Shown: positions 1-64,000 of the stretch, one piece after another
Position numbering within the stretch: the first letter of the stretch is position 1
How the letters are laid out: each line of letters starts with the position of its first letter
NCBI GenBank assembly: GCA_963813415.1
Contig: CAWEYW010000008.1
Span: 98,170-162,169 of the forward strand
Length of the DNA: 64,000 bases
Origin: an uncultured beta proteobacterium
GTDB lineage: Bacteria > Pseudomonadota > Gammaproteobacteria > Burkholderiales > Casimicrobiaceae
Direction of reading: 5' to 3'
Made by a program: the position numbers and the translations under genes
Notes under the pieces: model-generated
What the model was told of the DNA's origin: nothing
What the model saw: the letters and a program-made list of their open reading frames with translations, nothing else
Databases searched by the model: none

Positions 1-195
1 AACCGACGTTGCGGAGGGTCCACCGACGCGGCTCACCAATAGCATGAACGTTACCGCTGCCGCGTCGCCATGAGCGTGCGCCCAGCGCACCGCGGCCACG
101 TCCACGGCGGGCCACCAGGTGCCCGCGGTCACGCCATGCGTCAATGCCGCCAGCGCAGCGCAAACGAGAAGTGCGGCGGTGCCGCGAACGCGCAT
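1..195 (-). CDS. partial CDS (N-terminus only, runs off the window): leader/TM-bearing protein, possibly PAP2-type phosphatase
   Basis: Not in ORF track (no stop in window). Hand translation of minus strand from ATG at 195: MRVRGTAALLVCAALAALTHGVTAGTWWPAVDVAAVRWAHAHGDAAAVTFMLLVSRVGGPSATSV. Hydrophobic leader and mostly G/C third positions. The family guess rests on the N-terminal pattern only. Confidence 0.35.
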   Translation of the reverse strand, partial: MRVRGTAALLVCAALAALTHGVTAGTWWPAVDVAAVRWAHAHGDAAAVTFMLLVSRVGGPSATSV

Positions 196-350
196 GGTCG
201 ACCAGGAGTGGTGCATCGACGCTGGGCCGGGTCATAAATTCCTGATGGAAGTGACGGGACGTTACCATTCCTCGCGGCCGGGTCATCGCGGGCATTGTCA
301 TCATCCGGGCCGCAGGCTACCCTTCGACAACGCGATCCTCGACAACCGAC

Positions 351-716
351 GTGCGCCCCGAAGACCTGCGCGAACGAGTGCGAATGCGACTGCACCGCCT
401 GCGCAACGCGCTGTCGGCGCTGGACGCGGCAGAGCTGACCGCGCTGCGCGAAGCGGCCGGCGAGACCCACGGCGTTGCCCCCGGTCTTTTCGCCTGGCTG
501 GAACACATCACGGGGTGGGAAATCGATCGCCGCGAGCGTCAGTCTTATTTGCTGCGGTTTCCGGAGGAAGCCATGGAGCCCGACGAGGTGCCGGATGCGC
601 TCACGGCTCTCGGAACGCTCGCGTTGACCTTCCGCAAGGCCGGCTGTTCGCCGGAGATCGATGAGCTGCTCGGGGCGGCGGCCGAGGTGGTGAGGGGCGA
701 CACCACGCTGCAATGA
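351..716 (+). CDS. hypothetical protein (121 aa)
   Basis: ORF track 351..716 with GTG start (alternative ATG at 384). Strongly G/C-biased third positions and non-junk composition. Sits 35 nt upstream of the glycosyltransferase gene on the same strand. Confidence 0.55.
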   Translation: MRPEDLRERVRMRLHRLRNALSALDAAELTALREAAGETHGVAPGLFAWLEHITGWEIDRRERQSYLLRFPEEAMEPDEVPDALTALGTLALTFRKAGCSPEIDELLGAAAEVVRGDTTLQ

Positions 717-750
717 TCCTTGGTGGCTGCATCCCGTCGACGGTGCCCGC

Positions 751-2376
751 ATGACCCTGATGTCCGGCACGCAACCTCGCGTCACCATCGTGATGACTGC
801 GCGCGAGCGCCATTCGCGCGCCGAAGCCGCGATCGAGGCCATCGTCGCCGAAACGCCGCGTCCCTATCGGTTGATCTACCTCGATATCGACTCGCCGGCC
901 TGGCTGCGCCGGGTCTTCACGTCGCGCGCCGCAGAGTGGGGGCTCGAGGTCGTGAGCATGGATGGCTGCCTCTGGCCGCACCAGGCGCGCGTGCGCATCA
1001 TCGAGAGCATCGCCACGCCCTACACGGTGTTCATCGACAACGATGTGGACGTCGGGCCGGGATGGCTCGAGCCGCTCGTGGCTTGTGCGGACGCGACCGG
1101 CGCCGGCATCGTCGGTCCGCTGTATCTCACCGGCGATGGTGTACAGGCGGCGCGCATCCACATGGCCGGTGGGCGGCTCGTCCGAAGTCACGACCCCGAC
1201 GGGCTGGTTCTGGACGAGGCGCACGTTCTCGCCAACGGGGACCCGAGGCGCGTAGCGGACCAGCTGCGCCGGCAACCGTGCGATTTCGTCGAATACCATT
1301 GCATGCTCATCCGCACGGAGCTCTTGCGGGCAGGCGTACTCGACCCGCGTATCACGTGCGTGCACGAGCACATCGACACGTCACTGACCGCCGGGCGGCT
1401 CGGTTACGAGACCTACATCGAGCCGGCGGCCAGGGTGAGCTATCTCGGCGATTCGGATTACCTGCTCGAGGACCTGCCCATTTTCCGCAGCCGATGGCAA
1501 CGCGCGGACGCCGACGCGAGCATCGCTGCCTTCTGCCGCAAGTGGGGCGTGGTGGATGACGAGCGGTCATTCGGTGGGGTAAGGCGCTTTCTGGCCGATC
1601 ACGTGGCGGACGTGGACCCGATCCGGCCTGCATTGCGCGATCACCCGGAGCACCGCGTCGCCATGGCCGCGCACGAGCTCGGGCAGACCCGGTCGGCGCT
1701 GCTCGATCTCGCGCTGGAACGGGGCTACGTCCGGGACGAGCTCGCCCTCCTTGCCAATGCCTATCACCTCGCGCACATCCTGATGGACGGCGGCTACCGC
1801 CCCTGCGGACGGCCATTCATCAACCATCTGGTCGGCACCGCGAGCGTGCTGGTGCGCTACGGGTTTCGCGCCGAGACCGTGGCTGCCGGGCTGCTGCACT
1901 CGGCGTACACGCACTGCCCGGCCGATGCCGCCGGGGGCCAGCCCGTGGGGGAGGCCGTTTGCGCAGCGCTGGGTGGACGCGGGAGCCCGCTCGAACGTCG
2001 CGTCCGCGCGTATACGCTGCGCGAACAGCATGCTCCGGGCGCGGACGCAGAGCCAGCCGATCTGACGACCCTCTCCGTCCTGGAGGCCGAGATCATTGCC
2101 ATGACCGCGGCGAACGAGCTCGACATGTATCTGAGCGGCGAATTCCGCCACTCCGGACGCACCGACACGATTCCGCAGAGGGCATGCGAGCAAATCGCGA
2201 AGGTGTGCGAGCTGCTCGCAGTCGATGGGCTCTACGCCGCCCTCCGTCGCGAGCAGCAGCGAGCGGCGTCGATCCCCGCCGAGTTCATCACCGGACGCCC
2301 CTTCAGCTACCGGATCGGCCAGGACAAGCGGACCGCCGTACCCATGGCGGGCGATGTCCGTGCGGTATTGCCCTGA
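751..2376 (+). CDS. glycosyltransferase (GT-A/GT2-like) fused to a SpoT/RelA-like HD-type domain
   Basis: ATG start. N-terminal half has RVTIVMTARE and FIDNDVDV (DxD-like). C-terminal half has GRPFINHLVGTASVLVRYGFRAETVAAGLLHSAYTH, resembling the HD-domain metal-binding core. Confidence 0.75.
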   Translation: MTLMSGTQPRVTIVMTARERHSRAEAAIEAIVAETPRPYRLIYLDIDSPAWLRRVFTSRAAEWGLEVVSMDGCLWPHQARVRIIESIATPYTVFIDNDVDVGPGWLEPLVACADATGAGIVGPLYLTGDGVQAARIHMAGGRLVRSHDPDGLVLDEAHVLANGDPRRVADQLRRQPCDFVEYHCMLIRTELLRAGVLDPRITCVHEHIDTSLTAGRLGYETYIEPAARVSYLGDSDYLLEDLPIFRSRWQRADADASIAAFCRKWGVVDDERSFGGVRRFLADHVADVDPIRPALRDHPEHRVAMAAHELGQTRSALLDLALERGYVRDELALLANAYHLAHILMDGGYRPCGRPFINHLVGTASVLVRYGFRAETVAAGLLHSAYTHCPADAAGGQPVGEAVCAALGGRGSPLERRVRAYTLREQHAPGADAEPADLTTLSVLEAEIIAMTAANELDMYLSGEFRHSGRTDTIPQRACEQIAKVCELLAVDGLYAALRREQQRAASIPAEFITGRPFSYRIGQDKRTAVPMAGDVRAVLP

Positions 2377-2690
2377 CGAGCCTGGGACATTCGGCAGTGT
2401 GACCGTGGCCGGCCGGCTGCGCTTCGACCAGATCCGGCGCGGGCCCGCTTCCCCATAAGGTTGGCGGCAACGCGGCCGATAACCTCCTATCGGGTCGTTA
2501 ACCGGAAACCGAGGACCCGCCCTGGCATGGTGCCGTCGATGCCGGCAGCGACACGGTCTTCCCTTCCGGGGTCGGGCTTGCACGCGCCACTGCACCGTGA
2601 ACGCGCGGCCGACCAGGTCCTTGCTGCGGCTCGCGCGTCGCGGGCGGCCACGACCGACGCCGGGCAACGAAGCGCGTCCGTGAAGCCACC

Positions 2691-4571
2691 ATGCTCATCC
2701 CTGACCACCATCCCAGTCGCGACCCGCGTGATGGCGGCTCCCTCCGCGAGCTGAGTCGCCTCCGCGCGCGTATCCGGCAACTCGAGGAAGCACTGAGCTC
2801 GGCGAGTGCCAGCGCGGAGCGGCAGGCGCGCGCGGCCCGTGCGGTGGTGAGTCGCTACATCCGCGGCCAGCGCATCGCCCGACTGGGCAGCTGGGAATGG
2901 GACCGCCGCACCGGCGTGGTCACGTGTTCGGCCGAGCTTTACCGGATCGTCGGCATGGCTGCGCACCAGCCGACCTGTTCGGCGCACGACGTCCTGCGGC
3001 CGCTGCACGAGGAGGACCGGCGGCGGTTCCGCCAGTGGATCGTCGATCTCGCCCGTGGCAAGCCTCGCGAACCCGTGGACGTCCGCGCCCAGCTCGCCAG
3101 CGAGGTTCGCCACGTGCATGTCCTGGGCGAGCCGCTGCGCACGCCCGACGGGCGAATCATCGGCGTCACCGGAACGCTCCAGGAGGCGACGGAACGCACG
3201 CGTGCCATTCAGCAGATCCATCGCCTCGCCTATTACGACGTTCTCACGGACCTGCCCAACCGCTCACGCTTCAACGAGGCCCTGGTCGAGACGCTTGCCC
3301 TGGCTGAAAGGGAGAGCGGGCAGTTCGCGATCATGTTCCTCGATCTCGATCATTTCAAACGCGTCAACGACAGCTTTGGCCACGCGATGGGGGACGAGCT
3401 GCTGCGACTCGTCGCCCACCGGCTCAAGTCCGTGCTGCGCCTCGACGACGTGAGCGCGTCGGTGCAGCACCGCCGGCCCGAGGGGGACGTCTGCCGGCAA
3501 GGCGGGGACGAGTTCGTGGTGCTCCTCAAGGGCATCGCCACGGAAGCCGATGCCGAGCGCGCGGTCCGGCGCCTGCTCGATGCCCTCGCCCAACCCATCA
3601 CGCTGGGCTCGCACGAGATCTTCATCTCCGCTTCCATCGGCGTGGCGCTGTACCCGCGCGACGGCGGCGACCTCGACGCGCTGATCAAGAACGCGGACGT
3701 CGCCATGTATCGCGCGAAGGCGGAAGGGCGCAACCGGCACGTGTTCTATCACGATGGCCTGCGCGCCGCGACGGCGCGCAAGCTGTCGCTCGATCACGAT
3801 CTGCGCAAGGCCGTCGAAGGCGAGCAGTTCGTCCTCCATTACCAGCCGCAGATCGACGTTCGCAGCGGCGCCATCGTCGGCCTCGAGGCACTGATCCGCT
3901 GGAACCATCCCACCCTCGGGCTGCTGCCGCCGGCGAGCTTCATCGAAGTTGCGGAGGAAAACGGCCTCATCATGGCGATCTGGGAGTGGGTCCTGGTGTC
4001 GACGCTGATCCAGCACAACACCTGGCTGCAGGAGGGACTGCCCTGCGTGACCATCGGGGTCAACCTCTCGAGCGTGCAATTCAGCGACAAGGGGCTCGCC
4101 CGGCGCGTCGAGGAAATATCGTCGGTGGTCGGCGTGTCCCCGACCCATATCGAGCTGGAAGTGACCGAGTCGATGCTGATGAACGACTTCGAGGGGACGC
4201 TGGCGACGCTGAACGCGCTGCGCGCGATGGGCGTGCAGATTGCGATCGACGATTTCGGCACCGGCTATTCGTCACTTTCCTATCTGCGCCGGCTGCCCAT
4301 CGACAAGCTGAAGCTGGACCAATCGTTCACGCGCGATGCCGCAGAAAGCGGAAAGGGCGCGGCGATCACCAAGGCGATCATCGCCATGGCGCACTCTCTT
4401 GATTTGAAGGTCGTGGCCGAAGGCGTGGAGACCCAGGCGCAGCTCGAGCTTCTGTGTGGGCTGGGCTGCACCACCATGCAGGGGTACCTGCTGAGCCGGC
4501 CCATGCCTGCCGGCGCGATCGGCGAGTTGCTCCGCCGCAACGTGCCAGCCGGGATCGCGCAGGCTCGCTGA
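2691..4571 (+). CDS. PAS-like sensor diguanylate cyclase/phosphodiesterase (GGDEF-EAL)
   Basis: RQGGDEFVVLL (GGDEF); EALIRW, DDFGTGYSSLSYL and KLDQSF (EAL); coiled-coil/PAS-like N-terminus. Confidence 0.9.
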   Translation: MLIPDHHPSRDPRDGGSLRELSRLRARIRQLEEALSSASASAERQARAARAVVSRYIRGQRIARLGSWEWDRRTGVVTCSAELYRIVGMAAHQPTCSAHDVLRPLHEEDRRRFRQWIVDLARGKPREPVDVRAQLASEVRHVHVLGEPLRTPDGRIIGVTGTLQEATERTRAIQQIHRLAYYDVLTDLPNRSRFNEALVETLALAERESGQFAIMFLDLDHFKRVNDSFGHAMGDELLRLVAHRLKSVLRLDDVSASVQHRRPEGDVCRQGGDEFVVLLKGIATEADAERAVRRLLDALAQPITLGSHEIFISASIGVALYPRDGGDLDALIKNADVAMYRAKAEGRNRHVFYHDGLRAATARKLSLDHDLRKAVEGEQFVLHYQPQIDVRSGAIVGLEALIRWNHPTLGLLPPASFIEVAEENGLIMAIWEWVLVSTLIQHNTWLQEGLPCVTIGVNLSSVQFSDKGLARRVEEISSVVGVSPTHIELEVTESMLMNDFEGTLATLNALRAMGVQIAIDDFGTGYSSLSYLRRLPIDKLKLDQSFTRDAAESGKGAAITKAIIAMAHSLDLKVVAEGVETQAQLELLCGLGCTTMQGYLLSRPMPAGAIGELLRRNVPAGIAQAR

Positions 4572-4703
4572 ACCGACGTCAGGGCAGCAACCCGTGATGC
4601 GCGGCCGGTGAGGCTGCATCGGTGGCGAATGGCACGCCTCGGTGCGTCAATCGCCGCACGCCCGCGTGCTATCGTGAACGATCGACGTTACTTGCTGGAC
4701 TCG

Positions 4704-5570
4704 ATGCGTAACCTGGTGCTCGTACTGATCGCTGCTCTCGCCATCCCGGCGATCGCCGGCGAGACCATCCGCGCGTCGTCCACATCGGGGCAGGAGCGGG
4801 GCTCGATGCTGCACGTCGAGACATTCGGCAGCGGCCCACCGATCCTGTTCCTGCACGGCGGGCTCGTCTATTTCGCCAACAATTTCGCGCGCCAGCGCGA
4901 CTACTTCGCCTCGTTCCGGCGCGTCATCGGGATCGATCAACGAGGCCATGGGCATAGTCCGGACACGCCGGAGCCGTTCTCCTACCGCGAGATGGCCGAG
5001 GACACGGCCGCCGTCATCAGGCGCCTCGGAGTTGCTCCCGTCGATGTCGTCGGCCACAGCGATGGCGGCGACGTTGGCCTGCTGCTGGCCGTGCATCACC
5101 CCGAGCTCGTACGGCGGCTGGTGATTTCCGGAGCCAACCTGAGGGCGGGCTTGCCCGCGGAGGAGCTGCAACGCCGGCGCGGTTGGACCGACGCGCAGAC
5201 GGCGGAGAAGGTGCAGCAAATCGCCGCCATGGTGCCCCCGTCGTTCCGGACGGATTACGAAAGCGTCACGCCTGAAGTACCCGGCCACTGGTCGGTGCTC
5301 CTCAGGAAGTCCTACGACCTATGGCTTACCCCCGTGGTCGTCGACCCTGCCGACCTGCGGGCCGTGCAAGTGCCCGTGCTCGTCATGGCCGGCGATCACG
5401 ATTTCGGTCCCATCGAGGGTGCGCTGGAAATCTACCGGGCGCTGCCTCACGGCCAGCTGTTCATTGTCCCGGCGTCGGGACACGGAACCTTTCTCGACCG
5501 CGCAGAGCTCGTGAATCTTGCTGTCCGCCAGTTCCTCGACGGGGACGCTAGCCGCCTCCCAGCCCATTGA
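4704..5570 (+). CDS. secreted alpha/beta hydrolase
   Basis: Track ORF 4608..5570 trimmed to ATG 4704 (MRNLVLVLIAALAIPAIAG signal-like leader). Has LFLHGG, nucleophile elbow GHSDGG and C-terminal SGHGTF. Confidence 0.8.
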   Translation: MRNLVLVLIAALAIPAIAGETIRASSTSGQERGSMLHVETFGSGPPILFLHGGLVYFANNFARQRDYFASFRRVIGIDQRGHGHSPDTPEPFSYREMAEDTAAVIRRLGVAPVDVVGHSDGGDVGLLLAVHHPELVRRLVISGANLRAGLPAEELQRRRGWTDAQTAEKVQQIAAMVPPSFRTDYESVTPEVPGHWSVLLRKSYDLWLTPVVVDPADLRAVQVPVLVMAGDHDFGPIEGALEIYRALPHGQLFIVPASGHGTFLDRAELVNLAVRQFLDGDASRLPAH

Positions 5571-5591
5571 CGCAGTAACCACCCCCTGCGC

Positions 5592-6401
5592 CTACGCCCA
5601 CTCGGGGATGGAAGAAACCCGCAGCTGTTCGACCTCGGGAAGATCGAACCCGAAGCCGTCCGCCAGCAACTCCCGCAGGGCCTTGCGATCGTCCAGCTGG
5701 CTGCGCTCCGCGACGCCGTTGCGCCAGCGTGTGACGTCACGATTCATGATGCTGATGCGCCCGTCCGGCGTGAAGGCGCGAAGCATGAGGCGATGGCGCA
5801 TCGGGGAATTCGGATGCGTGGCGGTGTAGTGGTTGCTGACCTCGAAATCGACCAGGTTGTCGTGCTCGAGCGTCGACACCCAGCAGTCGATCACCTTTTC
5901 CCCGGCGGCGGCCCGCAATACCCAGTGGTCGTCTTCACGCGCCAGCCAATGGACGTCGTCCTCGAGCCGCACGGCGGCATCGGGCGAAAGCGGCAGGGGC
6001 AGACGCGGCGTCAGGCCGCCGAAGCCCGGATCGACGACGAACGTGCCTTCGGGTAGCGACACCGTCAGCAGCTCGTGGGCGCGCGGTGCTTCGTTTCGAG
6101 GCATGACGATCACCACGCGCGCAGTGTGCCGCACGAGGTCGTAGCCAAGGCGCTCCAGGACCGAGGCGAACAGCGTGGCGTGCTCGAAACAATATCCTCC
6201 ACGTTTCGCCGTGATGAGCTTGGCTTGCAGGCCGTCGAGATCGAGGCGGATGCCCCGCCCCAGAAGCACGTCGAGATTCTCGAAGGGAATGCGAGACACG
6301 TGCGCGAGCAGGAGCCCGGCGAGATTCCCATAGCTCGGCTGGGCCGAGCCACCCCAGTGAATCCGCTCGAAGTACGCGTCCAGGTCGATGGTGGCGGCCA
6401 T
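5592..6401 (-). CDS. arylamine N-acetyltransferase (NAT family)
   Basis: Track ORF 5592..6422 trimmed to ATG 6401, preceded by GGAGGA. Has IPFENLD and RGGYCFEH (active-site Cys context). Confidence 0.85.
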   Translation of the reverse strand: MAATIDLDAYFERIHWGGSAQPSYGNLAGLLLAHVSRIPFENLDVLLGRGIRLDLDGLQAKLITAKRGGYCFEHATLFASVLERLGYDLVRHTARVVIVMPRNEAPRAHELLTVSLPEGTFVVDPGFGGLTPRLPLPLSPDAAVRLEDDVHWLAREDDHWVLRAAAGEKVIDCWVSTLEHDNLVDFEVSNHYTATHPNSPMRHRLMLRAFTPDGRISIMNRDVTRWRNGVAERSQLDDRKALRELLADGFGFDLPEVEQLRVSSIPEWA

Positions 6402-6620
6402 GAGTCCTCCACGAATGATCACCGTGCCGCGCCCGGGTGGCCGCCGGTGCGATACGGCATGGCGTGCTCGACTATCCGCAGGAAACCTGTCTGCGGATTA
6501 TGCGATGCCCGGAGCGTTTCCGGTCGCCCGAGCGCTTCTCGGTGGCGTGCCGGCCTGCGGCGGGTGCATCGCGCGCCATGATGGCGACCCCGTTGCCGCG
6601 AGCGGCCAGCCTGGATTGGC

Positions 6621-6629
6621 TGCTAAAAT
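6621..6629 (+). promoter_or_regulatory. possible extended -10 promoter element (TGcTAAAAT) for tRNA-Gly
   Basis: TGCTAAAAT ends 10 nt before the mature tRNA 5' end. No convincing -35 element. Confidence 0.3.
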
Positions 6630-6639
6630 CGCAGCCTTC

Positions 6640-6713
6640 GCGGGTGTAGCTCAATGGTAGAGCAGAAGCTTCCCAAGCTTACGACGAGGGTTCGATTCCC
6701 TTCACCCGCTCCA
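6640..6713 (+). tRNA. tRNA-Gly (anticodon CCC)
   Basis: Hand-folded cloverleaf: acceptor GCGGGTG/CACCCGC; D arm GCTC-AATGGTA-GAGC; anticodon loop TTCCCAA; T arm GAGGG-TTCGATT-CCCTT. Encoded CCA; 74 nt. Confidence 0.95.
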
Positions 6714-6760
6714 CGTTGCTGCCGCCCCTCCCGCGCCGGTCGAACCGCCCCGCCTCCCCC

Positions 6761-7513
6761 ATGAACCGCGCGCTGCGCCACCTCTCCCTCGTCACCCAGC
6801 GGCACCGCCATCTCGTGCTGGTGCTGGTCGGGCTGGCGCTGATCGACCAGTGGTTGGGGCTCGCCCTGTGGATTGCGCACGATCCGTCGTATCTGCAGAA
6901 CGGGCATCCCATCATTTTCGTGCTGGCGATGTCGCTGTCCGTGCTGATCATCGTGCTCGGCGCAGTGCTCTACGCGGTTCTCGGGAACGTGCGCGTCTCG
7001 GAGCACGAGCTGGCACGCATGGCGACTACCGATCTGCTGACCGGTGTGCTCAACCGCCGCGGATTCATGGGCGCAGCGGCGCAGGAATTCTCGCGCGCCG
7101 TGCGCTATGACAGGCCGCTGTCGGTGCTCTCGGTCGACCTCGATGTATTCAAAGGCGTGAACGATGCGCATGGCCACGCGGCCGGTGATGCCGTGCTCCA
7201 GGCGTTTGCCGCCGCGTGGCAGAACGTGCTGCGGACCACCGACAGCATCGGCCGCACCGGCGGCGAAGAGTTCGCGATCCTGCTGCCCGAGACGGCGATG
7301 CCCCAGGCGCGCGAGTTGGCCGAACGGGTGCGCAACGCGTGCGAGCGGCATCCGTTTCCGTTTCTGCCCGCCGGCGCCTCGATCACCGTCAGCGTCGGTG
7401 TCGCCGCGATCATGACCGGTGACAGCAGCATCGAGCATGCGCTCGCGCGCGCCGACGGCGCGCTGTATCGCGCGAAGACGACGGGACGCAACCGGGTAGA
7501 GAGCGCCGAATAA
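6761..7513 (+). CDS. membrane-anchored diguanylate cyclase (GGDEF)
   Basis: Track ORF 6716..7513 trimmed to ATG 6761. Two N-terminal hydrophobic segments. GGEEF preceded by RTTD (RxxD I-site spacing). Confidence 0.85.
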   Translation: MNRALRHLSLVTQRHRHLVLVLVGLALIDQWLGLALWIAHDPSYLQNGHPIIFVLAMSLSVLIIVLGAVLYAVLGNVRVSEHELARMATTDLLTGVLNRRGFMGAAAQEFSRAVRYDRPLSVLSVDLDVFKGVNDAHGHAAGDAVLQAFAAAWQNVLRTTDSIGRTGGEEFAILLPETAMPQARELAERVRNACERHPFPFLPAGASITVSVGVAAIMTGDSSIEHALARADGALYRAKTTGRNRVESAE

Positions 7514-7725
7514 GCAACACTCCCGGCGTGCAGGCCGCGCCAACGGCGGTCGCAAGCCGCACGATGCTGCGCCGGCTCCGCTAGAATGGTGGTGCCCTGC
7601 TGTTCGCATCGGCACGGCTGCTGCATCCTCTTCTCTCCCGATCTGTCCCCCATGGCGCCCGGCGCTCGTCACGCCCGCCCCGCGATCGCGGCCAGCGTCC
7701 TGCGCAACGTACCCGGGGCGCGCGC

Positions 7726-8634
7726 GTGAAGGCGCGCACTTCCACGCACATTCCGGCCGCAGCCGTCGGCATGATCCTCGCCGCGGTGCTGTGCTTCTCG
7801 ATCCTCGATTCGATGATCAAGTCCCTGGCGCCGCGGTACCCGGTCCCGCTGCTGGTATGGGCCCGGTACGGCGTGCAGGCCCTCGCCATGCTGCTCTGGT
7901 TCGGCCCGAGCATGGGCGTGGCGCTGCTGCGCACCCGCCACCCGCGCGTGCAACTCCTGCGTGGCGCCATCCTCGTGCTCTCGTCGATCTTCTTCGTCAA
8001 CGCGCTGCGCTTCCTTCCGCTCGCCGACGCGACCGCCATCAACTACTCGACCCCGACGGTCGTCGTCCTGCTGGCCGTCATCTTCCTGCATGAAAGGATG
8101 ACCCGGCCGCGGATCGCGTTCGTCGTCGCGGGCGTGATCGGCATGACCCTCATCGTGCGTCCGGGCGCGCAGCTCTTCCAGGGCGCGTCCCTGCTCGCGC
8201 TGGGCGCTGCTGCCTGCTATGCCACGTTCCAGATCCTGACCCGCAAGCTCGCCGACGAGGATTCGCGCGTGCTGCTGTTCTACCCGGCGCTGGTCGGAAC
8301 GCTGCTGCTCACCCTCGCGCTGCCCTCGCTCAGGCTGCCCGGCGGCATCCCGTGGCAGGACGTGCTGCTGATCGTCATTGCGGGGCTCTTCGGCACCATC
8401 GGGCACTTCCTGTTCATCCTGGCGTTCCAGCGCGCGCCGGCGTCGGGCCTCACGCCCTTCACCTACATGCAGCTGGTGTGGGCCACGCTCATCGGGTGGT
8501 TCGTGTTCGGCGATTTCCCCGCCCGGCTCACGTTGATCGGCATGGGCGTCATCTCGGCCAGTGGCCTCCTGCTGACGTGGCACGAGCAGCGGCAGCAGCC
8601 GCGATCGCTGCGCGGACCACCTACGGTGGATTGA
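7726..8634 (+). CDS. EamA/DMT family transporter
   Basis: About 10 hydrophobic segments in duplicated EamA-like halves. GTG start at 7726 (alternative ATG at 7771). Confidence 0.8.
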   Translation: MKARTSTHIPAAAVGMILAAVLCFSILDSMIKSLAPRYPVPLLVWARYGVQALAMLLWFGPSMGVALLRTRHPRVQLLRGAILVLSSIFFVNALRFLPLADATAINYSTPTVVVLLAVIFLHERMTRPRIAFVVAGVIGMTLIVRPGAQLFQGASLLALGAAACYATFQILTRKLADEDSRVLLFYPALVGTLLLTLALPSLRLPGGIPWQDVLLIVIAGLFGTIGHFLFILAFQRAPASGLTPFTYMQLVWATLIGWFVFGDFPARLTLIGMGVISASGLLLTWHEQRQQPRSLRGPPTVD

Positions 8635-8719
8635 GGCTCGCCTCCGCCCGCCTTGCTACCATCACGCATCGGTCACGCATCGGCCAATCGTGCGCGACCC
8701 CACTACTCGGGAGCACTCC

Positions 8720-9640
8720 ATGGACAAGCAACCACGCATCGGCTTCGTCGGCCTCGGCCTCATGGGCCATGGCATGGCGAAGAATCTCGTCACCAAGGGC
8801 TTCCCGCTGACCGTGCGCGCGCACCGCAACCGCAAGCCGCTGGAAGATCTGCTCGCGGCCGGCGCCCGGGAGGTGACCACCAACGCGGAGCTCGCGCGCA
8901 CCGCCGACATCGTGTTCCTGTGCGTGACCGGAGCCCCCGAGGTCGACGAAGTGATCAACGGTCCCGCCGGCATTCTCGAGGCAGCGCGCGAAGGGCTGAT
9001 CGTCGTCGACACGTCGACCAGCGAACCCGCCGTGACGGCGCGGTTGCGCGATCTGCTCGCGACGCGCGGCACCCGTCTCGTCGACGCGCCGCTCGGTCGC
9101 ACGCCGAAGGAAGCCGAGGAGGGGCGGCTCAACATCATGGTCGGCGCCGATGATGCGACCTTCGCGCAATTGAAGCCGGTGCTGGCGGCGTTCTGCGAGA
9201 ACGTGATCCATGTCGGCCCGCCCGGGCACGGCCATACGATCAAGCTCATCAACAATTTCATGGCCATGAGCACGGCCACCGCGCTGGCCGAGGCCTTCGC
9301 CACCGCGGCACGTGCCGGCGTGCCCGGCCGCAAGCTGTTCGAGGTGCTCGCCGCCGGCCCGAACAATTCCGGCATTCTCCAGATGGCCGCGGGTCGCATG
9401 CTGGAAGGCGATCTCACGGGGCTCAAGTTCACGCTGGTGAACGCGATGAAGGATCTGCGCTACTACACGCATCTGGCGGAGTCGCTGCCGACCTCGGCGG
9501 TAGTGGGCGAAGCGGTCCACCAGACCCTCGTGCACGCGAACCTGCTGGGCTTCGGTGAAAGCTACATCGCGTCGCTGTTCGAGGCGCAGGAGAAGCTCTC
9601 GGGTGCACAGATCGTTCCGCGCGCTGCGGCACACGACTGA
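8720..9640 (+). CDS. NAD(P)-dependent oxidoreductase, 3-hydroxyisobutyrate/6-phosphogluconate dehydrogenase-like
   Basis: Trimmed to ATG 8720 (GGGAG upstream). IGFVGLGLMGHGMAKNL Rossmann motif. Confidence 0.85.
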   Translation: MDKQPRIGFVGLGLMGHGMAKNLVTKGFPLTVRAHRNRKPLEDLLAAGAREVTTNAELARTADIVFLCVTGAPEVDEVINGPAGILEAAREGLIVVDTSTSEPAVTARLRDLLATRGTRLVDAPLGRTPKEAEEGRLNIMVGADDATFAQLKPVLAAFCENVIHVGPPGHGHTIKLINNFMAMSTATALAEAFATAARAGVPGRKLFEVLAAGPNNSGILQMAAGRMLEGDLTGLKFTLVNAMKDLRYYTHLAESLPTSAVVGEAVHQTLVHANLLGFGESYIASLFEAQEKLSGAQIVPRAAAHD

Positions 9641-9647
9641 TCGCCGG

Positions 9648-10700
9648 ATGCGCCTGCTGGTTCTCGGCGGCACGGTGTTCCTGGGCCGGCACACGGTCGA
9701 GGCCGCGCTCGCCCGCGGCCATGAAGTCACCATCTTCACGCGCGGCCAGCACGGCAATCCGTGGGGCGCGAAGGTCGAGCAGCGTCTCGGCAATCGGGAC
9801 CCGCGCAACGACGCCGGTCTCGCCTCGCTCGAACGGGGCGCGTGGGATGCGGTGATCGACACCAGCGGCTACCTGCCGCGCTGCGTCCGGGCGAGCGCCG
9901 AGCTCCTCGCGCAACGCGCACCGTTCTACCTGTTCGTGTCGTCCATGTCCGTCTATGCGGATGCCAGCCGCCCCGGGGTGAACGAGGATGCGCCGCTTGC
10001 GTCGCTGCCCGATCCGGCCACCGAGGCGGTTGCGGAACACTACGGCGCGCTCAAGGCCGCGTGCGAGGCCGTCGTGCGCGAGGTGTACGGCGAACCGTGC
10101 GCGCTCGTTCGTCCCGGCCTGATCGTGGGACCGCACGATCCCACCGACCGGTTTGCCTACTGGCCGGCGCGCTTTCGTGCGCCGGACCTCCTCGGCGATC
10201 GTCCGGCGCGCGCCGTCGTGCCCGCGCCGGCCTCGCGTCCCATCCAGGTGATCGATGCACGCGACCTCGCGGGGTGGATGCTCGATGTCGTGGAATCGGG
10301 CACGCGCGGCGTGTACAACGCGTGCAGCCGCGCCGGACAATGGACGATGGGCGATCTCGTGGATGCGCTCGGCGCCGGTGACGCCGGCGTGACGCCCGCA
10401 TGGCTGGATGACGAGATGCTGATCGAGCATGGCGTCACACCGTGGACGGGCTTGCCGCTCTGGCTGCCGCTCGACGATCCCGAGCATCGCGGCTTTTTCG
10501 CGTTCGACTGCGAGCGTGCGCACCGGGCGGGACTGCGCTCGCGCCCGCTGGTCGACACCGTCGACGACACCGCGGCATGGCTCGCGACGCGCGACGCTGC
10601 AGGCACGTTCGCGCACCTGCTCGGCGCCGACGCCGAACGTGCGCTTCTTGCCGGCCACGGCACGCGCGGGGGCGGCAGCGTGCCATCATCCGGCGTATGA
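9648..10700 (+). CDS. NAD-dependent epimerase/dehydratase (SDR) family protein
   Basis: Trimmed to ATG 9648. MRLLVLGGTVFLGRH glycine-rich N-terminus. Confidence 0.75.
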   Translation: MRLLVLGGTVFLGRHTVEAALARGHEVTIFTRGQHGNPWGAKVEQRLGNRDPRNDAGLASLERGAWDAVIDTSGYLPRCVRASAELLAQRAPFYLFVSSMSVYADASRPGVNEDAPLASLPDPATEAVAEHYGALKAACEAVVREVYGEPCALVRPGLIVGPHDPTDRFAYWPARFRAPDLLGDRPARAVVPAPASRPIQVIDARDLAGWMLDVVESGTRGVYNACSRAGQWTMGDLVDALGAGDAGVTPAWLDDEMLIEHGVTPWTGLPLWLPLDDPEHRGFFAFDCERAHRAGLRSRPLVDTVDDTAAWLATRDAAGTFAHLLGADAERALLAGHGTRGGGSVPSSGV

Positions 10701-11500
10701 CGACCTCGGATACCGCGCTCGCCTACCGCGATTTCGCGCTCGCCACTGCGCGCGAGGCAGGGCGCGCGATCCTGCCGCATTTCCGCGAACCCATCGTCAT
10801 CGACAACAAGGGCCCATCGGCGCATTACGACCCGGTCACCGAAGCCGACCGCGCTGCGGAGCACGTGATTCGCGCCGCCATCGGCGGGGCATACCCCGAC
10901 CACGGCATCCGCGGCGAAGAGCACGGGTGGGAGCGCGGGCACTCGAGCACCACCTGGGTGGTCGACCCGATCGATGGCACGCGCAGCTTCATCCTCGGGC
11001 AGATGCACTGGGCCACCCTGATCGGCGTCAATGACGGCGAGAACGTGCTCGCCGGCGTCGTGCATCAGCCCTACGTCGGTGAGTCGTTCATGGCCGTGCG
11101 CGACGGACCGGCGGAATGGACCCGCGGCACCGACCGGCGCATCCTGCGCACGCGGCCGTGCGCCTCCATCGAGACGTGCGTCGTCGCCTGCACCGATCCC
11201 AAGATGTTCACCACCGCCGAGGACCGCGCGGCGTTCGCGCGCGTCGCCGACCGTGCGCGGCTCGTGCGCTACGGCGGGGACTGCTATGCCTACTGCCTGC
11301 TGGCGATGGGCTTCATCGACGTGGTCATCGAGTCTTCGCTGCAGGCGTGGGACGTGCAGGCACTGATCCCGATCGTCGAAAGCGCCGGCGGCGTGATCAC
11401 CACCTGGACCGGCGAGCGGTGCGACGAGGGCGGTGACGTGGTCGCGTGCGGTGATCGCTCGCTGCACGAGCGCGTGCTGGGGCGCCTGCAGGGCGACTGA
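10697..11500 (+). CDS. inositol monophosphatase family protein (possibly histidinol-phosphatase type)
   Basis: ATG 10697 overlaps the upstream stop (ATGA). [12 protein letters not shown] motif and EAD...HGIRGEE. Confidence 0.85.
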
Positions 11501-11586
11501 GGCGCCGGCGAACCGGCGCCCGCAGCGGGGGTCTGACGGCCGTGCCGAGGCGTGCAGCGCCTGTCGGCATCACGGGGAGAGAACGC

Positions 11587-12678
11587 ATGGATGCGCGGAC
11601 TGGGTCGCTCTGGGAGAATCCCCTCGGCACGGACGGGTTCGAGTTCATCGAATACGCTGCGCCGGACCCCCGGGCGCTCGGCGCGCTGTTCGAGCAGATG
11701 GGTTTCACCGCCATCGCGAAGCATCGCTCGAAGGACGTCCTGCTGTACCGCCAGGGCGAGATCAACTTCATCGTCAACGCCGAGCCGGGAAGCTTCGCAC
11801 AGGCCTTCGCGCGGGTACACGGGCCGTCGATTTGCGCCATGGCCTTCCGGGTCAGGGACGCCGCCATCGCCTATCGCCGGGCCGTGGAGCAGGGCGCCTG
11901 GGGCGTGGAAGCCCATCCGGGGCCGATGGAACTCAGCATCCCGGCCATCAAGGGCATCGGCGACTCGCTGATCTATCTGGTGGATCGTTATCCCGGGGCG
12001 CCAGCCAACGCGGGCAGCCCGGTGTCGATCTACGACATCGATTTCCAGCCCTTGCCGGGTGTCGACCAGCACCCCGTGGGTGCGGGGCTCAAGACCATCG
12101 ACCACCTCACCCACAACGTCCACCGCGGCCGGATGGACGAGTGGGCGAGCTTCTACGAGCGGCTGTTCAACTTCCGCGAGATCCGCTATTTCGACATCGA
12201 GGGGAAGCTGACCGGGTTGCGCAGCAAGGCCATGACGAGCCCCTGCGGCAGGATCCGCATCCCCATCAACGAAAGCGCGGACGACAAGAGCCAGATCCAG
12301 GAATACCTCCTGGCGTATCACGGCGAGGGCATCCAGCACGTGGCACTCGGTACGGACGACATCTACACGACCGTCGAGCGGCTGCGCGCGGCCAGGGTGG
12401 ATTTCCAGGATGCGCCGGACACCTACTACGAACTCCTGGCCGAGCGGCTTCCGGGACACACCGAGGACACCGCCCGCCTCAAGGCCAACCACATCCTGCT
12501 CGACGGGGCGCCGGCCAAGGGCGAGATGCTGCTCCAGATCTTCACCCGGACGCTCATCGGCCCCATCTTTTTCGAGGTCATCCAGCGCAAGGGCAACGAG
12601 GGCTTCGGCGAAGGGAATTTCCGGGCGCTGTTCGAATCGATCGAGCTGGATCAGATCCGGCGCGGCGTCCTGGAATAG
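11587..12678 (+). CDS. hppD: 4-hydroxyphenylpyruvate dioxygenase
   Basis: Trimmed to ATG 11587. [37 protein letters not shown] and [13 protein letters not shown]. Confidence 0.9.
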
Positions 12679-12860
12679 CTCGCCCGGTCCCGGTGCGCCG
12701 CACCCCACGGGGCGCGATCTATCGTCGCACCCTTGAGGGGCCGCGGTGGTTGGCGAACCGCATTTCGACCCCATCTAAGGCAAGTTCGCCCCCTCGGGGG
12801 CTCCCTCGAAGCCCGGGTTGCGTGTAAGATTCGCCCCGCGTTGCTCTTTACGGTTCATTA

Positions 12861-13865
12861 GTGCTTACTCCTCTGGGATTCTCGCTTCTACGCCATCTGT
12901 CCGATGGCGCTTTTCATTCGGGCGAGGATCTCGCCGCGACGGTGGGGCTCACGCGCGCCCGCGTCTCGCAGGTGCTGAAGGATGCCGAAGCGGCTGGCCT
13001 CGCCCTGGAGCGCGTCAAGGGCCTCGGCTACCGCCTGCTCGAAGCACCCCGTTTTCTCGATCCCAAGGTGGTGCGCGAGCGTCTCGACCGGCTCGCTGCC
13101 GAGCGTGGCATCGTCAGCCCGGTGCAGCTCGAGGTCGCCGATCAGGTCGACTCGACCTCGTCGGAGCTCATGCGCCGCTCGCAGCGTCGCGACATCCATG
13201 GCATGGCGCTCGCCTCCGAATGGCAGACGGCGGGCCGCGGCCGTCGGGGCCGCACCTGGACCGCCGTGGTCGGCGGCAGCCTCACGTTTTCACTGGGCTG
13301 GCGCTTCGAGCAGGGCGCCGGCTTCCTTGCCGGGCTTTCCCTCGCCGTAGGCGTTGCCGTGCTGCGCGCGCTCGAGGCGGAAGGCTGCACCGGCGTGGCG
13401 CTCAAGTGGCCCAATGACATCATCCATCGGCATCTGAAGCTCGGCGGCATCCTCATCGAGCTCAATGGTGACGCGCTCGGCCCCTCGACCACGGTGATCG
13501 GCATCGGCCTCAACGTGCGGCTTCCCGAAGCGGCGCGCAAGGACATCACGGCGCCGGTCACGGACCTCACCAAGGTCATCGGCAAGAAGGGGCAGCCGGT
13601 CGACCGCAACCTGCTGCTCGCGCGGCTTTTGTCCGAGCTCGCGGCGGTCCTCGATCAATACGCACGCGACGGCTTCGCGCCGTTTGCGGCGGAGTGGCAG
13701 CACCGGCACGCCTACCAGGGCAAGCCAGTGCGCCTGCTGCTGCCGGACGGTGCCGTGGTGCACGGCAAGGTCGCCGGCGTGGACGCAAGCGGCGCGCTGG
13801 TGCTGGCCGACGGACCGCGCCGGGCGCGCTTCCTGTCCGGCGAGATTTCGCTGCGCCGCGCCTGA
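12861..13865 (+). CDS. birA: bifunctional biotin-[acetyl-CoA-carboxylase] ligase / biotin operon repressor
   Basis: N-terminal HTH (SGEDLAATVGLTRARVSQVL) and GRGRRGRTW biotin-ligase motif. Confidence 0.9.
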   Translation: MLTPLGFSLLRHLSDGAFHSGEDLAATVGLTRARVSQVLKDAEAAGLALERVKGLGYRLLEAPRFLDPKVVRERLDRLAAERGIVSPVQLEVADQVDSTSSELMRRSQRRDIHGMALASEWQTAGRGRRGRTWTAVVGGSLTFSLGWRFEQGAGFLAGLSLAVGVAVLRALEAEGCTGVALKWPNDIIHRHLKLGGILIELNGDALGPSTTVIGIGLNVRLPEAARKDITAPVTDLTKVIGKKGQPVDRNLLLARLLSELAAVLDQYARDGFAPFAAEWQHRHAYQGKPVRLLLPDGAVVHGKVAGVDASGALVLADGPRRARFLSGEISLRRA

Positions 13866-13883
13866 GGCTTCCGAACTGGGCGG

Positions 13884-14633
13884 ATGAGCCAGACGCTCGT
13901 TCTCGATATCGGCAACAGCCGCATGAAGTGGGGCCTGTACGGGCCGCGGGGCTGGATCAGCATGGGCGTCACGCCCAACGCCGAGATCGGCACCCTTTCG
14001 CTGCGTGATTGGCAGAACCTGCCCCGACCGGTCCGCGTGGTCGGTGTCAACGTTGCCGGCGAGGCCGCGCGCGTGCGCCTGGAAGCGCAAATCGCACGCT
14101 GGCGCATCGCTCCCGAATGGTTGACGTCGAGCGTGGCGGCATGCGGAGTGGTCAACGGCTATCGCGTTCCGGCGCAGCTCGGCGCCGACCGCTGGGCGTC
14201 GCTCATCGCCGCGCGCCAACGGGTGCTGGGTGCCGAGGCGATCACACCGGCCATCGTGGTGAACGCCGGAACTGCCGTGACCGTCGACGCGCTTTCCGGC
14301 GACGGCCGCTTTCTCGGCGGGTTGATCGTGCCGGGCTTGCGTCTCATGCTGCGCGGCCTCGCCGAAAACACCGCGGCGCTCAAGATGACGACCGGCGCCT
14401 TTGCCGCATTCCCTGACAGCACGGCCGACGCGCTCTACACCGGCGCGATGCAGGCGGTCACCGGAGCCATCGAGCAGATGCGTGCGCTCCTCGCGCACGC
14501 CGAGCAGGAGCCGCGCTGCTTTCTCGCGGGCGGTGCCGCCAACGAGATCGCGCCCCACCTTACCGGAGCCGTGGAGGTCGTGGATAATCTCGTGCTCGAG
14601 GGTGTGCTCGCCCTCGCCGACGCAAAAGTCTGA
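13884..14633 (+). CDS. coaX: type III pantothenate kinase
   Basis: LVLDIGNSRMKWG N-terminus. Immediately downstream of birA, as in many proteobacteria. Confidence 0.9.
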   Translation: MSQTLVLDIGNSRMKWGLYGPRGWISMGVTPNAEIGTLSLRDWQNLPRPVRVVGVNVAGEAARVRLEAQIARWRIAPEWLTSSVAACGVVNGYRVPAQLGADRWASLIAARQRVLGAEAITPAIVVNAGTAVTVDALSGDGRFLGGLIVPGLRLMLRGLAENTAALKMTTGAFAAFPDSTADALYTGAMQAVTGAIEQMRALLAHAEQEPRCFLAGGAANEIAPHLTGAVEVVDNLVLEGVLALADAKV

Positions 14634-14714
14634 TCGAACCTCCATGTCGCGCTCGCATCCGGCCCTTCCTCGACTGCCGGCAGCGGTACCGCGGTAGCCG
14701 CCAACGACCAGCGC

Positions 14715-15362
14715 ATGCGCACGCTTTTCTTCCTGCTGCTGCTGGCGAATCTCACCCTCTTCGGTTACATCCAGCTCGACAAGGTCGGCACCGGCGAAGC
14801 CGTACGGCTGCGCGAGCAGGTGCAGCCCGAGAAGATCCGCATCCTCACGCAGCAGCAGGTCGCCGCGCTCGGCCCGGACAAGACGGCAGCGCTGCCAAAC
14901 GTATGCGCCGAGTGGGGGCCGTTCGGCGAAACCGACCGGGTGCGCGCGCTTGCCGATATCGCGCCGCTGGGACTGGGCGCCCTCGTGTCGCAGAAGCGCA
15001 TCGAGCCCGTCGCGTCGTACTGGGTCTACCTCTCGCCGTTCACGAGCCGTGCCGCCGCCGACCGGCGCGTCGCGACACTGCGCGATGCCGGCCTCACCGA
15101 TCTCAGCGTCGTCGAGAACGGTCCTGACCGTTTCGCCATTTCCCTGGGGGTTTTCCGTACCGAGGAGGCTGCCGCCGCGCAGGCCGCGGATCTCGCCCGC
15201 CGCGGTGTCGCCAACGCGCGTTCGGGCCCGCGTCCGCTCATCGTGCAGACTGCGCTCGTCGTGCGGGATCCGCCGGCCAACGCCATTGCCCGCCTCAAGG
15301 AGCTGCAGCAGGCCTACGCAGGCACCGACATCCGCATCGGCGCGTGCGCCAAGGGTTCCTGA
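14715..15362 (+). CDS. SPOR domain-containing membrane protein
   Basis: N-terminal TM (LFFLLLLANLTLFGYI). C-terminal SPOR-like segment (WVYLSPFTSRAAADRRVATLRDAGL...FAISLGVFRTEEAA). Confidence 0.7.
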   Translation: MRTLFFLLLLANLTLFGYIQLDKVGTGEAVRLREQVQPEKIRILTQQQVAALGPDKTAALPNVCAEWGPFGETDRVRALADIAPLGLGALVSQKRIEPVASYWVYLSPFTSRAAADRRVATLRDAGLTDLSVVENGPDRFAISLGVFRTEEAAAAQAADLARRGVANARSGPRPLIVQTALVVRDPPANAIARLKELQQAYAGTDIRIGACAKGS

Positions 15363-15370
15363 GTCGCACG

Positions 15371-16036
15371 ATGCCCGCCAAGCTGCCACTCGATCCCGGT
15401 GCGACCCGCGCCATCGAGGCCCGCGTCGCCGCCGTGGAGGCGCGCACCGGGGTCCAGATCGTTTGCGCCGTGCATGCCAGGTCCGACACGTATCCCGAGG
15501 TGCCCTGGCATGCGTTCGCGCTTGGTGTGGTCGCGACGGCCTTCATCACGACCCTTGCCGACTTGCGGTGGCCCGCCTGGAGCGCCCCGGCCACGCTGCT
15601 CCTCCATTCCACGCTGCTGCTGGCAGTAGGCGCGACATGTGCCATCACCACCCTTTTTTCCGCAACCGTAGCGCGGCTTTTCGTGGGGCGTGCCCGCCGC
15701 GCGGCCGAAGTCCGGGAGCGCGCACGCAGCGTGTTCGTCGACCATGCGTTGCATTCGACCCATGCGCGCACCGGCGTGCTGCTCTACGTCAGCCTGTTCG
15801 AGCGCGCGCTGGAGGTCGTGGCTGATCGCGGCTTCGACGGCCGGGTGAGCACTGAGGCGTGGAACGCCATTGCGCGCGCGATGCAGCCCGCGCTTGCGGA
15901 GGGTGATTGCCAGCGCGCATTGATCAACGGCCTCGACGTGCTCGAGGACCGCCTCCAGGCTGCCGGCTTCCGCAACGACGGGTCCAGGCGCAACGAGCTC
16001 GCCGACGCGCCCCTGCAGGAACGGGGCGCCGCATGA
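15371..16036 (+). CDS. TPM domain-containing membrane protein
   Basis: Trimmed to ATG 15371. TPM-like segments (TGVQIVCAV..., TGVLLYVSLFERALEVVADRG) split by hydrophobic segments. Confidence 0.7.
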   Translation: MPAKLPLDPGATRAIEARVAAVEARTGVQIVCAVHARSDTYPEVPWHAFALGVVATAFITTLADLRWPAWSAPATLLLHSTLLLAVGATCAITTLFSATVARLFVGRARRAAEVRERARSVFVDHALHSTHARTGVLLYVSLFERALEVVADRGFDGRVSTEAWNAIARAMQPALAEGDCQRALINGLDVLEDRLQAAGFRNDGSRRNELADAPLQERGAA

Positions 16037-17004
16037 CCCTCCGGCACGCACTGCGGCACGCGTCCGGTGCGACGCTGGTGATGGTGCTCGCGCTCCTCAT
16101 CGCTGCCCTGGTGCCTGCATCCACGGCGCGCGCGACGGACGTCCCTTTCCTTACCGGTCGTGTCGTCGACAACGCCGAGATTCTCGCGCCCGCCACGCGC
16201 GAGCGCATCACCAGCGCCCTCAAGGCGCACGAGGAGCGCACGACCAATCAGGTCGCGGTGCTCACGGTGCGCTCGCTGGCCGGAGAAAGCGTCGAGGACT
16301 ACGCCGTCCATGTGTTCGAGCAATGGAAACTCGGCCAGAAGGGCAAGGACAACGGCGTGCTGGTGGTGGTCGCGGCCCAGGACCGGCGCATGCGCATCGA
16401 GGTGGGTTACGGCCTCGAGGGCACGCTGCCGGACGTCGCGGCGGCGCGGATCATCCGTGACGTGATGACGCCGCGCTTCAAGGAAGGCAACTACGACAAG
16501 GGCATCGAGGACGGCGTTGCCGCGATCCTGGCACAGCTCGAAGGCCGCGCCGATGTGGGCGCGGCGCCGGCACCCGAACGGGCGGCGCAGACGAAGCTGC
16601 TCGACGTGAACACGCCGGATCTCGGCTGGCCGCTGCGGATTCTCCTCGGCGCATTCATTTTCGGCATCATCGGCATCTTCACCTTCGTCGGGATCATGAC
16701 ACCGGGCATTGGCTGGTTCCTGTACGTGTTCCTCATCCCGTTCTGGGCCATGTTTCCCATCGTGGTGCTCGGCACGAAAGGCGCGTTCACGCTGCTTTGC
16801 GTGTACGTGGTCGGCTACCCGATCGCCAAGATCTCTCTGGCGCGCACGGAGTGGTACAAGAAGGCGGCCAAGGACCTGAAGCTCACGGGCCACGGGTCCG
16901 TCGGTGGAGTCGTGTTCTCCAGCGGCGGCGGTTCGTCGGGGGGCGGCGGCTTTTCCGGAGGGGGCGGCAGCTCCGGCGGCGGCGGCAGCTCCGGGAGCTG
17001 GTAA
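16033..17004 (+). CDS. TPM domain-containing protein (YgcG-like) with Gly/Ser-rich tail
   Basis: ATG 16033 overlaps the upstream stop (ATGA). Signal peptide, TNQVAVLTV, GVLVVVAAQDRRMRIEVGYGLEG, three TM segments, and C-terminal SSGGGSSGGGGFSGGGGSSGGGGSSGSW. Confidence 0.75.
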   Translation: MTLRHALRHASGATLVMVLALLIAALVPASTARATDVPFLTGRVVDNAEILAPATRERITSALKAHEERTTNQVAVLTVRSLAGESVEDYAVHVFEQWKLGQKGKDNGVLVVVAAQDRRMRIEVGYGLEGTLPDVAAARIIRDVMTPRFKEGNYDKGIEDGVAAILAQLEGRADVGAAPAPERAAQTKLLDVNTPDLGWPLRILLGAFIFGIIGIFTFVGIMTPGIGWFLYVFLIPFWAMFPIVVLGTKGAFTLLCVYVVGYPIAKISLARTEWYKKAAKDLKLTGHGSVGGVVFSSGGGSSGGGGFSGGGGSSGGGGSSGSW

Positions 17005-17011
17005 GCGGGCG

Positions 17012-17773
17012 TCAGTTGCGCGCGACGACCGCAAAGCGGTGCGCATCCGTGCCCGCATCGTCGGGCAGCGCTTCCGTGCAGACGTCGTGGAACCCGCTCT
17101 GCTGCACCAGCGCGAGCGCCCGGTCCTCCGTGTACCACGTCATGATCGAGCGACGGTCCTCGCGCGCGACGACATCCGCACCGCGTCGTTGCTCGTAGCG
17201 TTCGCGCCGATCGATCCGCCGGGCCTCGGCATCCACGCTGATCTCGGCGCGCCGCGTGATCGCCGTGCCGTCGGGCAGGCGCTCCCGCTCCACTTCGACG
17301 ATGGGCGCCCCGGGGGGATGCTGCGCGATCGCGGGGATCTCCAGCTCGGCGATCAGCATGCCGGGGTCGAGGAGATGCGCGCGGACGCGCTGCAGCGCGC
17401 CGATCACGGAAGCGTCGTCGCCGATGCGCTGCAACGCACCCGCGGGCAGCAGGATCGCGGCGTAGCGGAATGGCACGTTGAGCCCGGCGAGCGGCTGCCG
17501 GAAAAGCGGTACCGCGCGGCCCAGTGCGGCGACGCGCTGCTCGCACGCGAGCCACGCGTGCGGGTCTTCCTCCGCGCCGTGCATGTGCACGCCACACCCG
17601 ACCAGCGCGATCAGGAGCTCCCCGCTGCCTGCGGCGGCATCGAGCACGGGAGCGTTGTCATGGGGGAGATGCTGCGCGTACCAGGCCGCGAGCGCCGCTC
17701 CGGTGCGGGCGTGCCGGCGTTCGTCGAAGCGCGACGCCAACGCGCCCGCTCGCGCCTCGCCGCCAACGCTCAC
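17012..17773 (-). CDS. class I SAM-dependent methyltransferase (start uncertain)
   Basis: Track ORF 17012..17944 would overlap the rhodanese gene, so it is trimmed to in-frame GTG 17773. VLDAAAGSGELL (motif I-like). Confidence 0.6.
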   Translation of the reverse strand: MSVGGEARAGALASRFDERRHARTGAALAAWYAQHLPHDNAPVLDAAAGSGELLIALVGCGVHMHGAEEDPHAWLACEQRVAALGRAVPLFRQPLAGLNVPFRYAAILLPAGALQRIGDDASVIGALQRVRAHLLDPGMLIAELEIPAIAQHPPGAPIVEVERERLPDGTAITRRAEISVDAEARRIDRRERYEQRRGADVVAREDRRSIMTWYTEDRALALVQQSGFHDVCTEALPDDAGTDAHRFAVVARN

Positions 17774-17801
17774 GCGCCGGGGCGCGTGCCGCGCGTTACG
17801 C

Positions 17802-18188
17802 TCAGGATTGCTCCCACGGCAGGTCTTCCTTCCGCCAGCCGGCGACCGTCCCGCGATGGTGCTCGTCGTCGAGCGGACCTTCGAAGCCTTCGAGAACGTT
17901 GTAGACGTCACCGAAGCCCGCCTGCTCGAGTGCCTGCCCGGCACTGATGGAGCGCTGACCGCTGCGGCAGATCACGACCACCGGCCGGTTCATGCTCGCG
18001 ATCTTGCGCACCTGGCCGACGAAATGCGGATTGATCTCCCACTCCGGCCCATCGTTCCACGCCACGTGATGGGCGCCGACGGGATGCCCGACGAACAGGT
18101 ACTCCATCTCGCTGCGGCAATCGACGAGCACCGCCTCGGGGTGGTCGTGCAGGAACCTGAACGCTTCCTTGGGTTTCAGATGTTTCAT
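17802..18188 (-). CDS. rhodanese-like sulfurtransferase domain protein
   Basis: Trimmed to ATG 18188 (MKHLKPKEAF). Active-site loop CRSGQRS. Confidence 0.85.
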   Translation of the reverse strand: MKHLKPKEAFRFLHDHPEAVLVDCRSEMEYLFVGHPVGAHHVAWNDGPEWEINPHFVGQVRKIASMNRPVVVICRSGQRSISAGQALEQAGFGDVYNVLEGFEGPLDDEHHRGTVAGWRKEDLPWEQS

Positions 18189-18411
18189 GCAGGCCAATCT
18201 AAGCATCGGAGATGCGACAGTCAAGCGCGTCCCGGTGCCGAAGTTGACAGCAACGGCCGCTGACCGTACCTTTGCGCTCGCAGCGCCGATTTGATCCAGG
18301 GGCAACCCTGCAGCTTGCGGGCGCTATACAAGTGCAGCTAAAGCGGTTTCGACCGGAACCCGCTCGGCGGCACGCTGAACGGGTTTTTTGTTTTCCACCG
18401 GGAACCTCGCC

Positions 18412-19470
<1,059 letters not shown>

Positions 19471-19495
19471 CGCGCGCAGGCAGCACGGCAGCGCA

Positions 19496-19723
19496 TCACA
19501 GGCGCAGCGAGGGATCGGTGTGCGTCTCGTAATCCTCGAACGCGGTGCGCAGCCCTTCGAGGACTGCCGCGCTCGTCTCGAACAGCATCTGCGCCTTCGG
19601 ATCGGAGAAATGCGTGGTGTTGTCGCGCAGCTCCCCGATCAGGTCGTCGATGACTTTCTTCACCTTGGCGGTCTCGTGCCGCGGATCGTTTTCCGGATAG
19701 ATCGGATTCGCTGAAGTGTCCAC
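19496..19723 (-). CDS. small hypothetical protein (75 aa) between the two metH genes
   Basis: This is the C-terminal 75 codons of track ORF 19496..21514. GTG start at 19723 preceded by GGAGGAGAAGAGC. Sequence [77 protein letters not shown]-rich third positions. Confidence 0.5.
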
Positions 19724-19822
19724 GCTCTTCTCCTCCCCCCGCAAAGCCGCTTCGACCGTGCCGCCGCGCGCCGGTTCGCGAGGCTCATCGGGAAACGCTG
19801 GCGGCGCCGCGCGGTGCAACCC

Positions 19823-22529
<2,707 letters not shown>

Positions 22530-22653
22530 ATGCGCGGCGCCCTGAGCAACATCGCCCGTCGGGCTGAAGCCTGATCCGCGACAATGGTGGCGCCGCGGCG
22601 CCGCGCCTGACATGCGCGCGGCCGAAGCCTCGGCTACAGGACGGCGTGATGCA

Positions 22654-23391
22654 TCACAGCCAGCGATACAGCGAGTAATAGAGGTCGCTCACGCGGCTGC
22701 CGAGGATCGCCCGCCGCGCGGCCTGCCAGACCGGATGGCGGTCGGGACGCGTGGCATACGGCTGGATCTGCGACTGCAGTCCGACGGCGACATCCTCGGT
22801 GACCACTGCCGGACGGACTACGGCGATCCGCGGCCGCGCAGTGCGCGCGCGCCCGCCGAGGAAGTGATCGACGGGCAGGTCGATGCGCATCGGCAGTGCC
22901 GCGAAGAAGCGTTCGGCATAGCTGCGGCGGATGACATAGCCCCAGGTGTTGAAGATGACGCCGAGCGGCTCGTGCAGCCACACGTTGCCGGCGCGGGTGC
23001 GCCGGCGCGTCGAGATGTTCCGCGACGACGTGCCGAGATACACGACGTCGTAGGACTCTTGCGCGCGCAACTCGGCGATGGCATCGACGAAACCGGGCTG
23101 CAGCAGGATGTCGTCCTCGAGCACCGCGCACTCGCGCTCACTGCCTTGCACCAGCACCTGCCAGGCGCGCAGGTGCGATGCCCAGCATCCCGCCTCCGCG
23201 GAGCAGATCGTGCGCAGGTCGAACGTGACAGGGATGTCGTGCGCTGCGGCCCAGGCATCGATGTCCGCGGCGCTGCTGTGCCGGAAATCGACTCCGACGC
23301 GCTGTGCAACGATGCCGGAGCGCGCGAGCTGCTCGTGCATGCGCCTTCGTCGCTCTATCGCGCTGTCGAGATTGATGAGAAGGGTGAGCAT
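22654..23391 (-). CDS. glycosyltransferase family 25 (LPS core biosynthesis type)
   Basis: MLTLLINLDSAIERRRRMHEQL N-terminus, typical of GT25. Confidence 0.8.
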   Translation of the reverse strand: MLTLLINLDSAIERRRRMHEQLARSGIVAQRVGVDFRHSSAADIDAWAAAHDIPVTFDLRTICSAEAGCWASHLRAWQVLVQGSERECAVLEDDILLQPGFVDAIAELRAQESYDVVYLGTSSRNISTRRRTRAGNVWLHEPLGVIFNTWGYVIRRSYAERFFAALPMRIDLPVDHFLGGRARTARPRIAVVRPAVVTEDVAVGLQSQIQPYATRPDRHPVWQAARRAILGSRVSDLYYSLYRWL

Positions 23392-23519
23392 GAACGCAGC
23401 CGGATTCTAGCGCCGACCCCGACCATCGTGCTCGGGCCGGACCTGCGGGCCGGTGCTCATCGTCAACCGGGACGCCTGCGGCCATGGCCGGACCATGCAG
23501 CCGTACGCGCCTGCTGTCT

Positions 23520-24029
23520 TCAGTCCAGCTTGCCGATGAAGTCGGCCTTGCCCAGCTCGACGCCGTTGTGGCGCAGGATCGCGTACGCCGTCGCCGCGTG
23601 GAAGAAAAAATTCGGCAGTGCGAACTGCAGCAGGTAGTTGATGCCCGTGAAGTGGTGCGGCTCGCCGCGGATCGGCCGCACGATCTCCCGGCCTTCGGAC
23701 CCGTCCACCTGGGCGGCCTTGATCGTGCGCAGGTAATCGAGCGTGCGCTCGACGCGCGCCAAGAGATCGGGAAAGCTGGCCTCCTTGTCTTCGAAGGACG
23801 GGGGCTCGGTTCCCGCCAGGCGGGCCGCGGTGACGCGGGCGAAATCGGTGGCGATCTGCACCTGCCGGGTCAGATTGAACATGTCGGGATACAACCGGCA
23901 CTGCAGCAGCACCGTGGGGTCGATCTTGCGCATTTCCGCATGGTGCGCGGCCTTCTCCAGCGTGGCCTTGAGGGCGGTAAGTGTCTTGGTGAACACGGGC
24001 ACCGAGGCCTGATACATCGAGATCGTCAT
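23520..24029 (-). CDS. DUF1993 domain-containing protein
   Basis: Trimmed to ATG 24029 (AGGAGG upstream). MTISMYQASVPVFTKTL...NFFFHAATAYAILRHNGVELGKADFIG. Confidence 0.8.
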   Translation of the reverse strand: MTISMYQASVPVFTKTLTALKATLEKAAHHAEMRKIDPTVLLQCRLYPDMFNLTRQVQIATDFARVTAARLAGTEPPSFEDKEASFPDLLARVERTLDYLRTIKAAQVDGSEGREIVRPIRGEPHHFTGINYLLQFALPNFFFHAATAYAILRHNGVELGKADFIGKLD

Positions 24030-24322
24030 GCGTCCTCCTGGAATGGGCCGCCATTCTACGCGAGGCTTGCGTGCGCTCCGCAGCGCGTCCTGTCCTGCAT
24101 CAAGCAGAGTGCGCGCTGGATCGTGTAATCTGCGCCGGTCATGACAGTGCTCATCACGGCAGTGCACCGCCGCCCGCCGATCGCGGCGCGTGACACAGGC
24201 GGGTCGCGGGTCGGGGACGTCGCGCGCCTCGTCGCCGAGCGCGGGCAAGGCCTGGCCGATGTTCCCGAAGCGGTGTGGCAATTGCGGTGGTCGTTGCTGC
24301 AGCTGGCCGGCGCGGTGTCGTG

Positions 24323-24640
24323 ATGCGCCGCGCTGCACTGGGCACGCTCATCGCCTGCGCGGGCGCAACCGCGGCCGCGCAAGTACCGCAGCTCACCGAG
24401 CACGAAGGCGCGGTGCTGTATGCCACCCACTGCCGCGCATGTCATACGACGCAGGTGCACTGGCGTGACGCAAGGAAAGTGAAGGACTGGCCAGGTCTCG
24501 TCGCCGAAGTGCGCCGCTGGCAGCGCAATCTCGACCTCGCGTGGAGCGAGGACGAGATCCGGCAGGTCGCGCACTACCTCAACCTGCTCCATTACCGGTT
24601 TGCGCCGGCAGTGCCGCGGGTCCTTGCGCAGCGGCCGTAG
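24323..24640 (+). CDS. small secreted c-type cytochrome-like protein
   Basis: Trimmed to ATG 24323. Signal peptide (AALGTLIACAGATAAAQ) and a single CRACH haem-binding motif. Confidence 0.55.
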   Translation: MRRAALGTLIACAGATAAAQVPQLTEHEGAVLYATHCRACHTTQVHWRDARKVKDWPGLVAEVRRWQRNLDLAWSEDEIRQVAHYLNLLHYRFAPAVPRVLAQRP

Positions 24641-24694
24641 GAATACGCGGTGCGCACCGTGGGTGCAGCACCGCGCAGTAATGCGCCGCGCTCG

Positions 24695-25882
24695 CTACAT
24701 GCGCTCGATGATCCCGGCGATGCCCTGGCCGCCACCGATGCACATCGTGATCAGCGCGTAGCGTCCGCCGGTACGCTGCAGCTCGTACATCGCCTTCACG
24801 GTGAGGATCGCACCGGTCGCGCCGATCGGATGGCCGAGGGCGACCGCGCCGCCGTTCGGATTGACTCTCGCGGCATCGAGGCCGAGCTCCTTGCTGACCG
24901 CGAGGGCCTGCGCTGCGAAGGCCTCGTTGGATTCGATCACGTCGATGTCGGACAGCGACAGTTTCGCGCGCGTCAGGGCGCGCTTCACCGCCGAGACGGG
25001 ACCGAGCCCCATCACCTTCGGGTCCACGCCGGCGTGACCGTAAGCGACGAACCGCGCCAGGGGCTTGAGCCCCTTCGCCGCTGCCGCGCCGGCTTCCATC
25101 AGCACGAGCGCGGCCGCCGCGTCGTTGATGCCCGATGCGTTGCCGGCGGTCACCGTGCCGTTTTCCTTGACGAATGCCGGCTTGAGCTTCGCCATGCTTT
25201 CGGCGCTGGACTCGGCCTTGACATGCTCATCGGTGTCGAACATCACGGGCCCCTTGCGGCTCTTGAGCTCGATCGGCAGGATCTGCTCCTTGAAGCGCCC
25301 TTCGCTCGCGGCTCGCGCGGCCCGGCGGTGGCTTTCGACGGCAAAGGCATCCTGCTGGTCGCGCGTCACGCCGCACTTGTTGGCGACGTTCTCCGCGGTG
25401 ATGCCCATGTGCACGGTGTCGAACGGATCGGTCAGGGCGCCGACCATGGCGTCGAACACCTTGCTGTCGCCCATGCGCGCGCCCCAGCGCTGGGTCGTGT
25501 TCATGTAGGCGGCACGACTCATGCTTTCGGCGCCTCCCGCTACTGCAGCATCGACGTCGCCGAGCAGGATGTACTGTGCTGCGGAAACGATCGCCTGCAT
25601 CCCGCTGCCGCAAAGACGATTGAGCGTGAGGGCCCCGGTGTCGTGCGGCAATCCGCCGTTCACGGCCGCCACGCGCGAGAGGTACATGTCCTTCGGCTCG
25701 GTATGGATCACGTTGCCGAAGATGCACTGGCCGATGACGGTCGGATCGACGCCCGCACGGCGCACGGCCTCGCGCACCACCCGCGCCGCGAGCTCCGTCG
25801 GCGGGATGTCCTTCAGGCTGCCGCCGTAATCGCCAATCGCGGTGCGCACGCCACTCAGAATGACAACTTGTCGCTCGGTCAT
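24695..25882 (-). CDS. acetyl-CoA C-acetyltransferase (thiolase II)
   Basis: Trimmed to ATG 25882. NRLCGSGMQAI, NASGINDAAA, GHPIGATG, CIGGGQG. Confidence 0.95.
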   Translation of the reverse strand: MTERQVVILSGVRTAIGDYGGSLKDIPPTELAARVVREAVRRAGVDPTVIGQCIFGNVIHTEPKDMYLSRVAAVNGGLPHDTGALTLNRLCGSGMQAIVSAAQYILLGDVDAAVAGGAESMSRAAYMNTTQRWGARMGDSKVFDAMVGALTDPFDTVHMGITAENVANKCGVTRDQQDAFAVESHRRAARAASEGRFKEQILPIELKSRKGPVMFDTDEHVKAESSAESMAKLKPAFVKENGTVTAGNASGINDAAAALVLMEAGAAAAKGLKPLARFVAYGHAGVDPKVMGLGPVSAVKRALTRAKLSLSDIDVIESNEAFAAQALAVSKELGLDAARVNPNGGAVALGHPIGATGAILTVKAMYELQRTGGRYALITMCIGGGQGIAGIIERM

Positions 25883-26056
25883 GATCGCTCTCCTCGAAAC
25901 GGCCATCATACTGCTGCGCCGCGGCCGGGGACGTTGTGGGCCGTCAAAGTATGTGAGCGCCCGCGGAACTTAAACCGGCCGCTCCCTCACCAACGCCGAG
26001 CATGCCCGCCATCAACCGACCGCAGCGCCCCACCGGGCAGCACGCGGCAGCAAAAC

Positions 26057-26608
26057 ATGAGCCATGCCACCGAGGACCGCTGCACATCGGCGCTTGCCTA
26101 CTGGCGCTACGCGCATGAATACGTGCGTGCGGCGCAGGGTTTGCGCGCGCGGCATCACCTGACCTGCGCCGAGATGCAGCCGCTCTACCATCTCGCCGCG
26201 CAGGCGCTGGAGTTCGGCTTCAAGGGTTTCCTGCGGGCCCGTGGCGTCCCGGCGCGCGAAGTGCTGCACACCCATACGCACGCGCTTGGGACGTCCCTCG
26301 CTGCCGCGATCGCGCGCGGCTTGCCGCCGCCTTCTACGGAGCTGCGCGCTGCGGTGCGCCTGCTGGCGCCGCATCTGCGTCCGGAGGCGTTCGTCGCCTT
26401 GCGCGAGACCGAGCGCGACGATGTCCCCGATCTCGAGGCGCTGTTCGACGCGGTGCACTGGCTGCTCGATGCCATCGTGCCCGAGGTGGCCGCCGATTAC
26501 ACCAACCACTACGCGGGCAGCGGATCGCCCAGCACCGCCGCATTTGTCGTACGCCTGCGCGCCGACCTGAGCGCGTCGCGCAGCACGGCCGAGCCGCTGC
26601 CGGCCTGA
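26057..26608 (+). CDS. hypothetical protein (183 aa, predicted helical)
   Basis: Only the last 183 codons of track ORF 24650..26608 are used; the upstream part is antisense to thiolase. ATG at 26057. No motif recognised. Confidence 0.45.
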   Translation: MSHATEDRCTSALAYWRYAHEYVRAAQGLRARHHLTCAEMQPLYHLAAQALEFGFKGFLRARGVPAREVLHTHTHALGTSLAAAIARGLPPPSTELRAAVRLLAPHLRPEAFVALRETERDDVPDLEALFDAVHWLLDAIVPEVAADYTNHYAGSGSPSTAAFVVRLRADLSASRSTAEPLPA

Positions 26609-26777
26609 CGCCCTGACCCGGCGGCGCGCAGGCAGCCGGACGCACGCTGCGACGCTCAGCGCGCGGTGCGCGCCAGGGAACGGTTGCTTCCATCGTTGCA
26701 ACCGGGCGGAAGGTCGACTGCCGGCACCGGGTGCGGTGGTAGAGTGCGGCTCACCAGCGCCGACACGCGAGGTCAAC

Positions 26778-27257
26778 ATGAGCGAAACTGCGCAAGCATC
26801 ATCGAAATGGCGGCTGCGCGGCGTGCGCGTCGTGCATGCGGGCGAACTCGACACGAACACGCCGCAAACGCCCGGCATGAATCGCGCCGCTGCCATTACC
26901 CAGGCGCGCGCCGGGGCCGAGAAGCTGTGGGCCGGCACCGTGGTCATTCATCCGAACGCGAAGACCGGCGCGCATCACCACGGCCCGGTCGAGAGCGTGA
27001 TCTACGTGGTCAGCGGGCGGGCGCGCATGAAGTGGGGCGACCGCCTCGAGTTCACCGCCGAGGCCGGTCCCGGCGACTTCATCTACGTGCCGCCGTTCGT
27101 GCCGCACCAGGAGATCAACGCGCGGGAAGGCGAGCCCCTGTCGTGCGTGCTCGTGCGCAGCGGCCAGGACCCGGTGGTGGTGAATCTCGACATTCCGGCC
27201 GCGGAGCCCAACCCGGAGGAAGTGCGCTGGGTGGACGACATCCACCGCGCGCCGTAA
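26778..27257 (+). CDS. cupin domain protein
   Basis: Trimmed to ATG 26778 (GAGG upstream). GAHHHGPVESVIYVVSG...GDFIYVPPFVPHQEIN (two cupin motifs). Confidence 0.75.
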   Translation: MSETAQASSKWRLRGVRVVHAGELDTNTPQTPGMNRAAAITQARAGAEKLWAGTVVIHPNAKTGAHHHGPVESVIYVVSGRARMKWGDRLEFTAEAGPGDFIYVPPFVPHQEINAREGEPLSCVLVRSGQDPVVVNLDIPAAEPNPEEVRWVDDIHRAP

Positions 27258-27296
27258 GCCGCGGCCGGCCTGGCCGTTGCTGCACGGCAGCGATGC

Positions 27297-29105
27297 CTAC
27301 CGCTGCACGTCGTAATACTTCCACTGGTGCGGCAGGAACGGATGCTGCTTGTAGCCGGCGAGCCAGGGTTGCGTCAGGGTGTTGGCGTAGGGATAGTCGA
27401 CGAGGATCCACGGCGCGTAGTTGACGACGATCTCCGAGAGCCTGCGATAGACCGCGTTGCGCTCGTGGCCGTCGGGGAGCTTGCGTGCCGCTTCGTACAG
27501 CCGGTCGTATTCGGGCAGGCGCAGCCGCGCGTCGTTGGACGTGCCGATGTTCCGGCTGTACAGCACGCTGTAGAACGTGTCGCCATCGGCGATCGAGGCG
27601 ATCCAGCCGAGATTCCACATCATGAGCTGCCCCGCCTCGGACATCTTGTTGAGCTCGGGCCACTTGTTCTTGAGGAACGTGATCCGCACCCCGATCGCGT
27701 CCATGCTGCGCTTCCAGAACTCGTCGACCGCCCGGTCCGTGTTCGCGGTAGTCGAGCCCTTGACGAGCGTCAGCGGCTTGCCCTCGGGCGTCTCGCGGTA
27801 ACCGTCGCCGTCGCGATCGCGATAGCCGAACCGGTCGAGGAGCGCCCGTGCAGCCGCCGGGTCGAAGGCATTGCGCGCGGGCATGGTCGGGTCATGGCCG
27901 CTCACGCCCGGCGGCACGGGTTGGTCCGCCGGCAGCGCCTGCCCGTTCAGCAGCAGCCGTATGTAGGAGTCACGGTCGTACGCCATGCTGATCGCCCGGC
28001 GCAGCGCGATCTTCTCTTGCGTGTAGCCGCCGACGACGGGATCGTCGAGGTTGAAAAAGGTGAATCCCATGGACGGCTCGGCCTGGCGGTGCAGGCGCAC
28101 GCCGCGCTTGGCGAGCGCGGGCTTCAGCACGTCGCCGTCGAGCACCGTTTGCGCGAGCGTCGCGGGCACGCTGACGTAATCGAAGCCGCCGCTGTCGAAG
28201 GTGAGAAGCCGCGGCTGGCTTTCCTCGATGATGCGGATCTCCACGCGACCGACGATCGGCAGGCGCTTGCCGCGGTTCGCCTGCGCGATGGCGTTATCGC
28301 CGGGCTCGCTTCCGGCACCGGGTACGGGATAGGTTTCGCTGCGATAGCCGGGATTCGCCTCCAGCACGATGCGCTGGCCGCGCGTCCATTCCGCCAGCCG
28401 GTAGGGCCCGGTGCCGACGGGATGCTCCATGACGCGGTTCGATTCGTCCTTGTGCGCCTCGACGACCTCCCGCGCGACCGCCGCCAGCGCGCCGTAGGTC
28501 AGCCAGTGCACGAACACGTAGTCCGGCTCCTTGAAGCGGATGCGCAGCGTGTAGCGGTCGATCGCCTGCAGTCCTTCGATCTTCGCGTCGTAGTCGAAGC
28601 GCCCCGTCCTGCGCGCCTCCGCCAGCGGCCGGTCGAGCCCGAGCAGATGGTCCTCGAACAGGTACAGCCAGTACGAGCGCACCTTCGGGTCGAAGATGCG
28701 CTTGATGCTGTATACGTAATCCTCGGCGACGAGCTCGCGCCGCTGTCCCTTGAAGGCCGGATCGGCGGCGAAGTAGATGCCCGGCCGGATCTGCATCGTG
28801 TACGTGCGCCCGCCGTCCGTGATCACGGGCAGGTCCCGCGCGGTGTTCGGAACGATGCGCACCGGCCGCGCGAAATAGTCGTACGTGTACAGCGGATCGA
28901 AGATGGCGCTGCACACGTAGAACGAGTACGCGTCGCCGATCGCCTGCGGATCGAGGCCGGTCTCGGCCACCGGGAACGCCACGCGCAGGGTCTTCGCCAT
29001 GTCGGCGCCGCGTACCGTGGTGGCGCTCAGCAGCGTGCCCGCGGCAACGGCGATCGCCAGCATCGCGAGGATGCCGACCCGGCGCAGCGCGCGGAGGTGC
29101 GTCAC
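27297..29105 (-). CDS. ABC transporter substrate-binding protein, family 5 (peptide/opine/nickel type), no partner permease in window
   Basis: Trimmed to GTG 29105 (VTHLRALRRVGILAMLAIAVAAG signal). About 600 aa with typical family-5 length and composition. Confidence 0.85.
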   Translation of the reverse strand: MTHLRALRRVGILAMLAIAVAAGTLLSATTVRGADMAKTLRVAFPVAETGLDPQAIGDAYSFYVCSAIFDPLYTYDYFARPVRIVPNTARDLPVITDGGRTYTMQIRPGIYFAADPAFKGQRRELVAEDYVYSIKRIFDPKVRSYWLYLFEDHLLGLDRPLAEARRTGRFDYDAKIEGLQAIDRYTLRIRFKEPDYVFVHWLTYGALAAVAREVVEAHKDESNRVMEHPVGTGPYRLAEWTRGQRIVLEANPGYRSETYPVPGAGSEPGDNAIAQANRGKRLPIVGRVEIRIIEESQPRLLTFDSGGFDYVSVPATLAQTVLDGDVLKPALAKRGVRLHRQAEPSMGFTFFNLDDPVVGGYTQEKIALRRAISMAYDRDSYIRLLLNGQALPADQPVPPGVSGHDPTMPARNAFDPAAARALLDRFGYRDRDGDGYRETPEGKPLTLVKGSTTANTDRAVDEFWKRSMDAIGVRITFLKNKWPELNKMSEAGQLMMWNLGWIASIADGDTFYSVLYSRNIGTSNDARLRLPEYDRLYEAARKLPDGHERNAVYRRLSEIVVNYAPWILVDYPYANTLTQPWLAGYKQHPFLPHQWKYYDVQR

Positions 29106-29132
29106 GACGGCTATACTTTTCGAAGAGCGACG

Positions 29133-29510
29133 ATGGACATGCCCATGAAAGTGTACGGCATCGCGAATTGCAGCACGGTCAGGAAGGCCCGCACCTGGCT
29201 GGACGAGCACGGCATCGATTACGTCTTCGTCGACTTCCGCAAGACGCCGCCGGAGCGGGCCGCACTGCGGCGGTGGGTGGAACGTCTCGGCTGGGAGAAG
29301 GTGCTCAACCGGCGCGGCACCACGTGGCGCGGGCTCGATGCCGCGGTGCAGGCCCGCGTGACCGACGACAGGAGTGCGATCGACGCGATGCTCGCGCATC
29401 CGTCTGCCATCAGGCGCCCGGTGATCGAGCAGGGCGACGAGCTCCTGATCGGCTTCGAGCCGGCCGATTACGCGAACCTGCGTCGAGCGGGTGCGAAGCC
29501 GGGTGCCTGA
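29133..29510 (+). CDS. ArsC/Spx/YffB family reductase-like protein
   Basis: C-terminal part of track ORF 27327..29510. MKVYGIANCSTVRKARTWLDEHGI. Possible starts at 29133, 29139 or 29145. Confidence 0.85.
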   Translation: MDMPMKVYGIANCSTVRKARTWLDEHGIDYVFVDFRKTPPERAALRRWVERLGWEKVLNRRGTTWRGLDAAVQARVTDDRSAIDAMLAHPSAIRRPVIEQGDELLIGFEPADYANLRRAGAKPGA

Positions 29511-29521
29511 GGGCGCTGGCG

Positions 29522-29737
29522 ATGAACAGCAAGCAGATGCGTGAGCTCGTCGGCAGCATTGTCGCGATCACCATCACCGGCAGCGCGGGCGCGATCGCCG
29601 CCGGCGCTGCCGTGGCCGCGCTGGGCCTGACGGGCATCGTCGCGGCACTGGTCGCGGTGCCAATCGCGATGGCCGTCGCGGTCGCGCTGTTCGCGGCCGG
29701 GGTGCACCTCGGCAACATGGCGAGGAAGCGCTCTTGA
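29522..29737 (+). CDS. small Ala/Gly-rich membrane protein (71 aa)
   Basis: ATG 29522 within track ORF 29168..29737. Two hydrophobic segments. Its stop overlaps the next gene's start. Confidence 0.4.
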   Translation: MNSKQMRELVGSIVAITITGSAGAIAAGAAVAALGLTGIVAALVAVPIAMAVAVALFAAGVHLGNMARKRS

Positions 29738-30567
29738 TTCCGGCGGCGCAGCAGGAGGCGCTGGCCCGACGCCTCATCGACGCGTATGACCACGCCACGA
29801 CGCTGGCGCCGCTGACCATCGATACGCCCGAGCTCGATGTCGCCGCCGCGTATCGGGTGCTGGCAGCCATCGAGCGCACCCGCATGGCGCAGGGCTGGCG
29901 TCCGGTGGGACGCAAGATCGGGTTCACCAACACCACCATCTGGCCCCGCTACGGCGTCTACCAGCCCATGTGGGCGCACATCTGGGCCCACACGGTGCAC
30001 CACGCGCCGGACGGTGTCGCGACGCTCTCCCTCGAACGATTGGTGCAGCCACGCATCGAGCCGGAAATCGTGTTCGGACTGGCGGCGGTCCCGGTGCCAT
30101 ACGGTGAAGAGCCGGCGGACCTTCGCGCTGCGCTCGAAGCCATCGCCTGGATCGCCCCAGGCTTCGAGATCGTGCAAAGCCACTTCCCGGACTGGAAGTT
30201 CACTGCGGCCGACTGCACGGCCGCGTTCGGCCTGCATGGCGCGCTGGTCGTCGGGCCGCGCACGCCGCTCGACGCTGCCCGACGCGAGCGCCTGCTTCCG
30301 CGGTTGCCCGGTTTTCGCCTCACCTTATCCAAGCAAGGGCATGTTGCCGATGAGGGCGTCGGTGCCAACGTGCTCGGCGGCCCGCTACACGCGCTGCTGC
30401 ATCTGGCTCGCGTGATCGCCCGGCAGCCCGAGGCGCCGCCGCTCGCGCCGGGTGAGATCATCACCACCGGCACCATCACCGACGCGTGGCCCGTCGCCCC
30501 CGGCGAGACCTGGCAGAGCGACTACGGCGAGCTCGGTATTCCCGGCTTGCGGCTGACGTTCACCTGA
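29734..30567 (+). CDS. 2-keto-4-pentenoate hydratase-like (MhpD / fumarylacetoacetase-fold hydratase family)
   Basis: GRKIGFTNTTIW, RIEPEIVF, and C-terminal ITTGTITDAWPV. Confidence 0.8.
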   Translation: MIPAAQQEALARRLIDAYDHATTLAPLTIDTPELDVAAAYRVLAAIERTRMAQGWRPVGRKIGFTNTTIWPRYGVYQPMWAHIWAHTVHHAPDGVATLSLERLVQPRIEPEIVFGLAAVPVPYGEEPADLRAALEAIAWIAPGFEIVQSHFPDWKFTAADCTAAFGLHGALVVGPRTPLDAARRERLLPRLPGFRLTLSKQGHVADEGVGANVLGGPLHALLHLARVIARQPEAPPLAPGEIITTGTITDAWPVAPGETWQSDYGELGIPGLRLTFT

Positions 30568-31245
30568 CGCTGGCTCCAGCGCGGCCGTGACGACGTAACG
30601 CAGCGGTCCGCCCGGCGCGAGTGCGGCGAAGGGATAGCACGTGATGAGCGTCAGCCGCGACGGCGCGCGCGGCAGGGCGATGTCGCGGTAATCGACCACT
30701 GCCGCGCCCGTCACCCGATAGCGGCGGTGCACGCCGGCAGGTGTTTCGAGTTCGAGCACGTCGCCCACCGCGAGCGCGTGGAGGAAGCGGAAATGCGTAT
30801 CGCGATGTCCGGTGAGCACCACGTTGCCGGGCTCGCCGGGCGCCGCGGAGCCGTCGTGATGCCCCGGTCCGAAGGCGAGCGTGCGGCCGTTCGCGCCGGC
30901 AAGGACCAGGAGGTTCACGTCGTGGCCGGGGGCGACGAGTCGTGCGACCACATGCGTGTCGGCCCACGGCCATGGCCGCGGCATGGGCACGCCCGCACGA
31001 GCACGATCCCAGGCCACGCGCAGCAGGACCTGTGCCACGACTGCCTTGGTGCGCAGATAAGCGCCGTGGCCCAGGCTCATCGCGCCCGCAATCGCCATAA
31101 CGAGGGCCATCGCGGCGATCACGCGTGCGCGGCCGCGGACAGGGGAAGACTCGATCGTTGCGCGGCAGCCCTCCGGGGCCACGTTCATGCCGCGTCGCTG
31201 CAGGTGATCGACAGGTCCTCCCCTGTCCGCGGCAACCGCCATCAT
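30385..31245 (-). CDS. sortase, proteobacterial 'class GN' type
   Basis: N-terminal TM, VVLTGHRDTHF (His), TLITCYPF (Cys) and LRYVV (Arg). ATGA overlap with the target gene's stop. The last ~61 codons overlap the convergent hydratase gene. Confidence 0.85.
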   Translation of the reverse strand: MMAVAADRGGPVDHLQRRGMNVAPEGCRATIESSPVRGRARVIAAMALVMAIAGAMSLGHGAYLRTKAVVAQVLLRVAWDRARAGVPMPRPWPWADTHVVARLVAPGHDVNLLVLAGANGRTLAFGPGHHDGSAAPGEPGNVVLTGHRDTHFRFLHALAVGDVLELETPAGVHRRYRVTGAAVVDYRDIALPRAPSRLTLITCYPFAALAPGGPLRYVVTAALEPASGERQPQAGNTELAVVALPGLAGGDGPRVGDGAGGDDLTRRERRRLGLPGDHASQMQQRV

Positions 31246-33347
31246 GGCGAGCGCGCGAGGTAGCGCGAGCGCCCACGCAGCACGGCCGCCGCGACGAGCG
31301 CCAGCACGCCGAGAAGCATCTGCAGCGCCGCGGGCGTCGCGGTCTGCGGCAGCACGCCGAGGATCTCCTCACCCGCACCGTACGGCCGGTTGACGGGCAG
31401 CATGAGACTGGCGGCAGACTCGCCGGCAGGCAATGTCGGTGTCACGTCCACCGCAACGAGACTCGTATATGCGCTCGCGAGATGGTGGGCGAGCGCGACC
31501 TCGAGCACGCTCGCGCGAATGTCGGTCTCGTTCGCGCCGCCATGCAGGGCATCGGTCAGCGTCTCGATCTTCGCGCGCGCCCATACCGCGTCGAGACCAC
31601 TCGCCGTCCCCGCGGGCAGGACTGGCAGCGTGGCCGTCCAGGGAACACCGCCGCGGCGGGCGCGGATCTGCACGTCACCTTCCATGCCGGCGGCGAACGC
31701 GGCGCTCACCGTGATCGGCTCGCCGGCATAGAGATCCGGAATGCGCTGGGGGTAGGTCTCGGCAGCGCCGGGCCAGGTGATGGCGACGTCGGTCAGCACC
31801 GGTGCCTCGAGCTTGCGCAACAGCGCCGCCATCTTCGCCTGCACTTCGCTCACCTCGCCGATGTAGGTGAACGTGCCGCGGCCGTATTGCGCGGCCTTGG
31901 TCATGAACCACGCATTCGGGGCAGAGCCGATGCCCACGGTGAAAAGCCGCCGGTCGCCGAGTTTCGCCGTGATGAAGGCGAGCAGCTCGGCCTCGTTGCC
32001 CACCGCACCGTCGGTGAGAAACACGACCTGGCGCACCGGGCCTGGCGTCGATCCTGCCCCCGACGTCGCCGATAGTGCAGCTTCGAGGGCGGGACGCATT
32101 TCGGTGCCGCCTTGCGCGCGGAGCGCGCGCACGAAGGCATGGGCACGGCCGATGCTCGCAGCATCGACGGGCAAGGGCGCGGCGAAAAGCGTACGCGTCA
32201 CGGAATCGAATGCGATGACGTTGAAGGAATCGCCGGACTGCAGCCGGTCGAGCGCGAGATCCAGCGCGTCCTTCGCCTGCCGGATCGAGCTGCCTTCCAT
32301 CGAGCCGGAGGTGTCGATGATGAACACGACCTCGCGCGCCTGGCGCGCGGCCGGCGTTTCCGCGGGCGGCGGAATCACCATCAACAGGGCGTACTCTGTT
32401 GCCCCCTGACGCTGTGCAAACAGGGCCGCGCCCGGCGCAGCGCCGACGTCCGGCTTCCATACGAGCTCGAAGTCGCGGTCGGCGGGCACGGGACCGTCGA
32501 GGGTGACGGTATAGCGATGGCCGGGCGCCTCCTCGATGTGCACGTCGTGATAGGTGCTCTGGAGCGTGCCGAGAGCGAACCCGGGATCGAGCATGACGCG
32601 CAGCGTCGTGGGATTCACCGGCGTCGAGCGTGGTGCGACCGGCGGATCCGGCGGCGTGTCGTTGATCGCCGCCGAGGCATCCGCCGAACGATAGGAGGTG
32701 GCACTCGCGGGGCTGTAGCGCGGCGTCAGCGCCATCGGGAAGCGCAGGCGAAAGGCGCCATTGTCGAAATGCGCGCTCTCCTGGTACTCGAGCGACACCA
32801 CGATGTCCTCATCGGGCCCGATGTTGGCGACACTGGTCGTGAAGAGATTGGGCCGCTGCTGCTCCACCAGGGTCGCCTTGCGTCCCTCCTGTCGCGCCTG
32901 CGCATAGGCCTGCTGCGCGGCGCGACGTTCGCGAATCTGCCCTTCGATCCGGCGGTCCCCGACCTGCATGTCGAGGTGATCCACCGCCGCGCCTTCGGGC
33001 AGCGGGAACACATAGATGGCTTCGAGCCATTCCATGCCCGGGTTGTGGAAGCGTTGCGTGACGCGCGTGCGCGCGACCATGCCGGTCACGGTGATCTCGA
33101 CGTCGGTGGCCAGCAGTGGCGCCGGCAGGTCGCCCCCCGGGCTGCGGAAGAGCAGCGTGCCCTGTCTCGGGCCCGTGGGTGACGGCGTCGCGGCGCGCGC
33201 CTGGTTGGCCACCACGAATGCCGCGAGCCCGAGCACGAGACTCACGAATACCCCGACGGCCAGCGCCTCCGCCGCCAGGCGCAGCACGTCGCGCACAATG
33301 CCGCCGCCGCGCCCATCGACCGATCCGATCCGACTGCTTGCCTGCAT
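31242..33347 (-). CDS. proteobacterial sortase target protein: VIT-like + von Willebrand A domains with C-terminal LPQTA sorting signal
   Basis: Trimmed to ATG 33347. N-terminal signal anchor, VIT-like region (TRVTQRFHNP...AIYVFPLPEGAAVD), vWA MIDAS VVFIIDTSGSMEG, and C-terminal LPQTATPAALQMLLGVLALVAAAVLRGRSRY. Confidence 0.9.
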   Translation of the reverse strand: MQASSRIGSVDGRGGGIVRDVLRLAAEALAVGVFVSLVLGLAAFVVANQARAATPSPTGPRQGTLLFRSPGGDLPAPLLATDVEITVTGMVARTRVTQRFHNPGMEWLEAIYVFPLPEGAAVDHLDMQVGDRRIEGQIRERRAAQQAYAQARQEGRKATLVEQQRPNLFTTSVANIGPDEDIVVSLEYQESAHFDNGAFRLRFPMALTPRYSPASATSYRSADASAAINDTPPDPPVAPRSTPVNPTTLRVMLDPGFALGTLQSTYHDVHIEEAPGHRYTVTLDGPVPADRDFELVWKPDVGAAPGAALFAQRQGATEYALLMVIPPPAETPAARQAREVVFIIDTSGSMEGSSIRQAKDALDLALDRLQSGDSFNVIAFDSVTRTLFAAPLPVDAASIGRAHAFVRALRAQGGTEMRPALEAALSATSGAGSTPGPVRQVVFLTDGAVGNEAELLAFITAKLGDRRLFTVGIGSAPNAWFMTKAAQYGRGTFTYIGEVSEVQAKMAALLRKLEAPVLTDVAITWPGAAETYPQRIPDLYAGEPITVSAAFAAGMEGDVQIRARRGGVPWTATLPVLPAGTASGLDAVWARAKIETLTDALHGGANETDIRASVLEVALAHHLASAYTSLVAVDVTPTLPAGESAASLMLPVNRPYGAGEEILGVLPQTATPAALQMLLGVLALVAAAVLRGRSRYLARSP
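31245..31352 (-). other. sortase sorting signal (LPQTA + hydrophobic segment + basic tail)
   Basis: The last 36 codons of the target gene. The ctgccgcagaccgcg (LPQTA) codons lie at 31352..31338 on the minus strand. Confidence 0.8.
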
Positions 33348-33596
33348 GACTGCCCTTTCCCGGAGTGCAACAGGCGCCTGGCAGTCGCGATGCATCGCAT
33401 CGCCGGCCCCTGCGCCACGATGCGATTGCACGACGCCGCGCGGGCCGCGGTCGGGCAGGAAAAGGGCAGGGCGGGGAAGAAAAATGGCAAAGCGATGGCA
33501 GCAGTCCGTGGATGGGGCGATCGTCGTGACGCTGCGCTATAGTCGGCGCAGCTTGCGCATCGCTTCGGAAACAATCCCCACGAACGGTTTTGCCGG

Positions 33597-34295
33597 ATGA
33601 CCCGTCGCATCGCCATCATCGAGGACGAGCCCGCCATTCGCGCCAACTACGCGGACGCGCTGCGCCGTCACGGCTATGAAGTGGCGGCGTTCGGCAGCCG
33701 TGCGGAGGCGATGCGCGCCTTCGTGACGCGTCTTCCCGACCTCGCCCTGATCGACATCGGCCTGGGCGACGATGTCGACGGCGGCTTCGCGCTCTGCCGC
33801 GACCTGCGCGCCCTCTCCTCCACGCTGCCGATCCTGTTCCTGACCGCGCGCGACGGCGATTTCGACGTGGTCGCCGGCCTGCGCATGGGCGCGGACGATT
33901 ACCTCTCGAAGGACGTCAGCCTGCCGCATCTCACGGCGCGCATCGCCGCGCTGTTCCGGCGCAGCGATCTCCTCGGCGCCACGTCCGCCGTCGAGGAGAC
34001 GCTCACCCGCGGGCCGCTCCACCTCGACCTGAAGCGCATGACCGCGCGCTGGCAGGGAAACCCAGTGGAGCTCACGCTGACCGAGTTCTGGATGGTGCAC
34101 GCACTGGCGCGCTTTCCCGGGCACGTAAAGGATCGCGACGCCCTCATGCGCGACGCGCGCATCGTGGTCGACGACAGCACGATCACCTCGCACGTGAAGC
34201 GCATCCGGCGCAAGTTCGCTGCCGTCGATCCCGGATTCGACCGCATCGACACGGTGTACGGCATGGGCTATCGCTGGAAAGGCGATGACGCCTGA
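33597..34295 (+). CDS. OmpR-family response regulator (dedicated sortase system type)
   Basis: Receiver domain (RIAIIEDE, LALIDIGL) plus winged-helix output (TLTEFWMVHAL...VYGMGYRW). Divergent from the target-sortase operon. Confidence 0.9.
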   Translation: MTRRIAIIEDEPAIRANYADALRRHGYEVAAFGSRAEAMRAFVTRLPDLALIDIGLGDDVDGGFALCRDLRALSSTLPILFLTARDGDFDVVAGLRMGADDYLSKDVSLPHLTARIAALFRRSDLLGATSAVEETLTRGPLHLDLKRMTARWQGNPVELTLTEFWMVHALARFPGHVKDRDALMRDARIVVDDSTITSHVKRIRRKFAAVDPGFDRIDTVYGMGYRWKGDDA

Positions 34296-35961
34296 GCGCG
34301 CGCCGTCGGCGCGCAAAGGGCGGCGGCATTTCGCGCTCGGCATCCGCGCCCAGCTCCTGCTGGTGCTCACCGTGTTCCTGGTGCTGCCGTGGCTCGGGTA
34401 TGAATACGTGCAGGAGCTCGAGCGGTTCCTGCGCGACGCGCACGAGAAATCCCTCGCCAACACCGCCGAAGCCGTCGCCACCGCCCTGCACGACCGCGCG
34501 CGGCTGTTCGAGCAGCCAGGCCTCGCGCTGGCGCCGCTCGCGAGTGCGCGCAGTGCCGACGACGCCGGCGAGACCGAATTGCCGTCGCGCAATACGGTCC
34601 CGGGAGGCACCTCGGCCGAGATCGCCCAGATCCTGCACGGCCTCTCGCGCACCACTGCGCGCATCTGGGTCATCGATCGCAATCTCGACGTGCTCGCTCG
34701 CGCCGGATCGCTGCGCAAGCGGCCCGCATCACCGCCTCCGCCGCCCGCGGGATGGCAGCGCGTGAGCGGATGGATCGAGGCGCACACCGTCGCGCCGCTG
34801 TATCGGCTGGCGTTGAAGCAGCCGACCGACGATTTCGCGGAAGAGGCTGCAGGACGCACGCTGGCACAGGCGCGTGAAGTGGACGGCGCGCTTTCCGGCA
34901 TCCTGACGATCGATCGGCGGCCGACCCCCGACGGTCGCGCGACCATCGTCACGGCGGCCCATCCGATCTGGGTCGGCGATCAGGTGCGCGGCGCAGTGAT
35001 CGTCGAGGAAACCGGCAACGCGGTGCTCGCCGAGCGCAACCACGCCTTCGAGCGCCTGTTCAACATCGTGATTGCCGCGCTCCTGATCGGCTCCGCCGCG
35101 GTGACGTTCTACGCGACCCGGCTTTCGGGCCGCATACGCGCGCTGCGCGATGACGCCGAGCGCGCCATCGACCCGCAGGGCCGCGTGCACGCGCACCTCG
35201 CCGGCGCCGACGCGGGGGACGAGATCGGCGACCTGTCGCGCAGCTTTGCCAGCGTGCTCGAGCGGCTCGGCCAGTACGCCGCCTACCAGAAGAACATGGC
35301 GAGCCGGCTGTCGCACGAGCTGCGCACCCCGATTGCGGTGGTGCGCTCCTCCCTCGAGAACCTGCAGGTGCAGGTGCGCGACGAAGCCGCGCGCGTTTAC
35401 CTCGACCGCGCACAGGGCGGTCTCGCGCGCCTGACCGCGATCCTGACGCGCATGACGGAGGCGACCCGCCTCGAGCAGAGCCTGCACGAGGCGGAGCGCG
35501 AACGCATCGACCTCGTGGCGCTCGTCGGCGGCTGCGTGGAAGGTTATCGGGCGGCGTATCCCGGCCACGCCTTCCACGTCGAGCTGCCGGCGGCGCCATT
35601 GCCAGCGCTGATTGCGCCGGATCTCATCGCGCAGATGCTCGACAAGCTGATCGTCAATGCCACCGAATTCGCCACGCCGGGCTCACCGATCCATGTGCGC
35701 CTGGAGCGCGCCGGCGACCGCGCGCGGATCATCGTGGGCAATTCCGGACCGCTGCTGCCCGAAGGCATGGAAGACCGGTTGTTCGAGTCCATGGTTTCCG
35801 TGCGTCCCGACGCGGGCAGCGATGTTCCGCATCTCGGCCTCGGGCTGTACATCGTGCAGCTGATCGCCAAGTTCCACGGCGGGCGCGCCCGCGCCGAGAA
35901 TCGGGCCGACGGCTCCGGCGTGGTGATCACCGTCGCGCTGCCGCGCGAGCTTGACGATTAG
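34285..35961 (+). CDS. sensor histidine kinase (dedicated sortase system type)
   Basis: Overlaps the regulator gene by 11 nt. Two TM segments flank a ~210 aa periplasmic region. H-box SHELRTPIAVV, N/G boxes NATEFA and GLGLYIVQLIAKFHGG. Confidence 0.9.
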   Translation: MTPERAPSARKGRRHFALGIRAQLLLVLTVFLVLPWLGYEYVQELERFLRDAHEKSLANTAEAVATALHDRARLFEQPGLALAPLASARSADDAGETELPSRNTVPGGTSAEIAQILHGLSRTTARIWVIDRNLDVLARAGSLRKRPASPPPPPAGWQRVSGWIEAHTVAPLYRLALKQPTDDFAEEAAGRTLAQAREVDGALSGILTIDRRPTPDGRATIVTAAHPIWVGDQVRGAVIVEETGNAVLAERNHAFERLFNIVIAALLIGSAAVTFYATRLSGRIRALRDDAERAIDPQGRVHAHLAGADAGDEIGDLSRSFASVLERLGQYAAYQKNMASRLSHELRTPIAVVRSSLENLQVQVRDEAARVYLDRAQGGLARLTAILTRMTEATRLEQSLHEAERERIDLVALVGGCVEGYRAAYPGHAFHVELPAAPLPALIAPDLIAQMLDKLIVNATEFATPGSPIHVRLERAGDRARIIVGNSGPLLPEGMEDRLFESMVSVRPDAGSDVPHLGLGLYIVQLIAKFHGGRARAENRADGSGVVITVALPRELDD

Positions 35962-36102
35962 CCCGCCGGCGCGGCAGCGCCGTCACGCGCGTGCCGTGTG
36001 CCGGCGGTGCAAATTAGGATCTGCACCGAGGCACCATCCCGGGTCGGCGATAATGGCGGCCCGTCGCGAGCACCGCGACCGTCTTGTCCCTGCCGATTCG
36101 CG

Positions 36103-36468
36103 ATGCCCGCCTTCAATTCCATGCTTGCCTCGCCCGCGCTGCTGTGCGTTCTCCTCCTCGCCGGGTCCAACGTCTTCATGACCATGGCCTGGTATGGCCA
36201 TCTCAAGCACGTGCAGACGTGGCCGTGGTGGGGCGCCGCGCTCATCTCGTGGGGCATCGCACTCTTCGAATACCTCCTGCAGGTGCCGGCCAATCGCATC
36301 GGCTTCGGCACGTTTTCCCTTCCCCAGCTCAAGATCCTGCAGGAAGTGATCACGCTGTGCGTGTTCGTGCCCTTCGCGGTGTTCTACATGGGGCAGCCGC
36401 TCAAGCTGGATTTCCTCTGGGCCGGACTGTGCCTCGTCGGCGCGGTGTTCTTCATCTTTCGCACTTGA
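36103..36468 (+). CDS. DMT-superfamily small membrane protein (DUF486-like)
   Basis: Trimmed to ATG 36103. Four hydrophobic segments: NVFMTMAWYGHLK...LKILQEVITL. Confidence 0.75.
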   Translation: MPAFNSMLASPALLCVLLLAGSNVFMTMAWYGHLKHVQTWPWWGAALISWGIALFEYLLQVPANRIGFGTFSLPQLKILQEVITLCVFVPFAVFYMGQPLKLDFLWAGLCLVGAVFFIFRT

Positions 36469-36481
36469 ACGCCCGCCGCTG

Positions 36482-37711
36482 ATGGATTTCGTGCGCGTGT
36501 ACTCGCCGTTCGCGGCGGGCTATTTGCTCTCCTATGTGTTCCGCACGGTCAATGCGGTCATCTCGCCGGAGCTCTCGCACGAGCTGGCGCTCTCGCCGGC
36601 CGCGCTGGGACTTTTGACCAGCGCCTATTTCATCGCCTTCGGCGCGATGCAGATTCCGGCCGGGATGCTGCTCGACCGCTTCGGGCCGCGGCGCGTCGAG
36701 CCCGTGTTTCTGCTGCTCGCCGGCACGGGATCGCTCGCCTTCGGATTCGCGCACGGCGAGGCCGGACTCCTCGCGGCGCGCGCGCTGATCGGCGCCGGCG
36801 TGGCGACGTGCCTGATGGCGCCGCTGAAAGGCATATCCGCGTGGTATCCGGCGGAGCGTCATGCTTCGCTCGCCGGCTGGATGATGGTCGCCGGCGGCCT
36901 CGGTGCGCTGCTCGCTACGGCGCCGCTGGAGTTCGCGCTGCGGTTCACGCACTGGCGCACGATCTTCGTCGTCCTCGCGGCGATCACCTACGCCGTCGCG
37001 ATCTGGATGTGGTGGCGCGTTCCGGACATGGCGAAGCCGAGGCAGGTCAGCAGCTGGCGTGCGCAGTGGCAGGGCGTGCGACTGGTGTTCGGGACCCCGC
37101 GGTTCTGGTGGCTTGCGCCGCTCGCTGCGCTAGCGATGGGTGCGTTCATGGCGATCCAGGGTCTCTGGTCGGTGCCGTGGATGATGGAGGTGCAGGGGTT
37201 CGACCGCGCGTCCGCCGCCCGGCATCTGCTGCTGATGAGCATCGTCACGCTCGGCGGGTACCTCTTCCTCGGCACGTTTTCGACGCGTCTCGCGCGCCGC
37301 GGTATCGAGGCGCGGCACCTGTTCGCGTGCGGCTTCGGGCTCAATATCGCTTCCCTGGCGGCGATCGTGCTGCAGGTACCCGGCAGCTATCTCTGGTGGG
37401 GCCTCTACGGACTCGGCGCGTCGGTCAACGTACTGGGCTTCACCGTCCTCAGCCAGGGATTCGCGCGCGAGCTCACGGCGCGTGCCAACACCGCGCTCAA
37501 CGTGCTGATGTTCTCCGGCAGCTTCGCGACCCAATGGGGCGTGGGCGTGATCGCCGACGCGAGCCGGCATGCGTTCGGGTTCGATACGTCGCGCGGGCTG
37601 CAGCTCGCGTTCACGGTCATCCTGGCGCTCGAAGCAATCACCTATGCGTGGTTCATCGCCGGATGGCGCCGTCACGCGCGCCATCCGGCGGCGGCACCCG
37701 TTTCCGCCTGA
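36482..37711 (+). CDS. MFS transporter
   Basis: About 12 hydrophobic segments and LLDRFGPRR (MFS loop 2-3 motif). Confidence 0.85.
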   Translation: MDFVRVYSPFAAGYLLSYVFRTVNAVISPELSHELALSPAALGLLTSAYFIAFGAMQIPAGMLLDRFGPRRVEPVFLLLAGTGSLAFGFAHGEAGLLAARALIGAGVATCLMAPLKGISAWYPAERHASLAGWMMVAGGLGALLATAPLEFALRFTHWRTIFVVLAAITYAVAIWMWWRVPDMAKPRQVSSWRAQWQGVRLVFGTPRFWWLAPLAALAMGAFMAIQGLWSVPWMMEVQGFDRASAARHLLLMSIVTLGGYLFLGTFSTRLARRGIEARHLFACGFGLNIASLAAIVLQVPGSYLWWGLYGLGASVNVLGFTVLSQGFARELTARANTALNVLMFSGSFATQWGVGVIADASRHAFGFDTSRGLQLAFTVILALEAITYAWFIAGWRRHARHPAAAPVSA

Positions 37712-37716
37712 CCGAC

Positions 37717-39138
37717 ATGCACCTGCACATCCTCGGCATCTGCGGCACCTTCATGGGCGGCATCGCCGCCATCGCCAAGACAGCGGGCCACACGGTGTCC
37801 GGCTGCGATGCGAACGTGTATCCGCCGATGAGCACGCAGCTGGCGGCGCTGGGGATCGGCCTGACCGAGGGCTGGGATCCGGGGCAATTGCAGGCCGTCG
37901 CGCGCGACGCGGACATGTTCGTCATCGGCAACGTGGTGTCGCGCGGCAATCCGCTGATGGAGGCAATCCTCGATGCGGGCCTGCCCTACGTTTCCGGACC
38001 GCAGTGGCTCTACGAGAACGTGCTGCGCGGCAGGTGGGTACTCGCCGTGGCGGGCACGCACGGCAAGACCACGACCGCCTCGATGCTCGCCCGGATCCTC
38101 GAGCATGCGGGCCTCGCCCCGGGCTTCCTCATCGGCGGGGTGCCGGTCGACTTCGGCTGCTCGGCGCGCGGTCCCGGCGAGACGCCCTTCTTCGTGATCG
38201 AGGCCGACGAGTACGACACCGCATTCTTCGACAAGCGCTCCAAGTTCGTTCACTACCGGCCGCGCACGGTGGTGCTCAACAATCTCGAATACGACCACGC
38301 CGACATCTTTCCCGATCTCGGGGCCATCGAGACGCAGTTCCACCATCTCGTCCGCACGGTGCCGCGACAGGGGCGATTGATCGTGAATGGCAGCCAGCCG
38401 AGTCTCGCGCGGGTGCTCGCCCGAGGAACGTGGACCGAGGTCGAATCGTTTCGAGCCGCCGCGGACGATGACCTCCTCCGTGCACAGGTCGGCAAACCGG
38501 GCGCAGCCTGGTCGATCGGCGACGACGGCACGATAAGGCTCGGCGATCGCGTGGAAGGCGTACTGCGCTTCGGCGAAGCCGGCCGGCACAATCAGCTCAA
38601 TGCGCTGGCGGCTATCGCTGCCGCGCGCCATGCCGGGGTTCCCGTGCGCGAGAGCCTGGCGGCGCTCGCCGCTTTCCGCGGCGTGAAACGACGCCTGGAA
38701 CTGCGTGGCGTCGTGAATCGCATCACGGTGTACGACGACTTTGCGCATCATCCGACTGCCATCGCCACCACGATCGATGGGCTGAGGCGCCGCGTGGGGA
38801 ACGGCCGCGTCATCGCGGTACTCGAGCCGCGCTCCAACACGATGAAGCTCGGCGCGGTGAAGGACGCCCTGCCGGGCAGTCTTGCTGCCGCGGAGGCGGT
38901 GTTCTGCTACGCACACAACCTGGGCTGGGACGTCGCCGCCGCGCTCTCGCCGCTCGGCGCGCGCGCGGCCGTGGTCGACGATCTCGACCACCTGGCCGAC
39001 CTGGTCGTGGCGAGCGCGCGCCCGGGCGATCACATCCTCGTGATGAGCAACGGCGGCTTCGGCGGCATTCACGACAAGCTGCTGCAACGCCTGCGCAATC
39101 AGGCCCCAGGCCAGCCACAGGCATCGCACGCGCCATGA
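37717..39138 (+). CDS. mpl: UDP-N-acetylmuramate:L-alanyl-gamma-D-glutamyl-meso-diaminopimelate ligase
   Basis: Track ORF 36808..39138 trimmed to ATG 37717. MHLHILGICGTFMGGIA, GTHGKTTT, and Mur-ligase architecture. Confidence 0.9.
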   Translation: MHLHILGICGTFMGGIAAIAKTAGHTVSGCDANVYPPMSTQLAALGIGLTEGWDPGQLQAVARDADMFVIGNVVSRGNPLMEAILDAGLPYVSGPQWLYENVLRGRWVLAVAGTHGKTTTASMLARILEHAGLAPGFLIGGVPVDFGCSARGPGETPFFVIEADEYDTAFFDKRSKFVHYRPRTVVLNNLEYDHADIFPDLGAIETQFHHLVRTVPRQGRLIVNGSQPSLARVLARGTWTEVESFRAAADDDLLRAQVGKPGAAWSIGDDGTIRLGDRVEGVLRFGEAGRHNQLNALAAIAAARHAGVPVRESLAALAAFRGVKRRLELRGVVNRITVYDDFAHHPTAIATTIDGLRRRVGNGRVIAVLEPRSNTMKLGAVKDALPGSLAAAEAVFCYAHNLGWDVAAALSPLGARAAVVDDLDHLADLVVASARPGDHILVMSNGGFGGIHDKLLQRLRNQAPGQPQASHAP

Positions 39139-39719
39139 ATCCGGTGGTGCTGTACCTGCACGGGCTCAATTCCGCGCCGCAATCCGTCAAGGGCCAGCTC
39201 GTGGCTCGCGCCCTCGCGGCACTGCCGCGGCCGCCCCGGTTTCACATGCCGCAATTACCGGATCGCCCGCTGCAGGCGATTGCCATGGTTGCGCGCTGGA
39301 TCGATGCCAACGTCGGGCGCGACGACGTCCTCACCCTCATCGGCAGCTCGCTGGGCGGCTTCTACGCAACGTGTCTCGCCGAGCGCTACGCCGCCCGCGC
39401 GGTGGCGATCAACCCGGCCATACGGCCGTATGCGTCGCTCGAGAGCTTCCTCGGTGCGCAGCGAAACCTCTACACGGGCGAGAGCTACGAGCTCACCCGC
39501 GTCCACCTGGACGAAATGGCCGCGTTGCACGTTGCACGCATCACCCGGCCGGAGCGTTATCTCCTGCTCGTGCGAAGCGGCGACGAGCTGCTCGACTGGC
39601 GCGAGGCGGTCGCGTATTACCGCGGTGCATGGCAGTACGTGGGCGGTGGGGGCGATCACGGATGGGCGGATTTCGCCCCGATGCTCCCGACGGTGCTCCA
39701 GTTCGCGCATTGCGCCTGA
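39135..39719 (+). CDS. YqiA/YcfP-family esterase (alpha/beta hydrolase)
   Basis: ATGA overlap with mpl. VLYLHGLNSAPQS and GSSLGG nucleophile elbow. Confidence 0.8.
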   Translation: MNPVVLYLHGLNSAPQSVKGQLVARALAALPRPPRFHMPQLPDRPLQAIAMVARWIDANVGRDDVLTLIGSSLGGFYATCLAERYAARAVAINPAIRPYASLESFLGAQRNLYTGESYELTRVHLDEMAALHVARITRPERYLLLVRSGDELLDWREAVAYYRGAWQYVGGGGDHGWADFAPMLPTVLQFAHCA

Positions 39720-39821
39720 CCCAGGTCAAATTGCTGCGTTCGGATGCAGGATGCAGCGGCGTTCCACGTCGTGCTCGATTACAATGCGCGACCCCCGCTT
39801 TGCACCTGCTGCAAACTGCCG

Positions 39822-41066
39822 ATGTTCCGAGCCTCCCGCCATGCCGCGCTGCTGGCGCGCACGCTTTTTCTGCTCACCCTGACTCTCCTGCCCGGCCTGG
39901 CGCTCGCGCAGCGCATCTGTGTGGATCGCGACGTGATCGTCTTCGGCGACCGTCCGGTGGGCTCGTCGACGATCGTCACCGTAACGGTCAGCAATTGCGG
40001 AACCGCGCCCTTCAGCTTCACCGACGTCAGCGTGCATCCATCCACCGGCCCGGCGTTCAGGGTCAGATCCGGATGCGTCACCGGCGCCGCGCTGCAGCCT
40101 GGCGAAGCATGCACGGCCGATGTGGAATTCGCGCCGACGATCGCCGGCCAGGAGTCCGGCGGATTGTGGCTGCGCAATACCACGATCACGCCGTCACAGC
40201 TGATCACGTTCTATGGCCGCGGCATGACGTCGGCCGCGGGAACGTCCACGCTCGCTTTCGCCCCGTCTCCACTGCAATTCGGGGATACGCCGCCGGGGTC
40301 GACGAGCGCGTCCATCCGGCTCGACCTGCAGAATCGCGGATCTGTCGCGATCACTCCGTCCGCGCTGGTGGTCAACGGCCCGGATGCGTACGACTTCAAC
40401 GGGACGGGCGATTGCGCCGTGGGTCACGCGATCCCCGCCGGCGGCTCGTGCCATCTCGACATGGTGTTCACACCGCAGGCGCTGGGCACCCGGGTCGCCA
40501 ATCTGATCGTCGATGCGCCGCAGCTCGCGAGCCTCGCCATCCTCCAAATCACCGGGACCGGCGCGGTGGCGGTCGACGCGAATCCGGCCGTGGACATCGT
40601 GGAATTCCGCCACACGGAACTCGACCATTACTTCCTCACGGCTGAACCTGCAGAGGTGGATTTCATCGACCGCGGGGGATTGGGTCCGGCCTGGGTGCGC
40701 ACCGGCCGGCACCTGAGAGGCTGGCCTGCCGGCGCCGCGGCCCCGCAGGCAGAGGCGGTCGCGGCTTGCCGTTTCTTCGGCACGCCCGGCCTGGGTCCCG
40801 ACTCGCACTTCTACACGGTGGACGCCGGGGAATGCGCGGCCGTGAAGCAGGACCCGTACTGGACGTTCGAGGGTCTCGCCTTTCGCGTGCTGCCGCTCGT
40901 CGGCGGCGGCTGCGGCAGTGGCGCCGACGTCGTGCAGCGGCTATTCAAGCCGGCCGCGGACGTGACCGGCATTCGCCACCGGTACGTCATCAGCGGCGAC
41001 GATGTGGCGGCGATGCTGGCCGCGGGCTGGGTGCTGGAAGGGCCGGTGTTCTGCTCCGTCAGGTAA
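39822..41066 (+). CDS. secreted protein with two choice-of-anchor-D/ASH-like beta-sandwich repeats and a Cys-containing C-terminal domain
   Basis: Trimmed to ATG 39822 (signal peptide ...LLPGLALAQ). Repeats: FGDRPVGSSTIVTVTVSNCGTAPFSF...GEACTADVEFAP and FGDTPPGSTSASIRLDLQNRGSVAI...GGSCHLDMVFTP. C-terminal HYFLT and HFYT motifs. Confidence 0.7.
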   Translation: MFRASRHAALLARTLFLLTLTLLPGLALAQRICVDRDVIVFGDRPVGSSTIVTVTVSNCGTAPFSFTDVSVHPSTGPAFRVRSGCVTGAALQPGEACTADVEFAPTIAGQESGGLWLRNTTITPSQLITFYGRGMTSAAGTSTLAFAPSPLQFGDTPPGSTSASIRLDLQNRGSVAITPSALVVNGPDAYDFNGTGDCAVGHAIPAGGSCHLDMVFTPQALGTRVANLIVDAPQLASLAILQITGTGAVAVDANPAVDIVEFRHTELDHYFLTAEPAEVDFIDRGGLGPAWVRTGRHLRGWPAGAAAPQAEAVAACRFFGTPGLGPDSHFYTVDAGECAAVKQDPYWTFEGLAFRVLPLVGGGCGSGADVVQRLFKPAADVTGIRHRYVISGDDVAAMLAAGWVLEGPVFCSVR

Positions 41067-41176
41067 CGGGTAACAGGTAACAGGTAACAGGTAACAGGTA
41101 ACAGGTCAGGAACAGGTAATCAGGTATCAGGGATCAGGGATCAGGGATCAGGGATCAGGGATCAGAGGACAGGGAC
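41060..41176. repeat. tandem array of ~16 heptanucleotide units (CAGGTAA-type grading into CAGGGAT-type)
   Basis: Read directly: CAGGTAA CGGGTAA CAGGTAA x4 CAGGTCA (GGAA) CAGGTAAT CAGGTAT CAGGGAT x5 CAGAGGA CAGGGAC. The first unit contains the TAA stop of the upstream gene. Confidence 0.95.
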
Positions 41177-41416
41177 GAAAATCCGAGTGGGGCGACCTGC
41201 CAGACAACGGGAATCAGAAATCTGCGGACACGGAGCGGAAACAGAATCTCGTGCCGCGCGGATGAATCGATCGAAGGCATCGGGCAGTCCCGATATCAAT
41301 CGAGGGGGTCGGACCGGTCCGGATGGGTTGTCGTCGAGCGGAGTACCATAGTGAAGACCTCGAACTACAGCTCGGTTCTTCGTCTCTGTCCTCTGATCCC
41401 TGACCTCTGATCCCTG
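41156..41416. repeat. inverted repeat pair (21 nt, 20/21 match) bracketing a 205-bp lower-G+C spacer
   Basis: Left arm 41156..41176 is CAGGGATCAGAGGACAGGGAC. The reverse complement of 41382..41402 is CAGGGATCAGAGGACAGAGAC. A further partial unit follows to 41416. Confidence 0.9.
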
Positions 41417-41420
41417 AAAC

Positions 41421-42317
41421 GTGCCCTCGCTCGCCGGCAAACTCGTCGTCGCGATCTCCTCGCGGGCGTTGTTCGACCTCACCGAAAGCCACCGGATCTA
41501 CACCGAGCTCGGTGTCGAGGCCTACCACCGTTACCAGATCGAGCACGAGGAGGAACTGCTGGAGCCGGGGCCGGCGTTTTCGCTCGCGCAAAAGCTGCTG
41601 CGCCTCAACCGGCCCGACAAGCAGTACGTCGAGGTGATCCTGCTCTCGCGCAACAGCGCCGATACCGGCCTGCGCGTGTTCAACGCGATCAAGCACTACG
41701 GGCTCGACATCTCCCGCGCCGCGTTCACCAAGGGGGAGCCGACGTCCCGCTACGTGCCGGCGTTCGGTGCGCATCTTTTCCTGTCCGCCGACACCGGCGA
41801 CGTGCGGCGGGCGCTGGAGGACGGCTACGCCGCGGCGACGATCTTCCCCAGCATTTTCCGCAACGAGACCGACGAGCTGCGCATCGCCTTCGACGGTGAC
41901 GCGGTGCTGTTCTCGGACGAGGCGGAGCGCGTCTATCAGGCCAACGGGCTCGCCGCGTTCGCGAAAAGCGAGACGGACGCCGCGCTGCGCCCGCTGTCCG
42001 GCGGTCCCTTCAAGGAATTCCTGGCCGGCCTGCATCGCATCCAGGCCGATTTTCCGCAGGACAAGAGTCCGATTCGCACGGCGCTCGTCACCGCCCGCAG
42101 TGCGCCGGCGCACGAGCGGGTCATACGCACGCTGCGCGCATGGAACATCCGCATCGATGAAGCGCTCTTCCTTGGCGGCCTCGACAAGGGCGAATTCCTG
42201 CGCGCGTTCGGCGCCGACATCTTCTTCGACGACCAGCGCACGCACGTGGAATCCGCGATGAAGCACGTGGCCGCGGGCCACGTGCCGCACGGAATCGTCA
42301 ACGAGCCTTCCGGCTGA
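41421..42317 (+). CDS. 5'-nucleotidase (cytosolic IMP/GMP-specific-like family)
   Basis: GTG start. KLVVAISSRALFDL, IAFDGDAVLFSDE and FFDDQ motifs. Confidence 0.75.
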   Translation: MPSLAGKLVVAISSRALFDLTESHRIYTELGVEAYHRYQIEHEEELLEPGPAFSLAQKLLRLNRPDKQYVEVILLSRNSADTGLRVFNAIKHYGLDISRAAFTKGEPTSRYVPAFGAHLFLSADTGDVRRALEDGYAAATIFPSIFRNETDELRIAFDGDAVLFSDEAERVYQANGLAAFAKSETDAALRPLSGGPFKEFLAGLHRIQADFPQDKSPIRTALVTARSAPAHERVIRTLRAWNIRIDEALFLGGLDKGEFLRAFGADIFFDDQRTHVESAMKHVAAGHVPHGIVNEPSG

Positions 42318-42611
42318 CCGGTCCGCGAGGGCAGGGTTGCCGCACCTGCCAGCGGCGCAGCATGCCGGCATCGAGGCGCTGAATGACGCGAGCGCTGCGC
42401 GACCCCTGATGCCGGGCGGCGGCCACCACGCCGATTCCAGAAAGCAGCCAGGGCAGGAGCGACGGCTCGTCGGTCATCATCAAGTCGGGTGGGTGCCGAG
42501 GCGGGATTGCCATTCAGCAATATCTGCGCCCCGGGCCCAGGGGCCATTGAATCAAGCGCTTAGCAGGATTGCGCCGCGACCGCTGTCAAGCGTTTCGACA
42601 TCATTGCGCGA

Positions 42612-43622
42612 TCAGGCGAGCCGGCGACCGAAGAGGGGATACGACGGGTCGTTGTAGCCCGGCGTCGAAGGGTGCCCCGGGGCGACCAGGCTGTTCACCA
42701 GCGCCTCGTCCTCCGCGGTCCACGCGGTGCCCAAGGCGGCGACGTACTCCTGCCACTGTTCCAAGGTGCGCGGTCCGGCGACCACGGAGGTGACGATGCG
42801 ATTCGCCCAGAGCCAGGCGAGCGCGAATTGCAGCGGCGAGCGGTCGGTGGCCCTGGCGTGCGCCTGCAGCCGTTGCGCGATGCGCAGCGACTCTTCGCGG
42901 AACTCGGTCTGCATCATGCGTGTGTCCTGGCGACCCGCCCGGGTGTCTGCGGGCGGCGCAGCACCCGGCACGTACTTCGCCGTGAGCACGCCGCGCGCGA
43001 TCGGCGAATACGGCGCGACGCCCAGTCCGTAGTGATCGCTCGCCGGCAGGATCTCCACCTCGGCAATGCGATTCAGCAGGTTGTAATGCGGCTGGCAGAC
43101 CACCGGCGCCGGCACACCCATCGTGCGGCACAGGTGCACGACCTCCGCGATGCGCCAGCCACGGAAGTTCGACACCCCGAAGTAGCGAATCTTGCCGCTG
43201 CGCACGAGATCACCGATCGCGGCGACGGTTTCCGCGAGCGGCGTCCCCGGGTCGTCGCGATGCAGGTAATAAATGTCGATGAAGTCGGTGCGCAACCGCT
43301 CCAGGCTTTCGTCGCACGCGCGCAGCATCCAGCGTCGCGAAAGTCCGCCATCGTGCGGCAGCGCGGTCATCGGATTACCCACCTTGGTGGCCACGATCCA
43401 GTGGTGCCGCCGCGCTGCGATCGCGGCCCCGACGATGCGCTCCGACTCGCCCTCGGCGTACTTGTCGGCGGTGTCGATGAAATTGATGCCGGCATCGGCT
43501 GCTGCGTCGACGATGCGCGCGGCCGTCGCGGCGTCGGTGCGATCGCCGAACATCATCGTGCCGAGGCAGATCGGCGATACCTGCAGGCCGCTGCGGCCGA
43601 GGCGGCGATAGTCGATGGTCAT
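42612..43622 (-). CDS. aldo/keto reductase
   Basis: Only the last 336 codons of track ORF 42612..45617. ATG at 43622. RLGRSGLQVSPICLGTM, INFIDTADKYAEGESE, IRYFGVSNF. Confidence 0.9.
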   Translation of the reverse strand: MTIDYRRLGRSGLQVSPICLGTMMFGDRTDAATAARIVDAAADAGINFIDTADKYAEGESERIVGAAIAARRHHWIVATKVGNPMTALPHDGGLSRRWMLRACDESLERLRTDFIDIYYLHRDDPGTPLAETVAAIGDLVRSGKIRYFGVSNFRGWRIAEVVHLCRTMGVPAPVVCQPHYNLLNRIAEVEILPASDHYGLGVAPYSPIARGVLTAKYVPGAAPPADTRAGRQDTRMMQTEFREESLRIAQRLQAHARATDRSPLQFALAWLWANRIVTSVVAGPRTLEQWQEYVAALGTAWTAEDEALVNSLVAPGHPSTPGYNDPSYPLFGRRLA

Positions 43623-43754
43623 GGCTTCGTTCCCTGGTGAGCGCGCCACTATGCAGCAACCCCGTGCGGCGGGCAACGCGGCGCCAGTGGCATCGCCGGT
43701 ATAATCGCGGCCCCGGCGGGTCGCCTGTCGCCCCGCCAGTTCCGCTCCTTCCCC

Positions 43755-45593
43755 ATGCATGTCTTTTTCGAGGACGACGGCCAGTGCAAGGCCGGGACGA
43801 TCCTCGCCGACAACGAAGCGTCGCTGCAGGTCGAAGCCGCATCCGGCAAGCGCCTGAAGCTCAAGGCCGCCAGCGTGCTGCTGCGCTTCGCGTCGCCCGC
43901 GCCGGCCGCGCTCCTCGCCGATGCGCAGCGCATGGCCGCCGAGCTGGATCCGCAGTTCCTGTGGGAGGTGGGCAGCGACGAGGAGTTCGGCTTCGGCGAG
44001 CTCGCGCAGGACTACTACGGTCACGCGCCAGCCCCGGCCGAGGCGGCCGCCGTTGCGCTCGCGCTGCATGCCGCGCCGATGTTCTTCTACCGCCGCGGCA
44101 AGGGGCGCTACCGGCGCGCGCCCGCCGAGGCGCTGCGCGCCGCGCTGGCATCGATCGAGCGCAAGCGGCGCGAAGCGGAGCAGGCGGAAATCTGGATCGA
44201 CGAGCTCCGGGCGCATCGGCTGCCGCAGGCGTTCCGCGACAAGCTGCGCATGCTGCTGCACCGGCCGGACAAGCAATCGCTCGAATGGAAGGCCTTGTCG
44301 GCAGCGTGCGACGCGCTGCAGACCAATCCGCTCACGCTTCTCGCCGCGAGCGGTGCGATCCCGTCGACGCATGATTACCACTTCGATGCGTTCCTGGTGC
44401 AGGCCTTCCCGCAAGGAACCGGCTTCGGCCCATGGGGTTCGCTCGGGGCCCGGCCGGAACTGCCGCTCGCCGGCGTGCGGGCGTTCTCGATCGACGATGC
44501 GACCACGACGGAGATCGACGACGCGTTCTCGGTGCAGCCGCATGCCGGCGGCGGCTGGCGCGTGGGCATCCACATCGCCGCGCCGGCGCTCGGCATCGCA
44601 CGCGGATCGCCGCTGGACGCGATCGCGCGCCAGCGGCTGTCCACGGTCTACATGCCGGGCCACAAGATCACGATGCTGCCCGACGAAGCGGTCGACGCGT
44701 TCACGCTCGCGGCCGGCGATGCGCATCCGGCGCTGTCGCTGTACGCGGACGTCTCGGCCGAAGGCGCGCTGCTGCAGCATGAAACGAAGATCGAGCGTGT
44801 TGCGGTCAGCGCCAACCTGCGGCTCGACGCGATCACCGAGCATTTCGCGGCACCGCTGCCCGCGCCGCAGGACCCGGAGTGGACGCCGGAGCTGCGGGTG
44901 CTGTGGCGCCTCGCGCAGGTGCTCGCCGAGCGGCGCGGCAAGCCCGACATCCAGCGCATCGACTACAGCTTCTACGTCGATTGGGATGTGACGCCGGAGG
45001 GTCGGGTGCGCATCGTTCCGCGGCCGCGCGGCTCGCCGCTCGACAAGCTCGTCGCGGAGCTGATGATCTTCACCAACAGCACCTGGGGCAAGCTGCTGGC
45101 CGATGCACGCGTCCCCGGGCTGTACCGCACGCAGGGTGGAGGGAAGGTGAAGATGAGCACCCGGCCAGCGGAGCATCAGGGTCTTGGCGTGTCGCACTAC
45201 CTGTGGTCGAGCTCGCCGTTGCGCCGCTATTCCGACCTCATCAACCAGCGCCAGATCCTGGCCGTCATCTCGGGGACGAAGCCACCGTACGGCGACAACG
45301 ACGCCGAGCTCTTCGGCGCGCTGGCCGATTTCGAGGCGACGTACTCGGGCTATGCCGAGTTCCAGTCGCGCATGGAGCACTACTGGTGCCTGCGCTGGCT
45401 GCTCCAGGAAAACGTGCAGGAAGCCCGCGCCAGCGTGATCCGCGAGAACCTGGTGCGGTTCGACTCGCTGCCGCTGGTGGTGCGCCTCGCCGATCTGCCT
45501 TCGTTGCCGGCCGATGCGCCGGTGCGCGTCGCGATCGGCCGCATCGACCTGCTCCTGCTCACCCTCGAATGCCGCTTTGCGGGCCCCGGCTGA
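43755..45593 (+). CDS. RNB domain-containing ribonuclease (RNase II family)
   Basis: FSIDDATTTEIDDAFSV (RNB motif I) and SSPLRRYSDLINQRQI. Confidence 0.8.
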   Translation: MHVFFEDDGQCKAGTILADNEASLQVEAASGKRLKLKAASVLLRFASPAPAALLADAQRMAAELDPQFLWEVGSDEEFGFGELAQDYYGHAPAPAEAAAVALALHAAPMFFYRRGKGRYRRAPAEALRAALASIERKRREAEQAEIWIDELRAHRLPQAFRDKLRMLLHRPDKQSLEWKALSAACDALQTNPLTLLAASGAIPSTHDYHFDAFLVQAFPQGTGFGPWGSLGARPELPLAGVRAFSIDDATTTEIDDAFSVQPHAGGGWRVGIHIAAPALGIARGSPLDAIARQRLSTVYMPGHKITMLPDEAVDAFTLAAGDAHPALSLYADVSAEGALLQHETKIERVAVSANLRLDAITEHFAAPLPAPQDPEWTPELRVLWRLAQVLAERRGKPDIQRIDYSFYVDWDVTPEGRVRIVPRPRGSPLDKLVAELMIFTNSTWGKLLADARVPGLYRTQGGGKVKMSTRPAEHQGLGVSHYLWSSSPLRRYSDLINQRQILAVISGTKPPYGDNDAELFGALADFEATYSGYAEFQSRMEHYWCLRWLLQENVQEARASVIRENLVRFDSLPLVVRLADLPSLPADAPVRVAIGRIDLLLLTLECRFAGPG

Positions 45594-45657
45594 TGAGCGG
45601 TCGCGACGGCTATGCACCTGTCATGGGGTGCACGCTACAATAGCCAATTGACCCGCA

Positions 45658-47016
45658 TTGGCGTCTTTGCTGGCGCCCTGCCACTTGCCGAGCCGATCCA
45701 CCAAGCCGAAGCCAGCGATCCCAAGGCCCGCGACCGCAAGGCCAAGTGGGCCCGCACCCGGCAGCCCCGGGCTCGCGCTGGTCGAGGGCGCCCCGGCGCC
45801 CGTGAGCAAGCCCAAATCCGCCGTTGGCGGAAACAGCGCGAAGCGGGCAACGCCGCGCGTGGTGGCGGCCGCGCCACCCGTCGTCGACTCGCCTGCCGGG
45901 CCGGCGCGCGCGCCGGGCAGCAAGGCGCCCCGCAAGTCGCCTGCCAAGGCTGCGACCAAGGCGCCGCCAGCGTCCATCGCCGTGCCGGCCCAGGATGCGG
46001 CCGGCACAGTGCAGGCGCATGCGCAACCTGGCACGCCCGTCTCCGCACCAGCGCCGCTGCCGACGCCCGCAAGGTTGCGTGCCCTGGCCGGCGGCCTTGC
46101 GGGGAAATTCGCCCACCCGCTCCATGCGCTCCGGCGGGTGCCCGCGCGGCCTGCGCGCTGGGCCATCGCGGGATCGCCATTCTTCACCGTTGCTCTCGCC
46201 GGATCGGTGCTGATCCACCTGATCGCGCTGTCGATCCACTTCCAGCCGGAGCTGAAGCGGATGCTCGACCGCGGTCCGACGCTGGAAGTCGCGCTGGTGA
46301 ATGCCAAGACCAAGGACCGGCCCGCCAAGGCGGACATCCTTGCACAGGCCAATCTCGACGGCGGCGGCAACACCGATGCCGATCGCCGCGCGCGTACGCC
46401 ATTGCCGCTCATGCCCCAGTCGAAGGTGAACGCGGAGCTCGCGATGGCGCCGCAACAGATCGAGGAGCTCGAGCAAAAGACGCAGGAGTTGCTCACGCAG
46501 CTGCGCAGCGTGCCGATCGTCGCCCCACCGGCGCCGAAGCCTTCCGAAGCGGCCGAACCGCCCGATCTCCCCAGTACCGCCGAGCTCACGCAACGGGCTT
46601 TCGAGTCGATGCGTCTCGAGGCCCAGGTGGCCAAGGAGTTCGAGGCGTACCAGAAGCGTCCGAAGCGGCGCTTCATCGGCGCCCGCGCCGAAGAATACCG
46701 GTTTGCGCGCTACGTCGAGGACTGGCGCCTCAAGGTCGAGCGCATCGGCAATCTCAACTATCCGGAAGCGGCCCGCGAGCTCAAGCTCTACGGCAACCTC
46801 ATCCTGTCGGTCGCGATCCGCGCCGACGGTTCCCTCGAGAGCGTCGACGTCCATCGCTCGTCCGGGCAGCGCATTCTCGATGCTGCAGCGGTGCGCATCG
46901 TCGAGATGGGCGCGCCCTACGCACCGCTGCCGGCGAACATCCGCCGCGACACCGACGTGCTGGTCATCACCCGCACCTGGAGCTTCAGCAAGGGCGACGA
47001 GCTTCGCTCCGATTGA
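45658..47016 (+). CDS. TonB C-terminal domain protein with long basic Pro/Ala/Lys-rich N-terminal region (start uncertain)
   Basis: C-terminal YPEAARELKLYGNLILSVAIRADGSLESVDVHRSSGQRILDAAAVRIV. Single TM (FFTVALAGSVLIHLIALSI). Alternative GTG start at 46138, just before the TM. Confidence 0.7.
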   Translation: MASLLAPCHLPSRSTKPKPAIPRPATARPSGPAPGSPGLALVEGAPAPVSKPKSAVGGNSAKRATPRVVAAAPPVVDSPAGPARAPGSKAPRKSPAKAATKAPPASIAVPAQDAAGTVQAHAQPGTPVSAPAPLPTPARLRALAGGLAGKFAHPLHALRRVPARPARWAIAGSPFFTVALAGSVLIHLIALSIHFQPELKRMLDRGPTLEVALVNAKTKDRPAKADILAQANLDGGGNTDADRRARTPLPLMPQSKVNAELAMAPQQIEELEQKTQELLTQLRSVPIVAPPAPKPSEAAEPPDLPSTAELTQRAFESMRLEAQVAKEFEAYQKRPKRRFIGARAEEYRFARYVEDWRLKVERIGNLNYPEAARELKLYGNLILSVAIRADGSLESVDVHRSSGQRILDAAAVRIVEMGAPYAPLPANIRRDTDVLVITRTWSFSKGDELRSD

Positions 47017-47131
47017 GCGTGCCGGCGCCCGAATGCACGGGAACTGTCGGCGGCTCCTGCCGCCGTGGCGGCATGATGCGCGCCGCGCCCGCAGCGCCGC
47101 GCATGCGCCGCGGTCATCGACCCCGCCTTTC

Positions 47132-47848
47132 ATGACCCGCAGTACCGGTGCCGGCGCTGCCGTACGCCGCGGGTTCCTCTGGACGCTCGTGGGCCTGCTT
47201 GCCATCGTCGTGCTGTGGCTCGCCTGGGTGACGGGCCACATCGCATGGTGGCGCTCGCACCCGCCGCGCGAGACCGCATTCATGAGCCAGCGGATGGAAG
47301 CGCTGCAGGCGGTCAACCCGCGCGCCCAGCTGCGCTACCGATGGGTACCCTACGCGCGCATCTCCAGTCACCTTAAGCGCGCCATGATCGCCGCCGAGGA
47401 TGCGCGCTTCGTCGAGCACGAAGGCTTCGACTGGGAGGGCATCGAGCTGGCGCTGGAGAAGAACCAGCGTCGGGGCCGCGTCGTCGCGGGCGGCTCGACG
47501 ATAAGCCAGCAGCTCGCCAAGAACCTCTTCCTGTCGCCCGCCAAGAGCTACTGGCGCAAGATGGAGGAGGCGATCATCACGGTGCTGCTCGAGAACATGC
47601 TCGACAAGGAGCGCATTTTCGAGCTGTATCTCAACGTCATCGAGTGGGGCAACGGAGTGTTCGGTGCCGAAGCCGCGGCCCAGCGGTACTTCGGCATTCC
47701 CGCCGCGCAACTCAATGCCGAGCAGGCGGCGCGCCTCGCGGCCATGGCGCCCAATCCGCGCTTCTACGAACGCAACCAGGGCGCGCCCGGGCTCAATCGC
47801 AAGATACGCATCATCCTCGGCCGCATGCCCGGGACCGACGTGCCGTAG
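47132..47848 (+). CDS. mtgA: monofunctional biosynthetic peptidoglycan transglycosylase
   Basis: Track ORF 46703..47848 trimmed to ATG 47132. EDARFVEHEGFDW, GGSTISQQLAKNLFL, RKMEEA. Confidence 0.9.
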   Translation: MTRSTGAGAAVRRGFLWTLVGLLAIVVLWLAWVTGHIAWWRSHPPRETAFMSQRMEALQAVNPRAQLRYRWVPYARISSHLKRAMIAAEDARFVEHEGFDWEGIELALEKNQRRGRVVAGGSTISQQLAKNLFLSPAKSYWRKMEEAIITVLLENMLDKERIFELYLNVIEWGNGVFGAEAAAQRYFGIPAAQLNAEQAARLAAMAPNPRFYERNQGAPGLNRKIRIILGRMPGTDVP

Positions 47849-48030
47849 GACGACGGTTGCCCGCGAGCCGGCGCGAGGTCGCGTGCGATTGCGGCCGATG
47901 GCGTCCCCTCGCCTGCCGGCGCGCGCGATTCGCTCGCGTAGAATGCCGTCGGTCTTCGGCCGTGCATGCGGCCTCGTCCTGAACACAGCGTCAGGATCCG
48001 GCTTCCTCCAGGATCCCAACCTCGGCCGCC

Positions 48031-49506
48031 ATGCCCGAGCTACTCGACAACACCGGATCCGACACCCACGCCCCGCACGCGAACGTGCAGGACGCGCTGG
48101 TGGAAGTCACCGCGCTGCTGCGGCGGCACCGGCTGGTCGAAGGATTGGTGCAGCAGCAGTTCGAGCACGCCGCAGCCGGCGGGCAGGGCGATCTCGTCGA
48201 CAGCGCCGTCTACCGGGAGAACAAGGCCGAGCTGCAGCGTCGCCTCGATCGGCTGCATCCGGCGGACATCGCCTACATCCTCGAGGCGCTGCCGCGCGAC
48301 GAGCGGCTCTACATCTGGGACCTCGTCAAGGCCGAGCGCGACGGCGACATCCTGCTCGAAGTCTCCGATGCCGTCCGCGAATCGCTCATCTCCTCGATGG
48401 ATACCGAGGAGCTCGTCGCCGCGACCGAGAGTCTCGACGCCGACGAGATCGCCGAGCTCGCGCCGGACCTCCCGCAGGAGGTCATGGACGATGTCTTCCA
48501 GAGCCTGTCGGTCGAGGAGCGCGAGCAGCTGCGAGCCGCCATGTCCTTCGAGGAGGACATGGTCGGTGCGCTGATGGATTTCGACGACGTCTCGGTCCGT
48601 CCTGACGTGACCCTCGAAGTCGTCCTGCGTTACCTCCGGCGCTTCGACGAGCTGCCGAGCCAGACCGACCAGCTCTTCGTCGTGGACCGGGGCGAGCATC
48701 TCCTGGGCGTGCTGCCGGTCAACAAGCTCCTCGTCACCGATCCCGATGCCACGGTGCAGCAGGTCATGGCGCCCGCCGCGGTCACGCTCCTGCAGCACGC
48801 CAAGGCCGATGAGGCCGCGAGCTCGTTCGAGCGTTACGACCTCGTCTCCGCGCCCGTGATCGATACCAACGGCAAGCTCGTCGGGCGGGTGACCGTGGAC
48901 GAGATCCTCGACTTCGTGCGCGAGCGCGGGCACGAGGAGCTGCTCGCGGTGGGCGGCCTGCGCGAGGAGGAGGACGTCTTCGCCTCCGTGTGGGCATCGT
49001 TTCGCAACCGCTGGGCGTGGCTGGCGATCAACCTCGTGACGGCTTTCATCGCCTCGCGGGTGATCGGGCTCTTCGAAGGCTCCATCCAGAAACTCGTGGC
49101 GCTTGCCGCGCTGATGCCGATCGTGGCGGGGATCGGTGGCAACTCGGGCAACCAGACCATCACGATGATCGTGCGCGCCGCCGCGCTCGGCCAGGTCAGC
49201 GTGCAGAACGCGAGGCAGCTCATCCGCAAGGAGATCATGGTGAGCCTCGTGAACGGCCTCGTCTGGGGCGGCGTGATGGGCCTGATCGCGATGCTGCTCT
49301 ACAAGGATATTTCGCTCGGGCTCGTCATGGTGCTCGCGATGACCCTCAACCTGATCCTCGCCGCGATGATGGGCGTGCTCATCCCCACGACGATGATGAA
49401 GTTCGGGCGCGATCCGGCCCTCGGCTCCTCCGTCCTGATCACCGCAGTGACCGACTCCGGCGGCTTTTTCATCTTCCTCGGCCTCGCGACGCTGTTCCTG
49501 GTCTGA
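48031..49506 (+). CDS. mgtE: magnesium transporter MgtE
   Basis: N-domain, tandem CBS region, and TM domain with MPIVAGIGGNSGNQT. Confidence 0.95.
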   Translation: MPELLDNTGSDTHAPHANVQDALVEVTALLRRHRLVEGLVQQQFEHAAAGGQGDLVDSAVYRENKAELQRRLDRLHPADIAYILEALPRDERLYIWDLVKAERDGDILLEVSDAVRESLISSMDTEELVAATESLDADEIAELAPDLPQEVMDDVFQSLSVEEREQLRAAMSFEEDMVGALMDFDDVSVRPDVTLEVVLRYLRRFDELPSQTDQLFVVDRGEHLLGVLPVNKLLVTDPDATVQQVMAPAAVTLLQHAKADEAASSFERYDLVSAPVIDTNGKLVGRVTVDEILDFVRERGHEELLAVGGLREEEDVFASVWASFRNRWAWLAINLVTAFIASRVIGLFEGSIQKLVALAALMPIVAGIGGNSGNQTITMIVRAAALGQVSVQNARQLIRKEIMVSLVNGLVWGGVMGLIAMLLYKDISLGLVMVLAMTLNLILAAMMGVLIPTTMMKFGRDPALGSSVLITAVTDSGGFFIFLGLATLFLV

Positions 49507-49642
49507 GCCAGCGACGCCGGTGCGCCAGTTGGGCGTGCCGGGCAAGCGCGCTACACTGCCCAGCGGGCCGGCCGGAATAGGCCTGCTCGCAACGCTGTTT
49601 ATCGTGTGTCGCACCTTTCGAACAATTCCAGGGGAGATTCCG

Positions 49643-50014
49643 ATGAGCCTTTCGTTGCGCCAGATTGCCGCGATCTTCGTGGCCCTTCTTTGTTCCGGCA
49701 TTGCACTTGCCCAGGCACCGGTCAAGACGACCGCCGGCGTGCTCACCAACACCAGCGGCATGACGCTGTACGTATTCGACAAGGACGCCGGCGGCAAGAG
49801 CGCGTGCAATGGCCCATGCGCCGGGATCTGGCCGCCGCTGATGGCTGCCGGCGATGCCAAGCCCAGCGGTGACTGGACCATCATCACCCGCGACGACGGC
49901 GCGAAGCAATGGGCGTACAAGGCGAAGCCGGTGTACCTGTACTCCAAGGACGGCAAGGCGGGTGACAAGACCGGCGACAACTTCAACAACGTATGGCACG
50001 TCGCCAAGCCCTAG
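49643..50014 (+). CDS. secreted protein with Y-x-F/Y-x-x-D repeat motifs (COG4315-like)
   Basis: Trimmed to ATG 49643. Signal peptide, then MTLYVFDKD and PVYLYSKDGKAGD repeats plus CNGPCAGIWPP. Confidence 0.65.
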   Translation: MSLSLRQIAAIFVALLCSGIALAQAPVKTTAGVLTNTSGMTLYVFDKDAGGKSACNGPCAGIWPPLMAAGDAKPSGDWTIITRDDGAKQWAYKAKPVYLYSKDGKAGDKTGDNFNNVWHVAKP

Positions 50015-50128
50015 CGACATGCGGGCAGCGCGTTCGAGCATGCGGCGATGTGGGGCAGGTTTTGGCCTGGAGCTGGTGCGGTCCTGCGGGTCGGGCTCCA
50101 ACCTGACGCGTTCGACGGCCACTGAAGC

Positions 50129-50671
50129 ATGCTGAAAGGCGCTGCCGACCCCCCGCCGCTGCCGCACCCGGAGCTGCTCGCGGCGATTCCGCGCCTGCGC
50201 CGTTACGCGCGCGTGCTGACCGGCGATGGCACGCGTGCCGACGATCTCGTTCAGGACACGCTGGCGAGGGCCTGGGAGAAGCGGCGGCTCTGGCAGGCTG
50301 GCACGGACCTGCGCGCGTGGCTGTTCACGATCATGCACAACGTCTACGTCAACCAGCTCTCGATCGCCCGTCGCGACGCGGCCAACGTGTCGCTCGACAG
50401 CGAGGGCGCGCACGCCGCATGGCAGGTTCCCGTGCGTGCCAACCAGCTCGAGCGCGTGGAGCTGCTCGAGATCATGCAGCAGATGGGCCGACTGCCGCCG
50501 GACCAGCGCGAGGTCCTGTTGCTCGCGGCCGTGGAAGAGATGCAATACGACGAGATCGCAGCCATGCTCGACGTGCCGATGGGCACCGTGATGTCGCGGC
50601 TTTCCCGCGCGCGCGCCAAGCTGCGCCATCTGGTCGACGAACCGTCGTCGGCGCTGCGGGTGGTGCGATGA
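50129..50671 (+). CDS. ECF-type RNA polymerase sigma-70 factor
   Basis: Region 2 (DDLVQDTLARAW..., WLFTIMHNVYVNQ) and region 4 (YDEIAAMLDVPMGTVMSRLSRAR). Confidence 0.9.
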   Translation: MLKGAADPPPLPHPELLAAIPRLRRYARVLTGDGTRADDLVQDTLARAWEKRRLWQAGTDLRAWLFTIMHNVYVNQLSIARRDAANVSLDSEGAHAAWQVPVRANQLERVELLEIMQQMGRLPPDQREVLLLAAVEEMQYDEIAAMLDVPMGTVMSRLSRARAKLRHLVDEPSSALRVVR

Positions 50672-51471
50672 GCACGAACCCCGCACCCTACGACGAGGCC
50701 GACGTGCATGCTTATGCCGACGGCTGCCTGCCCTCGGCACGCATGGAGTCCTTCGAGACGGCACTGCAGCGCGACCCAGCGCTGGCCGCGCGCGTGGCGG
50801 AGATCCGCGTGCAGAGCGCCGATCTGCGCGCGGCACTCGATTCGATCCTGAGCGAGCCGATTCCGGAGCGGTTGCTGATCGCCGCCAGCCCGCCGTCGCG
50901 GGTGGCCATGCTGCGCCGGCGCTTGCGTGCGGGTGCGCCGGCATTCGCCGCTGCCGCGATGCTGGTGATCGGCGTCGCGATCGGCTGGTTCGGCCGCACC
51001 CTCGACATCGAGGCGCAGGGCGTGCCGACCACCTTCCCGCGCCAGGCGGCCTTCACGCATGCGTTGTACGCCGCCGACGTGAACCGTCCCGTGGAGGTCT
51101 GGGCGGGCGAGGAGCAACGGCTGGTCACCTGGCTCACGAAACGTCTGGGGCGTCCGGTGCACGCGCCGGACCTCAACCAGTTCGGCTATGCGCTGGTCGG
51201 CGGGCGGCTCGTTGCCGGCAACGAACGGCCCACGGCACTGTTCATGTACGAGAACGCCGATCGGCGGCGGCTTTCGCTGCAGGTGCGCAAGGATCCGACC
51301 CATGGCGATACCGCCTTCCGTTACGCGATCGAGGATGGCGTCGGCATCTTCTACTGGATCGACGACCAGTGCAGCTACGCGCTGACCGGCAATCTCGACC
51401 GCGGCCAGCTCCTCGCCATGGCCCGTCTCGTCTACGGTCAGCTCGCCGCGCTCGACAATCCGCCGCACTGA
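50668..51471 (+). CDS. anti-sigma factor (single-pass membrane protein)
   Basis: ATGA overlap with the sigma gene. N-terminal anti-sigma-like helix region (HAYADGCLP) and a central TM (AFAAAAMLVIGVAIGWF). Confidence 0.75.
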   Translation: MSTNPAPYDEADVHAYADGCLPSARMESFETALQRDPALAARVAEIRVQSADLRAALDSILSEPIPERLLIAASPPSRVAMLRRRLRAGAPAFAAAAMLVIGVAIGWFGRTLDIEAQGVPTTFPRQAAFTHALYAADVNRPVEVWAGEEQRLVTWLTKRLGRPVHAPDLNQFGYALVGGRLVAGNERPTALFMYENADRRRLSLQVRKDPTHGDTAFRYAIEDGVGIFYWIDDQCSYALTGNLDRGQLLAMARLVYGQLAALDNPPH

Positions 51472-51582
51472 GAATGCGCGTTGCGCGTGCCAGCGTGCCG
51501 CATTGCGCCGGCGCGGCCTTGCCGCTATCGTGACGTTCCCGCATCTGCGCCCTGACATCGTGCCCGGCCGTCATCGATCATC

Positions 51583-52365
51583 ATGCCCGAACCCAAGCTC
51601 ATCACGCTCCGCGGCCGACCCATCGCGGGCGGCCGTCATCCTCTGATCTGCACCCCGCTGGTAGGCACGACCGCGGAAGCCATCGGCGGCGAGCTCGGCG
51701 CCGTCATGCCCAAGCAGCCCGACATCATCGAATGGCGCGTCGACTTCTTTCACGCCATTGCGGACACGGCGGCGGTGCTGGAGACCGCACGGCGCATCAA
51801 GGCCGGCGCCGGTGAGGTGCCGGTGATCTTCACCTGCCGGTCGGTGCGCGAAGGCGGACAGACGACGCCGTGCTCGGACGCGGAGATCGTCGCACTGCTC
51901 GCCGCGGTCGCGGCGGACCGTTGCGTGGATCTCGTCGACTTCGAGATGAGCAATCGCGCCGAGGACGTGCGGCACGTCCGCGAGGTTTCGCGCACGCATG
52001 GCGTCGGACTGATCCTCTCGTATCACAACTTCCAGACCACGCCCGATGCAGCGCAGCTCGCCGCCACGTTCCGGCAGGCCGAAGCACTTGGCGGCGACGT
52101 CGCCAAGGTGGCCGTGATGCCGCGTGGGTTGCACGATGTGCTGACGCTGCTGGAGGCCACGCTGCAGGCGAGCGAGTCCCTGGGGATACCGGTGATGAGC
52201 ATGTCGATGGGCGCCTACGGCTCGCTGTCGCGCATGATCGGCTGGGCGTTCGGCTCGGTGATCACCTTCGCGGTCGGCCAGAGCAGCTCGGCGCCGGGGC
52301 AGATCCCGATCGAGGACCTGCGCACCGCACTCGCCATCGCGCAGCGCGCCGTCAGGGGCGCCTAG
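51583..52365 (+). CDS. aroD: type I 3-dehydroquinate dehydratase
   Basis: DIIEWRVDFF, ILSYHNFQTTP (His), and GGDVAKVAVMP (Schiff-base Lys context). Confidence 0.85.
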   Translation: MPEPKLITLRGRPIAGGRHPLICTPLVGTTAEAIGGELGAVMPKQPDIIEWRVDFFHAIADTAAVLETARRIKAGAGEVPVIFTCRSVREGGQTTPCSDAEIVALLAAVAADRCVDLVDFEMSNRAEDVRHVREVSRTHGVGLILSYHNFQTTPDAAQLAATFRQAEALGGDVAKVAVMPRGLHDVLTLLEATLQASESLGIPVMSMSMGAYGSLSRMIGWAFGSVITFAVGQSSSAPGQIPIEDLRTALAIAQRAVRGA

Positions 52366-52493
52366 GCAAGCGGGCTGCGGCCCGGCGATTGTGCGGTAAT
52401 CGCCCCGTTGGGCGATAATCGGCGCGTGCTCGTCCGTGCCGTCGAACGGGGTCGGTGCGGGCCTTCGCGTCCGTTCTTCATTCGCTGCCCCCG

Positions 52494-53414
52494 ATGCCTG
52501 CCAAGCGCGCCGCCAGGAAAGTCACCCGAACGTCCCCGCCCAAGTCCGGCAAGTCCCGGCGCATCGATGCAGGCTCGGCCCAGCAACGCGGGCGTGACAC
52601 CACCGCCGCGCCCACCGTCGCCAGCGAGATCCAGGCACTCTCGGACGATCCGAACTTCATGACGTCGCTCGCGCGCGGACTCGCCGTGATCGCCGCATTC
52701 ACCGATCGCCGTCGTCGTCCGACCATCGCCGACCTGAGTCGCAAGACCGGCATTCCGCGCGCCGCGGTGCGTCGCTGTCTCTACACGCTGGGGAAGCTCG
52801 GCTATGTCGACGCCGACGCGAACACCTTTTCGTTGCAGCCGAAGATCCTCAACCTCGGCCACGCATATCTCGGGTCCGCATCGCTCGCCGTGACCGCACA
52901 GCCGTTCCTCGATCGGGTCAGCGAAGCGGTCGGCGAGTCGTGCTCGCTTGCCGTGCTCGAGCACGACGACATCCTCTACCTCGCACGCTCGGTCACCTCG
53001 CGCATCCTGTCGGTCAATCTCAACGTGGGGAGCCGCCTGCCCGCGTACTGCACATCGATCGGCCAGGTGATCCTCGCCGAGCTGGACGATGCCGAGCTTG
53101 CGCCGTACATCCGGCGTACGCGGCTGGTCGCCTACACCGACCGCACCGCTGCGTCCGCGCAGCAGTTGAAGCAGGTGCTCGAAGGCGTGCGGCGCAACGG
53201 CTATGCGATCGCCGACCAGGAGATGGAGATCGGGATTCGCTCGATCGCGGTGCCGGTGCGCGATTCGGCGGACGTGGTGATCGCCGGCATCAACGTCCTC
53301 ACCCAAGGCCTGCGCATGACGGCGCGCGAAATGAAGGCACGCATCCTCCCGCACCTCTACAGCGCTGCAGCCGATCTGGGCGCCACGCTCGCCCGCGGCG
53401 GCGCTGTTCGTTAA
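52494..53414 (+). CDS. IclR-family transcriptional regulator (PcaR/PcaU-like)
   Basis: Trimmed to ATG 52494. Basic N-terminal tail, FMTSLARGLAVIAAF...IADLSRKTGIPRAAVRRCLYTL HTH, and IclR effector domain. Confidence 0.85.
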   Translation: MPAKRAARKVTRTSPPKSGKSRRIDAGSAQQRGRDTTAAPTVASEIQALSDDPNFMTSLARGLAVIAAFTDRRRRPTIADLSRKTGIPRAAVRRCLYTLGKLGYVDADANTFSLQPKILNLGHAYLGSASLAVTAQPFLDRVSEAVGESCSLAVLEHDDILYLARSVTSRILSVNLNVGSRLPAYCTSIGQVILAELDDAELAPYIRRTRLVAYTDRTAASAQQLKQVLEGVRRNGYAIADQEMEIGIRSIAVPVRDSADVVIAGINVLTQGLRMTAREMKARILPHLYSAAADLGATLARGGAVR

Positions 53415-53663
53415 TCGCACAACCGTGCGGTGTTCGCCCTTGACCCCTCTTGGGGCGGCGCGCAAAGTTCCTTCCACGCAAGCGCACCGATAGCGCGCGC
53501 GGCACCGCAGACGCGGTTGCCGCGCCCGCCAGGGATCAAGCGGTACGCGTGTCTTGCTCGCATCCGATAGGCTTGCACGGCCGCATCGGAAACGCGGACT
53601 GCGACAGGGCGCGCCAGCCCGGCAGCCGCGGCATCGCGACCGTCAATGCTGCAGGAGGAACGC

Positions 53664-55112
53664 ATGGCCACCGTCGAACCCCGGAAAGGCATCACCGACG
53701 AGCAACAGCAGGAGCTCGACCAGGTGTTCGAGCGCGCGAGGAAGGCGCTCGCGATCATCGAAACGTACGATCAGGCGCGCGTGGATCGCCTGTGCCAGGC
53801 GGTCGCCTGGGCCGTGGCGAACAAGAAGACCTTCACGCGCCTGGTGGATATGGGCATTGCGGAAAGCGGGCTCGGCGATCCGGTGAGCCGCATGGGCAAG
53901 CGCATGAAGATCCGCGGCGTGCTGCGCGACGCCCTGCGCCAGAAAAGCGTCGGCGTCATCGAGGAGCTGCCCGAAAAAGGCATCGTGAAGTACGGGAAGC
54001 CGGCAGGGATCATCGCGTGCATCGTGCCGACCACGAACCCCGACCTCACACCCGCCGGCAACGCGATCTACGCCATCAAGGCGCGCGATGTGGTCATCTA
54101 TTCACCGCATCCGCGGTCGAAGAGGACGTCATTCGAGACCGTGCGCCTGATGCGCGAAGCGCTCGAGCGTGAAGGCGCGCCGGCCGACATCCTGCAGTGC
54201 CTGACGAAGGTCAACATCCCGATGTCGCAGGCGCTGATGGCACGCGCCGACCTGATCATTGCCACCGGCGGCCAGCCGATGGTGCGCGCAGCGTACAGCT
54301 CCGGCACGCCCGCCTACGGCGTCGGCGCGGGAAACTCGACGATGATCATCGACGAGACCGCCAACATCGAGGAAGCCGCGCGCAACACACGGCTCTCGAA
54401 GACGTCGGACTTCGGCTCCGGCTGCTCCGCCGACGGCAACCTCATCATCGAGACCGGCATCTTCGATCGCCTGCTCGCTCAACTTCAGAAGGAAGGCGGA
54501 CATCTCGCCTCCGACGCGGAGAAGGCCGCGCTGCGTCGGGTGATGTGGGACGACGAGAACCATCGTCTCCCGGACACCGTGGCGATCGCGCCGCAGCAAC
54601 TCGCCCGGGCGGCGGGATTCACCATTCCGGAAGACCGCAAGTTCATCATCGTGCACGGCGACGGCATCGGCAAGGAGCACCCGTACTCCGGCGAGAAACT
54701 GACGACCTTGCTCGCCGTGTACCGGTACGACGGCTTCGATCAGGCGCTGGCGATGATGCGTGCGATCTACGAGGTCGGCGGCAAGGGCCACTCGTGCGGC
54801 ATCTACTCGTTCGACCAGGATCACATCCATCGCCTTGCCATGGCCGCTCCCGTCAGCCGGATCATGGTGCGGCAGCCGCAATCGAAAGCGAATGCCGGCG
54901 CCTTCAACAACGGCATGCCGATGACCTCGAGTCTCGGCTGCGGCACGTGGGGCGGCAACATCGTCTCGGAGAACGTGCATCTCAAGCATTACCTGAACAC
55001 CACTTGGGTCTCCGTGCCGATCAAGGAGGACAAGCCCTCGGACGAGGAGCTCTTCGGCGACTTCTACGACCCGGCGCTGGAGATGGACGCCGCGGATCTC
55101 ATCACCACCTGA
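53664..55112 (+). CDS. aldehyde dehydrogenase, CoA-acylating type
   Basis: Trimmed to ATG 53664 (AGGAGGAACGC upstream). IVPTTNPDLTP and SKTSDFGSGCSADGN (catalytic Cys region), resembling EutE/AdhE-N/SauS-type enzymes. Confidence 0.8.
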   Translation: MATVEPRKGITDEQQQELDQVFERARKALAIIETYDQARVDRLCQAVAWAVANKKTFTRLVDMGIAESGLGDPVSRMGKRMKIRGVLRDALRQKSVGVIEELPEKGIVKYGKPAGIIACIVPTTNPDLTPAGNAIYAIKARDVVIYSPHPRSKRTSFETVRLMREALEREGAPADILQCLTKVNIPMSQALMARADLIIATGGQPMVRAAYSSGTPAYGVGAGNSTMIIDETANIEEAARNTRLSKTSDFGSGCSADGNLIIETGIFDRLLAQLQKEGGHLASDAEKAALRRVMWDDENHRLPDTVAIAPQQLARAAGFTIPEDRKFIIVHGDGIGKEHPYSGEKLTTLLAVYRYDGFDQALAMMRAIYEVGGKGHSCGIYSFDQDHIHRLAMAAPVSRIMVRQPQSKANAGAFNNGMPMTSSLGCGTWGGNIVSENVHLKHYLNTTWVSVPIKEDKPSDEELFGDFYDPALEMDAADLITT

Positions 55113-55182
55113 TCGCGGGTGTGCAACTGCTTCGGCTTCAGGCGAGGCGCGACCTCGCTTCGCGCCAACCAACCTGACATCC

Positions 55183-56040
55183 ATGGCCACCAAGACCCCC
55201 GAAGAGCTTCTCGCCGACTGCAGCGCCTGGTGGGACACCTCGATCATCGACATTCATCCGGGCGAGATCGCCATCCGCGGCTACGCGATCGAGGACCTGA
55301 TCGGACGCGTCAGCTTTCCGCAGATGATCTGGCTGATGCTGCGCGGCGAGCTGCCGACGGTGCAACAGGCGCGGCTTCTCGAGGCCGCCCTGGTCCCGGG
55401 TGTCGATCACGGGCCACACGCGCCGTCGATTGCGATCGCACGGATGGCGGTCACCTGCGGCCTGCCGGTGAATGGCGCCATGGCATCGTCCATCAACGTG
55501 CTGGACGACATCCACGGCGGCGCCGGCCAGCAATGCATGGAGCTCTATCGCGCGATCGACGCCGATGCGGGAGCCGACGGCAATCTGGTGCAGTCGGCGA
55601 CACGCGCCATCGAGCGCGAGCGCGCGTCCGGCGAGAAGATCGTGCCCGGCTTCGGCCATCGCTTCCACCCGATCGATCCCCGCACGGCGCCGCTGTTCGA
55701 GCTCGTCGAGCGAGCGCGGCAGGAAGGCGTCGTGTCCGGCCGTTTCGCGAGCATCGGCCGCGCCGTGGAAGAAGCGCTGCGCGGTATCAAGGGCAGGCAC
55801 ATCCCGATGAACATCGACGGCATCACCGCGGTGATCTTCTGCGAGCTCGGCTTCGAGCCGGAGCTCGGCCGCGGGATCTTCATCCTCTCGCGCGCGGTCG
55901 GCATTCTCGCGCATGCCTGGGAGCAGAAGCAGCGCGGCCGCCGGATCATGGGGCCGATGCCGCGGGAGATTCCCTATCGCTACAGCGGACCGCCACGGCG
56001 CGAGTTGCCCGACGAGTTCCGCAAACCGGCAGCCATGTAG
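55183..56040 (+). CDS. short citrate-synthase-fold protein (citryl-CoA lyase-like)
   Basis: 285 aa. VDHGPHAPS, DDIHGGAG and GFGHRFH, corresponding to the citrate synthase catalytic His contexts. Confidence 0.8.
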   Translation: MATKTPEELLADCSAWWDTSIIDIHPGEIAIRGYAIEDLIGRVSFPQMIWLMLRGELPTVQQARLLEAALVPGVDHGPHAPSIAIARMAVTCGLPVNGAMASSINVLDDIHGGAGQQCMELYRAIDADAGADGNLVQSATRAIERERASGEKIVPGFGHRFHPIDPRTAPLFELVERARQEGVVSGRFASIGRAVEEALRGIKGRHIPMNIDGITAVIFCELGFEPELGRGIFILSRAVGILAHAWEQKQRGRRIMGPMPREIPYRYSGPPRRELPDEFRKPAAM

Positions 56041-56088
56041 ACAAGGCGTCGGCCGCGTGACGGCACGAAAGTTCTGCAGGAGGAGCGC

Positions 56089-57867
56089 ATGAAAAAAGAC
56101 CTGATCTCCCACCAGCTCGTGAAGTACCTGGAAGGTCGCGGCGTCGAGCACATCTTCGGGTTGTGCGGCCACACCAACATCGCGGTCCTGGCGGCGCTGT
56201 CGAAGAGCACCATCAAGTTCATCAACGTGCGGCACGAGCAGATTGCGGCACACGCCGCGGACGGCTATGCGCGCGCCAGGAAGCAGACCGCCGTCGTGCT
56301 GTCGCATCTCGGCCCGGGCCTCACTAATGCCGCTACCGGGGTCGCCAATGCGGCACTCGATTCCATCCCGATGGTGGTGATCGCCGGCGATGTGCCGACG
56401 CACTATCACGGCAAGCATCCCCATCAGGAAGTGAACCTGCATTCGGATGCCTCCCAGTTCGAGATCTATCGCCCGTTCGTGAAACGTGCGTGGCGCGTGG
56501 ACCAGCCGCATCTCTTTCCGGAGATCATCGAAAAGGCGTTTGCCCTCGCCGAGAGCGGCCGCCCCGGGCCGGTGCTGGTGGACGTGCCCATGGACATCTT
56601 CTCGAAGGAGATCGACGTCGCGCTGTTCGAGCGGCTGCGCCACAACACCAAGCACGTGCACAAGCCGTCGATCGACGACAAAACCGCCGAGGAGATCGTG
56701 CGCGCATTGCTGGCGGCGAAGCATCCCTTGCTCTACGTCGGCGGCGGCGTGCTCCTCGCCGATGCGGCCGCGGAATTGCGGGCGCTGGTGGATCATCTCA
56801 GCCTGCCGGTGGCGCACACCCTGATGGGCAAAGGCGCGCTGCCCGACGACCATCCGCTGATCCTCGGCATGACGGGCTTCTGGGGTACGAAGTTCATCAA
56901 CGAGCAATGCCAGGCCGCCGACTGGGTGCTGGCGCTCGGCACGCGCTTCTCCGAAGCGGACATGAGCTCGTGGGAGCCGGAGTACACGTTCAACTTTCCG
57001 CCCGCGAAGCTGATCCAGATCGACATCGACCCGGCGGAGATCGGCCGCAATTTCCCCGTCGAGATCGGCGCGGTGGCCGATCTCAAGGAAGCCCTCGTCG
57101 TGCTGAACCGCGTGGCGCGGCGTCTCGCGCCCGAGGGGGTGAAGCGGCCGGAGCTCGTCCGGAAGATGGCGGCGGAGCGGGCGTCGTTCGTCGCCGGCAA
57201 TCGCAAGCACATGCAGAGCGACGCGTTTCCGATGCGGCCTGAACGAATTCTCGCCGACGTGCGCGAAGCGCTGCCGCGCAATGCGCTGATCACGACCGAC
57301 GTGGGCTGGAACAAGAACGGCGTCGGCCAGCAGTTTCCGATCTACGAGCCGGGCACGATCTTCACGCCGGGGGGATACGCGACGATGGGCTTCGGCGCGC
57401 CGGCCGCGGTGGGTGCGAAGATCGCCTGTCCCGATCGCGTCGTGGTGGCGCTCGTCGGGGACGGCGGCTTCGGCCAGAACCCGGCGATGCTGGCGACCGC
57501 GTTCGACGAGAACGTCGCGGTGGTGTGGGTGATCATGAACAACTGCGCGTTCGGCACCATCGCCGGACTCGAGAAGGCGCACTTCGACACGACGTTCGGC
57601 ACGGTGTTCGAGAAGAACGGCAAGCCGTACTCGCCCGATTACGCCGCGATCGCCAGGGCGTACGGCGTGGACGGCGTGAAGATCACTTCGGCCGACGCCT
57701 TCAGGCCGGCGCTCGAGGCGGCGATCGCGTCGAACCGGCCGTGCGTGATCGACGTGATGATGCAGAACGAGCCGGTGCCCACCGCGGGGCACTGGAACAT
57801 CATGGACATCTACTCGCCGGGCCAGAAGAAGAGTCACCTGAGCACTGCAGCGATCCCGGTCGACTGA
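56089..57867 (+). CDS. thiamine diphosphate-dependent enzyme (acetolactate synthase / IolD / Xsc superfamily)
   Basis: GGAGGAGCGC upstream of ATG. Pyr domain (GVEHIFGLCGHTNI...GPGLTNAATGVANA) and PP domain (GDGGFGQNPAMLATA...VVWVIMNN). Confidence 0.85.
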   Translation: MKKDLISHQLVKYLEGRGVEHIFGLCGHTNIAVLAALSKSTIKFINVRHEQIAAHAADGYARARKQTAVVLSHLGPGLTNAATGVANAALDSIPMVVIAGDVPTHYHGKHPHQEVNLHSDASQFEIYRPFVKRAWRVDQPHLFPEIIEKAFALAESGRPGPVLVDVPMDIFSKEIDVALFERLRHNTKHVHKPSIDDKTAEEIVRALLAAKHPLLYVGGGVLLADAAAELRALVDHLSLPVAHTLMGKGALPDDHPLILGMTGFWGTKFINEQCQAADWVLALGTRFSEADMSSWEPEYTFNFPPAKLIQIDIDPAEIGRNFPVEIGAVADLKEALVVLNRVARRLAPEGVKRPELVRKMAAERASFVAGNRKHMQSDAFPMRPERILADVREALPRNALITTDVGWNKNGVGQQFPIYEPGTIFTPGGYATMGFGAPAAVGAKIACPDRVVVALVGDGGFGQNPAMLATAFDENVAVVWVIMNNCAFGTIAGLEKAHFDTTFGTVFEKNGKPYSPDYAAIARAYGVDGVKITSADAFRPALEAAIASNRPCVIDVMMQNEPVPTAGHWNIMDIYSPGQKKSHLSTAAIPVD

Positions 57868-57965
57868 CTTACTGTAAAGGGGTCGCAGGAGAGGCTGCAT
57901 GTATCGGGAAAGCTCGTTTGCGGGATCGATCAGCGACGCGCAGACGTTCATTCAAAGGAGGGTTC

Positions 57966-58823
57966 GTGAACCACCACTACTCGCTCGCGCACCTCACGGT
58001 GCTGACGCTCACGCCCCCCGAGGTCGTGGAGGCCGCTGCGCGCGCGGGTTATGCGTACGCCAGTCTGCGCATGACACGCGTCACCCCGGCCGAGCCGCTT
58101 TATGATCTGGCGCGCGACCGCGTGCTCATGCGCGAGACGAAGGCGCGGATGGCGGCAACGGGCGTGCGCATTCACGATGCGGAACTCTTCCGCATGGACG
58201 CGTCGCTCGAGCCCGAGCAGTTCAAGGCGGAGCTCGATGCCACGGCCGAGCTCGGCGCTCACCACGTCATCTGCCAGCTGCCGGATCCCGATCGCGAGCG
58301 GGCCACCGATCGGTTTGCGCGGCTCTGTGATCTCGCGAAGCCACTCGGCATCTTCGCCAGCCTCGAGTTTCCGCACTGGACCGAGACCGGGACGCTCGCG
58401 GAGGCCGCACGCGTGGTGCGCGCGGTGCACAAGGACAACGCGGGCATCCTCATCGACATGCTGCACATGGGACGCTCCGACTCGAGCGTCGAGGACCTCG
58501 CGAAGCTCCCGCGTGAGTGGTTCCGTTTCGCACATGTGTGCGATGCCGAGGCGCGCTGCCCGGCGACGATGGAAGGCATCATCCGGACTGCGCGTGACGA
58601 GCGTCAGTTCCCAGGCGAGGGCACGATCGACGTCAAGGGCATACTGGCCGCCATGCCGGCCGACATCCCCTACTCGTTGGAGATTCCCCGCGCCGTGTTG
58701 ACGGCAGCCGTCGGCCCGTACGAGCTCGCGCGGCTCGCAGTGCGTGCCTGTCGCGCGCACCTCGATGGCGAGGCATGGCAGCGCGATGCGCGCGATGCCT
58801 CCGGCTTCGCGACGGCAGCTTGA
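57966..58823 (+). CDS. xylose isomerase-like TIM-barrel protein (sugar phosphate isomerase/epimerase; dehydratase candidate)
   Basis: GTG 57966 preceded by AAAGGAGGG, in frame within track ORF 57525..58823. Has ...ELGAHHVICQL..., ASLEFPHW and LIDMLHM. Confidence 0.7.
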   Translation: MNHHYSLAHLTVLTLTPPEVVEAAARAGYAYASLRMTRVTPAEPLYDLARDRVLMRETKARMAATGVRIHDAELFRMDASLEPEQFKAELDATAELGAHHVICQLPDPDRERATDRFARLCDLAKPLGIFASLEFPHWTETGTLAEAARVVRAVHKDNAGILIDMLHMGRSDSSVEDLAKLPREWFRFAHVCDAEARCPATMEGIIRTARDERQFPGEGTIDVKGILAAMPADIPYSLEIPRAVLTAAVGPYELARLAVRACRAHLDGEAWQRDARDASGFATAA

Positions 58824-58832
58824 GAGCTCCCC

Positions 58833-59666
58833 ATGATTGACGGACGGACCCTGGTGATCGCCCATCTCGGGTATCCGACCGAGACGTTCAAGGCACCGCT
58901 CATCTATAACCCGTGGTTCGAGAAGACTGGCATCAACGCCGTCGTCGTGCCGATGGGCGTGCACGCGCAGGATTACCCGCAGGTGCTGAAGGCACTGTCA
59001 AGGCTCACGAACATCCGCGGCGCACTCGTGACGATGCCGCACAAGGTGACCACCGTCGGGCTGCTCGACGAAACGAGCACCGCGGTCCGCGTTGCCGGAT
59101 CGTGCAACGCGGTGCTGGTGCGGCCGGACGGTTCGCTGCTCGGCGACATGTTCGACGGCACCGGCTTCACCCGCGGAATCAAGCGCAAGGGCCTGGTCCT
59201 TGCCGGTGCGTCGTGCCTCGTGGTCGGCGCCGGTGGAGTCGGATCGGCCATTGCGGCCTCGCTTGCCGAGGAACGGGCGGCTTCGTTGACAGTATTCGAC
59301 ACGGACAGTGCTGCCGCGGAAGGTCTGGTGCGACGGCTCCGCGAACATTTTCCGAACACACGCGCCAGCGTTGGAACCAGTGACCCGGCGGGGTATGACC
59401 TCGTGGTCAACGCGACGCCGCTCGGAATGCAGGCAACCGATCCGCTGCCGTTCGACGTGGCGCGGCTCGCGCGCTCCACGTTCGTCGGCGAAGTGGTCAT
59501 GAAGCAGGAGATGACGCCGCTGCTGCAGGCGGCGCGGGAGCGCGGGTGCCGTTACCAGGTCGGCACCGACATGCTTTTCGAAATGATCCCCGCGTATCTC
59601 GAATTTTTCGGATTCGGCACGACGACGCCGGACGAGCTGCGATCCGTCGCGCGCATCAAGTACTGA
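58833..59666 (+). CDS. shikimate/quinate dehydrogenase family protein
   Basis: GALVTMPHKV (catalytic Lys), GAGGVGSAIA dinucleotide motif, and NATPLGM. Confidence 0.85.
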   Translation: MIDGRTLVIAHLGYPTETFKAPLIYNPWFEKTGINAVVVPMGVHAQDYPQVLKALSRLTNIRGALVTMPHKVTTVGLLDETSTAVRVAGSCNAVLVRPDGSLLGDMFDGTGFTRGIKRKGLVLAGASCLVVGAGGVGSAIAASLAEERAASLTVFDTDSAAAEGLVRRLREHFPNTRASVGTSDPAGYDLVVNATPLGMQATDPLPFDVARLARSTFVGEVVMKQEMTPLLQAARERGCRYQVGTDMLFEMIPAYLEFFGFGTTTPDELRSVARIKY

Positions 59667-59779
59667 CGGGACCAGCCGCCGTGTTGCCTGGATTTGGCAG
59701 GTCTGTTAAATTTACTTGCGATTCCGCCAATTCAAGGCTTGCGATGGCACTGCAGCTTTTGCCCGACCGCGCGACGAAC

Positions 59780-60406
59780 ATGCGCAAGCGCAAGGCGCCG
59801 GAGGCCAATCGCGCGCTGATCCTCGACGCGGCCATCGCCGAATTCGCCTCGCGCGGTTTCAAAGGCGCGAGCATGGACGCGATCGCCGCGCGAACCGAGA
59901 CCACGCGCGCGCTCATCAACTACTACTTCGGGAGCAAAGAGCGGCTGTACCTCGCCGTTCTGGAGCGGGTCTACCGGGAGATCCGGGAGGCCGAGACGAA
60001 GCTCGACCTCGGAGAGTTGCCGCCGGTCGAAGCCATCCGCCGGATCGTCGAGTTCACCTACGACTACTACGTCGAGCACGAGGATTTCGTGCGCCTCGTC
60101 GTGGCGGAAAACCAGGCCAAGGGTCGGCACATGAAGCGCGTTCCAGCGCTGCGGTCGGTGAATCGGCCGATCATCGACATGCTTGCCGACGTGATTGCGC
60201 GCGGGCAGGCGGATGGTGTGTTCCGGCCCGGCGTCGATCCGATCGACGTTCACATGGCCGTCGCTGCCTTGGGAATGTTCAACGTGACGAATCAGTACAC
60301 CTTCGGCGCCCTCTTCCAGCGGTCCATGGGCGCCAAGGGCGACGTGCCGGGTCGCCGCCGCATGGTGGCCGACATGATCCTGCGCTGGCTCGGGCACGCG
60401 TCTTAG
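59780..60406 (+). CDS. TetR/AcrR-family transcriptional regulator
   Basis: ILDAAIAEFASRGFKGASMDAIAARTETTRALINYYF HTH. Start at ATG 59780 (alternative 59744). Confidence 0.85.
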   Translation: MRKRKAPEANRALILDAAIAEFASRGFKGASMDAIAARTETTRALINYYFGSKERLYLAVLERVYREIREAETKLDLGELPPVEAIRRIVEFTYDYYVEHEDFVRLVVAENQAKGRHMKRVPALRSVNRPIIDMLADVIARGQADGVFRPGVDPIDVHMAVAALGMFNVTNQYTFGALFQRSMGAKGDVPGRRRMVADMILRWLGHAS

Positions 60407-60446
60407 CGCTGGCCCGGTAATGCGAATCTTCACCGAGGAGGTCACC

Positions 60447-61436
60447 ATGGAATTCAAGTTGCACCGTCGTACCCTGCTCAAGGCCGGCGCCGCGCTGGCC
60501 GCTTCGCAGTCGTTGTCCTTGTGGGCCCAGGACAAGCCCAACCTTCGCTTCGCCGCCGTGTTCTCGGACAAGGACATCCGTGCAGACATGATCCGCATGC
60601 TCGCCAAGGACATCGAGGGCGATTTCAAGCTCGAGCCGTTCTATGGCGGCACGCTGTTCAAGCAGGGCACCGAGCTCGTGGCCCTGCAGCGCGACAACCT
60701 CGAGCTCGGCAATGTCGCGCCGCAGGACATCTCCAAGCAGCTGCCGGCATGGTCGGTCCTGACGTCCGCCTACACGTTCCGCGACGCCCACCATGTGCTG
60801 GCGTTCTTCGCCAGCGACCTTGGCGCGCTGATGAAGAAGCAGGCCGAGGATCAGCTGCACATCAAGATCCTCGCGCCGACGTTCTATGGCACCCGTCAGG
60901 TAGGATTGAAGCCGAAGAAAAAGATCAACACGCCCGCGGACATGGCAGGCATCAAGCTCAGGATGCCACCGGGGGATGCATGGCAGCTTCTCGGCCGCTC
61001 GATCGGCGCGAATCCCACGCCGATGGCGTATGCCGAGACCTACACAGGCCTTCAGACCGGCGCCATCGACGGGCAGGACAACCCGCTGCCCAACGTGCAG
61101 AACATGAAGTTCTACGAGGTGATGTCGCAGATCGTGCTGACCTCGCACCTGGTCGCCTTCGACGTGCTGTCGATGAACCTCAAGACGTGGAACACCATGG
61201 GTGCGGCCAAGCAGAAGAGCTTCCAGGCGGCGGTCGACAAGGCGATCGCCTGGAGCACGGCGGAGCACCTCAAGCGCGAAGGGGAGCTCGCAGAGGGCTT
61301 CAAGAAGCAGGGGCTCGACATCTACACGCCGGACATCAATGCATTCCGTACCTATGCCCAGAAGGTGTACCTCGCCTCGGACGAGGCGAAGTCATGGGCG
61401 CCGGGGATTCTCGACAAGATCGCCGCGGTGAAGTAA
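60447..61436 (+). CDS. TRAP transporter substrate-binding protein (DctP family) with Tat-type signal
   Basis: Trimmed to ATG 60447 (GAGGAGG upstream). HRRTLLKAGAALAA twin-arginine leader; DctP-like body (ALQTGAIDGQDNP). Confidence 0.9.
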   Translation: MEFKLHRRTLLKAGAALAASQSLSLWAQDKPNLRFAAVFSDKDIRADMIRMLAKDIEGDFKLEPFYGGTLFKQGTELVALQRDNLELGNVAPQDISKQLPAWSVLTSAYTFRDAHHVLAFFASDLGALMKKQAEDQLHIKILAPTFYGTRQVGLKPKKKINTPADMAGIKLRMPPGDAWQLLGRSIGANPTPMAYAETYTGLQTGAIDGQDNPLPNVQNMKFYEVMSQIVLTSHLVAFDVLSMNLKTWNTMGAAKQKSFQAAVDKAIAWSTAEHLKREGELAEGFKKQGLDIYTPDINAFRTYAQKVYLASDEAKSWAPGILDKIAAVK

Positions 61437-61560
61437 CGAATGCGGAAGGTCGCGGGCCCCTCATGCGGCACGCGACCGCCGCGGCGCCGGACGTCATCGC
61501 GTTCGGTGCGTGAAGCGTCCGCCGGCGTCGACGATCGGCGTTCACGGGGATGGGGAGAGC

Positions 61561-62076
61561 ATGACTTCATTGGTTCTCAAGGTGGCCGGCTGGGTGCAGC
61601 GCCGCTCCGAGAACGTGATTGCCGCGCTGCTCGGCATCATGTTCGTCGCCTTCGTGTTGCAGATCGTCTTCCGGTACTTCCTCAATCTGCCGACCGGCTG
61701 GTCCACCGAGACCGTGGTCATCTGCTGGTTGTGGCTGGTGCTCTGGGGCACGGCCCTCGCACTGAAGGAGAAGGACGAGATCCGCTTCGACATCTTCACC
61801 TCGGTCGCCGGACCGCGCACGCGTCGCGTGATGGCGGGCATCGTCTCGATCGTGACGGTCGCCCTTTACAGCCTGTCCCTCCCGGCGACGTACAAGTACG
61901 TGGCGTTCATGAAGGTCGAGCACTCGTCGTACCTCGACATCCGCCTCGACTGGCTGTACTCGATCTACGTCATCTTCGTCGTCGCCACCATCGTGCGCTA
62001 TCTGTGGTTGCTGTGGGAGGCCTTGCGCGGTGAGTTGCCCCCCGAAGAGTCGACCGACGGAGGCCGGACGCCATGA
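61561..62076 (+). CDS. TRAP transporter small permease (DctQ family)
   Basis: Trimmed to ATG 61561. Four TM segments and HIRFD-like EIRFDIF. Confidence 0.8.
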   Translation: MTSLVLKVAGWVQRRSENVIAALLGIMFVAFVLQIVFRYFLNLPTGWSTETVVICWLWLVLWGTALALKEKDEIRFDIFTSVAGPRTRRVMAGIVSIVTVALYSLSLPATYKYVAFMKVEHSSYLDIRLDWLYSIYVIFVVATIVRYLWLLWEALRGELPPEESTDGGRTP

Positions 62077-63374
62077 GCCTGCCGAGCCCCTTCGTCCTCT
62101 CGCTCTTCACCATCGTCGCGCTTAGCCTGCTGGGTCTCCCGATCGGCCTCGCGATGATCGGCGGATCGGTGCTCTACCTTCTTACCGCGGGCCTCGACGT
62201 GGGCACCGCGGCCGAGCAGATCCTCAACGGCATGATGACCAGCTATCTGCTGCTGGCGATCCCGCTGTTCATCCTCGCCGCGGAGTTCATGAACGCGGGC
62301 AGCATCATGGACAGGCTCGTGCGATTCTGTAACGCACTGGTCGGTCGCTTCCGCGGCGGACTGGCCCTGGTCAACGTCGCGCAGGCCATCGTCTTTTCCA
62401 GCATGTCGGGGTCCGCGCTGGCCGATGCCGCGGGTGCGGGCAAGCTCATGCAATCGCTGATGACGCGCGAGGGCAAGTACCCGCGCGCGTTTGCCGCGGC
62501 GCTGACGGCTGTCGCGGCCACGATCGGTCCGATCATCCCGCCATCGATCCCGCTGGTGGTCTATTCGCTGATCTCGGATACCTCCGTGGGCTACCTGTTC
62601 CTCGGCGGCGTGATCCCCGGATTGCTGATCGGCGCCGTGCAGATGGGCTTGATCGTCGCCGTGGGCAAGCGGCGCAATTTCCCGGTGGAAGCGCGTGTGC
62701 CGCTGCGCGAGATGCCTCGCATCACGAAGGAAGCATTTCCTGCGCTCCTGATGCCGATCATCCTTTTCACCTGCATGTACGGTGGCATCACCACGCCCAC
62801 CGAAGCTGCGGCCCTGGCGGCAGCCTACGCGCTGCTCATCGCCGGCGGACTTTACCGAAGCATCGGCCCGACGCACGTCTACCACTCGCTTCTGACCAGC
62901 GCGCGCACCACGGTCTCCATCGGCATGCTGATCGCGGGTGCGATGGCGTTCAACTATGTGATCACCGTCGAAAACATCCCGAAGGCGGTGAGCGCGATCC
63001 TGACTGCCACCAGTCTGTCGCAGTGGGGCTTCCTGCTGCTCGTCAACGTCATTCTGCTCGTGCTTGGCTGCTTTCTCGAGGGCACGACGATCATTCTCGT
63101 CATCCTGCCCGTCCTGCTGCCGACCGCGAGGGCGCTCGGCGTCGACCCGGTGCATTTCGGTGTCATGGCAGTGACCAACATCATGTTCGGCCTCGTCACG
63201 CCCCCGTATGGCCTGCTGCTTTTCATGATGACGAAGATCGCGAACGTACCACTGCGCGACATCGTGCGCGAGGTGATGCCCTTTCTCGGCGTCATGCTCA
63301 TCGCCCTGATGCTGATTACCTACATCCCGGCCTTCACGCTCTTCCTGCCGCGCCTGTTCGGCTACACGGGCTGA
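62073..63374 (+). CDS. TRAP transporter large permease (DctM family)
   Basis: ATGA overlap with dctQ-like gene. 433 aa polytopic protein with typical DctM segments (SGSALADAAG, PPSIPLVVY). Confidence 0.9.
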   Translation: MSLPSPFVLSLFTIVALSLLGLPIGLAMIGGSVLYLLTAGLDVGTAAEQILNGMMTSYLLLAIPLFILAAEFMNAGSIMDRLVRFCNALVGRFRGGLALVNVAQAIVFSSMSGSALADAAGAGKLMQSLMTREGKYPRAFAAALTAVAATIGPIIPPSIPLVVYSLISDTSVGYLFLGGVIPGLLIGAVQMGLIVAVGKRRNFPVEARVPLREMPRITKEAFPALLMPIILFTCMYGGITTPTEAAALAAAYALLIAGGLYRSIGPTHVYHSLLTSARTTVSIGMLIAGAMAFNYVITVENIPKAVSAILTATSLSQWGFLLLVNVILLVLGCFLEGTTIILVILPVLLPTARALGVDPVHFGVMAVTNIMFGLVTPPYGLLLFMMTKIANVPLRDIVREVMPFLGVMLIALMLITYIPAFTLFLPRLFGYTG

Positions 63375-63420
63375 CGCAACCGTTCGCGCAGGGACCCTGC
63401 CGGTGTGGCCGGACGGGTCA

Positions 63421-63724
63421 TCAGGCAGGACGCGGCGTTCGCGGATGTGGGTGTAACACGCGCGCGTCGCAATTGGTCACCCACGCCACTGTGCCGGGCG
63501 CGAACGGCTCGGTCGAGTGCGATTGCCCGGCCGCCCAGTTCGCGCGCCGCTTGAATGCGGCATCCGTGTGGGCAGAGCCGAAAGCGTGGCATCCTTCGCC
63601 AGACGACATCCGCCGTTCTCCGTGACCAGCATGCCCTCCAGTTCGAGCGCTTTCCCACGCTGCTCCTCGGCCACACCATGCCGTACTGGCCGCCCCAGGA
63701 GACTCGCACGTCCTTCCCGGTCAT
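63421..63724 (-). pseudogene. possible frame-disrupted small gene (about 100 codons spread over three frames)
   Basis: Minus strand: AAAGGAA-ATG at 63724 gives MTGKDVRVSWGGQYGMV. Coding-like G/C third positions continue in a second frame (AEEQRGKALELEGMLVTENGGCRLAKDATLSAL) and then a third (HTDAAFKRRANWAAGQSHSTEPFAPGTVAWVTNCDARV), to the stop at 63421. Hand reading only. Confidence 0.3.
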
Positions 63725-63835
63725 CGCATTCCTTTTCGAACGATTGCGATACGGTTGCGGGCAGATCGTGCGCGCGATGTGGCGGCGCATTGCTGGCCGA
63801 TTTGGCTCGCGCGGGGGCGCTTCGTGCTTGAAGCG

Positions 63836-64000
63836 ATGCAGGTCGCGGGGCGGCGAGCTTTCAGCGGCTCGCCGCTGCGCCACCCCGTGTTCCGGCTGTT
63901 CTACCTCGGCTCCATCGGCACCGCCCTCGGTTACACCATGCAGGCGACGATGGCCGCGTGGGTCATGGCGACGCTCACGCCGTCGGCGCTCATGGTCGCA
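63836..64000 (+). CDS. partial CDS: MFS-type transporter N-terminus (runs off window)
   Basis: Hand translation from ATG 63836: MQVAGRRAFSGSPLRHPVFRLFYLGSIGTALGYTMQATMAAWVMATLTPSALMVA. This is typical of MFS (EntS/DUF894-like) N-termini. Confidence 0.6.
   Translation, partial: MQVAGRRAFSGSPLRHPVFRLFYLGSIGTALGYTMQATMAAWVMATLTPSALMVA

Follow-up and report, generated by a model that had tools for sequence, protein, structure and literature searches.

What a sortase does in a diderm bacterium, and what switches it on, was the question raised by a four-gene locus in the window, as the whole analysed stretch of 64,000 nucleotides is called here. The initial annotation had proposed four ORFs, all of which were present at the following positions:

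30385–31245 (−): class GN sortase, 286 aa (TIGR03784, 195.8 bits, cut-off 158.25)
31242–33347 (−): sortase target, 701 aa (TIGR03788, 750.1 bits, cut-off 551.65)
33597–34295 (+): OmpR/PhoB-type response regulator, PghR/PdsR type, 232 aa (TIGR03787, 380.2 bits, cut-off 335.7)
34285–35961 (+): sensor histidine kinase, PghK/PdsS type, short form, 558 aa (TIGR03785 as best match)

The sensor pair diverged from a two-gene operon in the order target, then sortase. The target stop TGA overlapped the sortase ATG (ccATGAtgg), confirming the ATGA junction described earlier, and the regulator and kinase genes shared 11 nt, also as described. The divergent gap, previously given as 250 bp, measured 249 nt between the target and regulator ATGs.

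The locus had been identified as the 'proteobacterial dedicated sortase system', and this identification is correct. Sortase, target and regulator scored above the curated NCBIfam cut-offs and the kinase matched the system's kinase family best, with E-values of 4e-58, 2e-225, 3e-114 and 4e-164 for the four cassette proteins, far beyond chance. The family-HMM check suggested earlier was run; three of the four models were above cut-off and the kinase model was below (547.6 bits vs 612.2, with profile positions 258–703 covered). The kinase shortfall has a structural reason, the absence of a sensor module of ~180 residues, and does not reflect misidentification. The cassette is a known, catalogued system: a two-component sensor governs one sortase, which has a VIT-vWA protein as its single substrate. 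Its description as a four-gene association held for the families but not for the count, since five members are annotated in Shewanella. The canonical fifth, pdsO (OmpA-like PdsO, TIGR03789), was absent from the 64-kb window; PdsO went with the system in Nitrospira and gamma-type loci and was absent throughout the window's clade. The copy in the window is a slimmed-down betaproteobacterial variant of the dedicated sortase system, which appears to work without PdsO and with a kinase whose sole sensor is PDC/Cache-like.

The Shewanella system and the window had sortase, target and regulator from the same NCBIfam families, divergent operons with a short shared control region of 249 bp in the window (S. 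oneidensis, 232 bp) and a target gene directly upstream of the sortase gene. In Shewanella, the sensor pair controls the operon (bioRxiv 10.1101/2023.05.05.539549, PMC11580497). Unlike the Shewanella system, the window lacked PdsO, carried an RNA hairpin between target and sortase, and had neither blaA nor relV among its annotated neighbouring genes. Its kinase was ~160 residues shorter than the Shewanella kinase, without the CBM9-like module and below the family cut-off. Relatives of the cassette were found in Casimicrobiaceae and other Burkholderiales. The divergent layout recurred in dozens of genomes, and in close relatives the kinase–regulator and target–sortase pairs were arranged in the same way with the same genes on their flanks.

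All elements of the target architecture in the initial annotation were found:

33207–33266 (−): signal anchor, residues 28–47
32784–33110 (−): VIT domain (Pfam VIT, 123 bits)
31869–32333 (−): vWA domain (Pfam VWA_3, 78 bits)
32301–32315 (−): MIDAS motif DTSGS
31242–31352 (−): sorting signal, read from the sequence, of LPQTA, hydrophobic helix TPAALQMLLGVLALVAAAVL and basic tail RGRSRYLARSP
31338–31352 (−): LPQTA of the sorting signal

The MIDAS was complete, with GGT-E and TDG downstream of DTSGS, and DxSxS was kept in 65 of 65 target homologues. The start at 33347 was right; it was preferred because a longer GTG start at 33431 overlaps a predicted −10 element. No other six-frame ORF in the 64 kb had a sortase-type C-terminal tail. 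Homologous tails contained LPQTAT, LPRTAT, LPKTAT, GAQTATP, LPQGA or FPATAT, with LPxTAT as the family motif. Since some close relatives have GAQTATP instead of LPxTA, the recognition rules differ from those of textbook sortases. The best PDB relatives of the target were PARP4, ITIH4 and ITIH1; ITI heavy chains and vault PARP4 likewise combine VIT with a downstream vWA domain whose MIDAS is complete. After cleavage at the C-terminus, ITI heavy chains become covalently attached to a polymer, either chondroitin sulfate or hyaluronan. The bacterial target differs in having a sortase signal, and neither the enzymes nor the linkage chemistry are related.

The sortase ORF comprised two further features:

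30577–30933 (−): sortase domain, residues 105–223, holding H147, C203 and R216
30385–30573 (−): read-through tail of 62 extra residues and a stop codon, delimited by comparison with L081, the closest relative

The Pfam Sortase model matched at 88.6 bits. The triad contexts noticed earlier (GHRDTHF, TLITCYPF, LRYVV) put H147, C203 and R216 on columns invariant in 19 sortase homologues, and the same alignment gave PWPWADT and GHRDTHF as invariant motifs peculiar to this sortase type. The first 35 residues were encoded by the hairpin region and the membrane anchor lay within a long helix at about residues 36–83. With Foldseek, the top 50 matches were all sortases, and the best PDB sequence match was 2LN7 (E 1.3e-17). 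The enzyme resembles class D sortases (B. anthracis SrtD, 2LN7; C. perfringens SrtD, 4D70) in fold, His/Cys/Arg triad and LPxTA(T)-type substrate motif. The next NCBIfam matches were 'class D sortase, LPxTATN-specific', but the class D HMMs gave 79.6 and 80.8 bits, far below their cut-offs of 165 and 140. In further contrast to class D, the window sortase has its own PWPWADT and GHRDTHF motifs and belongs to a diderm periplasm with a single adjacent dedicated substrate.

The most likely mechanism, in which we have reasonable though limited confidence, is that the vWA protein is joined to peptidoglycan by transpeptidation in response to stress. An envelope or cell-wall stress signal would activate the kinase, as in the Shewanella orthologue, and the phosphorylated regulator would bind repeats in the control region and switch on both operons. 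Sec would export the target, which would stay anchored in the inner membrane through its C-terminal helix. The periplasmic sortase domain would cut between Thr and Ala, forming a thioacyl intermediate on Cys203, and then transfer the VIT-vWA protein to an amine, most probably on the side chain of meso-diaminopimelate in lipid II or in a peptidoglycan stem peptide. This acceptor is proposed by analogy, because LPxTA-specific class D sortases are the closest solved relatives. If true, a metal-dependent binding module would be tethered to peptidoglycan during cell-wall stress. Counting against this reading are the GAQTATP tails of some close relatives and the low confidence of the AlphaFold model of the sortase round the catalytic His loop.

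The same system may instead use another chemistry, for which we see a smaller but appreciable chance: the sortase would only hydrolyse the target off its membrane anchor, or would use a non-peptidoglycan acceptor, for which the candidates are a lipoprotein of the outer membrane, a lipid amine such as phosphatidylethanolamine and, outside this lineage, PdsO. Sortases in general catalyse transpeptidation to an amine of the cell wall, which argues against this, as does a closest solved relative from class D, the class that uses LPxTA substrates. Class D sortases anchor their substrates to a diaminopimelate-type wall. The class D scores far under cut-off speak for the other chemistry, and so does the presence of PdsO in gamma-type and Nitrospira loci, although PdsO is not a required acceptor because the window and its whole clade lack it. 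The initial annotation held that acceptor and physiological role were not established; this was upheld and agrees with a 2023 preprint, in which no acceptor is reported for class GN sortases, a point against peptidoglycan attachment and for the alternative (bioRxiv 10.1101/2023.05.05.539549). The VIT-vWA paralogues of the GlyGly-CTERM/rhombosortase and PEP-CTERM/exosortase systems have a homologous ectodomain and also form dedicated one-enzyme, one-target pairs side by side, but with another sorting signal and another class of processing enzyme (Haft and Varghese 2011, PMC3237569). Such paralogues with different C-terminal sorting systems suggest that processing and placement matter, not peptidoglycan itself.

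The stress-induction part of the preferred mechanism draws on the sensor pair. The regulator contained Response_reg and Trans_reg_C (Pfam). The kinase combined two transmembrane helices with a ~220-residue periplasmic domain; HAMP was matched weakly, HisKA (H344) and HATPase_c were present, and the H-box, N and G boxes were invariant in the homologue alignment. A contiguous periplasmic block of ~180 residues, present in long forms, was missing as a single alignment gap at about residues 95–100 (nt ~34567–34590). The long-form kinase of another locus (L060) passed TIGR03785 at 622.4, and the top 120 homologues of the window kinase were all 539–570 aa. The missing block is the module called CBM9-like in the preprint, where most betaproteobacterial PghK homologues lack CBM9 (bioRxiv 10.1101/2023.05.05.539549). 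The modelled periplasmic domain was PDC/Cache-like, with the extracellular PDC/Cache domain of WalK (YycG) as its best structural match (4YWZ, 7DUD and 5IS1; E 1e-4 to 1e-3, TM 0.62–0.69 on target). WalK and the window-type kinase are both linked to cell-wall metabolism, but sequence identity was 13–14% and model confidence moderate (pLDDT 64), so that homology is not claimed.

The earlier statement that the kinase signal is unknown was out of date. In S. oneidensis, PghK/PghR answers peptidoglycan damage: it is activated by peptidoglycan-targeting antibiotics and PBP1a loss and induces the sortase operon, with expression up >17-fold upon ampicillin or PBP1a loss (bioRxiv 10.1101/2023.05.05.539549). 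A pdsS G547W mutant of S. algae had 126- to 799-fold higher operon expression (PMC11580497). Two points from the Shewanella work weigh against the main reading. Two of the three residues needed for Shewanella signalling are R177 and Y178 (bioRxiv 10.1101/2023.05.05.539549); the window kinase lacks the module that holds them, so its signal may differ from that of Shewanella. Deletion of SO2194–SO2196 in S. oneidensis left ampicillin resistance unchanged, so a protective role is unproven (bioRxiv 10.1101/2023.05.05.539549).

The control region contained the repeats to which the regulator probably binds:

33453–33501 (−): putative response-regulator operator, direct repeats with an 11-bp period, cTGCCAtcgctTTGCCAtttttCTTCCCcgcccTGCCCttttccTGCCC
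33425–33430 (−): predicted −10 element TGCAAT of the target–sortase operon, from by-eye comparison
33538–33543 (+): predicted −10 element TATAGT of the regulator–kinase operon, from a conserved block

The operator core, a GCCA-N7-GCCA direct repeat, lay between the two predicted −10 elements of the divergent promoters, and the exact repeat occurred once in the window. Of 22 regulator–target intergenic regions, 20 had G[CT]CA-N7-G[CT]CA in a common orientation, compared with a background frequency of 0.107 per kb per strand; overall, the repeat was found in 22 of 35 loci. A simple sigma-70 scan of the target–sortase promoter returned no full promoter, as expected if it is activator-dependent, and related loci had, when compared by eye only, a [TG][CT]AAT-type hexamer at about equal distance from the operator. 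TATAGT was 54 nt upstream of the regulator ATG, and nearly all related loci kept the block GACTATAGCGCA (other strand) a short way upstream of the regulator gene.

A second conserved element was located at the target–sortase junction:

31127–31238 (−): RNA hairpin, 112 nt, supported by folding, covariation and a covariance model

The hairpin, with an outer stem of 19 bp (GCCGCGGACAGGGGAGGAC ... GTCTTCCCCTGTCCGCGGC), fell within the sortase ORF as annotated, at its 5′ end and just past the start codon. The 151-nt stretch 31110–31260 containing it had an MFE of −86.2 kcal/mol (z = −3.7). Across 23 loci, 90.7% of cells were paired vs 37–47% in slid controls, and in 18 pairs both sides had changed; none of 500 shuffles scored as high. 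With covariance model R1, the sense strand reached 64 bits and the antisense strand 36, and Rfam gave no match to the hairpin. The element was specific to this locus type, with one copy per locus and no dispersal (1.35 Mb of flanks and a metagenome scan). REP elements in malE-malF act as intercistronic stabiliser hairpins, and Rickettsia palindromic elements are in-frame palindromic insertions. As in these, the long palindrome is intergenic or intragenic within a single operon and leaves the frame open across it, but the REP and Rickettsia elements are dispersed and the window's hairpin is not. The hairpin is probably translated through. It probably holds sortase synthesis low or couples it to target translation; alternatively, it may be an RNase III site.

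The sortase–target module could also be a decaying, partly impaired passenger, with selection acting on the two-component pair and its own regulon. The sortase stop codon, whose loss counts against the main reading, was gone because 9 nt (TGAGTCTGC) present in L081 were missing in the window; the L081 sortase terminates ...VTAAME-TGA. The resulting tail ran antisense across the 3′ end of a convergent hydratase-family gene (29734–30567, +), was modelled as disordered and occurred in none of the aligned homologues (19-homologue alignment). In L081 itself, the hairpin was out of frame with the sortase body. Divergence was faster in the sortase, whose nearest homologues shared ≤66% identity in the aligned part, than in the kinase (87%). 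Moreover, ~18 related metagenome loci kept kinase, regulator, operator, mini-ORF and hairpin without target body and sortase, which makes the sortase module dispensable in that lineage and also counts against the main reading. The role of the Shewanella sensor pair in beta-lactam resistance is also independent of the sortase genes (bioRxiv 10.1101/2023.05.05.539549). Against decay, both ORFs were full length without internal stops, all catalytic and MIDAS residues were intact, sortase and target scored well above the curated family cut-offs, and >20 species-level genomes of the clade had retained the module in unchanged synteny. We consider decay improbable. The operator repeat, hairpin, read-through tail and sensor-only loci had no description that we found in the literature on the system.

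In Gram-positive pili, vWA domains with MIDAS sites occur in the tip pilins, and class C sortases were among the best structural and sequence matches of the window sortase. A sortase that polymerises the target into a pilus-like fibre, in the way class C sortases do with vWA pilins, is nevertheless very unlikely given a single substrate gene, no pilin motif or shaft-subunit genes seen, only 32 bits with the NCBIfam class C model and no obvious route for a fibre through the outer membrane. The exact sequences of the four cassette proteins were present in the public protein collection (NCBI, ENA), each on one 215-kb contig, and public data held >7,600 clusters for the sortase and about 5,000 for the kinase.

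The dedicated sortase cassette was real and had been rightly named in the initial annotation, and its four open reading frames (ORFs) lay where that annotation had placed them:

30385..31245, minus strand: sortase, 286 aa
31242..33347, minus strand: target protein, 701 aa
33597..34295, plus strand: response regulator, 232 aa
34285..35961, plus strand: histidine kinase, 558 aa

Sequences identical to all four proteins are deposited in the public collection (NCBI, ENA). The target gene was directly upstream of the sortase gene and the sensor pair was adjacent and divergent, a layout also found in relatives. Both overlaps described initially, the ATGA stop/start shared by target and sortase and the 11 nt shared by regulator and kinase, were seen in the sequence. 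The divergent gap between the ATG codons of target and regulator was 249 nt (initially given as 250 bp), with no ORF inside. Pfam domains of the sortase, target, regulator and kinase were, in turn, Sortase (PF04203, 88.6 bits), VIT plus vWA, Response_reg plus Trans_reg_C, and HisKA plus HATPase_c. Family membership was judged by NCBIfam scores relative to the curated cut-offs (TIGR03784, TIGR03785, TIGR03787, TIGR03788 and TIGR03789). Three of the four family names proposed initially held: the sortase scored 195.8 against TIGR03784 (class GN sortase; cut-off 158.25), the target 750.1 against TIGR03788 (cut-off 551.65) and the regulator 380.2 against TIGR03787 (cut-off 335.7). The kinase, however, scored 547.6 against TIGR03785, below the cut-off of 612.2, although this was still by far its best match.

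The system had been introduced as a four-gene one, which is correct for this locus, but the canonical system also includes PdsO, an OmpA-like fifth member. A hidden Markov model seeded with the PdsO genes of three gamma-type loci (one seed was scanned against NCBIfam, with TIGR03789 as the best match) had no match among the six-frame ORFs of the window or in the close clade, ruling out a PdsO gene elsewhere in the window. The kinase was likewise shortened. Aligned with long forms of approximately 700 residues, it had one contiguous gap of ~180 residues after the first periplasmic helix, and the rest aligned end to end. The main stretch of its TIGR03785 match covered profile positions 258–703 only, and the long-form kinase of L060 (L-numbers denote related loci from genome and metagenome scans) passed that profile at 622.4 bits. 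The best 120 homologues of the window kinase were all 539–570 residues long and are named only 'ATP-binding protein' by NCBI. In the model of the periplasmic domain (pLDDT 64), a long helix leads into an alpha/beta PDC/Cache-like fold, for which the best PDB match was the extracellular domain of WalK, a cell-wall kinase, followed by DctB and CitA. A disordered loop in the kinase model coincided with the site of the extra module in the long forms. The window copy is a trimmed variant, without PdsO and with a PDC-only kinase. The core of the system thus comprises four genes only and needs neither PdsO nor a CBM9-like kinase module, which narrows what is essential in a dedicated sortase system. 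The cassette had been catalogued before and studied in part, and its basic classification is unchanged by the new features. Apparently undescribed in the literature on the system are an operator, an RNA hairpin within the operon, the loss of a stop codon and loci without target body and sortase.

The initial statement that the kinase signal is unestablished is outdated for the Shewanella orthologue, for which a preprint reports that the sensor pair senses peptidoglycan damage. SO2192 and SO2193 of S. oneidensis, the orthologous kinase and regulator, were renamed PghK and PghR; the pair was switched on by several antibiotics that target peptidoglycan and by the loss of PBP1a, and induced blaA and relV (bioRxiv 10.1101/2023.05.05.539549). 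The sortase operon was upregulated >17-fold when the wild type was treated with ampicillin, and likewise in the PBP1a mutant, and deletion of the three sortase-system genes left ampicillin resistance unchanged; the role of Gram-negative sortases was not known as of that preprint (bioRxiv 10.1101/2023.05.05.539549). In a 2026 paper, the PghKR work is still listed as submitted (PMC13488354). PghK signalling depends on residues in a periplasmic CBM9-like module (bioRxiv 10.1101/2023.05.05.539549). Signalling by PghK requires three residues, of which R177 and Y178 lie in this module, whereas the whole block is absent from the window kinase. Pfam did not detect CBM9 even in a long-form kinase, so the name of the module rests on the preprint. 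No beta-lactamase or relV gene was found among the annotated genes neighbouring the cassette.

The target carried a VIT domain (PF08487, 123 bits) and a vWA domain (PF13768, 78 bits), and its solved-structure matches were PARP4 and the inter-alpha-trypsin inhibitor heavy chains (ITIH4/1). Like these proteins, it had VIT followed by vWA with a DxSxS...T...D metal-binding site (MIDAS). The MIDAS noted initially was complete, with DTSGS at residue 345, GGT at 413 and TDG at 450, and DxSxS was kept in 65/65 target homologues. The C-terminal signal also read as first described, with LPQTA (31338..31352), a hydrophobic helix and an RGRSRYLARSP tail. In L081, the closest relative, LPQTG stood at the position of LPQTA. 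The motif varied further among related targets (L002, L003, L006, L008–L010, L030 and L004): in part of the nearest clade LP was replaced, giving GAQTATP, GTQTATP, APQTATP or GPQTATP, and other lineages had LPRGG, LPQGA or FPATAT. The invariant part across targets was x-T/G-A-T, not LP. Five targets (L001, L005, L011, L013 and L017) had no stop after LPRTAT, helix and basic tail, and instead continued into a second hydrophobic segment and a domain of ~200 residues ending ...HGTGC. This extension is either an in-frame gene fusion or an arrangement in which sortase cleavage would leave a separate membrane protein.

In the sortase, the motifs GHRDTHF, TLITCYPF and LRYVV, initially taken as the contexts of the catalytic triad, indeed held H147, C203 and R216, in columns invariant among 19 homologues. 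The best solved sequence relative of the sortase profile was SrtD of B. anthracis (2LN7). The PDB fold matches of the AlphaFold model (pLDDT 67.5) were sortases only; the first 35 and last ~58 residues of the model were disordered, and the model was too weak at residues 122–150 (the His loop) to judge active-site geometry. With scores of 79.6 and 80.8, the protein fell below the cut-offs of the class D models NF033746 (165) and NF058671 (140), respectively; it is class D-like, yet stands outside the class.

The comparison shows the parts and their order, intact catalytic and binding residues, and a conserved putative operator and hairpin. By analogy with the orthologue experiments, the sensor pair would control the operon in response to cell-wall damage. 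The target would be exported by Sec and retained by its C-terminal helix, and the sortase would cut it at the Thr–Ala bond, forming a thioacyl intermediate on Cys203, before transfer to an amine. Our best guess for the acceptor is the diaminopimelate of peptidoglycan, since the characterised enzymes closest to the sortase belong to the class D, LPxTA type. The strongest rival is that cleavage serves release only or that the acceptor is something other than peptidoglycan; the absence of PdsO from the window copy argues against PdsO as an obligatory acceptor. Sortases are textbook Gram-positive enzymes, and at stake is their role in a cell with an outer membrane. The minimal version found here eases testing of what the sortase attaches to in a diderm cell.

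A second rival is that the sortase–target module is decaying. The sortase of L081, whose kinase is 87% identical to that of the window and whose synteny is the same, ends in ...VTAAME followed by TGA. Compared with L081 (at about 6340..6360 of that locus), the window had a 9-nt deletion: the bases TGAGTCTGC were missing and the sortase stop codon was gone. Owing to these nine missing bases, the ORF was 62 codons longer:

30385..30573, minus strand: read-through tail of the sortase, from comparison with L081

The read-through ran antisense across the end of the convergent hydratase-family gene, with an overlap of 183 nt, and left the catalytic domain of the sortase untouched. As for pilus-like polymerisation of the target, the least favoured rival, one sortase-type C-terminal tail only was found among all ORFs of the 64-kb window. 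Attachment to peptidoglycan remained our preferred reading.

Comparison of the regulator–target intergenic regions, in part by eye, pointed to three control elements:

33425..33430, reading toward the target: predicted target-side -10, TGCAAT (by-eye comparison of related loci)
33453..33501, target-operon strand: putative operator of direct repeats with an 11-bp period (intergenic comparison)
33538..33543, reading toward the regulator: regulator-side TATAGT within a conserved block (by-eye comparison of related loci)

The repeat G[CT]CA-N7-G[CT]CA occurred in 20/22 regulator–target intergenic regions, always on the target-operon strand, against a background of 0.107 per kb per strand. Overall, it was present in 22/35 loci, with close variants in gamma-type loci. 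A simple scan of 30.3–36.1 kb found no sigma-70 promoter. The spacing of the putative operator suits an OmpR/PhoB-type activator overlapping both -35 positions, and we infer that the regulator binds there. This layout fits the co-induction of both operons in S. algae, in which expression of the sortase, target and pdsO genes was raised 126- to 799-fold alongside a recurrent pdsS G547W mutation (PMC11580497). The conserved operator offers a direct handle for reporter and binding assays. A GTG start at 33431 (giving a 729-aa target) was rejected on account of its overlap with the predicted -10 and of the 701-residue length of the deposited protein; the true target start is the ATG at 33347. At six related loci (L006, L008, L010, L077, L030 and L074), 1–5 kb of other genes separated the regulator gene from the target gene; at L030 and L074, the operator still adjoined the target despite the inserted genes.

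A second conserved element was found at the target/sortase junction, in a stretch currently annotated as the sortase N-terminus ('ADRGG...ESSPV'):

31127..31238, minus strand: RNA hairpin, 110–130 nt across loci, identified by covariation and present at the same junction in L001–L030, L051 and L081

At the DNA level, the 'ADRGG' and 'ESSPV' motifs common to the sortase N-termini of the clade were the two arms of a long inverted repeat. Across 23 loci, pairing was kept in 90.7% of cells compared with 37–47% when the partners were slid, and changes on both sides were found in 18 pairs compared with 8–12 in the slid controls. None of 500 shuffles reached the observed covariation values. Non-conservative amino-acid changes (R, W, G) fell exactly where the opposite arm compensates; a purely peptide motif was rejected, as the changes from R to W to G were matched by compensating codons in the other arm. 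A DNA cruciform or protein-binding palindrome is unlikely, because one G-U pair was invariant, many C-to-U changes pair on the sense strand only, and the covariance model scored the sense strand far above the antisense strand. In each of 24 genome loci and in the window, the model found a single sense-strand copy, always at the target/sortase junction, and no copy elsewhere in the 1.35 Mb scanned. Within the window, an arm search returned the two arms only. A dispersed REP or MITE repeat was dismissed, given the single copy per locus and the position of all metagenome copies with visible context at the same type of locus. Rfam gave only chance-level matches (E above 2) for 29.5–36.5 kb of the window and for the canonical copy in L011.

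The reading frame was open across the hairpin in ~19 loci with varying spacer lengths, so the hairpin is probably not only folded but also translated; in L081, it was out of frame. We infer a role in limiting or coupling the translation of the sortase, or else as a processing site. It would add a locus-specific layer of control that is apparently unmentioned in the literature on the system, and gene callers currently read the hairpin as protein.

Searching metagenomes for the arm sequences yielded 80 loci (120 matched stretches), and the model recognised the element in 47. The hairpin lay between target and sortase, as in the window, in ~29 of them, and in ~18 it had neither a target body nor a sortase beside it (among them L086, L091, L092, L101, L136, L138, L150 and L161, and probably L098, L123, L131, L140 and L152). 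Wherever the contig was long enough, these latter loci contained the kinase and regulator. The operator was 236–271 nt upstream of the hairpin in 6/8, and a seventh locus had a match 420 nt upstream. Just before the hairpin ended a mini-ORF of 45–55 residues (...RVWRDLTLLAAQSFAIGIAASVLLGLAVFIVA, then stop), which resembled the N-terminal signal anchor of the window target (...IVRDVLRLAAEALAVGVFVSLVLGLAAFVVA). These loci have thus retained the sensor pair but either shed the sortase module or never acquired it. They may reflect module loss, or the mini-ORF may encode a functional small membrane protein. Retention of the sensor pair alone supports the finding in Shewanella that it has sortase-independent work.

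A joint reading of these observations, which we consider improbable, takes the RNA and the anchor peptide as two stand-alone elements and the sortase as an add-on to an older circuit, tethering a vWA protein to peptidoglycan. The structured RNA of 110–130 nt, which closely follows the start codon of the sortase, would fix the ratio of target to sortase, either by translational coupling or as a site of RNase III cleavage. The N-terminal anchor peptide of the target, a cytoplasmic RVWRDL..LAA motif followed by a transmembrane helix, would have been kept in some genomes under the same operator as a 45–55-residue mini-protein after loss of the VIT-vWA body and sortase, and could be a small membrane feedback partner of the kinase, like MgrB for PhoQ. 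The older stress circuit would then consist of the sensor pair, the small peptide and the RNA, and the tethering by the class GN sortase would belong to the response of diderm bacteria to cell-wall damage.

When GTDB species were scanned, each represented by one genome, 80 loci were recovered. The close relatives were betaproteobacterial and Casimicrobiaceae metagenome-assembled genomes (MAGs), with sortases 48–59% identical to that of the window, and the family was also found in MAGs labelled Nitrospira, Acidobacteria, Myxococcota, Rokuibacteriota and Methylomirabilota. The nearest non-identical sortase homologues were ≤66% identical over the aligned part, compared with 87% and 79% for the kinase in the same genome set; the sortase evolves much faster than the kinase. 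The close clade kept the layout HK←RR / target→sortase. Conserved flanking genes encoded a hydratase-family protein, ArsC and a family-5 solute-binding protein on one side, and a small DMT-family protein, an MFS transporter, Mpl and YqiA on the other. The cassette occupies a stable place in the chromosome and is not a mobile island. Identification of the MFS gene beside the kinase as an AmpG-type muropeptide permease was unsupported by NCBIfam. A secreted protein of 440 residues with two 'choice-of-anchor D' domains (NF012200, 90 bits) was encoded at 39744..41066 on the plus strand; no relation to the sortase system was seen. The peptidoglycan-recycling ligase Mpl (TIGR01081, 654 bits) was encoded three genes downstream of the kinase, at 37717..39138 on the plus strand, and its proximity to a kinase of the cell-wall-stress type may be plain synteny.

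Follow-up and report, generated by a model that had tools for sequence, protein, structure and literature searches.

We propose that eleven co-directional genes, at 51583–63374 on the plus strand of the window (the 64,000-nucleotide stretch of DNA that we analysed), encode the uptake of quinate and shikimate and their catabolism via 3-dehydroquinate (DHQ), without oxygen and without forming an aromatic ring. We consider this explanation probable, with substantial doubt remaining: it relies on sequence analysis, with no biochemical or genetic data behind it. Comparisons across genomes do show a conserved module comprising a predicted dehydrogenase, a TIM barrel, a thiamin-diphosphate-dependent (ThDP) enzyme, an aldehyde-to-acyl-CoA step, and an acyl-CoA retro-Claisen lyase. 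They also show that this module is physically linked to dehydroquinases, and to a TRAP importer that in other genomes is found with classical quinate genes. Every substrate and intermediate of the proposed route is inferred, and the chemistry is untested.

ORF calls, codon-position GC, Pfam, and NCBIfam support all eleven genes (Table 1), and they bear out the families, the gene order, and the single strand given by a previous sequence-only reading. The intergenic gaps, in gene order, are 89–128, 231–249, 70, 48, 98, 9, 77–113, 13–40, and 73 nt, followed by a 4-nt overlap of dctQ and dctM, which agrees with the span reported earlier (a 4-bp overlap to 249 bp). Several starts are uncertain: the IclR regulator might begin at GTG 52455 or ATG 52494, the aldehyde dehydrogenase (ALDH) at 53646 or ATG 53664, TetR at 59744 or ATG 59780, DctP at 60420 or 60447, and DctQ perhaps slightly downstream of 61510. 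The true start of the TIM barrel is GTG 57966, which is preceded by a ribosome-binding site (AAGGAGG). Upstream of the cluster are genes for MgtE, a lipoprotein, and an ECF sigma factor, which are unrelated to it; downstream, from 63375 to about 63800, ORF assignment gave no gene. The earlier statement that the window lacks pca genes also holds, as there are none among the 40 other annotated window ORFs with GC3 support.

Table 1. Genes of the cluster, with positions in the window
Predicted product	Position	Strand	Family evidence
Type I 3-dehydroquinate dehydratase (aroD-like)	51583..52365	+	PF01487 217 bits; TIGR01093 199 bits, cutoff 139
IclR regulator, PcaR/PcaU/PobR subfamily	52455..53414	+	TIGR02431 310 bits, cutoff 285
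CoA-acylating ALDH, EutE/AdhE N-terminal type	53646..55112	+	best model NF047625 (SauS) 475 bits
Citrate-synthase-fold acyl-CoA lyase ("citryl-CoA lyase" family)	55183..56040	+	NF004864 429 bits, cutoff 261
ThDP-dependent enzyme, cluster signature gene	56089..57867	+	TPP_enzyme_N/M/C domains (Pfam)
Xylose-isomerase-like TIM barrel, IolI/QuiC1/Lmo2234 neighbourhood	57966..58823	+	PF01261
Shikimate/quinate dehydrogenase (SDH)-family oxidoreductase, non-AroE subclass	58833..59666	+	PF08501
TetR-family regulator (TetR_C_29)	59744..60406	+	PF17938 148 bits; PF00440
TRAP solute-binding protein DctP, twin-arginine leader	60420..61436	+	PF03480 182 bits
TRAP small membrane subunit DctQ	61510..62076	+	PF04290 66 bits
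TRAP large membrane subunit DctM	62073..63374	+	PF06808 360 bits; TIGR00786 394 bits, cutoff 268

The ThDP enzyme scores below the cutoff of every named NCBIfam model. Its metagenomic homologues at E ≤ 1e-100 number over 7,900, with at least 81% identity throughout the top 120. Orthologues that are 64–84% identical occur across about eight phyla, in no fewer than 80 species genomes, some of them of strict anaerobes; the groups represented are Beta-, Gamma-, and Alphaproteobacteria, Desulfobacterota, Bacilli, Negativicutes, Actinomycetota, Gemmatimonadota, and Planctomycetota. The arrangement is far beyond chance, since dozens of unrelated genomes share its core. For counts, we used the 65 loci of ThDP orthologues that are flanked by at least 6 kb of sequence on both sides. 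The TIM barrel lies beside the ThDP gene in 52 of the 65 loci, including loci without an aroD or SDH gene. A dehydroquinase is near the ThDP gene in 39 loci (type I in 19, type II in 22), while 26 loci have none within about 10 kb; some kind of hydroaromatic-specific marker is present in 49 of 65. The superposition of quinate/shikimate-type genes and inositol-like (iol) genes that was noticed in the window is thus co-conserved.

Both of the late steps can be filled by unrelated families. For the aldehyde-to-acyl-CoA step, 41/65 loci have only the acylating ALDH, 16/65 have only a family III CoA-transferase, 3/65 have both, and 5/65 have neither; 16 of the 19 loci with the CoA-transferase also have a classical ALDH. 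For the lyase, 30/65 loci have only the citryl-CoA-lyase type, 26/65 have only an HMG-CoA-lyase (HMGL) type, none have both, and 9/65 have neither. (The HMGL-type gene passes NF004283, with 303 bits and a cutoff of 246, and its second-best model is the homocitrate synthase NifV.) So the alternatives are nearly or fully exclusive, which supports and sharpens the suggestion, made from the sequence alone, that the pathway ends in acyl-CoA products. Oxygen independence, which had also been suggested, is supported by compact operons with the same enzyme set in Sporomusa, Pelosinus, Desulfosarcinaceae, and Desulfocapsaceae. The compact operons of anaerobes contain only the dehydrogenase, TIM barrel, ThDP enzyme, ALDH, lyase, and TRAP genes, with or without aroD. 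For example, the Sporomusa locus (L023) encodes AroD, a LacI regulator, an MDR-type alcohol dehydrogenase, DctPQM, the HMGL, the ThDP enzyme, the TIM barrel, and the ALDH, in this order and with no other enzyme gene in between; Pelosinus and a Bacillaceae MAG have equivalent operons.

The importer is likely to bind quinate, shikimate, or a close relative. DctP has a twin-arginine leader (KLHRRTLLKAGAALAA...LWA/QD) and is 66% identical to a DctP from Chelatococcus daeguensis pTAD1 whose gene stands with those for a type II dehydroquinase (aroQ) and a QuiC-like fusion; its closest PDB entry is 4pf6 (252 bits), and SiaP proteins come next (about 120 bits). In Chelatococcus, the TetR plus DctPQM module stands alone beside classical aroQ and QuiC genes, and in Ensifer the same module is beside aroQ, which supports the view that a catabolic and a transport module were fused. 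The TetR protein probably regulates the transport module: it is 42% identical to the TetR beside the Chelatococcus cluster, and it has orthologues (69–81% identical) in loci L006, L008, L018, and L025. The PcaU-like IclR would control the catabolic part and TetR the transport part. IclR genes that are 50–54% identical flank the orthologous clusters of Betaproteobacteria.

In the proposed route, Tat-exported DctP, with DctQM, would import quinate and shikimate. The SDH-family enzyme would convert quinate to DHQ and shikimate to 3-dehydroshikimate, and the type I dehydroquinase, acting reversibly, would hydrate 3-dehydroshikimate to DHQ, which would give shikimate entry to the pathway. The TIM barrel would then take the C5 hydroxyl off DHQ by an enediolate mechanism, as in IolE and the dehydroshikimate dehydratases; this would be a non-aromatising dehydration to a 3,4-dione. 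Because C1 would still be sp3, the product would be 1-hydroxy-3,4-dioxocyclohexane-1-carboxylate rather than protocatechuate. The ThDP enzyme would attack C3 and cleave the C3–C4 bond hydrolytically, converting the cyclic 1,2-dione to an omega-oxo acid, as IolD and cyclohexane-1,2-dione hydrolase (CDH) do. This would yield homocitrate semialdehyde (OHC-CH2-C(OH)(COO-)-CH2-CH2-COO-), which retains the citrate-like tertiary carbon of DHQ. The acylating ALDH would form homocitryl-CoA, and the lyase, which would split a 3-hydroxy-3-carboxyacyl-CoA to acetyl-CoA and a 2-oxoacid, would release acetyl-CoA and 2-oxoglutarate; these are probably the end products. The net reaction would be quinate + CoA + 2 NAD+ -> acetyl-CoA + 2-oxoglutarate + 2 NADH, whose mass and redox balance by our own calculation. 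These products would need no more pathway genes, and none are conserved in the clusters.

The existence of two unrelated and mutually exclusive families of retro-Claisen lyase argues that the pathway passes through a 3-hydroxy-3-substituted acyl-CoA. DHQ alone supplies one, as its citrate-like C1(OH)(COOH) has CH2 groups on either side. Like citrate synthase, the lyase itself has the His/His/Asp and Arg motifs (its conserved motifs are HGGA, GFGHR, DPR, NID, and SRxxGxxAH), and its closest PDB entry is the citryl-CoA lyase 6hxp (149 bits). The ALDH has orthologues (58–89% identical) that adjoin the ThDP gene in other loci. It is not SauS itself, as its score is below that model's cutoff of 600 bits; its other NCBIfam scores are 355 bits for AdhE and 331 bits for an EutE-type model.

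Against PDB entries, the profile of the TIM barrel scores 73 bits for Lmo2234, 72 against IolI, and 46 against QuiC1, and an AlphaFold2 model (pLDDT 86.7) has IolI, QuiC1, and Lmo2234 as its best Foldseek matches. The gene for Lmo2234 adjoins the shikimate-induced qui2 operon. In the alignment of the TIM barrel, 25 columns are invariant, five acidic residues and four arginines among them. It is not a member of the IolE family and at most works like IolE. It fails the family models for both IolE and QuiC (28 bits for QuiC, NCBIfam), so we can only guess that it acts as a dehydratase and not as an isomerase. The SDH-family protein scores 150 bits against its best NCBIfam model, which is under the cutoff, and its closest PDB entry is another SDH-family protein (4k28, 158 bits). 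It keeps the catalytic Lys and Asp, while the SxS, NTD, and Gln positions of AroE are replaced. Since the carboxylate-binding serines and Gln of AroE are missing, it may act on something other than quinate or shikimate. An orthologue (60–74% identical) is present in 17 of 65 loci; elsewhere, MDR, GFO, or PQQ dehydrogenases are in its place. Dehydrogenases that resemble IolG or IolM are present in some loci and could be a sign of other cyclitols.

These results leave room for the same architecture with other chemistry, which we view as unlikely but a serious possibility. The ThDP enzyme might open the ring of another keto-cyclitol or hydroaromatic acid, or break another bond, and the acyl-CoA lyase would then give products other than acetyl-CoA and 2-oxoglutarate. 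For instance, an acyloin-type cleavage of DHQ could form a dialdehyde, with the TIM barrel as an aldose-ketose isomerase. IolI, the first-ranked match by Foldseek (Lmo2234 ranks first by profile), is an isomerase; the substrate residues of the SDH-family protein are non-canonical; many loci have IolG-like (GFO) or IolM-like (MDR) dehydrogenases instead; and 26/65 loci lack a nearby dehydroquinase. However, inositol-type substrates do not have the CH2-C(OH)(R)- unit on which enzymes with a citrate-synthase fold or of the HMG-CoA-lyase type depend, and an acyl-CoA derived from 5-deoxyglucuronate would bear a 2-hydroxyl. The dialdehyde would require a second aldehyde dehydrogenase and more enzymes, which are absent from the compact operons. 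Also, two unrelated families of dehydroquinase are enriched beside the ThDP gene, and the TRAP orthologue accompanies classical quinate genes.

Another explanation, which we consider improbable, is that two unrelated units happen to adjoin. The SDH, aroD, TIM barrel (as dehydroshikimate dehydratase), TRAP, and PcaU-like IclR genes would form a classical module from quinate and shikimate to protocatechuate, which pca genes elsewhere in the genome would cleave, and the ALDH, lyase, and ThDP genes would be an independent operon for another acid. This could account for the PcaR/PcaU/PobR type of the IclR regulator, the 231–249 nt between the IclR and ALDH genes, the presence of Lmo2234 and the dehydroshikimate dehydratase QuiC1 among the neighbours of the TIM barrel, and the lyase homologues (62–64% identity) in other contexts without the ThDP gene. 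But in 52/65 loci, some of which lack aroD or SDH, the TIM barrel comes after the ThDP gene, and in the window it is immediately downstream of the ThDP gene and just 9 nt from the SDH gene. Furthermore, 25/65 loci have an additional, separate split QuiC-like pair, which fits the two halves of the QuiC model far better (131 and 156 bits, versus 28 for the TIM barrel in the window), and strict anaerobes carry the full set as single operons. In general, strict anaerobes are not expected to use oxygenases to cleave protocatechuate.

Finally, the ThDP enzyme might be a decarboxylase for a 4-hydroxy-4-carboxy-2-oxoacid, such as 4-carboxy-4-hydroxy-2-oxoadipate from the meta-cleavage of protocatechuate. 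It would yield citrate semialdehyde, which would be converted to citryl-CoA and then to acetyl-CoA and oxaloacetate. The C7 carbon count fits, decarboxylases are numerous among the relatives of the ThDP enzyme, and the lyase passes the model for citryl-CoA lyase (429 bits versus a cutoff of 261). Nevertheless, we give this very little credence. Neither the annotated ORFs of the window nor the 40 commonest neighbour families that we inspected (only 12 of which were read in sequence) include lig or pca ring-cleavage genes, and strict anaerobes carry the cluster. Several oxidations would be required, for which genes are absent, and no role would be left for the TIM barrel and the dehydroquinase.

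Our preferred explanation, the route through DHQ and homocitryl-CoA, has weak points of its own. The ThDP enzyme is nearer to acetohydroxyacid synthases (its closest PDB entry is a plant AHAS, at 274 bits) than to CDH (just 168 bits). It is not a member of the IolD family and at most works like IolD. If quinate were the only substrate, then the dehydroquinase would be unnecessary, so its frequency forces an added assumption, namely that it works as a hydratase when shikimate is consumed. Spontaneous aromatisation of the proposed dione is also possible. The model that the lyase passes is named for citryl-CoA lyase, not homocitryl-CoA lyase. The 26/65 loci without a dehydroquinase and the 9/65 loci without a lyase count against this explanation as well.

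The sequence-only reading knew of no described pathway of this composition, and a full-text literature search found no published description of such an oxygen-free, non-aromatising route; nor does NCBIfam have a model that names the proteins of the cluster specifically. Quinate and shikimate are abundant plant acids, and if our explanation is true, then their ring would be opened without oxygen and without an aromatic compound.

From open reading frame structure and third-position GC content (GC3, 0.81-0.91), the cluster at 51583-63374 comprises eleven genes, all on the + strand (see the table). Domain and family searches agreed with the sequence-only reading on the family of each of the eleven proteins, and the spacing it gave, from a 4-nt overlap up to a gap of 249 nt, was also correct. 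According to family models, the TRAP transporter is complete in the window, with a solute-binding subunit (P) and both the small (Q) and the large (M) membrane subunits.

Genes of the cluster, with their positions in the window and the best support for each family.
Product	Position	Strand	Support
Type I dehydroquinase (aroD)	51583-52365	+	passes TIGR01093 (199 bits, cutoff 139)
IclR regulator, PcaR/PcaU/PobR type		+	passes TIGR02431
Acylating ALDH, EutE/AdhE type		+	best model SauS (475 bits, cutoff 600)
Citrate-synthase-fold "citryl-CoA lyase"		+	passes NF004864 (429 bits, cutoff 261)
ThDP enzyme, three domains	56089-57867	+	no named NCBIfam cutoff reached
TIM barrel, xylose-isomerase-like	start refined to GTG at 57966	+	AAGGAGG site ahead of start
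SDH-family protein	58833-59666	+	PF08501; best NCBIfam model 150 bits, below cutoff
TetR regulator		+	TetR_C_29
DctP, RR leader	60420-61436	+	PF03480
DctQ		+	PF04290
DctM		+	PF06808; TIGR00786 (394 bits, cutoff 268)

The genes that flank the cluster (MgtE, a lipoprotein, and an ECF sigma factor) are unrelated to it. The ECF sigma factor, which is directly upstream at 50129-50671, has a PhyR-like sigma2 domain and is followed by about 800 nt without any Pfam-assignable open reading frame (in the region 50129-51558), where an anti-sigma factor is possible. In a scan for promoters and terminators, the counts were at the shuffle expectation for 68% GC DNA, and transcription units were not resolved; the same scan gave a single promoter-like site just upstream of aroD. 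A search for inverted-repeat operators found only weak GC-rich pairs and one 12-nt pair. The 12-nt repeat (CGGTAATCGCCC and GGGCGATAATCG, with a 4-nt spacer, at 52394-52421) lies between the stop codon of aroD and the start of the IclR gene, where it may serve as an operator or as a weak terminator.

The absence of pca genes from the window also held up: there are no pca or lig ring-cleavage genes among the 40 other annotated and GC3-supported open reading frames of the 64 kb, which does not cover the genome outside the window. The window does encode a full-length 4-hydroxyphenylpyruvate dioxygenase (Glyoxalase_5 and Glyoxalase domains, 11542-12678), 40 kb from the cluster, which is probably for ordinary tyrosine catabolism. 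Also outside the cluster, MetH domains are spread across reading frames at 18388-22567 (the S-methyltransferase at 18388-19470, another part at 19814-22567, and the activation domain at 21465-22529). Possible explanations are a split metH and a frameshift in the assembly of this metagenome-assembled genome (MAG).

The cluster is real, conserved, widespread, and catabolic. The ThDP protein has more than 7900 database homologs at E ≤ 1e-100, and the top 120 of these are all at least 81% identical to it. In a scan of one genome per species, we found at least 80 loci with orthologs that are 64-84% identical, along with at least 558 pattern-matched relatives. The window is part of a 215-kb MAG contig, and its closest relatives are soil Betaproteobacteria and MAGs of Casimicrobiaceae. 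Carriers of ThDP orthologs include Beta-, Gamma-, and Alphaproteobacteria, Desulfobacterota, Bacilli, Negativicutes (Sporomusa and Pelosinus), Actinomycetota, Gemmatimonadota, and Planctomycetota. Among them are cultured organisms: Aromatoleum tolulyticum ATCC 51758, A. diolicum 22Lin, Azoarcus sp. KH32C, Betaproteobacteria bacterium GR16-43, Brevibacillus sp. TJ4, Halobacillus andaensis, and Ruegeria atlantica. To see what surrounds these orthologs, we ran tblastn on the loci, using as queries the window's proteins and families from an unbiased clustering of the neighbors, and resolved overlapping assignments by best hit. We counted only the 65 loci in which the ThDP gene has 6 kb or more of flanking sequence on each side, and the set of genes centered on the ThDP enzyme recurs among them.

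The TIM barrel is near the ThDP gene in 52 of the 65 loci. For the oxidation of an aldehyde to a CoA thioester, 41 loci have only the acylating ALDH, 16 have only a family III CoA-transferase, 3 have both, and 5 have neither; a classical ALDH is also present in 16 of the 19 loci with a CoA-transferase. For the lyase, 30 loci have only the citryl-CoA-lyase type and 26 have only an HMG-CoA-lyase type (HMGL), none have both, and 9 have neither. The HMGL gene passes NF004283 (303 bits, cutoff 246), and its second-best model is homocitrate synthase NifV. Both swaps are non-orthologous displacements within one pathway. Some dehydrogenase is present in 47 loci (SDH-like in 17, MDR in 18, GFO in 10, and PQQ in 9), a TRAP transporter in 38, and a TTT transporter in 11. 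The PQQ-dependent dehydrogenase is large (about 880-900 amino acids) and looks soluble. Most of the nine clusters that encode it (L004, L010, L037, L038, L064, L069, L071, L072, and L076) lack an SDH-like gene, and it may oxidize the substrate in the periplasm, ahead of uptake.

The minimal set is seen in compact operons of anaerobes, such as that of Sporomusa (locus L023: aroD / LacI / MDR-ADH, DctP, DctQ, DctM, HMGL, ThDP, TIM, ALDH), with no further enzyme genes between those listed. The operons in Pelosinus (L042) and in a member of the Bacillaceae (L032) are equivalent. Overall, the six enzymes in the window match, one to one, a recurring set of six functions, two of which are filled by unrelated families elsewhere. 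This rules out an accidental juxtaposition of genes.

What links these loci to hydroaromatic acids? In 39 of the 65 loci, the ThDP gene has a dehydroquinase gene no more than about 10 kb away (19 with type I, 22 with type II, 2 of them with both). Since the two types have unrelated folds, this is another displacement pattern, and the linkage ties the pathway to the pair of 3-dehydroquinate (DHQ) and dehydroshikimate. If we count aroD, aroQ, an SDH-like gene at 45% identity or above, or a split QuiC-like pair as a hydroaromatic marker, then 49 of the 65 loci have at least one marker.

The split QuiC-like pair consists of a protein similar to 4-hydroxyphenylpyruvate dioxygenase and a second TIM barrel, each of which matches one half of the QuiC model (131 and 156 bits). 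It is present in 25 of the 65 loci (L005, L006, L008, L012-L018, and others; also at L001:5825-7528), mostly divergent from the ALDH gene and beside the IclR gene, and is not found in the visible part of the window. The pair may give its carriers a parallel, aromatizing branch. The TIM barrel from the window fails the same model (28 bits, cutoff 1200), so, given the scores of the split pair, we infer that it is not the aromatizing dehydratase. The two often coexist in one locus. If the cluster were just two unrelated modules that happen to lie side by side, then we would not expect a true QuiC-like pair next to a TIM barrel of the window's type, or the linkage of ThDP enzyme and TIM barrel to hold across phyla, or operons of this kind in anaerobes. 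We consider that explanation improbable.

The transporter points to hydroaromatic acids as well. DctP from the window is 66% identical to DctP from plasmid pTAD1 of Chelatococcus daeguensis, where the gene order is TetR / DctPQM - type II dehydroquinase - QuiC-like fusion, and the TetR proteins of the two loci are 42% identical. Plasmid pT173c of Ensifer canadensis has TetR, GntR / DctPQM - aroQ. Because these loci share the TetR-TRAP module, we infer that this half of the window's cluster is an uptake module for hydroaromatic acids that also serves classical clusters. The idea that a catabolic module and a transport module had been fused is thus borne out, as the TetR-DctPQM module is found beside dehydroquinase and QuiC-like genes in Chelatococcus and beside aroQ in Ensifer. 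The nearest solved structure to DctP is 4pf6 (252 bits), far ahead of the sialic-acid-binding SiaP proteins that come next (about 120 bits). The ligand in 4pf6 is reportedly KDO, to which we give no weight as evidence. If so, 3-deoxy-2-ulosonic acids would be the nearest ligands, with a pyranose C2(OH)(COOH)-CH2 unit that mimics C1-C2 of quinate.

We then considered what each enzyme might do. When a profile of 18 orthologs of the TIM barrel was compared to the PDB, the best matches were Lmo2234 (73 bits), which is presumably the dehydratase QuiC2, and IolI (72 bits), ahead of QuiC1 (46 bits) and AsbF (27 bits; 26.6 before rounding). The AlphaFold2 model (pLDDT 86.7, from 40 homologs) has IolI, QuiC1, 7vpf, and Lmo2234 (TM 0.76) as its Foldseek neighbors. 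By both profile and fold, the family's neighbors are thus enzymes with keto-cyclitols and dehydroshikimate as substrates. In Listeria, lmo2234 adjoins lmo2233 (QuiR2), which is itself divergent from and upstream of the shikimate-induced qui2 operon (bioRxiv 10.1101/2025.04.08.647683). The IolE model is absent from the NCBIfam matches to the TIM barrel at E ≤ 1e-3, which are only QuiC, IolO (26 bits), and a psicose epimerase. Across the family, 25 columns are invariant, including E35, E65, E126, D156, D185, E231, and four arginines (numbered from position 57990).

The SDH-family protein is closest to 4k28, an uncharacterized structure from that family. It retains the Lys/Asp dyad, while the SxS of AroE is replaced by F-K-A, N-T-D by M-F-D, and Gln by Met. 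These odd residues are one reason to ask if the architecture of the pathway could be right while the substrate or the cleavage site is different. Also, IolI, the neighbor of the TIM barrel, is an isomerase, and some loci encode dehydrogenases similar to IolG and IolM. We view a different substrate or site as unlikely, but it should be kept in mind, and we favor a route from quinate and shikimate through DHQ.

By sequence, the ThDP enzyme retains the HEQ region with the catalytic glutamate. Its closest relatives in the PDB are plant acetohydroxyacid synthase (AHAS, 274 bits), glyoxylate carboligase (236 bits), and 2-hydroxyacyl-CoA lyases (about 206 bits). Cyclohexane-1,2-dione hydrolase (CDH, 2pgn) scores just 168 bits, so CDH is not its closest relative. 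The IolD model is not among the 25 best of its 53 NCBIfam matches; these are all ALS, Gcl, or Xsc-type models, at 304 bits or above, and all are below their cutoffs. Similarly, the ALDH is not SauS, as it falls short of the equivalog cutoff. NCBIfam release 20 has no model that is specific to the cluster's proteins.

The lyase's motifs (HGGA, GFGHR, DPR, NID, and SRxxG) align with citryl-CoA lyase (6hxp) and with citrate synthase, and the catalytic His/His/Asp and the oxaloacetate-binding Arg are retained. Although there is no enzyme assay, the context argues that the substrate is C7-derived homocitryl-CoA rather than citryl-CoA. Genuine citryl-CoA could arise if the ThDP enzyme were a 2-oxoacid decarboxylase, but ring-cleavage genes are missing among the annotated open reading frames of the window, the route would fail in anaerobes, and the TIM barrel and the dehydroquinase would be left unexplained. 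We think this is very unlikely. Homologs of the lyase (62-64% identity) are also found without the ThDP gene, in plasmid pMNOD01 of M. nodulans (L002) and in p4 of Azospirillum argentinense (L003). One has a DASS transporter, CoA-transferase, lyase, and amidohydrolase; the other has ALDH, lyase, CoA-transferase, FAD oxidoreductase, and ABC transporter. Enzymes of this lyase family probably take part in several uncharacterized polycarboxylate pathways.

The order of the conserved functions constrains the chemistry. The product of the ThDP enzyme must be an aldehyde, because the conserved function that follows always oxidizes an aldehyde, whether directly to the CoA thioester or via the acid and a CoA-transferase. 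A retro-Claisen lyase of either fold follows, so the thioester must be a 3-hydroxy-3-substituted acyl-CoA with a methylene at C2. By this inferred mechanism, DHQ is the sole hydroaromatic intermediate that supplies such a unit, since its C1 bears both a hydroxyl and a carboxylate and lies between two methylenes, as in citrate. Of the possible routes, we chose the shortest in which every conserved enzyme acts once.

Judging from family membership and context, the TRAP transporter would import the substrate, the dehydrogenase would convert quinate to DHQ or shikimate to dehydroshikimate, and the dehydroquinase, running in reverse, would hydrate dehydroshikimate to DHQ. The remaining steps are predictions. 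The TIM barrel would remove the C5 hydroxyl via a C3/C4 enediolate, yielding 1-hydroxy-3,4-dioxocyclohexane-1-carboxylate. The ThDP enzyme would attack C3 and cleave the C3-C4 bond hydrolytically to give homocitrate semialdehyde, which the acylating ALDH would convert to homocitryl-CoA (free homocitrate would be an intermediate in the variants with a CoA-transferase). Finally, the lyase would split homocitryl-CoA into acetyl-CoA and 2-oxoglutarate. The net equation is balanced: quinate + CoA + 2 NAD+ -> acetyl-CoA + 2-oxoglutarate + 2 NADH. Neither O2 nor further genes are needed, which fits the compact operons.

We rejected three other routes. A reaction on quinoyl-CoA of the 2-hydroxyacyl-CoA lyase type does not fit, as most clusters lack a CoA ligase or transferase. 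In routes through the dehydration of dehydroshikimate, the product aromatizes. Oxidation to the dione instead of dehydration would yield 4-hydroxy-2-oxoglutarate, and the required aldolase is absent.

The sequence-only reading had suggested an oxygen-independent and non-aromatizing cleavage of a quinate- or shikimate-like ring, with uptake by the TRAP system and acyl-CoA products; comparative genomics supports this, and we sharpen it to a specific pathway. It is quite likely that there is a ThDP-dependent, non-aromatizing route from dehydroquinate or dehydroshikimate that ends with an acyl-CoA lyase. The pathway as we state it, from quinate or shikimate via DHQ to acetyl-CoA and 2-oxoglutarate without aromatization, is probably correct, but with considerable doubt. 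We put forward only tentatively, at a little under an even chance, the full claim of a widespread, undescribed, and O2-independent pathway of five enzymes that forms these products with no aromatic intermediate.

The proposed pathway resembles inositol catabolism in Bacillus subtilis (IolG/IolE/IolD/IolA), in which a cyclitol is oxidized to a ketone and then dehydrated by a xylose-isomerase-like TIM barrel. A ThDP enzyme hydrolyzes the resulting 1,2-dione to an open-chain aldehyde-acid, and the route ends in a CoA thioester. However, none of the iol proteins are orthologous to the cluster's. For the TIM barrel, there is no match to IolE, and the nearest relatives are IolI, QuiC1, and Lmo2234; for the ThDP enzyme, they are acetohydroxyacid synthases; and the ALDH belongs with EutE/AdhE instead of IolA. 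IolG (GFO/IDH/MocA), the kinase IolC, and the aldolase IolJ are not found in the window's cluster, though GFO-type genes are found in those 10 of the 65 related loci. Also, the cluster's pathway would end with a retro-Claisen lyase acting on a tertiary alcohol, which inositol lacks.

The classical route for quinate and shikimate (QuiA/QsuD, QuiB/QsuC, QuiC/QsuB/AsbF, and pca) shares the dehydroquinase with the cluster, as well as the entry dehydrogenase if the SDH-family protein, with its replaced substrate positions, has that role, and in Chelatococcus and Ensifer, classical quinate clusters share the orthologous TRAP transporter as well. A PcaU-type IclR regulator is also found in the pca-qui operon of Acinetobacter. 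In contrast to the classical route, the window has no QuiC-type dehydratase and no pca genes among its annotated open reading frames, and genes for three further enzymes (ThDP enzyme, ALDH, and lyase) are present; the cluster is also found in strict anaerobes, and the proposed branch point is dehydroquinate instead of dehydroshikimate.

CDH from the anaerobic degrader Azoarcus sp. 22Lin (now Aromatoleum diolicum) belongs to the same ThDP superfamily, and its reaction, the hydrolysis of a cyclic 1,2-dione that yields an omega-oxo acid, is of the type that we propose for the cluster's enzyme. A. diolicum 22Lin itself also has a full cluster of the window's type (L026: split QuiC-like pair, CoA-transferase, lyase, ThDP, SDH, and aroD), whose ThDP ortholog is 74% identical and is distinct from CDH.

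For the last step, citryl-CoA lyase from Hydrogenobacter, citrate synthase, and the DRE-TIM enzymes HMG-CoA lyase and homocitrate synthase catalyze (retro-)Claisen reactions on 3-hydroxy-3-substituted acyl-CoAs, with acetyl-CoA released, as proposed here. The cluster's context is catabolic and hydroaromatic-linked, instead of the reductive TCA cycle or leucine and ketone metabolism. We know of no lyase for homocitryl-CoA, and the term "homocitryl-CoA" had no match in the full-text literature that we searched. Nor do we know of a counterpart to this final step, in which a tricarboxylate thioester derived from the ring is cleaved in the manner of citrate lyase.

Two of the closest named families (SauS for the ALDH, and Xsc for the ThDP enzyme at 323 bits, cutoff 620) belong to the degradation of sulfoacetate by Cupriavidus necator, and both SauS and Xsc act on short anionic aldehydes. 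The window's cluster has no sulfonate-related genes (CoA ligase, Pta, or sulfite exporter), and its context is hydroaromatic. The cluster's logic parallels IolG/IolE/IolD and the CDH reaction, yet its TIM barrel, ThDP enzyme, and ALDH failed the tests for membership in IolE, IolD, IolA, QuiC, SauS, and CDH.

The sequence-only reading knew of no described pathway with this composition, and we found no description of one in the full-text literature either, but we cannot exclude publication outside of the literature that we searched. We rate the route as new, but as built from known enzyme families and known types of reactions. If it is correct, the new activities would be a non-aromatizing 3-dehydroquinate 5-dehydratase, a ThDP-dependent 1-hydroxy-3,4-dioxocyclohexanecarboxylate hydrolase, an acylating homocitrate-semialdehyde dehydrogenase, and a homocitryl-CoA lyase that was invented twice (with the citrate-synthase fold and with the DRE-TIM fold). 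One pathway would also provide three examples of displacement: the citrate-synthase-fold lyase or HMGL, the acylating ALDH or a classical ALDH with a CoA-transferase, and type I or type II dehydroquinase. The enzymes could perhaps be used to engineer the conversion of quinate or shikimate to products derived from 2-oxoglutarate.

Of the alicyclic acids that reach soil, litter, and the gut from plants, quinate and shikimate are some of the most abundant. To our knowledge, the only routes with known genes aromatize them to protocatechuate, whose cleavage normally depends on O2. Physiological studies by Brune and Schink in the early 1990s reportedly described the anaerobic fermentation of quinate and shikimate, and as far as we know, the genes involved were never identified. 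The cluster is a concrete and testable set of candidate genes for the anaerobic use of hydroaromatic acids. If our proposal is correct, it would be a short and redox-simple path that brings a C7 plant acid directly into the TCA cycle, and would account for the use of hydroaromatic plant acids by fermenting, denitrifying, and sulfate-reducing bacteria. It would also give functions to a family of ThDP enzymes with thousands of metagenomic members, which are now annotated as "acetolactate synthase" or "thiamine pyrophosphate-binding protein."
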